A stretch of 64,000 nt of DNA, taken from assembly GCF_006345805.1 (NCBI RefSeq), contig NW_021832127.1, positions 62,001 through 126,000 of the forward strand, read 5' to 3'. This stretch comes from Octopus sinensis. Lineage: Eukaryota. Under the pieces are notes generated by a model. That model did no database searches and was not told where the DNA came from. It saw only the letters and a program-made list of their open reading frames with translations. Below, piece after piece: positions 1 through 64,000 of the stretch. Made by a program: the position numbers and the translations under genes. Position 1 is the stretch's first letter; each line of letters opens with the position of its first letter.

Positions 1-82
1 CCGACATTGGCCCTAACGTTCTTGTTAGCCACCGGCTTCCTTCAATTGAAGGGGCCGGGGGTAAATAAATAAATAAATAAAT
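1..82 (+). repeat. 3' tail of a LINE-like element: GC-rich hairpin followed by (TAAA)5
   Basis: CCGGCTTCCTTC-AATT-GAAGGGGCCGG stem-loop immediately followed by TAAATAAATAAATAAATAAA; body lies upstream of the window. Confidence 0.4.
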
Positions 83-255
83 GAAGAAAAGGGAAAAGTA
101 AAAAATATAATGTCTAATAAAAGATTAATGGTTAGTTGTCTTTCCAAACATTTAGATTGAATTACGAAATGAAACCAAGATAGTTACTATGAATAGAGTT
201 AAAAAATGTTAAGGTTTTTGAATATTTTGCAATTATCTTGAGTCAGTAATTAGTG

Positions 256-337
256 TCAAACTATATGGGTCACCCTGTCAACTATGTAGGTCACCTTGGT
301 CGCCAGCGTGGTATGGTCGCCAGCGTAGTTCGCGACA
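256..337. mobile_element. Probable right terminus of a TGT...ACA (Ginger-like) element
   Basis: Two pairs of tandem sub-repeats (GTCAA(A)CTAT..GGTCACC x2; GGTCGCCAGCGT x2) ending in CGCGACA followed by TATTA, the same architecture as the paired ends at 8130/13382, 12207/12813 and 41202/43243. Confidence 0.4.
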
Positions 338-2371
338 TATTATAATATTCACATAATGTGCAACTATGAGTTTTCAATCTAAAATTATATAATGGATTCC
401 AACTTTCTAAACATTTTAATTTAATGTTTATTTAAGAGTAACATATGAAGAACATTATTCCGTACTTAGTCATTTTTATAGTTCTACTTTCCTGTTCGAC
501 TAGCCATTGACAAAATAAATGACTTAACACTGCTAGTTGATTTCTACACAGATGACTGAGTGCCATAATGATTAAACTATTATTGATGTTATTATTGATG
601 ATTTAACGTTATTTCTATCAAGATTTATTTTTAATTATAATTAAATTTTAAGCTATAAAAAGTTCCTATGCCAATCAATTTATAGTTTTTATTGCAATGG
701 AATTAATTCAGCCATCTTGTTTATTCAATTTATTAAATCAAAAAAGTACATTTCCTTGGTTGAGCAATAAAAATTATTTAGTATTGTATGGTAAGTTCAT
801 TTATGTTTAATATTAGATGTACGCACTAAAGAAAGCTATTATCGAAATCACATTAAATCTGCCAAATTAGCTAAAAAAGTAATCTTTCTATGAAAAACTA
901 TAGGTAAAATTCAACAACGCACAAATAAATGTGCTCAATTATAAAGAAGATTTGAATTGTAAAATTCATGTAATAATATATGATAATAATTCCGAAAAAT
1001 TTTCAGATACATGTTTGAAACGCATTAATTAACTTTTAGCTGCTGCTACCCAATTTGCGCAAGTCTGTTTGAAAGCCGGTACCTTGAACAAAGTTAAAAT
1101 TTTATTTGGTTGAATGTTTTTAATTGATAGAAACAAAATTATAGGCGGATATGAGCTTTTCTCCCGACTTTACCCTTATTTAAGAAGTCAAAAAACTATA
1201 TGGATTCCAAAGGTCTTAAACAACAATTGTTTTTTACATAATATACACTGATAAATCTGATTTAGCAGGAATTAGAATATATAAATACGTTTCCGTTTGA
1301 AATCATTTACAAAAAATTATATGTTGGAACAAAATTTCATACTTCTAATTCTTTAATTAAAAAACAAATGAATATCAACATATTTATAGAAATTTCAGAT
1401 AAATCTCATCTACCTTGGTATATAAACTATTAATATAATTTATTACATTTTAGTGAAAATTTGTCAAACGACAAAATAATGTTATCAGTGTCCTCATCAG
1501 AAGAGTTTCTACTTAATTTGAAAAATGCGGTACTTAAAATCTGTTAAGATTTAATTATTTTTATTCATAGATCGGGCTATAAAAGAATTTAAAACAGTTT
1601 TGGTATATTCTTCAAATGAAAAAAACGTTCATCTAGTTTATTCGGTCATTATTGGATATTTAATTTTGATTGATAATCTTAACTACAAGGTGATAATCTG
1701 AAATAAATTTTTAACTGTATATTTTTAGGAGGCATATGGAATTCTTATTAACAAAATTGAAAATTTTAGATTATCCGAAGAAAACATCAAAAAACTTAAT
1801 TAACTTTATTGGGATTTTTTCGTTGGATTTGTTTCAGTTATTTTTATAAGTTTTAAGAAATTTATATACGTAGCGTTATTGTTGATAGGAGACTCCATTC
1901 AAATAATTCATTATTCTCGTTTACTCTCAATTCGTAAAAGCATGCATTAAATTAATTTTCCACGCGCACAAACGTTCAATCACCATACTGATTTGCAGCT
2001 TTATACTCTTCTAAATTAATTTTTAAGGAAATACGATCTTTGAAAAATATTCAATGATCCTGAAATCCGGCAAATAGGTTCATCATTTCTGATGATTCCC
2101 ATAATATTTTTTAAATAACTTCCTTTTTTTTAACCTGGAAATACACAAATTGAATTCTGAATTTTGATAACTGAATAGCGTTGAACTTAAAAGAAAAAGA
2201 CTATAACATTTTAGAGTGATGTTGAACTTGAAAAAAACCTGGAACCATTTTGAAAAAACGGTTAAAAAATATTAAAAAATCTGCATCTAAAACATATTTA
2301 TAATTTTAGATTCTTCATATAAGACAGTTTTAACTATAGTATTTATAGATTAATTTTTAAATATTTCAAAT

Positions 2372-3075
2372 TGCGTGCAATCTCGGGACTTTTTTGGACG
2401 ACGATTCTTTGAGGATTGGAATCGGACAAAGACTTGGACTAGACGTTTGCCAGGAGCACCGATGCCGCTGCGGGAAAACGGTCGATGCGAAGGGATTGCA
2501 CCCGCTATCCTGCAGGAGATCCGCCGGAAGAGGACCACGTCACGCCGCTCTGAACGACGTGATCGTCAGAGCTCTGAAGGCTGCAGGCTTCCCAGCACAG
2601 CTTGAACCAGTGGGTCTCGATCGAGGTGATGGAAAGAGACCTGACGGGATGACTCTTTTCCCTTTCAACTCCGGACGATCTTTGGTCTGGGACGCAACTT
2701 GCGTCGATACTTACTCAAGCACGAATCTCCTTAAATCGGTTCAGACACCTGGAGCAGCTGCCTCAATCGCGGAAAACCTTAAAACCAAAAAATATTCCTT
2801 CCTCGGGGACCGCTACAGATTCACCCCTGTTGCGGCTGAGTCATCAGGAGCTGTTGGCCCAGCGACTGCCGAGTTCTTGCGCGAACTCGGAAGAATGCTC
2901 GCCACAAAGAAAAATGATCCTCGTGAAGGAGTATGGCTAAGACAAAGGATCGGAATAGCCATACTCCGAGGGAACTCGCTTTCCATACAGGCAGCGGGCT
3001 TCCTCAATTGATTTCTCAAATCAATCTCTTCTCTGAATTTATTAACTGACTATATTAATTTTTTCTTTAAAAAAA
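2372..3075 (+). mobile_element. 5'-truncated CRE-like non-LTR retrotransposon (CCHC zinc finger + restriction-like endonuclease)
   Basis: ORF 2394-3011 has CRC...HPLSC...RH, GDGKRPDG, WDATC, KY and QRIGIAILRGN; poly(A) tail; TSD AAATATTTCAAAT at 2359-2371 and 3076-3088. Confidence 0.9.
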
Positions 3076-3338
3076 AAATATTTCAAATATTAAAATTATA
3101 TGGCTCTAAATTTTCTCGGGTTGCATTTTATCGTCGTTACGTAAACAAAAGTATTTTTGTAAGAACTTATAAAGTGTATAAGGAAATTAATTTTTAAATA
3201 GAAATTAGCAGATTCAAAAAACAATGGATTCGGTGAGTTTTATGCTACATTGATAAAATAAAATTGCACATTTATTAATAACTTTGTAATAATAATTCCG
3301 ATTATATTAAGTCTATTAAAGAGGAACAGGAAATAAGA

Positions 3339-3997
3339 TTAATCAATTTCTTTATCCATAAATTTTTTCCTCGAAAATGCGATCCAGTGCTAATACAGAT
3401 TAACAAAAACTTCCAACCTTTGAGGGTTCGCTTGGTCCATTTTTATAAATAATATCCACAAGTCTTTGCCCTATTTCAATTCTCATCTGCATAATATAAT
3501 CCCGAAGATCTACTCATATGATAATAAACATTTAATCAGGTCTACCTTGTTTTTCTGAACTACTTGGAGCTTTATAGACAGAGTTAAGAGGAAACTTCGA
3601 ATCGCCAGGAATAGAAAATGTTTGAACAGCTTTAGCATTGAGCTGTTTAACTGCGCTCGATTTTTCTTTCTGTTTGGCGATTATTTTAATGCATTCTGAA
3701 ACGTAGAGGATACCATAAATGAATGTTCTATCCGAGTGAGACTCAATTTCGTATAATTTATGTAAAACGTTGGGTCGAAAATAGGAAATTACTACGTCTA
3801 CAATATCCTCTGTTTCTTTATTGCCTGTTAAATTTATTTTTAATTAAATTAATTAACTTATTATTGGGGCTGGTCCTCTCGCGTTGGTTTTTAAGGGCAT
3901 AATGGCAAAATCGCCAATTGATCTTCCATCATGTTTAATTGGGCAGTTAAAAGCCTAATTTAGTAAACTTAGAGACCATTAAATAGAATACTGGCAT
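3339..3997 (-). CDS. ARPC3: Arp2/3 complex subunit 3 (p21-Arc), 5 exons
   Basis: Spliced over four 28-37 nt GT-AG introns it reads MPAFNCP...GDFAIMPLKTNARGPAP...EDIVDVVISYFRPNV...DRTFIYGILYVSECIK...FSIPGDSKFPLNSVY...MRIEIGQRL...PSKHWIAFSRKKFMDKEID*, colinear with ARPC3; missed by the ORF track. Confidence 0.9.
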
Positions 3998-5478
3998 TTG
4001 TAGAAGTGTCTAAAAATATTATAGTAATTAGCACAACCAGAAGTGAAAAATACTAATTCCAATTATTAAGTTTATTTTAAATTTTATTATTTTTAATTAT
4101 AATAAAAATATTTTGAAAATATTTAATTCAACTTTATATTTCTATATATTCCTAATTTTTATATGGAATTTTTATCAATCAAACTATCTTTTTTAGATAA
4201 ATAATTAGTTTCAATTGAAAAAAAATCAAACTATCAAATTCAACGAGCTAGGTTCCAGCAGGCAGAGATTAGTTTCATCTAAGAATGGTCAAAGATATCT
4301 TTTGAAACAGCTAAAAGGTTTCCGCTCATAATTTATCATGAAGTTTTCATTAAATTTTGAAGCGTGTAGATAAAAACATTTTAACTTAAAAACACGGACG
4401 AAGCAGGATGTTTGGTTCGGAAACAGCATAATGTCCAGGAGATTACTTAGGATGCTGCCTTTAGCATAAAACTGCAAGTTCTGAAAGCCATGGCTGATGC
4501 TGTAGATCACTCTGACAAAGCAGAGTGGGCCAACGAGGTTGTCAGACTTTCTCGCCAGAGCTTTAATCGGATTCCTTGGAATAGATGGCCCACTATAACG
4601 GATACTTTCAATGAAAGTTTGTGACCTCAAAGTCTATATCCGATATCAAAACATTCTCAGAGCTACCCTGTACAATGAATCCTACCAACAGTTATTCTTA
4701 TGAAGCTCTCTCACAGAATAATGAAATATCCAATTTTAGAAATTTTCTTGAGAAATTTGATTTCCAAATTGGGAGAGTTCAGAGTCTTCCCCGAACTAAC
4801 CGGCTTGCCACTGATTAAAAAGCTACTATTTGAAATGAATCTTGCAATGAAAAAATATTTGAAATCCTATCTTTCTACGAACTTGAAATTTCAGACATTA
4901 TTTATGCTGTTCAAATTTCTTAGAAAACATATCAAATTCTTCTCGAGCAAGCTGCAAATTTGTTGAAAGTTCATCTGAAAAAATTGAAACATTAAAAAAT
5001 ATGTCTTTGGTCAATAATTTTCCTAATTTGACTGCAAAAAGTATGGAGTGGAAAAAAACATATGGCTATAAAAAGTCAAAAGAAGGAGAGGTTGCTAGAA
5101 TCTATATTTTAATTTCTGACAAAATAAAGATCCTGGAAAAGAAGCGAAAGTTAAAATTATTTCTATTTTGTTGACCAGTAGGTAAAGAGAATTTTCTGAA
5201 CCTATCTGTCGTATTTTCTAGGAGTTGTCTAAGATACTTATGTTTTGCAGCCATGCAGGGACATCGGGATGTGAGTACAAAACGACTTTAATGTCAAAAG
5301 GGCAAGAATGGTGACTCCATTTAGGCGTTTATTGTCTCCACGGTAAAGCCCAACAGATTCAAGTTTTGTCGGCAGCTTTTTTTTAATGGAGAAAATGTTG
5401 CGGGACATGAAAGAAAAGTTATAGAGCAGTTACATTTCCCAATGGAGAAATATTCTCGAATTTAACGAGATTAAGTGC

Positions 5479-6770
5479 CTATTTTTGTGATTCATGAAAT
5501 GCAACAGTACCAAGAAGTCTAAAGGACTCTTTCGGGTCGTCCCTTCTTTTGGCAATTCTTCTCCCCAAACAGCGTAAGAAACAAAGCGACTTGGAGCCAA
5601 AGACTCCAGAGGTCTCAACGGCGATGGGCGTGAAAATAAGACCGTATTTCCGGATTTTAGGATTTTCAGCACGATTAAAAGCGAAGCTTTGGTCGACGGC
5701 CGACATGGCTAGGTTCCAGTTGGATAATGTGTCACAGCAGGTAGAATCCCATATAAGGGATTTTCCCTGTTTGAAGGGGAATGTAGTTAAGCCGTCAGGG
5801 CGTTTGCCGTCACCTCTGTTCAAACCGACAGTTTCGAGGACAGATGGCACCCCGGAGGCTTCGAGGGATCTCTTCACAATGTCATTCAGTTAACTGTAGC
5901 GAGGCGGACGGCCTGTACTACCGAGGCATGCGAGGGGATGTAATCCAAACTCGTCCAAACTCCTTAGGGCTTTCAGCACGACGGGTTCTGTGGCAACAAA
6001 GGAATTGAAAGCAAGGGAGTCAGGGGACGGCTGAGGTCTAAAGTTTTTGGGCTGAGGGGGATGTTTGTCCCTGAGAGAATTCAAGACGGCAGGTGTAGAA
6101 GACAAAAGGGAACTTGTTGAAGCGACAAGCCTGACAGCACCGCGAACATCGCCATCCAAAAGTTTACTATTCACCTTTCTGCAAAGATAGTTATCATCGT
6201 TTGCCGGTGCAGGCGCTTGATTGGAAGAATGGCTAGTGGAAAGCTCTGATTTAGCGAGATAGTCCTCAAGCCGGTAAAAAGAAAAACAATTCTGATCGTA
6301 CAAACCCACTTTTTGTTTAAAAATCGTGGCTAGCGAAGGAGAGAAGGTTTTATTACGGTCTCTAGATGAAAGAAACCCGAGGCCAAAAAAAGCAAAACAG
6401 AACAATTTAAGCCAATCGGATTGCCCATCAGAAGGTAGGGTATTATCTATTGCGACGGTCAAGGAGGAAGCTGCCAGGGTACGAGCAGCCTTAGGGATTC
6501 TTGGGGGGATTTGCCGGAGACGGTGGAAAAGTTTGATAGATTTGAGAACGAAAGAGATAGAACAGGTCTCAGAAATGGGGACGGAATCGGGAAAAGGTCA
6601 GGAGAGTGGCAAGAGCAAGAAATTGCAAGAGGGGATGGCAATAATGAGGCGCCAGAAAGGCAGGCGCGACAGACTCAGGTTGGAAGGCGTTCTGACGTGC
6701 GGCGAGCTTGAGAAACACATGAAAGATGAAAGAACTGCGTACAAGAAGAATAAAATCGGCCTTTTTTATT
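5479..6770 (-). mobile_element. Internally deleted CRE-like element (N-terminal region joined to RLE, RT missing)
   Basis: RIPKAAR...W.KLF and KLLDGDVRGAVRL...LRDKHP (pre-RT motifs) run directly into LDEFGLHPLAC and GDGKRPDG/WDSTC. Confidence 0.8.
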
Positions 6771-6774
6771 TTTG

Positions 6775-7210
6775 TTAACCACGTTGCAGATGATGCAGAG
6801 AGAAACAGAGTTGCGAATAGGATTAGGAAAATTCATAAAAGAATACAAGATCGAAACAAATAGTGGATTGAGAAAAGATTACTGGAGGAAAGAATAAGAA
6901 GGGGTGATAGAAACAGAAAAGCAATTTACTTGATAAAATAGAATAACACCACAACAGCAAATAACAAAAAAAGATATCGAGCTTGTAACGTAGCCAAAAT
7001 AATCTCTTTGATAGGGAGGCACAGCTAGCACTCCTTCTGCATGAAAGAGGGTGTAATCCGTTGGCATCGACTTTATTACAACATCGGCATTGACCCCCTT
7101 GAACAAACATTAAGTCTCAAGCGCATTGCTACGCTAATCCTCACACAGTCATTATTGAGAAAAGTTCCAGACTGAGAACAAGGAAGGGCATTAAGCCACG
7201 CACCACTTTC
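6775..7210 (-). mobile_element. Second CRE-like fragment (zinc finger plus deleted 3' end)
   Basis: GAWLNALP...FLNNDCVRISVAMRL...CRCCNKVDANGLHPLSC on the minus strand; remnant of the RGNS-like end near 6790-6820. Confidence 0.7.
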
Positions 7211-7221
7211 AGGTCTCAGGC

Positions 7222-7241
7222 TGAGAACCACTGCCCTAGAC
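7222..7241. mobile_element. Solo hAT terminus with TSD-like flank
   Basis: TGAGAACCACTG matches the right TIR of the hAT at 36221 and is followed by CCCTAGAC (NNNTANNN); no partner end found. Confidence 0.4.
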
Positions 7242-7260
7242 TGAAAATTAAAAATTAATA

Positions 7261-7455
7261 GATGGGGCTTATTCGGTCACATCTTAAGAATGACAGGAAC
7301 ACTCTAGTTAATCTCGTGGTGGAACACTTCTACGGTCCCATCCTGGATCGACTTTAAGGGGAAGACCACGGACTACGCTTCTAACTGTTTTATATCAAAA
7401 CCTAACCCGGATTGGAAAAGGGCTGCCATCAATGGATGGCTTTCCAGATTCAAAA
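7261..7455 (+). mobile_element. RTE-like LINE C-terminal remnant
   Basis: RWGLFGHILRM then GRPRTT and WKRAA motifs with stops and frameshifts. Confidence 0.5.
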
Positions 7456-8222
7456 AAAACAATGTAAAATTGGGTCGGGTCAGATAAGAAAATTCCGTTA
7501 ATGATTGGGAAATATTAGAAACCCAGATGTTTTAAAAGCGTTAAAATTGAGAAATATTTCAAATACTGTCATTCCTCAAAAGCATAGATGACTGACAAAA
7601 TTTTATTGAATAGCTTTATCAATGAGATATGGAATTAAAAAAGGAAAAATTCTTTTAATTATTGACCAAAGCCCATTATATAAAATATTAATCAATTAAA
7701 ATTTATTGAAATTAATTTTTCCCTGCCGAACACCTCAACAAAATTGCAACCAATAAATCAAAAAATAATTCGTTCCTTTAATACTGAATTCAATAAATTC
7801 AAATTTAATAAAATTTTTCTGAAAATTGATTGCCGATATGGCATTCATGAGTCATACAAAAATTTAACACTAAAGTTTTATTTACCTATTTTGGTTTGGA
7901 ATGAAGTCACCAAAAAAACTATCAAAAATTTTTTCAGGCATGCTAAGTGGATTTTATGTGAAGAGCAAATTCAATCTTCTAACTATACAATTGAGAAATA
8001 AGCAAATGAATATTTTGGATCCAATGGAAAAATAGATTTTGTTGACGTACATTGAAATAGACAAAGTTAGTTTGAATGTATATCGAAAAATACAATGTTT
8101 ATCTGGATGTCCGAAAAAAAGAAATAATATGTCACATGCCTCAGCGATTACTATGCCCCACTCGTTACCTCTGAGAAATATGATTTTTAATTTTTAAGAA
8201 AAATTAAAAATCAATCATAATG

Positions 8223-11200
8223 AATTGAATTGAATTGAAATTTTATTTTCTATGTAACAAACTCGTCACTAGATTAAAAGGGGAGAGAAGAGCCAAACGA
8301 AACCAAGGAGACGGAAGAAACAAGTTTGTTTGCTGATTGGGGTCAATTCTAATGGGACACCAGATGTGTCCCGATAAAAATAACGACCCCTTGCACCACT
8401 ATTTATTTAAGTGATGCAACAGTTTTTCAATGGATCGTACCGATCCCTCCAGCTCTGGGGTTAGTTTGGATTTTAAGTCCAAGCCATGTGCCAGTTTAAT
8501 GGCATATCTCCGCGTTTTCTCCAAAAGATCAATATGTTTCTTTCCTTCGCAGCTTCCGAACCATCCTTGAGATCCATAGATCAGGAAGGGTTCTATACAC
8601 GCAGAGTATACGTATAAGAACGTTTCCGGTTTCAGCTGGAATCGCATCAGAGCTTTCAACATTTGGGTAGCCTTGTTCTTTCTCTTCCTTATATACATCT
8701 TGAATGAACCAGTTGCATCCACAACTATTCCGAGGTATTTAAGATCATCCACGGGTTTTATCGCTCCGGTGTTAATACAAACATCAGGTTTCCTTCTCCT
8801 TTTACCAATCCAGCAAACAGTGCTTTTTTCAAAGATAAAGACAAGCCTTTATCCTGGCACCATTTGCCAATTTTTTCGATATGACTGTGGGTTCTTTTCC
8901 ACGATATTGACTTGCTCATAGAGAAATCCATAATAAAATATCATCTGCGTAGATGACCATCTCCATGCTAGGGAGATCCACTTGAGGGATGTCGCACATC
9001 ACACAGTTAAATAAAAGTGGACTGATGACAGATCCCTGCGGAACTCCTCTCTTAAGCAAAATTCTCTTCGATAATTGGTTACCGACCCGTACAAACGATT
9101 CTCTTTCCGAGAGGAAACTCTTCATCCAAACTAGGGCTGTCTTTCCAACGCTAAAATTGTATAAAGTTCGTAATAGCCCGGCATGCCAGACGCTATCAAA
9201 TGCTTTTGATATGTCTAGACATGCAGCCGTAAGATACTCTTTTTTCCTTTGTGCTGTAGATATGGCCTCCTTTAACAGTGAAAAGCAATTTCCAGTGCCC
9301 TTGTTCCGCCGAAAACCCCATTGCTCTTTCAAGAGATACTGTTTATCTTCAATATAAGTTGATAGTCTTTTAAAGACAATTTTTTCCATGATTTTTGAGA
9401 TAGAACATATGAGGCTGATTGGTCTGTAATTTGCAGGATCCGAACTCGGTTTTCCTTTCTTCGGGATCATGCGAACAATTGTCCTCTTCCATGCTTGGGG
9501 AACATGTCCAATACTCCACGAAGAGTTAAATAGCTTCCATAGTTCATATAACAAAGGCATTCCCGCCTTTTTGAAGATAATCATCGGTATGTAGTCCCAA
9601 CCAGGGGATTTATTTTTACATCCGTGTATTGCTGATTTTTTTTCTTCCATAGAAATAGCTCCACATAATGGCCCCTCCGTAAGCGATAGTAACTCCCAAA
9701 CACGTCTCATTTTGTATAGTCTGAGAAATCATAGACAAAGGGTCCACTTCTTGAATCTTAGCTAGCTGCTCTTTTAACTTCTCAGGTACCTCCTCTCTTG
9801 GAATCAGATTGCCATCACTGGACTTGAGTTTTATCTCTCCACCCTTTTTATCAGAACTCATCTTTGAGAAAAGTTTCCAAAAATTCGGATTTTTATGAGA
9901 GAGTTTAGAGCATTCTTTTTTCCAGCTCTCCTCTACTATATCCTTAGATAATTCCTCTGATAAGTTTTTAATCGATTTTATTCTTTGTTTGAGAAGATAG
10001 CGTCTTGCGGGTCCCAACACCGCTTTAGTTTACTTTCAAGTTCCTTTTTTCACGAAGTAGTTTGGATTGCTCTTCATTTATCAATCGATTTTTGTACGAG
10101 AAGAGAAACCTCTTTTTTCCATAGTCCTCCAGATAATTTCGAATAATGTTCCTTATTCTTTCATCCAAATAATTGATCTCGTCAAGATTTAGTATTTTCA
10201 ATTCTTGAGTATTTGCAAATTTCATAGACATATAAAAGTTAAAATGATTCCAATTAATGTTGCTGATATTATAACCAAGAAATACATCCTCAGTGAGAAC
10301 TGCTCCCGTTCGTAGTTTCATCGTTTGCGGAAGATGGTCACTCCCAACATCATTTTCACATAAGGCCGGTCACACACAACCACGTAAGGCATTTGCAACA
10401 ATAAACAATCCTAATCGATCACCACCTTGCTGCTGAAAGTGGTTAAGCTCTTCAGACGTTAAAATTTGAAAATTTGAGGTTTTTTTGATCTTAAGTAAAC
10501 AATTTCCATCCTGATTTGACTTCACGCACCCATATGCAGTATGCTTCGCATTTAAGTCTCCAACAAGAATTGGATTCTCATTTCCTTCCATAAAATTTTT
10601 GACAATCGACGAATAATCTTTCAACCTTTTGGAGTATATACCTCCAACGGTTATCCATCCAATAGAAGTTTTTAAATCAATGGATGCTAATTCACATACA
10701 TTCTGTTCAATTATTCTTGGATTCCGAATGTCAATAGACTTTTTGTAAAATATTGATGTTCCTGTGCCGGCGTTAGCACCAGGATGCCAAGGAATATCAA
10801 TCGAGCTGTATCCAGGAATAGTGATACTTCCAGACTTCTTCATTTTCGTCTCGTTAATGATAAATACATCCATCTGAACTGTGCTGATAAGAGCTATCAG
10901 CTCTGCTGCCCGCTTTCGAAGAGAGCGGGCATTAACCAGGGTAATCCTGGTCACGTTTGATTTATTTTGGCTGCTTCCCTCTTTTAGGAGAGCCACCAAA
11001 CCGAGTAAAAGCTTGGCATCTTTTTTAGTTCTGGTCACGTCCTTAATAGATCTTTCGAGCTCACTAATTAAGTCAGCTCGAGGTCGACCCGTCATTGACC
11101 CAGCTCCTGAAGTCGACAAAGTCTGCACCGCAGAGTGAGATATAGTCGTTTCCTCTGTCTGTGTTCCAGCTTCAACTGTTTTCCTAACTCTTGGAACGTT

Positions 11201-12070
11201 CCATCCCGCCCATGGCTTCAAGGGTAAATTTTTTATGTCTGTTTGGTTGATTTTAGCATTCTCCGAAGCTTCTTTTAACAGTTTCTGAACTAGAATTTTA
11301 TCATTTTTCAGCTTTGAAGCTTCTTTAGCTTTCTCACAGCCCCGATAATTTGCCAAGTGGCTCGAAGAACCGCAGTTGACACATTTTTTCATGTTAGAGT
11401 CCTTGCAATCTGTTCCAGCATGTGTACCCGAACAAAATAGACATTCTCCTGATTTTTACAGAAGCGTGCTATGTGGCCAAACCCTTGGCATCGATAGCAC
11501 TGGACTTCCGGTTTTCTGTACCACTCGGCCTTTACATTCGAAAAGCCAATCTTTAGCCCAAATCGTACAAGCGATTGAGCTTCTCCATGATCAGAAGTTA
11601 CCAATTTAATAATAGGGAGTCTCACTCCCCTTTTCTCAAAGCGTTCGAGAGTCATTTTTCCTTTCACTTTGCCCTTCAGGAAGTCTTCGAGTTCCTCAAT
11701 TTCGATCCAAGTTGGGACATTTTTTAGAATTATTGCCACTGGCCCGAATTTCTTATTTTTGAGAGAGTGGCCTCCCTCTCCAAAAGGTTTGCTTTCTTCT
11801 AATTCAATTGAAAGTTTTCCACATCTTTTTCGACTTTGAAATTCAGTAGAAACTCTCCTGACTGTCGGCGAGAAACTCGTGCCTTCTTGATCGATTTCAT
11901 GTTGCATAGCGTGTTAAAAATATTAATAGATCCCATCGAGGGGTTATTGACTTTAAGCACAACAGTAATGTTGCCTCCAAACTTGTTTTCATATGATAAA
12001 TGCTCGTTTTCTGTCTTTATTGTTGCCTTATTTTCACTCTTGAAAACTGACATATACACCACAACAACCC
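8223..12070 (-). mobile_element. Near full-length Jockey/I-like LINE (gag knuckles, APE, RT), frameshifted
   Basis: CYRCQGFGHIARFC and CVNC...H...C knuckles; APE motifs NARSL, INETK, GDLNAKH; RT motifs YRPISL, LDISKAFD, GVPQGSVISP, YADD; (ATTCA)n tail; 25-bp TSD GAAAAATTAAAAATCAATCATAATG at 8198-8222 and 12071-12095. Confidence 0.92.
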
Positions 12071-12206
12071 GAAAAATTAAAAATCAATCATAATGCAATA
12101 AAATTCAAATTATATATAAAGTTAATTAGAGTACAATTTAATGATATACTAAAAGATGCTTTTAAATAAATAAATTAAATAATATTTTTAATACAACAAA
12201 ACATTA

Positions 12207-12813
12207 TGTCGCGAGCGCTGCGAGCGACCGAGCGCAGCGAGCGATCACTCAATTTCTAGATGCGATCAATCAACAAATTCATAAAATGACAAATACCCGT
12301 GCTGGTATTTGGGTTTAAATATATTCGATTACAAAAATTAAAATCGATGCCAAAGCAGAATGTGCTTTAAAACCGATTTCATAAATAAAAATAATATTTT
12401 AAAATTTGTAATTGATATTTTAGAATAATGAGAAAAAATCTAAATGCTTCATAATTTATTAAAATGTCAAAACAGGAATCTTCTGAAGGAGCAAGCCTGT
12501 CTGCACAGTTCATTTGTGATTAGAAGACCTAATTTTAGAGATTGAAACGAGAAATAGCAATGAGATCTGTCAAATTATTACCCCCCTCACAACCTAAACC
12601 AAATTAGCGTTCAGTATTCATTGATTTTACTTTTTCTATTAAGGTCTACTTATAAATTATTTTATGGGATTCAATGGAAAACTTAAGTTATTTCAATTTT
12701 AATTTTAAATCATGTTAAAATTTTAAATAATTTAATAAATATATTTGTTGATGACAGGCTTGTTAGGCGTTAAAGTCGCTCTCAGCGCTCGATCGCTTGC
12801 AGCGCTCGCGACA
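12207..12813. mobile_element. 607-bp TGT...ACA MITE nested in the 8130-13382 element
   Basis: ~38-bp TIRs TGTCGCGAGCGCTGC(G/A)AGCGA(C/T)CGAGCGC; 5-bp TSD CATTA at 12202-12206 and 12814-12818. Confidence 0.88.
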
Positions 12814-13050
12814 CATTATGACTGCTACGGACATAAAACATATTTTAAATGATGTGAATGTGTGTGAAAAGCTTAAAGCAACATAATTTGATAGTTTATA
12901 AAATTTAAAATTAATTATTTTGTCCTTTATTTGATTCTTTTCATGTAAACTATCTTTGTATCTCCATTCGAAAATTCTACATTAACGCGGTTATAAGAAA
13001 GATTGATTTGATCGTGACAGTATCACAACAAGCACTTTCAAATTTTTTCA

Positions 13051-13186
13051 AACCTAACCCCAACCTTTGCCCTAACCTTTACCCTAACCCTAACCCCAAC
13101 CTTTACCCTAACCTTTACCCTAACCCTAAACCCAACCTTTACCCTAACCTTTACCCTAACCCTAATCTTACCTTAGCCCTAACCCC
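13051..13186 (+). repeat. Degenerate telomere-like array (CCCTAA / CCTTTA / CCCCAA units)
   Basis: Directly visible ...CCCTAACCTTTACCCTAACCCTAACCCCAACC...; produces the spurious PNPNL ORF. Confidence 0.9.
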
Positions 13187-13404
13187 GACAATAAACAGCA
13201 TGCTTAATTTATTGTTTTTTAATTTTAATGGTTAAGCATTGAAAAAATAAAAATCCATAATATTATTAATTTTTAAATTAATAAGTAAATATATTTCAAT
13301 CGTCTAAATATTTTTAATTGAAATTTTAGAAATTTAGAGCAATGGTAACGCGTGGGGCATGGTAACGCGTGGGCATGTGACATAATATATACATTTTTGT
13401 TATT

Positions 13405-15380
13405 GACGGCGGAGTTCGTCCTATCGCCGTCGGGAACATTTTCCGACGCCTGGCTTCAAAGCTCGCCTGCTGGTCGGTCTCCCCGGAACTTGCAAAAGCT
13501 TTCCTCCCGTTACAGCTAGGAGTTGGGGTTCCCTCAGGCTGCGAGGCAGCGGTGCATGCCGCCAGACGCTGTGTGACCGAGAGTTTACATCCCCGAATTC
13601 TAGTCAAACTAGACATTACCAACGCATTTAACAGTGTCCGCCGCGACTCTGTGCTGGAATCTTGCTTTCTTCGTTGCCCATCCATTTATCGGTTCGTGCA
13701 CCAAAGCTACGGCTCTCCTACTCTTCTTATCTCCGGCTCTTCCACCATTATTTCCGCCACCGGTGTACAACAGGGCGATCCTCTCGGCCCTCTCCTTTTT
13801 TCGCTGGCCATCGATGAAGCGGTCCGCTCGTGCACTTCTGAGCTCAACGTCTGGTACCTCGACGACGCCTCCATTGGAGACCCGGCCGATACTGTTGTAA
13901 ATGACCTGAACAATGTGGCTCCGATACTGGCTTCTATAGGCCTTACCGTGAACCCACAAAAATCAGAGATTTTCAATATTGGATACGACCATGCACTCTT
14001 TACTCTGGAAATCCAGCCCCTGTTTGACCATCATCTCCCAGCCATACGCACCGTTCTGCCCGAAGAACTTACTCTTCTCGGTACGCCTCTATTCTCGTCC
14101 GGAATCCCATCTTTCCTCTGCGCTAAACTTCTTAATATGGAAAAATCATTCGACACTCTTAAATCCATCGACGCCCATGTGGCTTTCTTTCTACTGAAGA
14201 ACTTTCTTGCCTTTCCTCGTTTGGAGTATGCACTTCGCACTTCTCCCTGTTTCCGATTCCCGGATGCAGTCGGAGAATTCGATTCGCTGCTCAGGAATAC
14301 TCTCGTTCAAATCTCAAACGTACATTTTGACGAAATGGGCTGGAAACAGGCTATCCTGCCTATCAGGGACGGGGGTCTCGGATTCCAAGCCCCCTCGGTC
14401 CTCTCCCTGCCATGCTTTCTTTTTTCCTCTCACCGATGCATGCCTCTCGTAGTCCAGATCCTTCCTCCTCCCTCTGGATCGCTCACGGACTCAGAGCTTT
14501 CATACGGCACATCGTTGTGGACAGATTGCGGACTAAAAACTCCCGTTGACCTATGCCTTATGCGCGAGTGGACGGAGATCAGCAGCTCTCAGTCTTTCCG
14601 GTACTTACTGTCTCACGGAGACCAACACCGGCGTGCTTGTCTGTTGTCTGGAGCATCTCCACGCACTGGCGCCTGGATCAACGCCTATCCTTCTCCTGCA
14701 GCTGGAACCTTCCTGGACCCAGACTGTTTAAGAATCGGAATATCTCTCCGACTCGGCTTGGACATTTGCCAGCCTCACCAATGCCGTTGCGGGCCTCATA
14801 TAGACCGCAAAGGTCTACACCCGCTCTCCTGCCGCAAATGCCCTGGGAGGTTCCCCAGGCACGGACAGCTTAATTCCATAATAAAGCGTCTGCTCGAGGC
14901 AACCGGCATCCCGTGCCAGCTGGAGCCCTCTGGCCTTAACAGGGGCGATGGCAAGAAGCCGGACGGCGTCTCGCTCTTCCCGTTCAAGTGCGGCAAAGCG
15001 ATCGTCTGGGACGCGACATGCTCTGACACTTTTGCGTCAACATGCCTTCTCGCGTCCGCGATCGAAGCTGGCACAGCGGCGAGGAGGGCAGAGACCCGGA
15101 AGAAAGACAAGTACGCCTCGCTCGCCGACAGATTCCTCTTTGTGCCTGTTTCAGTCGAAACATCAGGCACATTCTGCCCAGCCACGCTACGTTTTCTCAC
15201 CGAGAGAGGCCGTCACCTCGGGAGGATTAGAAACGACCCCCGCGAGGTCAATCGGCTTTTTGAGCGCGTCTCAATAGCCGTACTCAGGGGGAACAGTTTC
15301 TCTATTCTCTCTGCGGCTAGTAGCTGACTCCCTGTTCCATTTTCTTTTCTACTTGTTAATTATTTTTTTTAAAAAAAAAA
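13405..15380 (+). mobile_element. 5'-truncated CRE-like retrotransposon with uninterrupted RT-zinc finger-RLE frame
   Basis: Open frame 13405-15327 (in frame with ORF 13552): DGGVRPIAVG, KLDITNAFN, GVQQGDPLGPLLF, WYLDD, GDGKKPDG, VLRGNS; poly(A) at 15371-15380; near-TSD ACATTTT(T)GTTATT. Confidence 0.93.
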
Positions 15381-15513
15381 CATTTTGTTATTTAGTGGAT
15401 TTTTAAAAACACGATATAGTAAATCTAGAAAATCTTTTGATTTTGATATTATAGAATCAAGATTTTTTTAAATTTATTATAATTCAATTAAAAAGAATTG
15501 TAATTTACTAAAA

Positions 15514-15650
15514 GTTAACAAAGCCATCCATCCGAAGTGGACCCCGCCAACATTATTGACGTTGCATTGCCTCTCACGATAGCAACGGAGATCAACAGGA
15601 GAAGCCACCGGGTCTCACGTGTGTCGTGGGAATCACGATTATCGGCCATT
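15514..15650 (-). mobile_element. Short CRE-like 3' end, tail-to-tail with the preceding copy
   Basis: Encodes DTRETRWLLLLISVAIVRGNATSI; 93 bp match to 31571-31663 in reverse complement. Confidence 0.75.
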
Positions 15651-15779
15651 TTTAAAAAGGACGAAAAATGACGAACTGTGAAATTTCACAAATAATCAAT
15701 AAAATTTTTGAATGAAATAATTAACCGCATGTAGGCAAAAATATGAAGTTTTATCACGAACAGAAATCTGTAAACATGT

Positions 15780-16477
15780 CTATGTTAAGTTTAGTCTCGT
15801 AGAAAAAATTTTACTTAAAAATAGTTTAAAATTGAATTTTAAATATAAATCAAACAAGTTTGCATCCGTTATCCGAGATCTATATTGACTTTTTAAATAT
15901 TTCATTTTGGAAAATATAGACTCACATAAATATGTGCTTCCGAATAAAATGTGAATATTTCTTGCCATTTCACGTAAATTTGGATAATCTGTCGCTGATT
16001 TCCATACATTCAACAAATCTTCGCTTTCATTAAATTTATTTATCAAAATTAAATCATTTTTTAATTTCAATAATTCAATTTGAAATTCCAATGGCGCATT
16101 CTCAATCGAAAAACTATGTGGTCCTGCAGTTAATTGAAGTTTGAGTTCAATTTTTTTAAATTCGTTAAATCGCTTTTCAAATTGTTTCAAAATATAATCG
16201 AATATAGTATTAAATGTATTTGGTGTAAGATCGTCATAATTAATTATTTTGTCATCAATGAGATTTTTGACTTTTTGAAAATGAAATAATTCATTTTTTT
16301 CTATGTGAATCTTCAGTAGGCGGCATGTATCCTTTTATGGATATTTTTAATTATTATTTAGGGTTTTTCTTGATTAATTAACACTATGAGCATTATATTT
16401 AAGATTAGTTGCTCGATGACCTAATTGTGCCCACGGCCGCACATTCATCGACTCAAGGCCGCACTTGCGCACCCCTG
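15780..16477 (-). mobile_element. hAT (GTF2IRD2/SPIN-like) remnant with one terminus
   Basis: C-terminal hAT motif LFGSTYLCESIFSKMKYLKSQYRSRITD; TIR CAGGGGTGCGCAAGTGCGGCC ending at 16477 flanked by TTCTAGAC. Confidence 0.75.
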
Positions 16478-16573
16478 TTCTAGACCTACCATCAGCTACG
16501 TCATATATCAGTATATAAATGTAATCAATATATAAATTACAAAGGGAAATCAAATGAAAGAAAATAACAAGAA

Positions 16574-17985
<1,412 letters not shown>

Positions 17986-18138
17986 TAAAGTTTCTTTAAA
18001 GAATAGAGAAAAGTGATACCAGAATATAAAAAGCATGAAGAAATTAAATAATTTTTCACGTTTTTAAATAATAATAAAATAAATTTTTTAATAATTAATT
18101 CTTAACACCTTATTTGTTTTTCTATTGATAATGTAGTT

Positions 18139-18575
18139 ATGGCGGGTGCAAGAAAGGTTAACTTCCTGAAGGCCTTCCTGAAGAACGCAGGAGAATGCAA
18201 AGGCCTATATGGCCAAACAACATATATAACCAATACTTGGAACCTACGATCGGATATACGTGCGGAATCTGGGGAACAAACTTAAGTGCAAACAATCAAT
18301 CAAAAATCGACAAAATTCGGTTGAAAGCGACAAACCTGCTAAATACTTTTTCCGATAAAGAGATTATCCCAAAAGCCTGGGACAACATCATAAAGTCATC
18401 TGCAATCCATCTACGAGAGGTTCGTCCTGAAAATCCCCGTCCGTACCGAAAATGCGTCGGGACAACGGCGGAACATCGGGAGAGGCTGCGCGAACTGCTG
18501 AGGGAGGCTGGGATCACCTGAATTCTTCTTTCTTTTGTCTATGACGGTGGTTTTCTGGTTCAATAAATAAAAATA
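18139..18575 (+). mobile_element. 3' fragment of a LINE family ending REAGIT*
   Basis: IYNQYLEPTIGYTCGIWG (post-RT motif) ...LLREAGIT*; paralogous to 48134-48750; TAAA-rich tail. Confidence 0.7.
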
Positions 18576-18779
18576 AACAAAAATTCTAACTTCTGCCGTC
18601 TATATTTACGATGTTACTCCTGGCTGATACTCTGTTCGTGTGCTGCTGACATTAGAAAAATTATCTATGATTTTTCGACCATTGGATGATCGCTTAACTC
18701 TTAGAAATGCAGTACAATGCGACCTCAAATTGGAGAAATTTTTCCTTTATTTTTGAGGTTTTCCCCATAAAAAGAGTTT

Positions 18780-19300
18780 TCTCCTCATTTCCTTGTTAAA
18801 TCAAGATAACCAATTTTCGAAAATATTTTTGTCATCAACGCGTTTCAAAATAATCATATTCAATGCCGATTTCTTTCAGATTTACACCTTTTAATACTCT
18901 TGGTAATTTCGTACGCCCATTTATAAGCTGTTTATCTTTTTCTACTCTGTTACTGCAACACTAAAAAGGTTCATACGTTCTTTTCTTATTTTATGTTTGT
19001 TGTGTGATTTGTTTCTTTCAACAAAACTTTTTTTAATAGTTTTATAAAAGAATGCAGTTTTATCACAGCTGAAAATCTTTCTTCAGCTATAGTTTTTAAG
19101 CAAATCATTGAAAATCGATCGTAAGTTTTCCGCAACTCTTTTATCGGCTGATCGTGATTTGCCTTTCGACCTGGAATACGAATAATCTTGTAAACTTTGG
19201 CATCACTTTGTATCCAATTATTTCTTCGGATGTTGAGAAGGCATGAGCTAGAATTCTTTTCTTTTTAAGTCGATATAGCATTCATTTATAGATGTTAAAG
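18780..19300 (-). mobile_element. pogo/Tigger-like transposase remnant
   Basis: KIFSCDKTAFFYK (IFNCDET-like), KERMNL, KLPRVLKG motifs with stops and frameshifts. Confidence 0.65.
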
Positions 19301-20720
19301 CCTTTAAATCATTTTATTCTTAGGACCAGACTATATATCCTTGCAAATTCTGCCTAGGGAGGATGAGGTCCCTGGTCGAGTGCATCGGCATCACGGGACG
19401 TTTGTTTGATTTTTACCGTGGTTCTGGCGGTTAAATAAATAAACAGGTTAAAAATTCAATTTGTTCAACTTGCGTCAATTTCCTCATCTATAAAAAATGT
19501 CTTTTCGATAATATAAATAATTAATTCAAAGAATTGAAACTAATCCTGAAAAGGTAAGATCGATATTAATTCTCCTCTGTTTTGAAGAATTTAAATAAAA
19601 TCTAGTCTTTTATAAAAACTAAATTCGTTAGTGATTACAAAAATCCTAAAAAATGAATTAAAATCGCAAGCATGCAAAAAAATGATTGCTAAATTCCAAA
19701 TCGAAATGAAGTGATGCTCTTTTGGTTTCTAAACTATTCGGTAACTCTAGAAAAAGTTGCCAAGTGTCTTCACCAACCAGGTAGATGCCACTGCGTTATC
19801 AACACCGTCTCGTTTAAGTTATTTCCGAAAAAGAAATGACTTGATATCTAAAAAATGTACCTGAGATGTTATTTAAGTTACATTATTAACCGCAAATAAA
19901 ATCGCAGATCCCGGCGTTCGGGAACTCAATTTCTTTAATCGAATTGGTGTTGGAAAGTATGTCTACAAAGTAAACCCTAAAACTACAAAACCAAAAAAAA
20001 GTTTTAATACGTTTAATTTGTTCAATATATTAAAATTTAACGAATCATATGCAAAATTTGCAACGACTTAAGAGCGTGATTCTGAAAATTTGTTTGAAAA
20101 TATAAACAATATGATTTATTGAATTTAAATTCTTCGATAAGCATTTCTATATATCGAAATCTATTAATCCCATTTTTTTCTGGATTGTAAAAAACATTTG
20201 GGATAAAACATTTACAACTATAACACAATTATTATTTAAAACATTTTTAAATAAATCATTTATGAATTATTATAAAAATAAATTTAAGAAAAATTTATGA
20301 AACTTACTATCACATTTAATGATCTTTAGAAACGAATGTTTAGAATCGATTCGGCACATGATCTTAACGTATTATCAATGGAATGCAATATTTTATATCG
20401 TATAAAACAGGGCGAGCATCTCAATAAGTATAATAGTTTGAGGAGGGGAATGCAATATTTGAGGAGGAAAAGGGTCTCCATATTTTATATATTCTAAGTA
20501 TTGCACTATGGAAGATAAACTTACTTTTTTGCAAACTCAATTAACAATCCTTGCTTTTTTGCCATAAGATAATTTGTTCCTTTGACAACTTGATCGTTGT
20601 AGCTTTCAATTTTGATCTGTGGACGACTATATATTCTATGGCGTTCATAATACTGTCATTGAATAAATATTCATTAAAGATAAAATATTTCTTTTTGATC
20701 TTTCTATTTATCACTTAAAG

Positions 20721-21778
20721 CAGGTGTTCTCAACCGGGGGCGAATCGCCCCCCTAGGGGCGAAAATTTTGAACAGGGGGGCGATAATTTTGTACAGGGGG
20801 GCGATTTTAAAATAGCACGCTGTTTTTACATTCTTGTTTGGTATCTAAGATGTCTTCTCGCTCAAATAAGAAAAGTCGTCATTATCAAAACGAATATTTA
20901 AAATATGGGTTTATTCAAAGTACTGAAGATACAAAACAGCCTTATTGTCTTATTTGTCAATGTTCTTTCTCAAATGAGGCGATGAAGCCATCACGATTAC
21001 AGGATCATCTAAAACGCAAGCACTCGGATAAAATGTCAAAGCCGATTGAATATTTTCAAAATTTAAAATACAATTTTGAAAATAAGAAAACGATCAAATC
21101 GTTATTCACAAAGCCAGTACATGATGGTTATTTAACATTTATTTATATGTAGTTGTGGGTGCGCACATCGCTTCTTATAAAATTGCTGAAATTATTGCGA
21201 AAACTTCCAGTTCTCATACTATCGCAGAAAATGCAATAATTCCATTACTGGAAGTAATAATATCGGATGTAATGCATCAAGATGCTTCTAAAATTATTAA
21301 AAGTCTACCTCTTAGCAATGATTCGATTATTATTATTATTTAAGCCACACAAAATCACCGTCTTAACCATTAACTAACACGTTCAGGTGATTCGTCGAAG
21401 AATTGATGAAATGGGTGACAATGCAAAAGAAATCCTTATTGAAAAACTGAAGCGAAGTAAGTTTTCATTACAAATTGATGAAAGCGTCATTGTAGATAGC
21501 AAAGCTGTTTTAATGGGATTTAAACCCGACATAGAATATTTAGCGAGTAAACATCAATATCAAGGGTCTCACTAATAATTTTTAATAAAAATTCAATTTT
21601 TTACATTTGATTTATTATTTTATATTTTGATTTTTGAGTTATATACAAAAAACAACCAATTAAGGGACAATGCCCAAAAATTTTTAAATTGTATGTGGAC
21701 AAGGGGGCGATAAAATTTCAAAGGAGGGCGATAAAATATCTAAGGGGGCGATGAACAAAGAAAGGTTGAGAATGCCTG
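20721..21778 (+). mobile_element. Internally deleted Buster-type hAT
   Basis: TIR CAGGTGTTCTCAACC / GGTTGAGAATGCCTG; TSD ACTTAAAG / AGTTAAAG; BED finger CLIC...MKPSRLQDHLKRKH, SHTIAE, FSLQIDES, SKHQYQGSH; 26-nt intron 21127-21152. Confidence 0.9.
21326..21387 (-). mobile_element. 62-nt severely truncated LINE 3' UTR insertion inside the hAT transposase
   Basis: Minus strand (ATC)ACCTGA...GACGGTGAT...(TAA)n matches the 3' ends at 18510-18570 and 48695-48750; TSD TGATTCG at 21319-21325 and 21388-21394. Confidence 0.7.
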
Positions 21779-22559
21779 AGTTAAAGGACTTACTCAGTAC
21801 CCTATGCGATTTCAAAACAATATTTACATGATGCATCTGCGTAATTTTTCTTGAAATAAGATTGTTTTTGTGATGTTTATACATTTACATTAGGTCATTC
21901 TTGAATGATATTTATGTTAAACTTCATTAAAAATGAATTTGTAGTTATGATTATATTTCATAATCCGAACAGCAAATATTTTTCCAGAATCATCCAATAC
22001 ATTGCATTAGCAATGGAGCAACTGTTTCTATTAATCCTTTAGTAAATTCGTCAAGATTTTAAAGGGATAATCTTAGAAGTTTTACTTTAATGCATAGGTA
22101 ACTCTTATTTAAACACTCTTTAATCGTGTTTAATCTAAAAACGATCCATAACAATTTATCATCAATCAACTGAGAATCAATTTCGCCATCTTCGAATCTG
22201 GACCTGATTAAAGTTTTTGAAATAGATAAAAAAACCTTTCCTAACAATAGGACAGTAAAACATTTCAGAAGACGGATAAGTCCAATTTTTTGAATCAAAA
22301 GAGAACATTGGAATACTTGACGTTTCTTGTTTTTTAGATTACAGAAATTCTCAAAAACTGTATCCTTACTAAGATCTGGAATCTATTTTCTAAGATTTCA
22401 TATTATCGAAAACCATATCCAATCATTTACAATCTCTATACTGTTCTGTGCAATTGGAAACTTCCTTCTGATGGGTTAGAGATTTTCGCATTATTATTAA
22501 CTTCTCTCTTGATATTGGACAAAAACTTCATTTAAAATAAGAAAGAAACTAATTAACTA

Positions 22560-24285
22560 AGTAATTTTACTAACTAAGTCCAGAGCCTTCGAAGTGAGCA
22601 GAAGGCGGCACTCCACGCACCTCCTCCCCTTCTTCCTCCTCTTCTCTGGCACTGTAGACCTTCGAGAAGGTGCAGTCCAGCGCCTCTTGCTGACTAAACG
22701 TCAGGAAAGGGCTGGATCGGCGAGCATCAAACGAGACACTCTCCAGAGTCCTCTTAAGAACAGTTGACTGTATATAAGCCTGTAGAGACTTATCTACATC
22801 CAACTGTTTTAAGTACCGCTTGTGGTATTTGGTGACCAGTCCATCCATGTCATCACACACGGGATGAATGGACTTTGCACTGGTGCATCAGTCCTAGCTC
22901 GTTTGCAAGGAGGTCATACTTCCTCCTTTTCTCCACTTCCACTATCTGCAAACGGTCTAAGCACGTGATGCCCACCTCCACGATAACAATCTCCCCGTTG
23001 ACCTTATCGTGGACCACAATGTCGGGTCTGTTGTGCTGGACAACAATCGAGGTGCGTATGGGGGTATCCACCTTAATGCACACCCTCGAGTTCTCACACC
23101 CGATTGAACTCGATGGGTTCGCAACTTTCTGGACCGCCTCAAGCCGTACTTATTGCAGAGCAAAAGATGGAGGGACCTCACCACCTCGTTATGCCTTCCA
23201 TGTGTAATCATGGTAAAGCATACTCCCGCACTTCGTGGCTAAATGGTCAACGGTCATTGCCTTACTCTTACAGTGGTTACACTGTTTCCGTTGACCATTA
23301 AAAAAGTTTCTATCCTGCAAATATGAGAACAACCCTTCTGATCGGGGGAGTTATTCCCATATTTCAGCCACGTAGATGACGACGATACGTCAATGTGCGG
23401 GTTGTCCAGGCTGCTAAAGAGGAGTCTTGTGAAGGACTTTTAAGTGATCTTTTAATTAAAGACTCCTTTTGAAGTTTGATCAACTCCTTCACATTAACTT
23501 GGGTAGCACTAGACCATACTTAGCCGACACATAGCCTTTTATGGTCCCTAGGTGTGTACCACGCGCTTTTTCAGCAGCAAGGATGGCAGCCTTCCTTTGG
23601 GATACACTCGACCCACTCCACAAGGTGTCGTGCATCTTAGTAAGAATTCGCTCACTTAAGTGTACGATGTTACTCAGTCCACGTCCTAGCTGCCGCGAGA
23701 TAAGTACAATCTCTCCTTATTGCTTGCCAACACGTGGACATGATTCTCTCGGAGTACTCTTCGGACAATAAGGTCCATTTCATCGTACTCACTCGGCTCG
23801 AATTCGATCAGGCCAACGTAGTAGTTTAGCAATGAGATGGCATACTCGTTCAAGGCATGAAATAAGTTCCGTGCATTGAGCCGAGTCTTACATAACATTG
23901 CCGCCCTACTACGCACACCCTCCACTACCACTTTCTCGTTCGGGTGTGATTAATGAGGCTGGACTCTCAACCACACCAAGATACTTATATCCTTGGTGTT
24001 CCTCCAAGACTTTGACTAGGTCACCACACACAGGGGTGTTAGTCGCCGACTTGTCGTAGTTGAGCTCCAACCCCAGGCCTTCATGAAACCTTTCAGGACT
24101 TTACCCATTGAGTGGAGGATCTCTGAAGACCGAGCGAACAGCTTAATGTCGTCTATGAACATGAGATGGTTTGTGCTAAAACACCCTCCTTCATGTTCGA
24201 TCGACATTTGTTCGAATTGGGCAGTGAGGACTCTACTCAACGGTTCTAGGCAGAGGACGAACAGCAGCGGAGACATGCTGTCGTT
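22560..24285 (-). mobile_element. 5'-truncated R4/Dong-like RLE non-LTR retrotransposon, degenerate
   Basis: SPLLFVLCLEPLS, NHLMFIDDIKLFA, YKYLG, KERLYLSR..GRGL, HNEVVRSLH, HNRPDIVVHDK...EVGIT...EKRRKYDLL, GLVTKYHKRY...LKRTLESVSFDARR; intronless and visibly more GC-rich than flanks. Confidence 0.88.
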
Positions 24286-24314
24286 TAAAAATATATAATT
24301 AATTAAATATAAAT

Positions 24315-24358
24315 CAAAATTTGTTCAAATCGAAAATGAGCCACGATGCGCAAAAATC
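24315..24358 (+). repeat. 44-bp direct repeat, copy 1
   Basis: CAAAATTTGTTCAAATCGAAAATGAGCCACGATGCGCAAAAATC identical to 28707-28750. Confidence 0.9.
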
Positions 24359-24463
24359 ATTTAAAATATATTAATTAGAAAACTAAGAAGCAGAATTGAA
24401 TACCAGCTTCGTTGAGAGACGCATGTGACGTAATTACTGTAATGCAATTTATTCAAAAAAAAT

Positions 24464-26750
24464 TTAATTGTTATAATTTTGATAACTTGTTCGAAAAATG
24501 TTTCTATCATCTTGGGACGTATTATTTGAAATTGAAGTGGGAAAAATCAATCCGTTGAAGAATGGCTGAGAATAATTAGAAACTGTGAACAATCGAGGAG
24601 CTACTGACTGAGATGAACCAAATAGAGAGTGAAACACTTGGCCATTGAAAGCCGAGTTTTTAAATGGAAGGTCTCGATGAGTAATGCTGCTACTTCCACC
24701 AAATACAGTATTCATTGAGTCAAAACAAGGCCTCTTATTGGAAGGTAAAGGAAATCTTAGAACATGTGGTTCATATTGGGTATCCTGACAAAGAGAACGT
24801 ACCGATCCTTCTATGACTAAAGAGGGCGGTTCATTCTCAACTTCTAGATTATTTATATCTTTATCCTCGTCAGAATCTTCAATAACAATAACATCGTCTC
24901 CATTCTTCGAAATATTGACCACGCTCTCAGTTATCGGAGTCGGTTCTTTATTTTCAGTGGTATCAAAAATTTGTGAGGGATTCACTGAATCAGAACCACG
25001 CCTCTTATTGGAGGATAAAGAAATCGTAGAATATGTGGTTCATTTTGGATATCCTGACAAAGAGAACGTACTGATCCTTCTATGAGGACTAAAGAGGGCG
25101 GTTCATTCTCAACTTCTAGATTATTTATATCTTTATCCTCGTCAGAATCTTCAATGACAATAACATCGTCTTCATCCTTTAAAATATTCTCCATTCTCAG
25201 TTATCGGAGTAGGTTCTTTATGTTCAGTGGTATCAGAAATTTCTATGAAAATCAACAATAGCAAGCAACCTTTAGCAGATTCCATTTTATCTGAAACACG
25301 GTGCCAAAGCCCATTCTCATCAAACCTAACAGATCTCACGTGATTTTGAGTCTGCATTAAAATGAAGGAGACGTATCTTATGGAATAATATAGTCAAAAC
25401 ACAATACTCGTCAATCTTCACGTAGCAAAAGTCAATAGGCCGAAAACAGATAGGACAGCGCCAATTAGGTCTTTTCTCATTCATTGTGAGAAAAGTATGG
25501 GCATCAAAACATTGAATGGGTCACATTGCGTTGACCTGACCGGAAGAGACAAACGAGTCTGGGATATCTACACATGTAAATAAGGATTTTGAAACAGGAC
25601 ATAGGAGAGAGAGGTATATATCAGTCACAACAGGTTCGTCAGTTTCATTGTTTCCAGAAAGACGTTCAGTGACTGAAAAGTCACTTTATTAGGTCAATAC
25701 TCCATTTCTGAGTCTGTTCAGTTGTTATTAGAGATCGAGATTGTATTTTATTTATTAAATCGTTGGCTGATAATTTTTTGACAACAAAAATTCCCGCGTA
25801 ATATTGATCCTAAAAAAATATATATAAATTACTTTTTCGCTAGAACTGTTACGGACAAATAAAAAATTTGTGCTATTAGGACGTGTAATTGTCACCAGAG
25901 TCACATCAACAGGAATCCGCGGGCGTTTCCGTACTCGTTTTTTGTCGCTTGATAGGGAGGTATGGCTAAATAAAAGGTCGACTTATATAGAATACTGGAA
26001 GATCAACAGATTTTGAGTTGAGTTTACACGTTAAAGTTGACGGATATTTATCACGCAAAACATTTGATTCCAAAACGCCAATTCTAAAATTATTAATTTG
26101 AACTGAACCTAAGTTGTACTTGAAATTCAGTCCTGAATCCCATATAGTCAAAGAATCTGTATTATAAAAATGAAATATCAAAAATTATTTTATATTGAAT
26201 AATATTATTGATAAACATATTTTTTAAACTTTTTAAAAAACAATTACTTTAAATCTGGGAAAGTATTGTAAATTGACTCTGTAAAAGTAAATAAGTTTCT
26301 GCTGTCACCGTCAGTTATATTATCACCTAAAATAATGTATGACAGAAATACCATTTTTGATTAAGGTTGGGAATAAAACTGTGTAAAGGTTTTCATAATA
26401 AGGAATGTCTTCAAATTTAAGAGAATTCAAATCTATCGGAGGAGCAAATTGTACTGTAGGAAATATCGTTTTTATTGGAAATATAGCATTATCGCTATTG
26501 CTAAAATAAAATTTGTTATCAGGTGTACTCAAAAATAGATTTTATTTCTTTCAGAAAATCAGGATTGTAAACTGTTTCTAAATTATCACAAATTCGTTTC
26601 AACAAATCATCTTTATTTCCAGAAATCTTTGCATGAATATAATGACAAAGTTTTTGCAAATCAACTTTTCGAAGTTGCCTGAGTAATATCTATTAAAATT
26701 TCAATATTGATATAAACTATATAAGAGGCCAAAATTTCATTTCTCAACAT
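24464..26750 (-). pseudogene. PIAS: PIAS-family SUMO E3 ligase (SAP, PINIT, SP-RING, duplicated SIMs) with several frameshifts
   Basis: SAP LRQLRKVDLQKLC...GNKDDLLKRI; PINIT LKFEDIPYYE, KYPSTLTCKLN, KRPRIPVDVT; SP-RING LSLLCPISQTRLSLPVRSTQC/IQCFDA...NEKRPNWRCPIC; VRFDENGLW; VIVIEDSDED x2; 28-29 nt introns; at least four small indels. Confidence 0.85.
24730..25243 (-). repeat. ~270-bp tandem duplication in the PIAS C-terminus
   Basis: 24730-24975 and 25000-25243 both encode DTTE.KEPTPITE...DDVIVIEDSDEDKDINNLEVENEPPSLV. Confidence 0.9.
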
Positions 26751-27039
26751 TTTAAAACAAAAATTTCCAAATCTCACTAAAGTGCTTTAATAATATTAGT
26801 CTATTTAGCTAGAAATCAATACTTAAAAAATATTAAGAATAATTAAATCAGCTTATTTTATATAACAAATTAATTATTAATCAATGGAAACTGGTTTAAT
26901 TAAAATACTAAAAATGTATATAAAACAATAATTAATATATAATGCATATTAAATTTATCTTTGTTATAAATAAATTAATTTATTATATGAATTTTATTTT
27001 AAAAATATAAAAATTATTAAAATAAATAAAGAAACTTTT

Positions 27040-28504
<1,465 letters not shown>

Positions 28505-28706
28505 ATATTTCTTGATAATTTTGCTTACTTTTTGAGAAACTAATATTTTAAATACTATCTCAATTTCTTTACTCACTCGTTTATCTTTTTGAAATCTGTG
28601 CATGATCTAATAATTAGATTAGATTCTAATTAATTCGAACAGGCATTAGTATAGAATCTTTGGTCTTTTAAAAAAAGCACTTTAGGTTCCTTCTTTACCC
28701 AGATAA

Positions 28707-28750
28707 CAAAATTTGTTCAAATCGAAAATGAGCCACGATGCGCAAAAATC
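28707..28750 (+). repeat. 44-bp direct repeat, copy 2
   Basis: Identical to 24315-24358. Confidence 0.9.
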
Positions 28751-28814
28751 TTTTTAAAGTATTTCCCTAACTATCTCAGAAGGGCGAATGCTTCAATTTT
28801 ATTACCATTTAGGA

Positions 28815-30245
28815 CAGGGGTCGGCAAAAGCAGGCTCGCGAGCCTTTGAAGGCTCTTTAACTCTTACGGTAGGCTCTTTCAATTTTTAACTATTTTTTTT
28901 GTTTTGTTAATAACAAAAAATCTTTGCACGTTTAACATTAATTTTTTGTGGTACATCGATATATGCCTAGCAATAAAAAAATTAATAAAAAAATCGATAA
29001 TGCGCGACATTTTCAATCAAAATGGACTGAGACTTTTGCATTCACGTCTAATTCAGAACAACTACCGAAATGTCTCATTTGCCAGGAAACTTTGAATCAA
29101 AATAAAGGGGTTAGGAATCTGTAGAAGAACTTGCAAAGAATAATCAGATTGAGAATTCCGCTTTTAAATATTGGTATCACAATGCCAGGACTGCAAATAT
29201 TGCCAGTTTTTTGATAAGCCACGAGGCAAGGGGAAAACCATTTACCGATGGCGAATTTATAAAGGCATGTTTCATTAAAACCTCTGAAGAACTTTTTCAC
29301 GATTTTTCAAATAAGGCAGAAATCGTGAATACAACAAAGTTCGCTGGCTTTCGAGAGGGAACGTTTTCAATCGGTTTGCTTATTGTATGCAAGAAGTCAA
29401 ACTTTTTTTCAATGAGAAAAAAATTCATAATGACGAATTAAGTGATGACCGATGGCTGCAGAAATTCTATTTTATGGTTGACATAACATCAGAATTAAAC
29501 AAACTTAATTCAAAATTGCAAAGGAGTGGAAATATTAAATTTTTCATGTATGAGGAAGTGATATTATTTGAAAAAAAATTAATTTTGTTGGAAGAGGATA
29601 TAGAACAAATTATTTTACTTTTCTTAGTCTGTATCTTTTTTTCTTGTCGACATCTTTAAAATATGTTGGATCGCGATCAGAATTAATATAATCCTTAATT
29701 TGTTCTATTTCTTGCAAAAAAAGCTTCACTAAAAACCATGCGGCAATTTGAAATAATTATTTTTTTTATTAGTTATAATATTATCTATTAACTTAAAATA
29801 ATTCGATTGTCATCTATTTCATAAAAATTACATTTTTATTTTAATAAAAAGTTGTCGGTCCACTCAACGGCGTGGTCCATTCAGCGGACGGTGACACAAA
29901 ATTACAGATTCGAATTTGGAATCTAACCTCAGATTAAAATTAACGACTTACGACCCAGACATTAACTAACTCTCCAAAGAAATGAGGAATCACATTTCTC
30001 ATTAATGCGTCTAATTAATTTAATTTTTTAAAATGAATTCTTAATTATTTTTTAAATTAATGTCTATTTAATTTTATGAATTTAAATTTTTGACAAGTGG
30101 TAAAAATTCATAAATTTAAATTAATGTCTATTTAATTTTATGAATTTAAATTTTTGACAAGTGGTAAAAGGTGACTCTTCAATTTTTCGAAATTTCCAAA
30201 AATGTTCAAAATTGGCTCTTCTCCAAAAGTATTTGCCGACCCCTG
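28815..30245 (+). mobile_element. Internally deleted hAT (GTF2IRD2/SPIN-like)
   Basis: TIR CAGGGGTCGGCAAA / TTTGCCGACCCCTG; perfect TSD ATTTAGGA; PKCLICQETL, GKPFTDGEFIK, FMVDITSELNKLN remnants; internal ~58-bp tandem duplication at 30052-30169. Confidence 0.92.
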
Positions 30246-30416
30246 ATTTAGGAGATCCAACCAGCGACATCGATTGCAGGAAAAGAAATCATAATTAGAT
30301 AATAAAATTAATTTTATTTGTCTGGTATAATAAAAATCCTGTGTATTAAACGATTTCAATCTTAAAAACCAATAAATGTTTGTTTACCAATAGTCTGAAA
30401 GGAAATGTCTTATAAC

Positions 30417-31446
30417 TAGGGCAAACGAAAGTCAACAAGGTCAACTTGAGTTTTTTGTTTAATTATAGTGTTAAAATGATATTAGTCAAATTATTTCGAT
30501 AAAAAAATGTATATATAAAAAGTTATAAAAGCAACAAAGTCAATTTTCTACTCTTATCGTCAACTTTTATTTTATTGAGGTCATTCGCAAACTCAATGTT
30601 GATAGGAAAAATTTTTATTTACTTATTTCTGATGCTGCTTCATATATGGTTTCTTCTGGAAAAGTATTAAAGCAATTATATTCAAATCTATTTCATGTCA
30701 CTTGTGTGGCGCATTTATTACATAATTGTGCCTTCAGAATTGCGCCAAAGCACTTGTTGTCAAAAATAATTCACGACGTCAATTATTTACAGAAATTGGA
30801 TATCCACCCGAGCCCATTGTAACTAGATGGGGTAGTTGGTTAAATGCTGCTGACTATTATGCAAAAATTTAACACAAATCATCAATATTTGTAATGGTAT
30901 AGAAGAGGAATCTTTATTGATACAAAGAGCAAAGGAATCCGTTATGAATGAATTTCTTCATACGAATTTAGAAGAAATAAGCCGGGAATATCATTTATTA
31001 ACAGATATTTTAATGGAAATTGATTCTAATAAATTCACTATTTCAAGAGAGTATCATTTTTTGAAATGTTGATTTTAAAGAAGATTCCTGCAAAATTTGA
31101 GACTACATAAGCTTACGAATTTCAAGAAACGACATTTTCAAAATAATGGAGTTATCTAAGCTACCAATTACTCCATTTCACCACGCATTATTATTGGATT
31201 GCCCGGCAACATCGTGTGAAGTAGAAAGATCATTTTCTATTCTTCACAAAATTTTAACCAAAGATAGAAATTTCCTACCTGAAAATGTTAAATACTATTT
31301 AATGTTGTGCTTTAAAAAATAAATTTCTGTTTCTTAGGGCAACTTTTTATGCATATTATGTCAACTTTGTTTATTTTTTAAAGCAATTTAGTTGACTTTT
31401 AAGGTCAATTTTTTACATTTTTAAGAGCAACTTTCCGGTTGCCCTA
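30417..31446 (+). mobile_element. Internally deleted hAT with TAGGG termini
   Basis: TIR TAGGGCAAACG / CGGTTGCCCTA; perfect TSD CTTATAAC; remnants SDAASYM, HVTCVAHLLHN, TRWGSWL, TSCEVERSFS. Confidence 0.9.
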
Positions 31447-31570
31447 CTTATAACTGACATGACCTGCTAAGATACTTTCTAGAAGACAAATCTGTAACTT
31501 TGATTTGTGTCCCTATACACTTGAAAGGGTGGAATTTTACTACTTCCATTAAGACCAAAATTCCAATTTA

Positions 31571-31663
31571 GGCTTCTCCAGTTGATCTCTGTTGCTATCG
31601 TGAGAGGCAACGCAACGTCAATTATGTTGGCGGGGTCCACTTCGAATAGATGGCTTTGTTAAC
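31571..31663 (+). mobile_element. Short CRE-like 3' end
   Basis: ISVAIVRGNATSI; reverse-complement match to 15514-15606. Confidence 0.7.
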
Positions 31664-33009
31664 CTCTAGTAAATACAGTTTTCTAAATTTTTGATATAAA
31701 TATCTATGTTAAATCCAAATTTTTAATTCATAAATAAAAGTTTTGTACATTTTTAACCCGGAGTATGAAATATGGATCTAATAATTTTTCTCGATTTAAA
31801 ATTTTTTATTTAATAAGACGACCATGGAAATGCTCGTTAACATATTTTTGATTTTTTCTAATTGAGTATAATCCGTTTCATTTTAGCCGTTCTAATTGTT
31901 CTTTTTTATAGCATACAAATTCCCAATGTTTATAATATATTGCGTAGTTCGCGTCTTATAGAACAATCCTTAATTCTTTTTATGAAACTTTAGAACATTT
32001 AAAAATGAATAAAGTACTAAGCAGACACGTTTTAACATGAATTTTTTAAATTACGGTCTAATAAATTAATCATGAGATCATATGACGCCACTAATGTTTC
32101 ATTAGATAGAGAAAAAGTATAATCAGCGAGGGTTAAATATTTAGTGATAGTCCTTTGGGAACTTTGTCGAAAGTCTACACAATAATCACAAGTAAGAAAC
32201 TAAATGAGTGAATTGGTTAATGTCCATTTTATAGCTCGACATTCCAGATTCATATAATTTGTTGTTTTCATTGATAATGTTCATGGTACGCTTAAAATGC
32301 AGATTCTAAATGGCTCTGGTTGTGTGATCTCTAATATACTAAAAGTATATACAATACTGAAGTTGACAACATAGTTGTTCCATTCTGTGAGGATGTCTTC
32401 AATGATTTCATATTGGAGATCAGTCAGTAAAATTATTTTGTAAAAGATAAATGCAAAAATAAACCACATTAACAAGTTTTTTTAAGTTCAAATTGAATGT
32501 TTGTAAAATTTTATGAGAATTTCGTCGCATTATTTATTATTAGACAACTGACTAGTCATTATATTGTATTTATATAGATTTCTACTTCCACATACTTGAA
32601 TAACTGTTATTTGATAATTCCACTACATGCATTTGTTATAACTATAAATGGATTTTTATTTTGTCGACTTTTTCGTTGTCTATTGTTGACAGTGATATAT
32701 TTGGATGTATCTCAAAACAAAATGCATCTCAAAATGAAGTCTAAGGTAGTCACTGTGAAGTCATTGCTGATTATTCGATAATACTAATTGCTAAATAGTA
32801 AACTTGCGTTCCGACTTCGAGAGGATTTGAGCACATATCTGCTAATGTAATAGTTCAATGTCTATTAAAAGATATTTGAAACGGTATTTAAAATTATGTG
32901 CATTCAATAGCTTAGCTTTAATTGATTTTAAATAATAATATTAAAAATTATTTCGTTTAATTAAAACAATTATAAATTCAAATAAAATCTATTTAACGTG
33001 CTTTTGTAT

Positions 33010-33524
33010 ATGGTTGTGATTGCTATTTATTATACACATATAATATCAAATGACTTTTCAAGGGAAGAGTAAGGAATTTTACTATCAAATCTACTGCCAA
33101 GAAAACAATCGAAATGTACTATGCCCGTCTTTCCACTGACTTTCAAATCAATAAGATGGTGGCCAACGACGTCATTGTTACCACCAGCAAAAGAATGAGG
33201 AATCAAATTGCTGGTTATATTACACACCTCATGCGACGAATTGAAAAGGGGCCAGTGCGTGGGATATCCCTTAAACTACAGGAAGAGGAGCGTGAAAGAC
33301 GGGACAACTATGTTCCCACTGTATTTCCCTCTCTTTTAAACTAAAGGTTTCGGAGTTGGAAATTGACGTGATTCCCACTGGCGACACCAAGTCGATGCTT
33401 GACAATCTCGTTTTTTTATTTGTGAAATATATTTTAGGGACTCACTCTTCCTCTTCTCTTCGTTCGATCTAGCATTCATATTCTTTTAATTGTTATTGAA
33501 ATTCGATTACCAGTTTTACTTTGA
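33010..33524 (+). CDS. RPS17: 40S ribosomal protein S17 (eS17), 4 exons
   Basis: ATG-only first exon, introns 33013-33062, 33321-33346, 33410-33437; [10 protein letters not shown]...[40 protein letters not shown]; last exon less certain. Confidence 0.93.
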
Positions 33525-34065
33525 TTTCGTACTTTAGCTTTTTTAGAATGACATTTTCATTTGTTAACTATTGTAAATTGATAACCTCCTAAATTAATAC
33601 ACTTGAATCTTGATTTGAGGCACAATGCGTTCTATTAGGGTTAGTCAAAAATTAACAGCAATATACAACTTTAATAAAAAAAGGCATTTGAAAATGTGCC
33701 GGAGTATACAACATTATAGAAAAGAGACCTCCTCAATGGAAAGGGAATCTAATTGGAAAATTATACTTTTTTGATTATTTTGTCAAGAAAATATTATAAA
33801 TAAAGATCAAATGTAAATCTAATTAGGAGATTGACTGACTCGTCGGTAAATGGGTCGACTTAGTTATAATTGCAACTGATATAGCAAAAAATTATTTAAA
33901 GCAAACACAAGTAGTAATTATTAAAGGATGGACTTTTTATGAGACACTTGTTTGGCTTCTTCGCATTTTTGATCGTACTCTAATCATTTTACTTTAACTA
34001 AAAAGCTTCTTTTCTTTTTTAATAAATTCTCAAAGCAGTTCGTCGAACTGTTCTTTGACTTAGTC

Positions 34066-36221
34066 CAGTGGTTCTCAAACTGGGGTACGCGTACCCCTAG
34101 GGGTACGCGAAATTCTGTAGGGGGTACGCGAAAATTTTTGAAAATCTATTTAATTTTCGTTTCAACATAAAAAAGTTATTAATTCTAATTATAATAAAAA
34201 TCATAATTAAATTAAATAATTAATAATAAATAAATCTCCACGCTACTAGTTTTTCTTATGAGTTTACCTGTTAACAAGATTCGAAAATACAACGATAGTT
34301 ATCTCAACTATGGATTTTTATTTTGTGATTAAAACGGTGTGCCACATCCGCAGTGTATTATTTGCCAAAAGATTCTTTGCCCTGAATCCATGAAACCTTC
34401 ATTACTTTCTCGGCATCAAGTTTCTAATCATTTCGAAACTATCGGAAAACCAAATGACTTTTTTAAGAACAAAAAAGATAATATTCGGAAAATAGACGAT
34501 TCTTTCAATTTTGACATTAATTTTTTACTATCAAATCTCTTACATGATTTCATATCGGATCGCAAAAGCCAAAAAACCACATACAATTGCCGAGAATCTT
34601 ATTATACCGTGCATTAAGGACATGTTTGAATGTTTCCCTGGCAATAAATTGGAGCATATTGTTCGAAAAATTCCATGTTCAAATGATACCGTCAATAGAA
34701 GAATACGAGATCTATCCGAAAACATAAAGAACAAGTTATTTTCTGGTTAATTATTATTAGGTCATTACTGAAATAAAAAGTGCTGCCTTTAAAAAAAAAT
34801 TTTCAATTCAATGGATGAATCAACAGATGTAGCAAATTGCTCTCAGTTACTCGTTTATGTGCGATATATTTATATGGAAAATATTAAGGAAGAATTTTTG
34901 TTCAACTATTCCTTACCTTTAACACAAAAGGTTCTGATATTTCGATGCAGTTAATTGTTTTTTTGAAACAGAAGGTACATTTTTGATTTTTTACTTATGA
35001 TAGGCCTATTGTGGCAAAATCTTAGTGCATGCACCACAGATGGAGCACCAGCTATGCTTGGATGTAACTCTGGTTTCCGAGGTAGAGTACAATCTGTCAA
35101 TCCAAATGTAAAACATCTTCACTGTATGTTGCATCGTTATGTTCTTGCTGTGAAGACAATGCCTCTTGAACTTAAAAATGTTCTTGACGATGTTATTAAA
35201 ATTGTCAATCATATCAAAAAAAGTCCTTTAAATTCGCGAATTTTTTATTCAATTTGTGAAGAATTTGGTTCAGATGAGAAGGTTTTACTATATCACACAG
35301 AAGTTCGATGGTTATCCAAAGGAAATGTTCTTTCCAGAGTGCACAGTTTGAAGAATGAAATTTATGAATATTTTCTTCGCGAAAATAAAAATTTATATTT
35401 ATCAAAGTTATCAAATATGTATTGGGGTGTAATGCTATCTTATTTAACGGACATTTTTTCGCGAATTAATGCTTTGAATTTATCGGTACAAACTAAGGGA
35501 GTTACCATTGTTGACTTTTTAGAAAAAACAAGGTTTTTTACGAAATAATGCAATATTGTAGGTCTTTTCGTATGAAGCTCCAACTGTGGATAGATAATAC
35601 AACAAATTCTAATTTTACTATGTTTGATAAGTTGAATGAAAACATTTTCCATCTAAAATTAAATGAAATAGAAAATTTAAAAACATCAAAACTTCCCATT
35701 TACTTGGATTGAAGAATGAAATTGAAAAATATATACCTGAAATTAATGAAGTAGATCTTAAGTTTTTTGTCAATCCTTTTTCCGTAAAAGTTAATGTTTT
35801 GCCTTCAAATATTCAAGAAGAAGTTATTGAATTAATAAATTCTTACGAGTCAAAAATCTTATTTGAATCTGCACCATTAATTGAATTTTGGTGTAAAATG
35901 ACATCAAAATATCACAATATTGGATTTTATATAATCGATTTTTTGCTTTTGTTTCCGACTACATATCTCTGCGAACAAGGATTTTCATCGTTGTTTAATT
36001 TAAAATCAGTTCATCGTGCGAGGCTGAATGTTGTTCATGATATTCGGGTGTGTCTTTCGTCAAAGGATCCAGAAATCGATAGATTAGTGATTGATAAACA
36101 ACACCATCCATCTCATTAATTAAATATTTTTTTTCCTTAATTTTTAAAAATCGATAAGGGGTACGCGAAAATTATTTAGATGGCAAGGGGTACGCAAGGA
36201 AAAAAAGTTTGAGAACCACTG
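34066..36221 (+). mobile_element. Near full-length Buster/ZBED5-type hAT with intron-containing transposase (degenerate)
   Basis: TIR CAGTGGTTCTCAAAC / GTTTGAGAACCACTG; CTTAGTC duplicated; KPHTIAE, DESTDVAN, CTTDGAPAM, HCMLHR, HTEVRWLSKG, FPTTYLCEQGFS, KQHHPSH; introns 34735-34760, 34975-35003, 35533-35561. Confidence 0.93.
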
Positions 36222-36937
36222 CTTAGTCATGGTGAGTCAACTCTTTTTCTGAAAGGTAATTTCGATGCTATCTACTTGTCTTGTTAAACAAGTTGACGAT
36301 GCTTTCACCATTAGCAGAGATTATTTAGGTGAAGTTCAGAAAAGCAATACGCAAATGATTATTTAGATTGAAAACCCCACTGTTGATCACAAAGAAATTT
36401 TGTATTCTTTATGTGAATAGCCATTTCATTGTAAATAATTATAGGAAAAACTTTGTTTAATTAATAATGCGATCTAATTTCAATCTCTAAACGGCGGCAA
36501 ATGCAAACTCGTCAATACTTCTCTTGCCCCCGCCGATCTCTGCCACATATTCTCTTTTCTCTGCAACCTGATCGTTTGGTTAGGCTTACGGGAGCCAGCG
36601 ATCTATACTATTTTCCATATTAAATGGCATTAAAACCAAACTAAATAGAATCAATAGAAACTAGCAAAAACTAACTGGGACTAACAATAAACTAATTGGG
36701 ATTAATAACGAACTAAATGAAAGCAATAAAAGATTACGCTTATTATAAATATTATATTTCGAACCGGGATATAAAAATGCCACGTAAATCATTTGAAGAA
36801 AAATTCAAATGCATAGAAACAAAATACATTTAATTTCAGCTGGAGAATGAGTAGGGATTGGAAATTCATTATATTGTATCGTTTGATAAAGGATTGAGTT
36901 AAACCTGACATGAAAGGTGGAAATTATAGATAAAAGT

Positions 36938-38783
36938 TGTCACCGGTTTTATAGCCCACCGGGTTGGATAACCCACCATCGAAAAAACTATCAAAAAAAT
37001 ATAAATTAATCTAAAATCATCAGAAAATATAATTAACTTTGATTTTCTTCTTTTTATTAGTTTTATATTTCTGCTTGTTGCATAATCACACATCATTCAT
37101 TTGTGCTTTACATTTTTAAAATAAATAAAATTTTATTTATTTAATGGGATAAAAAATAAGAATTAATTCATTTAAAAAAATCAAAATTTTAATCAAATTT
37201 TTTTTAATCTACTAAAATGGACGTTTGATAGTGATTCTCCATTATCTTTATTAATAGTACACGTAGTTTCAAATTTTTCTGAAATTGTGTACTTATTTAT
37301 ATCCAGTTCGTCATATAATGGGTATCTCCGGTTACCAGGGTTATCATCCCTGTCGTGTTTCAGCAGCACTGTATCTCCAATTTCAATGTCTTCTGCGTCA
37401 TATTTCCACTTACGACGTTTTTTCATTTTCTCTCCAGCTTTAACAAGGTTTTCATGCACTTCTTCCTCAGTTCTTTTATCGTCATTTTCAAAATAATTCG
37501 AATTTGACTCATCACTTTGTTCTGCATTTGTTCCGTCGAACATTAACAATGCATTTATTTGATCTTCTGTTCTCTCCGAATCTTTTTATCCCCCATAAAA
37601 AATTTGAAGGACGCCCATTTGGTAGTTTCATGTTGTGTGGAGTTATATTTGTATACAATTTCCTGATAAAAATCCTTGAATTTCCCTAGCATTCCGTTTT
37701 ATGCACTTGTAGAGCTAATCCATCTTTTAATTGATTGATTAAACCTACAAATAAATTGACTATAAGAAACCTCTCCACTTGCCCTGAACCCAGGGTGCTC
37801 TAGGTCGTCCACATATATGAGTGATGTTTATTTCGGAGCACATTATTTCCATGCATTTATTCTTGAACTCTTTCCCGTTGTCTGTCTGCAAGATAAACGG
37901 GGGTCGGATTGAGAAGAAAATCTTTTTTAACCTTTCTTGTTATTTCTTCGGCTGATTTCGTTTTTGCGAGTTTTACCACTGCAAATTTGGAAAAAGAGTC
38001 GATTACAACAACCAACTATGACTTATTCAAAAAAAGACCCATCCATAATTGCTGTTAAGGTTTGAATATCTCCTCAGATCCACTAAATCTGCAATATATA
38101 CCGATCTCTAGGTCCTCTTGCAATTATGGGGGTGATAGTTGGTTTTGTTGCCATGAAATTTTTCGACTAACACTGATTAACAACATTACTTGGCAATAGA
38201 CACATTTTCCTATCACACTACAAATTTCTTCCCTTGTTACTGAATATATTTAGTCTCTTAGTAACGATAGCATTCTGTCTCTACCAAAATGAGTATTCAT
38301 ATGCACGATCTTCAATTGTTTTGAAATAGATACCTCAATAATTTTTAACTTTAGCTCACTTTCTTCTAGAGTAAAAAAACGCAGTTTTTTATTTCCGACT
38401 TTTATATACGTTTTTTCAGGAACTTTGAAGCAAAAACGATTTTTAAGCGTCCTGAGCCTTCTCCTTTTCTCTTTATCGTATATAGTAGTGGTGTCATCAA
38501 AATTTTTTATTTCATTAAGTTGGTTTGTCGTTAATTTCAAAAGAACCATATTCTAATTGAACTTTATTGAACAACCCTACTTATTTTCACAGTTTTTTAA
38601 ACTTTATTAATAAAAAGTTATAGTTTTCACGCTAAAATATTTAAATAAAAAAGAACAATAAATTATTAAAATAATTAAGAAAATCATTTTTTCCAATGAA
38701 ATTAAATATAGGAAAAATATTATTATTATAAAATATGGCAGTAGGTGGGTTATCCAACCCAGTGGGCTATAAAACCGGTGACA
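36938..38783 (-). mobile_element. Ginger2/TDD-like DNA transposon with Gypsy-type integrase remnant
   Basis: 40-bp TIR TGTCACCGGTTTTATAGCCCAC(C/T)GGGTTGGATAACCCACC; 4-bp TSD AAGT; THFGRDRM...CVYCQ, ARGPRDRYIADLVD, VIDSFSKF, ILQTDNGKEF, RAPWVQGQVER. Confidence 0.88.
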
Positions 38784-38929
38784 AAGTTTAACAAGGAACA
38801 TACCGACTTTTAATATCATGCATCGAAGACAGTAATACAATTACCCTTGATGGAATAAAAATATTGCACGAAAAGAATAGAATATACATATAATTGGATG
38901 CATTTTAAATCTATGCCTCATTTACTATG

Positions 38930-39345
38930 AAATCCGAAGGGGCAGTTTTTCCCATTCTGGAATGGCAATTTGCCTGATCTGGGACGCCACGTGTGCAGAC
39001 ACGTGGTCCCCATCCGATCTATTGTCATCTGCTTCTTCTTCCGGCTCGGCCGCGGCTCTGGCGGAAGCCCGCAAAGTAGAAAAGTACAAAAATCTTGCCA
39101 CTCGGCATTCCTTCGTTCCTGTGGCTTTGGAGACATCAGGTGCTTCTAGTCCGCTGACCTCATGCTTCTTAAAAGAACTGGATATCCTCATTGCTCGGAA
39201 GAAGACGGATGCTCTCGAGTCCACTTGGTTGAGGCAGAGGATCTCGCTCGCAATCGTGCGCGGGAACGCGTAAGCAATCCGTTCGGCCGGGCTATAACCC
39301 CTGAGTAAATCTTTAATTTTAATTGATCTTAATTAATGTTATTAA
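38930..39345 (+). mobile_element. CRE-like RLE 3' fragment
   Basis: LIWDATCADT...AEARKVEKY...FVPVALETSG...WLRQRISLAIVRGNA*. Confidence 0.8.
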
Positions 39346-41697
39346 AATAAACAATTCGAGTTTTTAGAGAATATTATATCAAACATCCATTTCGATAATA
39401 TTGGATAATATATTGATTGGTTATGCAACGTCGGTGTAATAAAAAGGCGGGAATAATACGCACTTCAATTCAAGTAGTGCTGTAAGTATCTTTAAACAAT
39501 CCCAATTATTTGTTGTATTTATCCTTCTAAACCGTCATGGTAAACAAACAAGATGCTTCCACAGATATGCCTGTTTCATTAGTTTCCCCATCGAATATAT
39601 ATAATCAATACGATCTGCTAATTGAGTTAATTACAAACACTGATAAATAAAAATACACCAAAATTACAAAAAATTAAACAACTAAACTTAATCAGTCTCG
39701 ACAGACATGCAGCTGCAGCACAACAAAGAAAGAAACTTGAAGAGGACCAGATGGTGCCACTTCTATTTGACTATTCAAGATAAAAACACTCAATAAAATT
39801 AAGGGAAAAACTTGTCTTTCCAAGAACCGACCCACATCAACCAGCAAAATGGTTTTCAGCAGCAGCACTCCCTGTTCGACAAAGCCACATCTCGCCCTCT
39901 ACAGCCAAGACTGCAGAGTTATATTTCCGAGTGCATGATGTAGGCACTACTAAGGACCACAATCTTATGAAATCCATCAGCCCTGTTATTCGGAATAATG
40001 TTGACAAATCCGATTGTCATTTTGTGCAATCTAAGAGTGAGTGTGTAAATTAAACAAGGCGATTCATCAATAAGCGAGGACGAATTACCTCAGCACGACA
40101 CTGTGGAAGCCTTGTCGAACAAGACAGATTCGGGAGTGGAGGCCGGGTTGAATAAGGAAGAGACTAATGCACAATATGAGGAGATTGGGGAGGCGGTCTA
40201 TAAAACCAGCGTCCTTGAATTGGAGAGACAGGAAAGAAGGAGGGTAATTTAGCACTTGATTTCAGAGGGTTGGAGACGTGATGGCTAAAATTCGAAAATC
40301 TGCCAAAGACCTACCAATCGAGAGGTAGGAAGAAATTAGTTTCTCTACAAATCAAACATAGTTATTATTGTTAGAGTTTTCATAATGTGCTGATTTAATA
40401 CTTTTGTTGCTCACAATTTGTATCGTCCAGTTGCAATAGTTGACTAGAGAGAGATCGATTCCTGAAAAATAAGTTAATCGGCAAAGTAATCTCTATTCTA
40501 TTGGTAGTAATGCGTATTTATTTAAATGACAAAATGGATTTAACAAATCAGTCCTCTCACTGAGCTCTATCCTTCCAATACTAAACACATCAGACCAGCA
40601 GTAGCAAACTTTCTTATCATCCGATGACAACTTACTGAACTCAGCCAGCAACTGAGCACGCACATGCACAACTATCTCCACGACTATCGTCTCTACAAAG
40701 CACTCATCAATCAAAACAATCTGCTCCATAAACTGAAGGTGCTCAAAGTCACACTCCTTTAGAACTTGCAATCCACGTGCAGTCCGTGCCCCCTGCCTTG
40801 TCATGACAGTAATGCGTGTTTAATCGACGACAGTCTGCCAAGTCCGCTCAAAGTATAGGCCCTGTGAAGTGCAGGAACCGTGCACCCCTGCCTGTGATTG
40901 TGACCAACCCGTGATTTGTGAGCACGTGGAGGTTCAACAGCCCAATGATCGGAATTTGGATAAGCACGGTGGATATGAAAAGTATATTTGAGATTATTTC
41001 GAAATGATGATGATGGAGAACACCCAAATGAATCAAATGATGATGCAGCGAATAATGATGGGGACTAACAATGTATTCATATGGGGACTAACTTGCCAAC
41101 AGAACAACCAACACTGTAGAGGGCATTCCAATTGCCATGATGTCATCACGTCTACCATGATAATCCTCTCAATTCGTGAAACAGAAACTTATTTTATAAT
41201 ATGTCACGGTCCACGAGTGTGCCTATGCCGTAGGTGTGCCTCCATCGCAATTTTTTTCCGTTTTTTTTTGTAAATCGGTGCATCTATATCGATTAGTCCT
41301 AAATCATTATTTATTTAGTTTTTTGTTACTTATTGGAAATATTCCAATGTCGGTGATTACAGCAACAATAAAATACTGAAAGTATCACAATTTAAATATT
41401 TATATATTTCCTGATTTTATAAAATATGTTTTTAATAACTAATATATATAAAAAATTGAGTAAAAATTTTTTAATTAAAAAAAATTTATAAGGATGGATT
41501 GACCCTAACTCTAACCCTAAGGATGCATTAACTCTAAAACCTAATCATTTAAAATTACAAAAGAATGTTTTTATAATTATTTTAATGTGAAAAATGTTTT
41601 TTTACCAAAATCCCCTCATCATTCTCAACTTCATAGTTGTCGCCATTCTGTTTCACAACTTTTGTCGCATGATAAAATTGCAACTTTATCCCAAAAG

Positions 41698-41815
41698 CTA
41701 ACCTAACTTCAACCTTATCCCTAACCCTAACCACAACCTTATCCCTATCCCTAACCACAACCTTATCCCTATCCCTAACCTTATCCCTAACCCAACCTTA
41801 TCACTAACCCTAACC
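41698..41815 (+). repeat. Degenerate telomere-like array (CCCTAA / CCCTAT / CCTTAT), continuing at 42980-43007 after the Merlin
   Basis: Directly visible; shorter variant also at about 41503-41545. Confidence 0.88.
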
Positions 41816-41821
41816 TTTTCC

Positions 41822-42971
41822 GGTACTTTTGTCGAAGTGGTCGCAGTTTTTTAGGCCTTTTAAAAAATCTAATAATTTTTGAGGTGGAATATATTATATT
41901 TTATTTAAGTCGCTCTATCAATAATTTAAAATATTATTAAATTTTTTACTAATTTATTTCTAATTTTTTAATATTATGGCGAGCATGTACCTAATATTGA
42001 TATAAACTGGCACTATAGGTCACATGGAAAATTCTGTTGTGGACTTATGCAACATCAAATTCCGACAGCTCCCAATAAGTAAGGAGGATGCAGTGCATTT
42101 TCTGCAAAATGTGGATATCCTTTCAAAATCACGTATATGTCCGAAGGGACATCAGATGGAATTAGTCTTGGGACCGAAGCTCAATTGGAAATGCTCAAGA
42201 GTTGGTTGTAGAGTCCAATGTTCTATTAAAAAAGGTATAATTTCTCTCTCAAATAATTCTAGATACCTGGTTAGAGATTGTAGATTGCCATTTGAGGATG
42301 TCATCGCCTACATATACTTATGGAGTTACGATAGGCTACCTTCAAATGGCTTCATCACGAATACAATTGGGGTGAACATACATATGTCGATTGGGCTATG
42401 TTTTTACGTGAAGTCTGTGTGGACGCACTTGTTAAAAGATCTGACGGCAAAATTGGTATTATTAATGTTTATTTCAGGTGGTCCTGGTATGATTGTGGAG
42501 GTAGACGAGAGTATGTTTTCCAAACGGAAAACACTCTGGAAGAGTTTTACCAAAACAGTGGGTCTTCGGTGGTATTTGTCGAGCCACCAAACAGTGTTTT
42601 TCTGCAACCAGTCGCGGATAGGAGCAGAGAAACACTGCTCAGTCTAGTAATTCGATATGTCGAGTGGGAAGCATTATTTATAGTGACTGCTGGAAAGGTT
42701 AGCATTATTGATTAACATTTAGGGTATTCAACTGATCAATTGGTTGAAAACGGCTACACACACGAAACCGTTAACCATAAGTAAGGAAATATAATATATT
42801 CAGAAAATTCTTTGTGGATCCAACGACGGGAGTGCACACCCAGACAGTAGAACGAATGTGGGGAAGTGCAAAATGCAAGAATAAAGCTCAAAGAGGAGCT
42901 GTAAGACATCATCTGGGATCTTATTTCGCAGGTTTTTTTAGTTAGTTATTTTTTCAGACGACAAAAGTACC
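41822..42971 (+). mobile_element. Merlin (IS1595/ISXO2-like) DNA transposon, 1150 bp
   Basis: 13-bp TIR GGTACTTTTGTCG / CGACAAAAGTACC; 8-bp TSD CCTTTTCC at 41814-41821 and 42972-42979; DDE motifs IVEVDES, YSDCWKGY, HTQTVERMW; micro-introns 42456-42477, 42698-42722, 42781-42803; frameshifts. Confidence 0.93.
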
Positions 42972-43275
42972 CCTTTTCCCTATCCCTAACCTAATCCCTA
43001 ACCCTAACAAAAAAAAATCATTATTTTTGAAAGCCGACGATAGCGGACTCTTTTCGATCGATCTATGTCTTCCGTGAATTCTCCGAATCGTTGATAATTT
43101 TTGATTAAATCATTTCAGCATTCCAGAGGGTAACCTTCATGCCCACACAAAAATAGTAATTAATAGTATTTTATAATTTTACAAAATAAATATCTATATA
43201 ATAAAATACACCTACGGCATAGGCACACCACTGGACCGTGACATAATATTTCATTAATTCAAATAATATCTAAAA

Positions 43276-44230
43276 ATGTGTTAATTATTTAAATTTTGAT
43301 TGGCGCTTTGCCGATTTCCTCTGCTGGAATGTTGCTGGACGACGAATCTGTCCGCATCGGAATCTGTTTACGGCTTGGCATAGAGATTTGCCTGCCACAT
43401 CAGTGCAGATGCGGAAAGGTCATTGACAGGAGAGGGCTACACCCCCTCTCTTGTCGCCTCAGTACCGGCCGTATACCCAGACATGCCGCCTTGAATGATA
43501 TTGTCAAGCGCGCGCTCAACGCCGCTGGATTCCCTTCGGTCCTAGAGCCGGTTGGTTTAGACCGTGGCGACGGAAAACGTCCCGACGGGTCCACGCTATT
43601 CCCGTTCAAGGGGGGACTCGCTCTCGTTTGGGACGTGACCTGTGTCGACTCGTTTTCCTCGTCATCTCTCATGGACTCTGCCTCCCGCCCTGGCTCAGCC
43701 TCCGCACATGCCGAAACAAAAAAAATAACAAAGTATGCCGCATTGGAGAACACCTGCCTTTTCGTCCCCCTGTTTTTCGAAACGAGCGGATAATCGGCCC
43801 AAAAGCTCTTGAGTTCCTTTCGGAATCGGCTTGATGATCTCAAGGAAGAGTCACGAGAGACGTGAGTCTAGTTGGCTTTTTCAGCGCATTTCGCTCGCGA
43901 TATTGCGCGGAAACTGCCTATCTATTTGCGCGTCCTCTCAATCAAAGAATTAACATCATTAATTTACTTAATTAACAATTATTTTAGTTTAATAAAAAAA
44001 AAAAAATTTTGATTTTTGCTGGGAAAGCCGACACGACTGCAGAAGGAAACACAGAAATATTGCTAAAAGAGCAAAATCTGAACGAAATGTTTAAAAATCG
44101 TTATACTGAACAAGACCGGGATTATACAAATCACATATCTCGCTACTTACCTGTGGACGCCACTCCTCCTGTTCTTTTGGGATGGTCTCCTTTCAAAATG
44201 GAAAACTTTGAAAAACGTTGTGACAAATAA
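43276..44230 (+). CDS. RAMAC: RNMT-activating mini-protein (RAM/FAM103A1-like), 68 aa, first intron contains a CRE copy
   Basis: ATGT (43276-43279) spliced GTT...AAG to 44028 gives MSDTTAEG...NEMFKNRYTEQDRDYTNHISRYLPVDATPPVLLGWS, matching the remembered RAM motif EEMFASRFTENDKEY...PPIVEEW. Confidence 0.72.
43302..44003 (+). mobile_element. 5'-truncated CRE-like retrotransposon inside RAMAC intron 1
   Basis: Zinc finger + GDGKRPDG RLE; poly(A); TSD AAATTTTGATT at 43291-43301 and 44004-44014; close relative of 46771-47543. Confidence 0.92.
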
Positions 44231-45093
44231 AAAGAATTGTTTTAATATTTTTAAAAGAGTTTGGGTTGTTGCAAGATGGAATAGAATTTGCAAATTCTTT
44301 TGTCAGATAAGTCCTGTCTAGTCATGCTGACAGGAACTAAAATAAAAAAATTTGTAATAAATGTAGTCTTGCTTTTCCCTGTTGAAGAGATTGGTTATGT
44401 TACGAATGAAGAGACGACATGGCAGGTTATGTTTTATCAGTTGTTTTGATTTTTTTAAATTTCTGTTTATTTAATATTCCTCTAATTTTTGCATTCGGAA
44501 TTCACGATGAGGGGACTGTCTATGACTGTAAAAGGGTAGGAAACACAATGTTTCTTTCCCTGGGGATTGTCGAACACAAAAAAATAACAAATCTGACCAG
44601 GGTCGTGAAATAACTGCCATTAAAAATTACTTATTTCTAAAAGTTAGCCCGAAAAGTAGGGTGTCTCCAGGCTGAGGTCTGGGCCAAACCGGGGTCGGAC
44701 TATACTTAAAATTCCTTTCGAACATTTACAAATTAGATGAGATGGAAGACTAGCTTGATATCAATTCTGATTCTTCGATTTTTGATAAATTCCAAAAATT
44801 CTTTTGTGAATACTGAAGAAGCATCAAAGATAGTTAAAAAATTAAAATCATTTTGTATCAAAAAGAAAATTTCGATATAAATTCGCCTGAGCTGAATGCC
44901 GTGATAGGTCATATGCTGAGTCAATATTTTTGTCGGTCATTAAGATGACAAAAAAGGGAGGATTTATTATACTAAAAAGGACAATTAATGTACTTAATTT
45001 TATAAAAATGGATAAATAATTAGGTTTTAATATTCGAATATCTGACCTAATTAGATCGTTTAAATTACATACCGGCGCTCAATTTTTTACTAA

Positions 45094-46140
45094 ATGTCTT
45101 TGACAAGTAATAACACAACTCTTATAATTCAGCATTAGGAAATGTCCGAGGGAGAGGAATAGTAGTGGCATCTACATTTTTTTGTTTGAGTATTATTTAT
45201 ACACAGAGAGTCAATCTAAATGTGGTTGCTGCAGGAATTGTTACTGTTGACAAATATGACACAAAGAATGTAAATAACCATATATGATTTCAAGAAACTG
45301 TTTGTTCGGACTACTGGAGAACGAGGAAGCGCTTTGATGTCGTTTTATATAGGATACACTCTGACTTAAATTCTTGGTGGAGTGTTGGCTAAAAAATATG
45401 GCCAAAAATTAATTCTTACAATCTCGATCATAATATCAACTGTAATGTGTGTTTTTTCGCCCTTGGCAATTGAATACTCTGTTTATGCCCTGATAGCTTT
45501 GAGAATAATCATGGAACTTGTACAGGTCTAAAATGTTTTGATAGTTTTTAGGGATGCATTTTTCCTGCAATCTTTCTCATTATTGTGAACTGGTTTCCGG
45601 ACAATTATCGAAGCACAGGCAATGGAATGATCATACCAGGCATTTTTGATTGATAATATTCAGGGATCAATGTTGGTTCTATTTTATCTTATTCGGTTGT
45701 TTCTGGGCTGGCAAAAAACGAGTGTTATATTTTTGGCATATTTTTAGTTAATTTTATTTTCAGGAGGTTTAGCAACTCTTTATTTAATATTTTTTCTTGT
45801 CTTTTTTACCGACTCTCCAAAGGATAACAAATGGATCACTTCAGAAGAAAAAAAATTTTTGGAAGAAAACGTTACCGTAAAAACTTCCAAGACTATTAAG
45901 GAAAAATTTTGATTTTATTTTTAGGATTTTCCGTGGCGCCAGGCACTGACCTCAAAAGTTTTTTTGTCCTTATTATTTGCGTATTCTGCAGAATCATATA
46001 GCGTGTTTTTGCTTATTAGTTATAATTCGTGGATAATCGACGGGTTGTATAATATTGAAGTAAAAAATGTATTCTTGAATAAATATTAAATTGCAAACGA
46101 ACATTACATTTTTAATTCCAATCGTTTCTTGGCTTGGAGG
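45094..46140 (+). pseudogene. SLC17-family MFS anion transporter, N-terminal half, disrupted
   Basis: IIYTQRVNLNV, SFYIGYTLT*ILGG (TAA at 45367), LRIIMELVQGCIFPA...WFP, TDSPKDNKWITSEEK, FPWRQALTSK; in-frame stop, a frameshift, and no C-terminal half found. Confidence 0.78.
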
Positions 46141-46770
46141 ATTTGTTTCATGCTATTTATCTGACGTTCTTGTCCGAAGGGAGGCAATGGGGAAATTAAA
46201 GTTGAGAAACTCATTTTTGCTCTTCGTGTAAATTATGCAACATCAGAAAGAACGGTTACCATTGCTCTTCCTTTGATCGTTTTTTTCACCTTTCCGCTTC
46301 GGAAAATCTAAGTTGTCTGTCGAGGTGGCCTTGCCCCTGCTGTCTTCCTAGCTTTAGGCAATCAAGCCTGGTCCAGCAGTCGGTAGTCTCTTCTCCAGAC
46401 AAATTCTTAATCAAACGAAATTGGTGAAGGCATTCTTCACCCGCTCGTCCGGATTCTACAAATCTATAGTTATTCTATCTCGGATTCCTAAATCGACCTC
46501 AAAAATCTTCAACGCATTAAAAGATGGCTGAAAAATGCAAACGACCTTGATAATCTCAGGGGTATAGCACGCAACCGCCCATCCGGAAAAAATATGTGTG
46601 ACGCAGTTTCATGTGTGACAAAAATAGCTTTTTCTTTACGTAATGTTCCGATAGTGAAAATAATGATATAATTTTTATGTAGATTGAATCATAGTTAATC
46701 CTTCACCCTCTTTTAACTATTAAAAAGCCTCTAAATGCAATATTAAACTATATTAATCAAACTGCTTATA

Positions 46771-47543
46771 CTCGAAGATATCCGCCTACGTGCTGACCAA
46801 TTTCAGTTGGCAAGCATCAATTGTGCCTGTCAACCCCACTTGGGCGATTGGCTTGACGCTTTGCCGATTTCCTCTGCTGGAATGTTGCTGGACGACGAAT
46901 CTGTCCGCATCGGAATCTGTTTACGGCTTGGCATAGAGATTTGCCAGCCGCACCATTGCAGATGTGGACAACTCATTGACAGGAGAGGTTTACACCCTCT
47001 CTCTTGTCGCCTCAGTGCCGGCAGGATCCCCAGGCACGCCTCATTGAATGACGTTGTGAAGCGCGCGCTTAACGCCGCTGGATTTCCCTCGATGTTGGAA
47101 CCGATAGGACTAGACCGTGGAGATGGAAAACGCCCTGACGGGTCGACCTTATTCCCGTTCAGGAAGGGAATGGCACTCGTGTGGGATGTTACCTGCGTAG
47201 ACTCATTTTCTCCTTCATCGTTGGTCGACTCCGCTTCTCGTCCTGGATCTGCATCTGGCCTTGTTGAATCTAGGAAAACTGCTAAATATGCCTCTTTGAC
47301 CGATACCTGCTGCTTCATTCCCCTGGCTTTCGAGACCAGTGGGATAATTGGACCCAAAGCCCTCAAACTCCTCTTAGAGATTGGTTCAATCATCTCGAGG
47401 GGGAGTCACGACAGTCGTGAAACGAGCTGGCTTTTTCAGCGGATATCGTTCGCGATATTACGTGGAAATCGCCTGTCCATCCGCTCGGCGACTCATCTAG
47501 TTTAGTTAACTTCTCTTCTCTAATTTTCTTGTTTCAAAAAAAA
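46771..47543 (+). mobile_element. 5'-truncated CRE-like retrotransposon
   Basis: ORF 46807-47505 with zinc finger and RLE; poly(A); TSD AAACTGCTTATA at 46759-46770 and 47544-47555. Confidence 0.93.
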
Positions 47544-48133
47544 AAACTGCTTATAAAGGTAGTCAAACTGCTTATAAAGGTATTCAAGATACAAATCAAA
47601 CTTCTTGTACAGGTAGTCAAAAGACTTTAACTTTAATGATTCCCCCTAGTACCTTCAAAATGATTTTCTTCATCACGAGCCTACCTTATTCTCATTGCAT
47701 GATCGGTTCTTTCCCGGGTGAAGGATTATTAACACCTTTTACAGTTCTTATTTTTGAGATAATCTTTCAAACTCACCTAACGGAAAGTTCGAGACCTATT
47801 TGTTGGCGGAATGGCCTTTTACTGAGGCTGAAATCATTGCTTCAGTAGGGTAGTCCTTAAGGATTTACTTTTCGCAAAACTATACAAGTAATTTAAATTT
47901 AGGAAAAAATAAAATTCAATTTATTAGATTACTAGTTACTTTATATTAAATAAAGGTAATCGTAAAGTTGAGACAATGACAAGAAACGACCTTTCAATAA
48001 AGAAATAACCTTTTCATAACTTATTTGGCATCTTTGTTAAGAAAAAAATACCCTATACGATCAAGGAATAACCTTTTCAGAATCAAAAATAGTTGTCTCG
48101 CGATTTCATTGTAATATTTTCATTTAAGGTTAT

Positions 48134-48750
48134 GTCGACAGAGAAGGCCACCCCAGACTGACGATAGTCACGGGAGGATAAGCGAATGAATCTTTTTTCA
48201 TTAATCAAACCACAAAAGGCGAATCACACGACGCTCCAACGTGGAAAATCCCCTTTAAAAAATTTCTAAAAATCCTCGGCGTGACTTACGATAGTCATAT
48301 GTGTTTCTCCCAACAAGTTGAAAATGTTACAACTGCATGAAGAAATTGAAGATCTTAAAAATGTTCCTTCGAAAATACAAACAATGGATCAGCTTCCCCA
48401 CACATGCCAATCAATCTACCGGCAATACATCGAACCCTCCATTAGTTATGCTTGGGGCGTGGGGAGGGTTTGTCAGTGAAACGAATCGTGAAAAAATCGA
48501 AAAAACTCAATAAAGATTTCGGAAAGCACTACAAGGACCAAATGAACATCTATCATTCGCCTCATTGAAAGAAATCTTGGGAAGGAACCATGGGCTTACA
48601 GGCCCTAAAACTCAACCACCGCGCCCTCATAGAAATTGTGTCGGGACTAGAGAGCAGCACCGGGCAAAGATGAGGACCCTCCTCAGAGAAGCCGGGATCA
48701 CCTGATTAGTTAGTTCTATGTTTTGGACGGTGATCTTGGTTGTATTAATA
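48134..48750 (+). mobile_element. 3' fragment of the REAGIT* LINE family
   Basis: KILGVTYD, YRQYIEPSISYAWG, LLREAGIT*; TSD ATTTAAGGTTAT at 48122-48133 and 48751-48762. Confidence 0.82.
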
Positions 48751-48865
48751 ATTTAAGGTTATATGTCCGGTTCAACTAAATTCAAAATACTGCGCTATTT
48801 TGTAGTCAGAAACTATAACATTTACACGTTGTAAATAAATTATTTTATCTATATTTTGCTTATAT

Positions 48866-50250
48866 TTAATTAAATCTGGTTAGTTTTCTTAAATATCCCT
48901 TTGGGAGTTGAACGAAAAGAACTCCGAAAATAAATATTCCACTTGAAGCAGAAAGTACCACAAATAAATACTCAACAATTCTGAATTCACTTTGAATTTT
49001 GATTGCGAATCCAAATATCCAACAGAGTCCTAGATAGATAATCTCAAAAACTTTACCAAGGAGTATCCCAGAACAGAGAGCGAGTTTATTTACTAACTTC
49101 GGCTTCATTTTGACTTTGTAAATGTTGTAGCATATGGTCACAAACATTACCCAGTTTGAGATTACAACAAATCCAACAGGAAGATAGACCGCCAAATATA
49201 TGCTCATACCCTGTAGCCAGCAACTGAAGACATATTTATCAAACTGCTTACTTGTGTTCTGGGATATAGGAAGTTTTGTCGATTCCCAAGACAAAGCCAA
49301 TTATAATAAAGGGAAACACTATATTAAAGGTAATACTCAAACCAATAGAACATAGAACGAGACTGTAGTAGTAAGCCTTTGATCGAATTATAAGCACTTG
49401 TACAAATTTGTGGTAATGAAAAATAGCCAAAGACAGCATGATTCCAAACATTGCTAATAATCCGTAATGAAAGATACTCCCAACGGCTGTACAATTTATC
49501 TGAGAGGTTCTTCCCAAGTCTAGCAGCAAAAAAGACGTGTTCGTGATTAAGACAGTAACGGAAAGGACTGCTATAAGAATTTGAAGAACTGAAGACATGC
49601 ATTGCCTTGATATGGTCAATCAAAATTTTGATTTACTTATAATTTGCAAAAAAGAAGACTAATGTCAGGAACGAAAAAAAGTTTGATGAGCAAAGACAAA
49701 TGGTTGTGAGCAAATCCGTTGCCGGGTTATATTCCAGATTTTCACTCTAACAAATAAAATGGCCAATAATACGAATATTATAGCGAAACTGCTCAAATGA
49801 GAGTAAGAACAAATGATTGAGTTGTTTTCTCTTTTAAACTCACCATCGGTCACCCATCTATCATTATCGTCATCGTAATATCCGCATTTCATTCCTTCCC
49901 GAACGGCAGAGTCGAGTAACTTGAATTGAAATTTTAAAAATAACAACAAATGTAATATTGACCAAAGAACCCGAAAATGTCGTTTTCAAATTCCTCCCCT
50001 TAGCGGTGATAACTGGAGAGGTCTGATAACGCTGAGAATACAAAGATAGATTTTTGATAATATTAAATGTGATTTTGGCGTCTAAAATAATGAGATATAG
50101 TGACTGGAATTTTTTTCGCGAAGATAGTTTTCGGGAAGCTCAACATTAAATTTGTGGTGTTCAAAATTAGGATAAAATGCCAACATGCTGCATATGCTGT
50201 GGTGATCTGATATCCCCACACTACCACTGCAAACTTCATTTCCGCCAAGT
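48866..50250 (-). CDS. Adhesion GPCR (GAIN/GPS + secretin-type 7TM); N-terminus not resolved
   Basis: GPS CGYY...W.TDG...CSYSHLSSFAI followed by CTAVGSIFHYGLLA, SCWLQ, YLPVGFVVISN, LLGLCWIFG, SSGIFIF over short introns. Confidence 0.8.
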
Positions 50251-51004
50251 TCAAAACAAGTATTATTCCCAGTGTTATGAAAATGAAAATTTTCGAATAA
50301 ATTACGAAACCTATATTTTATTTATGTGAATACATTGTCTTGACTCGAGAAATTTTTTTAGTATTTTTTGTTATTTTTGCAACTTTTCTTAAAATTCTAT
50401 TTTTTGATTCATACAAAATTTCGAATAACTAAAAAATTAATATTTTGCTATTGCTTTAAATCCATTTGCAATCTCCTCAAAAGCACTTTCAAATGCTTGT
50501 TTTAATAATTCCACGTCTGCTAAAAAGATATTAATGTCTTCCTTATTTTCAGTTGTCCTCAAAATTGCATTTATTTTGTCAAAAAACTAAATTAATAATA
50601 AATTATATCAAAACTTGGCTGTCCTGTGCCCGGGATAATACAATGAAGAATAATAAAAAACACCCTAGAAACATACTAAAATAAAAATTAGAGAGGAAAA
50701 ACGATATTTATTCCAGATTACTGCGCTATTATTCTTGGAAATGTCGAAATCAAATTATAATAAGGGTTACTTTGATTCATATGACAATATATAATTAAGA
50801 TTTATTAATTACTTTAATTACTTTAATATAAACAATATTTTGCAAGATTTCAATAATCACAAGGAAAATAGATAATAAAAATCTCATAAATTCTCAATAC
50901 CTAACAAAAAGTTTATCTTTGTGTTAATTCTAAAATTTAGCAAAAAATGATCTTTTAAGCTTCTATTAACTATCTCAAAAATCAACAAAAGAACAGACGA
51001 ATTC

Positions 51005-51520
51005 CTTCACATTGCAGTTTCTCTGCGCTTGGAATTAAACATCTGCCGTGAGCATCAATGCCGCTGCGGTCAGTCGATTGACACCTTAAGACTACAACCG
51101 CTATCTTGCTATTGTTACGCAAGCCGTTTTTCTCGCCAAGCTGGGCTTTATGATGTGGTGAGCCGTGCCCTGGCATTGCGGGATTCCCTAATGTGCTGGA
51201 ACCAGTCGGATTAGATCGCGGAGGTGGAAATGACAACATTTTCTTTCAATTACGGAAAATGCCTCATCTGGGACGTGACATGCTCCGACACATTCTAAGT
51301 CAATAATCTGATCTCTTCAGTTGCGGTGAGCCACGTGGAGCTCGCATACACAAAGAAATATCGTCGTGACCAGAAATCACATATTTGCACGATAGCCATG
51401 GAAACATCCAGTGTTGTCGGCTCGGAATCACTTTTTTTCCTTTTTCGGCTGGGGACGAAGATTGCTTAGCAAAATAAGGATCCCAACGAGACTCGTCATC
51501 TTTTTTCAGAGTATTGTTAG
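51005..51520 (+). mobile_element. Degenerate CRE-like zinc finger/RLE fragment
   Basis: IAVSLRLG.NICREHQCRCG, PVGLDRGG, LIWDVTCSDT, AMETSSV with frameshifts. Confidence 0.75.
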
Positions 51521-53435
51521 GTCATTATGTGCGCCGTCAGTGTAAAATAATTTTTGACTGTGTTTTCTTTTTTCGTTAAATCAAGTGTTTCATTAAAAAA
51601 CAAAAGATATATTCCAAATAACGATGAAAATTATGTAAATGAATTATGACACACTTATCTACCAATTATGTCGTCATCTTTGCATAGATTAAAATTAACA
51701 AGGAATTCGAAAGACCTTCCACTATTTTCCGACATTGCCATAAATTGTAAATCTTTCTTAAGTTATCTCACTAATTGGCGTCAAGTTCAGGATTGTCTCT
51801 TTTTGCCAAACACATAGACATCATTGACATAAAACTTAGCGCATATTTGCTTTTTGTCGTCAAGTTTTTTTGTTGAAATAAATTATGACGCCAAATTTTT
51901 GTTTAAAAACAATCCCCTACGCCATCCGATACTTGGTTAAATTACATTCTAAAATGCTACCCTAAAACAATAAACCTCTGCTTATTTACTAAAAAGATAG
52001 ATTCTAAAGTTGCCGATGGGGATGTGGCATAGACCTGACTACATGCAAGTGCTCTTTTATTTATTTTTGTAAATAATGTATCAATAAACTAAATAGAGCC
52101 TCCTACAATGCTAAATTTAGAATTAATCTGGTACAAACTTCATTTATTCATTTCCGCAATGGAAAATCGGTCGTGCCCCAGATAGCCATTCACTTCGGTC
52201 TTATTATTGCACTCAACTTCTCTGGAAAGTAAAAACGTCTCTATCTTCTTCACAGTGCATTTTGAAATCATTATATCGATCTCATTCAAGAGTGCTCTTA
52301 TCAACACTACTCATCTCAAATGCAATTGGAACGAATTTCACACTGTTTTGAGAGTAAATAAAAATCACGTTTAGAAATTTAAATAAAATATTGATTATGT
52401 ATCTTAATTTTTCAAATATTAGCAATCAACCATCTCCCTCCTACCAAAAAAGGGGAGAATCGTCCACCGTTGAGAACCACTTGACTAATGCATGTAAGTT
52501 TAATTTAACTCCTGTAATAGTGGAAAAGTGCAATTGTATATTGTTCTTTTTAACGAATCTTTTTCTTGTTTCAATTCCATCACATTTGTTTAATTCCTTC
52601 GATAATAGATGAATCGACTATTTTTAATTACATGGGTAATCTATTAAGTTTAAAAAAAGTATGCTAAGTTAATGTTTGACAGATAAAAACGAGATAAAAT
52701 AAAATTTATAAAACCTCCAATCCTCGCGATACATGTAAACTGTTCTAAAAAGATTTCAGCTGCAGCATGAAATATTCTATTCTTTACGTTACAAGACGTT
52801 GTCCTGCTACATTTTAATTTTAATAAAAAATATGATAATGAAAATATAAATTTTTAATAAATTTTGAGAGAAGAATAAAGACGACAAGCCGATTCTGTCG
52901 TCTTCTACCTGTAATTCAGAAGGAACAAATAATTGCCTTATAAAATATATTAAAATCCAGCAAAAAATGAAAAACAAAAAAGATGATAATGCGACGAAAT
53001 TGAATTAGGAAACGAAATCGTACTTTCTCATGATGGCGATTCACAAAGATAATAGATGGTACCCATTGTATGACCAAGCTTCTACCAAAAAATACTGAGT
53101 CATGAATAAAGGAAAATTACTGTCTGTTCGAAAAAACTTGAAATTGAAATTCAAAAACAATAATTTTAGATATTTAATGAATAATTCATAAATAGAATTT
53201 AAAAAAACTTTTTTTTGAAAATCATCAATAATTTAAAACCGTACACGTCTGGACTGTGAAATTTATTAACCAAAAACATCAATAATCGTAAGTTTATACT
53301 CCATTCTTTGTGAATAAACTTTTAATTGAAAAGAATTATTTCATTTTGTCCAAAATGGCTAAAATTCTTTTAATATGTACTTTTTTCCTTAGGGCTTAGT
53401 TAATTTTGACAAACTTAATTAATATAAATTCAGTA

Positions 53436-54550
53436 TAACATTTTCAGTTCAATTCTAAAATTTTTTATATTAATTTTGACAATTCAATATTCAATTTTGA
53501 CACTTTTTTCATCAATTTTGACATTTTTTATGTTAATTTTGACTTTTGCCGATTTTTCATTTATTTTATATTTTCTGATTCGCCGTTCTTGTACAAATTT
53601 TATGTCAAGAAAAAATTCAAGAGTGTCAGAAGCTACAAGAAGAGCACTTATAAATAAGGATGAAAAGAGTGTACAGCCTGCTCGCGATCTTGGGTCAGAC
53701 TACAGCTATAGCCATTGGAAGAAATGGAAATCCGTATTTTTGTAAACGTGGAGGTAGAAGGGATGTTCGATTAAACTTACGGATGATGATATGAATTTGA
53801 TAATTGAAAAAATTGAGAATAATTCATCGATAACACTGAGGAATTACGAAAATTGGTAATAATAAAGTTTGTATTGCGACAATATATAATCGACTTGATG
53901 GGCGATTGAATACCTACAAAATGCTGCGAAGATAACCAATTTCAAGGAAAAATCCAGAAAATATAGAAAAATATTTTCATTGGATTATTAACGTAATAAA
54001 AATAGAAAAATACATTTGGAAGAAACAAATTTAATCTCTTTACATAAAAAAATTCGGCCGATCCTATATGCGATCACGTGTGATAGTTTCAGTAAGGACA
54101 AGAAAAGGAGTGAATCTTAACGTCATTTTAGCAATTGATAAGAATGGAACAATTGTAAGATTTGAATCACATTGGATCTATAAAATCTAAATTTAGCAAT
54201 TTTATGACGGCATTATCTGACAATTTAGTTGAAGAGAAAATTATTATTTATATGGATAATGCTCAAATCCATAAAAAACAAGGAAATTTTAAAGGCGTGC
54301 GAGTAGAACATGCAATTCGAAGATTTGATCCACCATATTCTCCGCAGCTTAATCCATTGATTAATAAAATTGTCTTTATTAACTCTCATCTTGATTTAGC
54401 CGATTAGAAAAAGTCCTTGTATGTATCCAAACGGCCAATTTTGTCAAAATTGATCGAAAAAATGTCAAAATTGCTTATTGCATTGTCAAAGTTGAATGTT
54501 GCATTTTCAGAATTGATGCAAAAAGTGTCAAAATTGAACTGAAAATGGTA
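53436..54550 (+). mobile_element. Tc1/IS630-like element, degenerate
   Basis: TIR TA(A/C)CATTTTCAGTTCAATT at both ends flanked by TA; subterminal TTTTGACA repeats; YMDNAQIH...PYSPQLNP; paralog of 61839-64000. Confidence 0.85.
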
Positions 54551-54730
54551 TAGTTAAGGGAATCTGCTAATCTCTTGAAGAATTATTTTTTTAAAAGTAT
54601 GATGTTTTATTCCAAAAATTAATGGAAACCACAATCATTTTAAAAATGAATAATAATTCTAGGATTTGTCACGATAAAACGGTTTTATAGTAGAACAAAA
54701 ACAAAATTATAGAAATGAATTTGATAAACA

Positions 54731-56480
54731 CTAGAAGACTTCATTTCGGAAACGCTTTCCAACCCCGCTATCACTCTGTTAGAAATTTTTAGGATATCAT
54801 GACATTTTACCGATGAAAAACTTCTTTTTTCTTGAGAAATACATTGAGAGTGAATTGGAAAATAATCGAAAAGTCCTTGAGCCAACCTCCATTCACATAC
54901 CATCATCCACCCTCTATATTGCCATTACTCTCGTATCTACTTTTGAGCCCGTGGGTCATTTCTTGTTATAAATTGACACTTTTCTAGTTTTTTAACCAAG
55001 GCTGATGCTTGTCGCGAATTCACTCCAAGTCTCTCACTAATAGCAGTTGAATTTATTTCTCGCGTTTCAGTTGCCGCCATTAGAACACGTCGAAATAGAC
55101 AGACATTCTAAGCGATGGCATTTTATAATCAACTTTAACAGCCTTCGCACTTAATGAACCAAGAGATCGGTCAGTGCATTCATACTTTTTCAAATCCTAG
55201 AAAATCATTAAAAAATCACACTTTGACATCCGAGAGAGGTTTTTTCTATAAAATTAAAGATATTAAGATAACTTTGGCACAATTATAGCACACGTGGATC
55301 GACGGGGCTTCTTTTTCTTCAATAATTGAGAAACAAATTGCATGTTGCCAATGTTTACAAATATTACAAATTATCATTAGTCCGTCGGCCTGTGGTCGTC
55401 AGTTAAAGAATAATGACCTCTTGAAAACCACAAGGACAGGTTACACCGAGATACGGACTCTCCACACATTCTCCCGTCACTTTATATAAAAAAGGATTGG
55501 TGCTAACATATCGTGTCATTTACAGAAGAGGCAGCAGAATCAAGTGAAATTAAATCAGAGCTTAATGTTTCAAGAGCGGTCGATTTTACAGAAAAACTTA
55601 AAAAATTAAAAAATAAAAAACCCATGCCACGGCTAAAATTTAAAAACTAACAAAAACCGTCTGAACTGAGCCGACGTCAACTGAGATGCAATCTTCAGTG
55701 AATTTATTAAGAAGTTCAGCTGTTGGAATAAATCCTTGTGGTTCATAGTCCACAGGAGTAACTAAAATATACAAATAATTGATTTACTTTCGTCATAATA
55801 GAATAGTTTCATGTTTATTTTTATTTCCGACGGAAGTGGCCCAAGTGTGTGAGTCAGGATTGCGATTGTGCGAACAAGTTTAAATGTTGCGGATTTATTG
55901 TCTATTTCAGAAAATAAAGTTTGTATTCCATCATTTTGGCTGTAAAATTATATTTACTAAAACTAACTTGTAAATGTCTAATCCATTTTCATTAAAATAG
56001 GAAATTTTAAATGTGTATTTTTCAATAATTTTCTAAAAATAACAGGTCAGTGGAAAAATACTTCTGATTTATTTTCGTCGTCTAAAAACTATTTAATTAA
56101 GTTTATTACTATCAAATGTTACCTCTAAGACAATCGCCCTCAACTAGACTATATAATTAAAAAAATACAAATTTTCTGTTTATAGCGTCAAAGCACCCTC
56201 TCAGCCATTTGATGATTTTTTGAGCACTCGGACAATCTGATTTCTCACGGAGAATCTTCAAGTTCAGATCGTCAATAGTATGATCATTGTAGGCGGATTC
56301 GGGGAAAATAGCCCGGTTATATGTAATACTGGATATTGATATTGCTAGTAATTTTTTAAGGAAGATTGTTGATTGGTCTGATTCTTCGATTTTATTTCCA
56401 AAAATTGCATTCTAGTATTTAGGTGATATTATTCAAATAACATTTTCAGTGTATCTAACAACAGTCGGACGTGCACACAT
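54731..56480 (-). CDS. HORMAD: Meiotic HORMA-domain protein (Hop1/HORMAD type) with PHD finger and winged-helix module
   Basis: KKLLAISISSITYNRAIFPE...DDLNLKILRE...KWLRGCFDAI; LGPLPSEIKINMKLFYYDEITPVDYEPQGF; PHD TCPCG...CNICKHWQHAIC...HVCYNC; ISERLGVNSRQASALVKKLEKCQFI; many 20-35 nt introns; last exon tentative. Confidence 0.88.
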
Positions 56481-56743
56481 TGAAATGTTATATTTTTCCC
56501 GCTTTAATGTACTATAATGTATAGAAATATTAAAAATAATAAAAATATTTTAATACATAAACAAATCTATAAATTACTAATTTGAAAGTGGACAATGAGA
56601 CAAAAACTATGATACTATTAAAAACGGGAAACTATTACTGGTGGCACACAATATTCCGCAATTTTTGGGGAATAATGCCGTTTCAAAGATATTTATAAAA
56701 CTACAGAAAACATGACTTTTGAAAAATGCAGGAACTTCAGCCA

Positions 56744-56815
56744 AGTCTGTGAGTCAGGACTTCGATTGTGAGAACAAGTTTAAATGTTGCGGATTCATTG
56801 TCCATTTCAGGAAAT
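56744..56815 (-). repeat. Duplicated HORMA exon fragment upstream of HORMAD
   Basis: High similarity to 55849-55918 (DNESATFKLV.TI..LTH.LG*). Confidence 0.75.
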
Positions 56816-57534
56816 AGGAACTTTCGGCCTCAGATTTCTCAGGTTACACCTTTGTTCTCCCGTTTTTAGATAGGGATTAATAATCCCTTACCCAATGAAG
56901 GCAGACAATAATTAGAATAGTTTTTATTGTTCAAGAAAAACCAAAAACCCAAAGAATAAGAAAAAAATCATTAACGGGGAGATAAAAACAAGGCACCGAA
57001 GTGTCTCTTTTCATGCTAAACCCGATTATAATTATCCAACACAACTTTTCTTCAGGACCATCAGGATCGTGGGCACAGAGGATTCTTGCAAGCCCTCTAG
57101 CCTTTCGTCAAGTTGTATTCCATAAGCCAGTTTCAATGCGAAACATCTTGTTTTTGAACTGTTCGACAAACTATGATTTCGAAAAAAGCTGTTGAAAATT
57201 TCAGTTATTCTCATCGAAAACCAAACTCTAAATTGAAATTACTAATTAATTACGAAAAGGTTAGACAGATTTTATTTTAAGAAATTCTGAAAAACCTAAA
57301 GATGATTAATTGGACGATACGAGGCAGCCGAGCTCTTCAAAGATACGTTTTATAAGCATCATTGCGCTTCATTTATAATTCCTTCACCGTTTTCTATCTC
57401 AAGTATGTGATATCTCAGGACTGCTGTTACTTTTAAAAGCTAGCGATAAATAAATAAAAATAAGGACTCTACAAAATTAAAGCATCATTAATCAATCAAG
57501 TTGTTACAAAAAAGTAAAAGTTAATATTTTTAAA

Positions 57535-58079
57535 TTATTGATTTTTACAAACTCCCAGTAAAATTGCATCAGCCTCTTTCAAGGTTATCCAATGCTTTTC
57601 CCCAAAATTAGCCACTTTTTCATGTTCATTAAGTAGTAAGTATACCTTCGTATTTATTTTAATATTTTCCCTAGAGAAAATAATTAATTTTAATATTAAC
57701 TCGCTTTTAAAAGAATTTTTCACAATTGCGTTAAATTTCCCCCCATAGTCCACATATATATCTGATTTTGTAACAATGGTGACATTTCCAATTAAAATTT
57801 TATTCTTGGGATCACCAAGTCGGATAAATGGTGAACTAGATAAATCAAGTATAGTCAATTAACAATAGAAACTCAATTAAAAACATACTTTCTCAAAAGC
57901 GATATAAAAGATTCATCATTTACAGTTTTTTGATTATTTCCATCATCTTTTATAGACTGAGATGGGTTGGTATTTGTGGATAACATGCATTGCTTAAATA
58001 TATTGGGCAAAAGATATTTCCGCTGAATAAAAATTGATTTCATCAATTTCGTTATATTTGTATCCAAAGCTGTTTTCAT
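57535..58079 (-). CDS. MRPS28: Mitochondrial ribosomal protein S28 (bS1m), 3 exons
   Basis: ESFISLLRNSPFIRLG...KILIGNV...DIYVDYGGKFNAIV...ITLKEADAILLG, preceded by a presequence-like N-terminus. Confidence 0.85.
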
Positions 58080-58524
58080 CTTTTAATAATTTGGAAAATA
58101 ACTCTCAAATCAATGTATGTAATTCAATTATATCACACAAGAAGAACAGACGAAAATTAAACCTGAAATTTCTTTAATATTACTATCTATTAAAACTAAA
58201 TAAAATCAAATTAATCAATTAGTTATTTCCATAATTCTCTAAATAAAAATTTATCTTTTCATTTCCAGGAAGGCAATATCTGGTTTCGGATGTCACCGGT
58301 ATGGACTCCTTCAGATAAGTTAGTTAACTCTGTCTGCTTCGTAAATCAGCGTTGGAGTGCGCCGAGAAAGAAAACTAAACCCGAAATCCGAATTGTCAAA
58401 ACAGTGGAAAATACGAATTTAGGAAAGGAAATATTGTGCCAATTGAGAGCTATAGCATACAATAAAAAAAGTAAAATCCCAAATTAAAAATGTTATAAGA
58501 ATACTTTGATAATATTAATAATAA

Positions 58525-61050
58525 TCATTCTACTAGATCAGCATAGTACTGTCCAGACTCCATAGACACATGCCTACTTGTCAAATAGTATGTCGGCGAG
58601 TTGACGATATCAATTTCTACTCCAGCAATGGTGGCTGAAATTGTCTTGAAGGAAGATTGTATCCGAGATTTGAATATTTCTCCTGATAATCCAGGAGGAC
58701 AGCTAAAATTTGCTTTCAAAATTCCAGAATCATTATCAACTAATATCTTCCTGGATCCTTCAATAATTCTCCAATTAATACACGAATATTGACAATTCCT
58801 ACAAAAATAAATCGCACAAGACATACCATTCTCCTGCTGGTATTGAAGAAACGTAATTAAACAGCGTCTTTGGAGGAAAAACCAGAGAGACCTGAAGAAA
58901 ATCCAGTCTAGTATCAGTTCTAATCTTATAAAATATTTCCACAGAGCATCCTCCGTCAAAGGTGGAAACATTACACATTATAAGAAGCGGCAACGACGTT
59001 TGAGTTGTATTCTTATTCTACGATAATAAATGTAATAATTAAACTTCATATTTTGCTAAATTAACATAGCACTGTCCATCACTCACGCTTGTATTCAAGT
59101 TTGTTGTCGCATTTCGAATAAACTCAGGGATTATGACTTCTGCCATACGTTCGTTGTTTTTAGAAGATAAAACTTCAGTAGCAATTGAATTATTGAAAGT
59201 AAATGAATTAGTTTCCGGGATTCTTAACAAAAAAGACAACTGTTTCAATTTATTTGGCGATTCACAGAACATTTTGACTTGATTCGTTGTTAGCGAAATG
59301 CTAACAATCCCAGTGACCAAGCTCATGAAAGATTTCCCTGTCACATTTTGTTTTAGATGAATCACTTCAGCCGTTCTAACACCAATAGAAATATTCTGTT
59401 CCGATAAACCAAAATTTGTTTCAACACAATTACGTAATCTGACACTCGGACCTGGTTTTAGTTATATTCTCAAATTTACGTTGTGGGAGAGGCGGTGTGA
59501 TGAATGAACTCACAGAACTTTTACAACCCTCTAACGAGTTTTTAGGATTTATATCAAGACTATTTGAAACAGCTTCAGAATCAACTACAAGTTAGGTCTA
59601 AAAAACAGCACATAGCATATCCCAGGGATCAGTATTAGTATTTTTACCACTTGATATCTCACCGCTATTTTGACCTGAATCCACAGTATTGTTTCTAGAA
59701 AAAGATTGATCGATTGTTTTTTTCTTAAAAATTAAGAATCAAAATATACTTCTGGAGGTTTTATCGAACTGAGGCGACTTGAAGTACTCGACGTACAACC
59801 GTCAGGTTTGGCAGGATTGATATTGACGCTTAGTTTTTTTAAATTGAATTCGCTGTCTTCGCTCTCCGATGACATATCAGAACTTTCTTCCTCAGACGAA
59901 TCAGCAGCATTTTTAATGCTTTTTTTATTTTTTGTACAACATTTAAAATTGGGTTCTTAAAAATAGACAAATTCGTCAAACTTGTCTTTGAATCTGCTGT
60001 GTTCTTCGAAATTTCGTCGTACTTGATTTCCGAATGTTTCAATGGAATCTTTTCTAAAAATACAGAACTCAATTTGATTAACGAGGTTGGGCTACTCCGA
60101 CGGAAAGTGACCGCACAAGACCATCCATCGCGCTTTGAACAGTCGATTCAGTAGTTTTTAAATTCTCAAAATTCTAAAAAGTTAATGTCTCTAGATACTT
60201 TAGACATATCGGAAATACAAGAAATATTTAAATCTCTAATCTCCACAAAAATTTTGGATAAAGATTCTACATAATCGTTCTCAATTTCTTGCGCTTCAGC
60301 CAAAATCTTTTTAACGTTCGGAATAACCTTGTCCAACCGTTTATTATACGATTCGGCCAAAACATTAAATCGGTTTTCTGTCAGTTATTTCAGAAAGTTA
60401 ATTATATTTAATCATAACTTAGGCAAAACCTGCAAAAAGCACACGTTCTGTACATCTCGTCAACTCCTTGGTAGACATATTTTGTCCTTTCTTTTGTTTA
60501 TATTCCTCGAGCCTCTCGCTGATAGATTTTTCGTACTTTTTTGATTTAAAAAATCGAAATTACTTTTTTAATTCGAGCTAATTTCTTTTGCATTTTTGCT
60601 GTTTCGATCATACAGTTATTTACCTTGACCCTAAACTTAAATTTAGGTTAAATCAATCCAAAACTTTTTTATGCACGGCAGAACATTTTGAATTAACTTT
60701 TTGAAGTTTCTCGATGACTATGAGAATTTCCTTATTGAGTTTTGTAAGAGAATTACACCAAATATCATTCATATTGGCAAATGTCTCCATAAACGGAAGA
60801 AAACCACTGTTGCATTTTCGAATATGTTAAACCTAATAAAGTCACAGCTTCTCAAAGTCGCAGATCTTTTCGAATAATTTTTTATCATGGAATCAATATT
60901 CATAGAGCTATAAAAATATCATATAGTTTTATTCCGAACCATTCTCGGCAATAATTGATCAATTCTTCAACAATAAGTGGTTGGTTCTTTATTGGATAGC
61001 AAAAAATCTCTACATGTCTCCAATTCCCGTTCTTTAAATATAATTATTAA
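58525..61050 (-). CDS. FCHO: FCHO/muniscin endocytic adaptor (F-BAR + mu-homology domain); 5' end approximate
   Basis: MHD-like VTGIVSISL, CYVNLAKYEV, PLLIM...VEIFYK...IPAGEW, INWRI...GILKANF...TIAGVEIDIV...SGQYYAD; coiled-coil F-BAR-like segments at 60166-60960. Confidence 0.72.
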
Positions 61051-61838
61051 TCAAATTATATTTATAGAATGTATAATTTTTTAAATATATAATTTTACCG
61101 ACCTAATAGCATCATTCAAAATTATAATTAAAAAAATATCATCAGACTATAAACATACCCAGAAATTATCTTCAAATTTGGAAGACATTTGGCACAAATT
61201 ATCTATAAATGATTTAATCTATGAATAATTTATCCAAGAATAAGAATATAAATAAAATTATTAATAATAGTTCAATAGAGTAAACCTAGGTAAGACCGAA
61301 AAATTAATTTTTTAAATGGGTCATACCACAATGAAGACAAAAGGAATTATTTTATTATTTTTAATAATCAGTATAATAAAAAAATAAAATTTATTAAACA
61401 TAAAATATATTTATATTAGAAATTAGTATCATTTAACTAATTTATTTTAGAATACTTCTGTTTATAAACAATATAACATTTCACGGATTTTTAATTAACC
61501 AAAAAATAATGTGAAGGACGTATAAAGCCAATAAAAATTTGAGGCTTTGAAAAAACCACAAAATTAAATTCTGAAAACCAACCGTCTTTTTTTGTCATAA
61601 TATTACATTGAGTTATATTCGATTTTACAAATATACAATCATTGACGGAGATTAGAAATTAACAGATTGTCATATGACTGAGTGCATGAAATATTATCCA
61701 ATTTGTCGTTTTTATTCATTAAAATAGCACTTAAAAACGTCTAGAGTAAAAATTTAGTATTTTTAAGTGCCTCTTTTAAGATGAAAGTTGATTTTATTCA
61801 ATTGAGCAGTTAAGCTGCTAGCGTATTTCGCGTATCTA

Positions 61839-64000
61839 TACCATTTTCAGTTCAAGTTTGACATTTTTTGCACCAATTTTGACAATGCGATATTCAAATT
61901 TGACAATGCGACATTCAATTTTGACACTTTTTACATCAATTTTGAGAATGCAATAAGCAATATTGACATTTTTTACATCGGTTTTGACAATGCGATATTC
62001 AAATTTGACAATGCGACATTCAATTTTGACACTTTTTACATCAATTTTGACTTTTGCCGATTTGTCATTTATTTTATATTTTCTGATTCGTCGTCCCTGT
62101 ACGAATTTTATGTCAAGAAAAAATTCAAGAGTGTCAGAAGGTACAAGAAGAGCACTTATAAATAAGGATGAAGAGGGCGGTGATTATATACAGCTTGCTT
62201 GCGATCTTGGTGTCAAGAGGACAACAGCTATAGCCATTGTAAAAAGTGGAAATCCGTATTTTTGTAAACGTGGAGGTAGAAGGGATGCTACGATAATACT
62301 TACGGATGATGATATGAATTTGATAATTGAAACAATTGAGAATAATCCATCGATAACATTGAAGGAATTACGCAAATTGGTAAATAATAAAGTTTGTATT
62401 GCAACAATAATATTGTTATCGGAAAAACAATACAGGCCTTCAAAAAAGCAACCTTTCGCCTACTGTAAAATTTGGTGGGGGGAAAGTTATGGTCTGGGGC
62501 TGTTTTTCCTATTACGGAATGGGCTCGTTTGCTTTTATACACGGGAATATGAATTCCGCACTTTATATCAACACACTATGTAACCATTTATGGGAATCTG
62601 CAAAAAAATGGAGCTTAGTGACTTTATTTTCAACAAGACATGGCACCATGTCATACTTCCAAGATGACAATGCGATTTTTTCAAGAAAGTAAACCTTTTA
62701 CTATGGGCACCTCAATCACCGGATTTAAATCCGATCGAACATATATGGGCTCATATGAAGAGGGAATTAAACACCTTTCATCCAAAGAATGTTTCGGAAT
62801 TGAAAGAAAAAATCGAAAATATTTGGAACGAAATACCGATTAGTTTTATAAAAAAATTAATCGAAAGCATGCCGAATAGAGCACAAAAGCTTTTTAAGGC
62901 AAAGTAACTTTAAATAATCAAAAATAAAACGGTTTTTTATTGCGTTTGATTTTTTGTTAGTTATAATTTGTTAAGTAAAAATGATTATAAGTTCAAAAAT
63001 AAAAATAAAACTAGTGTTAAAAAATGATAAATTATTCAATTCTTTAATAAAAACAATATAGTTGCATAGTAAATTTTTGATATTTCGAAAAAACGGTTTT
63101 TTTGCACCTAGTGTATATAACCGACTTGATGGGCGATTGATTATTTACAAAATGCTGCGAAGAGAACCAATTTCTAGTATTTTCATTGGATTATCAACGT
63201 AATACAAATAGAAAAATACATTTGAACGAAACAAATTTTAATCTTTTTACGTTAAAAAAATTCGGCCGATCCTTTACAGGATCACGTGCGATAGTTCCAG
63301 TAAGGGCAAGCAAAGGAGTGAATCTTAACGTTATTTTGGCAATTGATGACAATGGAACAATTGTGAGATTTGAATCACACATTGGATCTATAAAATCGAA
63401 ATTTTGCAATTTTATGACGGCATTATCGGACAGTTTAGCTAGAGAGGAAATTATTATTTATATGGATAATGCTCCAATCCATAAAAAACAAGGAAATTTT
63501 GAAGGCGTGAGAGTAGAACATACAATTCAAAGATTTGATGCACCATATTCTCCGCAGCTAAATCCATGCGAAAGCTGTTTTTCGATTATCAAGGCTGGGA
63601 TTAAGAAATATTTATCCAATCACAATAATCCTCATAACGATGTTCATGCAGCAGGAAATGGAACGCTGACGTAATTTCGAGCACTATTATTACAAAATGC
63701 CTTAGAATATTCTATGACAAATCTAACTCGCGAGAAAATACGGAATTTTTACAGAAATGCAGAAAAAATTATTGCGAATTGTACGATTGGGATTCCATTA
63801 ACCTGACCTGATTAATAAATTGTCTTTATTAACTCTCATCTTGATTTAGCCGCATAGAAAAATTCTTATGTGTGTCCGTTATAAAAATATTTGTCAAAAT
63901 TAATTTAAAAAATGTCAAAACTGAATATCGCATTGTCAAAACCAAAGTAAAAAATGTCAATATTGCTTATTGCATTGTCAAAATTGATGCAAAAAATGTC
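61839..64000 (+). mobile_element. Tc1/IS630-like element (D34E spacing) running off the window, interrupted by another Tc1
   Basis: TA + TACCATTTTCAGTTCAA left TIR; HTH region MSRKNSRVSE...NPSITLKEL; MDNAPIH-34 aa-E (PYSPQLNPCE); subterminal tandem repeats at both ends. Confidence 0.88.
62410..63113 (+). mobile_element. Truncated Tc1 inserted in the previous element
   Basis: GGKVMVWGCFSYYG, FQDDNA, SPDLNPIEHIW; right end TTTTTTGCACCTAGTG-TA; host sequence GCAACAATA|TATAACCGAC is contiguous in the 53436 paralog. Confidence 0.82.

Follow-up and report, generated by a model that had tools for sequence, protein, structure and literature searches.

In a 64-kb stretch of DNA from the Octopus sinensis assembly, a fragment of a retrotransposon, 705 nt in length, has with high probability inserted into the 35-nt phase-1 first intron of a gene for a homolog of RAM, the RNMT-activating mini protein also known as RAMAC. 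The whole stretch that was analysed, 64,000 nt, is called the window here, and positions are counted from its first letter. As judged from the sequence, the best guess is that the enlarged intron of 748 nt may still be removed often enough to keep the gene working, and it is offered tentatively. The insertion event is ordinary and the element belongs to a known group; what is unusual is the setting, a gene among neighbours whose introns are tiny.

Structure of the interrupted gene

The gene is on the plus strand. The coding part of exon 1 consists of an ATG (43276-43278) and a single T (43279), the first base of codon 2, which is thus split in phase 1. It is followed by the 5' remnant of the original intron (43280-43301), which begins with the donor GTTAAT and ends with one copy of an 11-nt target site duplication (TSD), AAATTTTGATT, at 43291-43301. 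The second copy, at 44004-44014, is identical in 11 of 11 positions. Between 44015 and 44027 is the unaltered 3' end of the intron with its acceptor, AAAG, so that the present intron extends from 43280 to 44027 (GTTAAT...GAAAG). Exon 2 (44028-44230, 203 nt) encodes residues 2-68 and closes with a TAA at 44228-44230 that overlaps an AATAAA. A TSD match of this quality, placed exactly at both ends of the element, is far beyond chance.

When the flanks were joined in a script, the result was ATGT, followed by GTTAATTATTTAAATTTTGATTTTTGCTGGGAAAG and then by CCGAC, the middle segment being a 35-nt GT...AG intron in phase 1. Its length falls within the 20-59 nt seen in neighbouring genes, and its removal yields the frame that has homology to RAM, with a product beginning MSDTTAEG. 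The original prediction, in which a 35-nt first intron had grown to 748 nt, is borne out by this reconstruction, and the positions it gave all proved correct when the sequence was re-read. The growth in length is 21-fold. The donor is unaltered and, because the 11-nt target site was duplicated, so are the last 24 nt of the intron, including the acceptor and a branch-point-like TTGAT that lies in the downstream TSD copy, 14 nt before the acceptor. TTGAT could be the branch site; the assignment is weak, the pattern TGAY being present in 8 of 14 local introns.

The exon-2 frame has no ATG upstream of Met22 (ATG at 44087), whether the insert is present or removed. Followed backwards from 44028 it leads, as the sequence now stands, into the poly(A) and the tail of the transposon, and with the empty site restored a TAA at 43290-43292 closes it; the start codon must therefore come via splicing. 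Three residues, I12, L19 and E21, are conserved in three spiralian homologs, and since all three are upstream of Met22, coding must begin further upstream. With the ATG-T exon and the 35-nt intron the N-terminus begins with MS, as it does in a trematode protein (MSSGND). Human RAMAC begins with MTDTAEA, which is close to the MSDTTAEG found here. The trematode homolog has its N-terminus and domain within one exon, and the intron position is not common to the two genes; conservation of intron position was considered as support for the model and set aside as neutral either way.

The RAM homolog

The spliced product, MSDTTAEG...CDK, is 68 amino acids long. Residues 18-55 match the Pfam RAM profile, PF15320, with 28.6 bits and E=2.1e-6, above the curated gathering cut-off of 25, in an alignment that spans only positions 1-35 of the 83 in the profile. 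The exon at 44028-44230 had been proposed to encode a RAM homolog, and the profile search upholds that proposal. There is also a match to the RAM chain (chain C) of the human RNMT-RAM crystal structure, PDB 5E8J, with E=0.007. The residues of human RAM that contact RNMT were taken from the literature (PMC5137418) and mapped through the 5E8J alignment. Fourteen of them could be aligned: seven are identical (F15, R18, Y26, R32, P37, P38 and W43), six are conservatively replaced (F11, F19, E25, Y29, I39 and V40) and one, E42, has not been kept. For A7 and V8 the alignment offers no counterpart.

When 1.84 billion representative proteins were searched with HMMER, seven matched. Two of these, both short proteins, are clear members of the RAM family (P0124 and P0127) and come from the trematode Calicophoron daubneyi and the acanthocephalan Neoechinorhynchus agilis. 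The other five, long repetitive proteins matched in several stretches, were taken as spurious; the one that was inspected, P0121, did prove to be long and made of repeats. Neither the spliced RAM protein nor the three-sequence RAM alignment had a match in word-indexed protein searches. No other copy of the locus came to light when three window proteins were looked up exactly in public assemblies, or when metagenome contigs were scanned for exact matches to an exon-2 and a transposon DNA pattern.

By sequence, the exon at 44028-44230 together with the split ATG constitutes a genuine RAM/RAMAC homolog, for which activation of RNMT is predicted. It has in common with human RAM/RAMAC (FAM103A1), the activating subunit of RNMT, the activation-domain motif and most of the contact residues, either identical or conservatively replaced. 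It differs from the human protein in length, in ending at residue 68 and so consisting of the activation domain only, and in occurring in a spiralian; the central RNA-binding domain and the C-terminal PY nuclear-localisation signal, which make up human residues 56-118, have no equivalent. According to the RNMT literature, RAM is restricted to vertebrates and has co-evolved with the RNMT lobe only there. The presence of RAM-domain proteins in spiralians bears on that claim.

The inserted retrotransposon

The insert (43302-44006) is the 5'-truncated 3' end of a non-LTR retrotransposon. Its body (43302-43993) contains the remnant of a C-terminal zinc-knuckle and restriction-like endonuclease region, in a frame that runs to 43793, followed by the 3' UTR; its poly(A) tail (43994-44006) has 13 uninterrupted A residues, of which the last three are ambiguous with the TSD. 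As had been predicted, the element is in sense orientation and carries its poly(A), the frame being on the plus strand like that of the gene. Since it is 5'-truncated, it carries no element promoter. The tail and the preceding AAT together create an AATAAA hexamer at 43991-43996, and a U-rich stretch follows; both are in sense orientation, about 30 nt before the acceptor. With its perfect TSD and a tail of nothing but A, the insertion looks fairly recent.

A sister copy from the same retrotransposon family lies 3.5 kb downstream, also on the plus strand (46771-47546). It too is 5'-truncated, with an intact C-terminal frame of 232 amino acids, an 11-A tail, and a 12-nt TSD of its own, AAACTGCTTATA, at 46759-46770 and 47544-47555. 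The two copies are 78% identical over 624 nt; in the insert, the loss of a single nucleotide at each of two places, compared with the sister copy, breaks the frame after ...FFETSG. A longer relative at 13381-15324 has a reverse transcriptase domain (RVT_1, E=1.3e-14) ahead of the same C-terminal domain, and the solved reverse transcriptases closest to it are R2 proteins. In the insert, the 5' truncation has removed the reverse transcriptase part.

Among 40 sequences, the sister-copy frame and 39 relatives, the zinc ligands C46, C51, C53, H63 and C67 are invariant, as are D111, D127 and K157. An AlphaFold model of the sister copy's C-terminal domain, with a pLDDT of 92, was used in a fold search; the best seven PDB matches were all R2 proteins (E 2e-6 to 3e-4), and the next were PD-(D/E)xK nucleases. 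On the modelled fold, the insert is placed among the R2-like elements, the non-LTR retrotransposons that encode a restriction-like endonuclease. The order of domains is that of R2, R4, NeSL, CRE and Hero elements, in which a zinc knuckle and a PD-(D/E)xK endonuclease form the C-terminal part, after the reverse transcriptase. The N-terminal DNA-binding part of an R2-like element is absent from every copy in the window.

A poly(A) tail, 5' truncation and a TSD are the marks of target-primed reverse transcription. Both copies bear them, with tails of 13 and 11 A and TSDs of 11 and 12 nt, respectively. The original prediction had named the insert a CRE element. The part of that name which denotes a retrotransposon with a restriction-like endonuclease is supported by the fold search, but the clade name is not established; the two copies lie in unrelated targets. 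Insertion into spliced-leader RNA genes, the CRE trait, was not seen: the target is AAATTTTGATT in the RAMAC intron and AAACTGCTTATA in the other case, and an Rfam search over the whole window turned up no RNA gene, whether for a spliced leader or of another kind. In this respect the copies also differ from R2-type elements, their targets being unrelated and non-repetitive, rather than rDNA or spliced-leader genes.

Short introns and the source of the DNA

Fourteen introns were reconstructed in three neighbouring genes, and their lengths range from 20 to 59 nt. In the MetAP2 gene (16577-17985, minus strand) they measure 39, 29, 59, 31, 26 and 25 nt, and once they are removed the protein can be aligned from one end to the other with human MetAP2 (E=4e-139). 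Those of a sialin-like gene measure 25, 26 and 24 nt, and those of a HORMAD-like gene, read by eye, 20, 41, 29, 28 and 26 nt. Donors of the form GTT or GTA are typical of these genes. The window as a whole has about 34% G+C and is crowded with transposons.

The retrotransposon's best database relatives are proteins labelled Octopus sinensis, at 63% identity. The contig that carries the best of them has several repeat families in common with the window, as well as a V-ATPase c'' gene with two 24-nt introns. The shared repeats and the 24-nt introns on that contig point to DNA of dicyemid type inside the octopus assembly, dicyemids being parasites of the octopus kidney.

Published genomes from this group offer a close comparison. 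In that of Dicyema japonicum, G+C stands at 36.7%, repeats make up 49% and introns average 38 bp (PMC6736024); the median intron of a Dicyema sp. is 27 bp (PMC6543705). Comparably short introns are found elsewhere only in myxobolid myxozoans, and in dicyemids the splice signals are reduced to GTa...AG (PMC13644364). The genes examined here fit this picture of dicyemid and myxobolid ultra-short introns, with lengths of 20-59 nt, GTa or GTt donors and a bare AG (PMC13644364; PMC6543705; PMC6736024). Taken together, the spiralian RAM relatives, the short introns and the published genome figures indicate that the source genome is most likely that of a dicyemid, a conclusion that falls short of proof. 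A myxozoan origin was considered and rejected, the RAM relatives being spiralian and the relatives of the transposon lying on contigs with 24-nt introns in the octopus assembly.

A mean of 38 bp against a median of 27 bp implies that some hundreds of long introns have been annotated in expressed dicyemid genes. With such a tail of longer annotated introns, the RAMAC locus may not be unique. The original prediction had spoken of a spliceosome tuned to introns of about 30 nt; the shortness of the local introns is supported by all 14 that were reconstructed, but the idea of tuning is softened by the published mean and median. No description of transposon-bearing long introns in dicyemid or myxobolid genomes was found in the literature, and the supplements of the dicyemid and intron papers hold neither tables of intron length nor an entry for RAM.

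The upstream DNA transposon

The region immediately upstream of the gene is taken up by a decayed DNA transposon of the IS1595/ISXO2 (Merlin) type (41196-43249). This element measures 2,054 nt. Its inverted ends, 42 nt each (41196-41237 and 43208-43249), are 90% complementary, and it contains a frameshifted transposase; the match to Pfam PF12762, 29.2 bits against a cut-off of 27 (E=1.1e-6), was obtained on a frame stitched across the frameshift. It had been taken for a MITE ending 32 bp upstream of the ATG. The inverted ends are indeed present, but the length and the transposase do not fit a MITE, and the measured distance from its end at 43249 to the ATG is 26 nt. With 90%-matched ends and a frameshifted transposase, it looks older than the retrotransposon insert. 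The element separates the RAM gene from its former upstream sequence, and the promoter has been displaced or replaced.

Possible splicing of the enlarged intron

The 748-nt intron contains 33 GT and 32 AG dinucleotides that are potential decoys. If the first AG after the donor (43382-43385) were used, the intron would be 104 or 106 nt long and a stop would follow at once. Retention of the intron gives ATG TGT TAA, and the next ATG opens a transposon frame of 155 codons from 43329. Nor does a short intron offer a rescue, since no GT in the insert combined with an in-frame ATG gives an intron of less than 157 nt; every route to the full-length protein removes at least 157 nt. Folding of the intron RNA gave a z-score of -3.5, but the predicted pairings do not convincingly draw the donor and the acceptor close to each other.

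In the sequence of events that is preferred here, a 5'-truncated R2-like copy integrated in sense into the 35-nt first intron by target-primed reverse transcription, in a gene that had probably tolerated the older DNA transposon 26 nt upstream before the insertion took place. Synthesis of the full-length 68-amino acid protein would then need the old donor at 43280 to be paired with the old acceptor at 44027 across 748 nt, and mis-spliced, intron-retaining or prematurely polyadenylated transcripts would be expected as by-products. Such continued function is favored by the survival of all core splice signals and by a coding sequence without defect. The RAM frame and its contact residues are intact despite the older transposon upstream, and a published mean intron length above the median, in a genome that is 49% repeats, implies that long introns are annotated in expressed genes. 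Against it count the minimal splice signals, the decoy dinucleotides, the sense AATAAA and the pseudogene next door, all taken up below. In addition, the insertion looks young, so that an intact frame is uninformative on selection since its arrival, and a 2-kb transposon stands between the gene and its promoter or has supplanted the latter. As for the machinery itself, that a dicyemid spliceosome accurately pairs a donor and an acceptor 748 nt apart, past 32 decoy AGs and a sense poly(A) signal, is conceivable from the signals present, if somewhat doubtful.

A null or strongly weakened allele is a serious possibility, judged on the same signals. The gene could have been disabled by mis-splicing to a decoy AG, by intron retention or by cutting at the new AATAAA, and such an allele might persist in the heterozygous state in a clonally propagating parasite of small population size, or because there is another copy, or because RAM is dispensable. 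Local introns of 20-59 nt and the minimal splice signals of dicyemids (PMC13644364) make it plausible that the enlarged intron is handled badly, all the more so with 32 AG decoys, the first of which leads to a stop. The sense AATAAA and the U-rich tract before the acceptor could end transcripts before exon 2 is reached. The youth of the insertion deprives the intact frame of its value as evidence here as well, a 2-kb transposon stands 26 nt upstream of the ATG, and the adjacent sialin-like gene, already a pseudogene on the evidence given below, shows that genes decay in this region. Yet the donor, the branch-like motif and the acceptor are untouched; the frame is conserved, together with 13 of the 14 alignable RNMT-contact positions; and the published statistics imply longer introns among those annotated for dicyemids. 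A second copy of RAM that might take over the function was found neither in the 64-kb window nor in L001.

Two further explanations are both very unlikely. Transcription might start within or downstream of the insert, with translation from Met22, the first in-frame ATG of exon 2, from which the frame is intact to the stop; a protein of 47 amino acids would result. Met22 aligns with human Met14, so that this product would be without the equivalent of the first RAM helix (residues 4-14, PMC5137418), and it would also lose contact F11 and the positions conserved in spiralians. The insert, being 5'-truncated, brings no element promoter with it, and transcripts started further upstream would meet many earlier ATGs, including that of the 155-codon frame.

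The other of these explanations, equally improbable, invokes a different first exon, derived from the transposon or located upstream of the Merlin-type element. Suitable combinations of an in-frame ATG and a donor do exist: within the transposon, the ATG at 43834 with donors at 43850-43871 would give introns of 157-178 nt, and upstream, the ATG at 41158 is followed by a phase-1 GT at 41177. Either choice calls for introns far above the local norm or for a promoter that is not evident, the upstream candidate sits within another frame (40992-41270), and it is the N-terminus of the 35-nt model, MS..., that resembles the trematode MSSGND. Least credible is an assembly artefact, or an exon that belongs to no real gene. 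Apart from the hazard that repeats pose to any assembly, nothing favors it; the element's 3' end is complete, poly(A) tail included, with the TSD exact over 11 nt on either side, and the exon scores above the curated RAM threshold and has homologs.

Comparison with other intronic insertions

The insertion of transposons into introns is commonplace, and the sense orientation of intronic elements is usually selected against. In its poly(A), TSD, 5' truncation and spared splice sites, the insert resembles the intronic 5'-truncated LINE copies of animal genes. It differs from them in its host, an intron of 35 nt where 14 of the 14 introns that were checked have 20-59 nt, in a 21-fold gain in length that goes far outside the local range, and in its sense orientation.

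The recognition of introns as short as 20-30 nt by dicyemids and myxozoans has yet to be explained (PMC13644364). The insertion has changed intron length only, keeping donor, branch-like motif and acceptor, and thus amounts to a clean natural construct that could show whether length alone breaks splicing. If the 748-nt intron is accurately spliced, the extreme shortness of dicyemid introns would not be a mechanical requirement of the splicing machinery, and the locus would provide a defined place at which to ask how splice sites pair under minimal sequence signals. Under the same reading, an activation-domain-only RAM cofactor would be functional in a lineage where RAM has been said not to exist. 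As a single case the RAMAC locus is a lead and not a result. Should more such loci be present genome-wide, a comparison of transposon-bearing with empty introns would separate mechanical constraint from deletion bias.

The adjacent sialin-like gene

In the sialin-like gene downstream of the RAM homolog, a TAA stands where TQIPGG has its conserved Gln. At two of its exon junctions an anchored search of ±9 nt found no GT/GC...AG pair, and its C-terminal third is missing, the gene breaking off in transposon sequence to which the sister copy of the retrotransposon belongs. By these features it looks like a pseudogene. The TAA had raised the idea of a ciliate genetic code, which was rejected, the MetAP2, RAM and transposon frames using standard stops and being free of in-frame TAA and TAG. 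The broken junctions and the missing C-terminus likewise argue for a pseudogene rather than an altered code.

Insert and sister copy

The insert in the RAM intron, the 3′ end of a 5′-truncated R2-like retrotransposon (43302-44006), and its sister copy at 46771-47546 have in common an exact run of 89 nt (43304-43392 and 46857-46945, respectively), which extends from the 5′ end of the insert. Beyond this run the identity between the two is only 75% (291/388). At 75% identity, an exact run of this length has a probability of about 1e-11, and the comparison of the two sequences thus suggests either gene conversion between the two copies, which lie close together, or a switch of template in the course of insertion.

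Ends of the RAM gene

At its 3′ end, the RAM gene has an AATAAA hexamer (44225-44230) that includes the stop codon TAA. The stop and the poly(A) signal thus overlap, if the hexamer is, as is probable from the sequence, the poly(A) signal. The use of AATAAA for this purpose is not universal in the window, since the hexamer is absent within 140 nt of the stop of the MetAP2 gene. Upstream of RAM lies a Met/Gln-rich open frame on the plus strand (40992-41270), with a weak, below-cut-off match to DUF4587, which leads directly into the inverted end on the left side of the Merlin-type element. When this element is removed, the stop of the frame would precede the RAM start codon by only about 20 nt, and with such spacing one may ask where the promoter of RAM is located, or whether the frame and RAM are co-transcribed.

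RAM-domain proteins outside vertebrates

In the RNMT literature RAM is described as restricted to vertebrates, having co-evolved with the RNMT lobe (PMC5137418, PMC12599247). The window (44028-44230), the trematode Calicophoron daubneyi and the acanthocephalan Neoechinorhynchus agilis all provide RAM-domain proteins outside vertebrates. Of these, the window protein consists of the activation domain only. In C. daubneyi there are three tandem copies with a spacing of 3,840 nt (locus L003, about 3001-10967), all of which are fused into one by the gene model; the N. agilis protein is encoded at 3001-3640 of locus L002.

Probable parasite DNA in the octopus assembly

Another contig filed as Octopus sinensis, VCDQ01013100.1 (L001; assembly GCA_006345805.1), looks from its sequence like parasite (dicyemid) DNA within the host assembly. 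On its minus strand, at about 15970-16800, the contig carries a gene for V-ATPase c″ that contains two introns of 24 nt and whose product after splicing can be aligned with the human subunit (E=2e-50). Several repeat families are common to this contig and the window, with 70-82% identity, and a retrotransposon reading frame on the contig has been annotated as an Octopus protein.

Other genes and repeats in the window

A sialin-like (SLC17) gene on the plus strand (45100-46230), 0.9 kb downstream of RAM, aligns with residues 108-367 of human sialin and is likely to be a pseudogene, judging from its sequence. The codon for the conserved Gln of TQIPGG is replaced by TAA, no GT/GC...AG pair was found for two exon junctions in a ±9-nt anchored search, and the gene lacks its C-terminal third, terminating among transposon sequence. 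Five introns, 20-41 nt in length, interrupt the HORMAD-like gene on the minus strand (55250-56411), and a 76-nt segment of the gene has a second copy, 91% identical, at a distance of 900 nt (55841-55916 and 56741-56816). Two related Tc1/mariner-type elements (53429-54560 and 61827-64000) have long inverted ends made of tandem 21-nt units, with a DDE_3 transposase at 63186-63674. The telomere-type repeat CCCTAA has also given rise to arrays of 12-nt units, which lie inside or adjoining transposons (13026-13192, 41675-41817 and 42960-43010), two of the three within the Merlin-type element.
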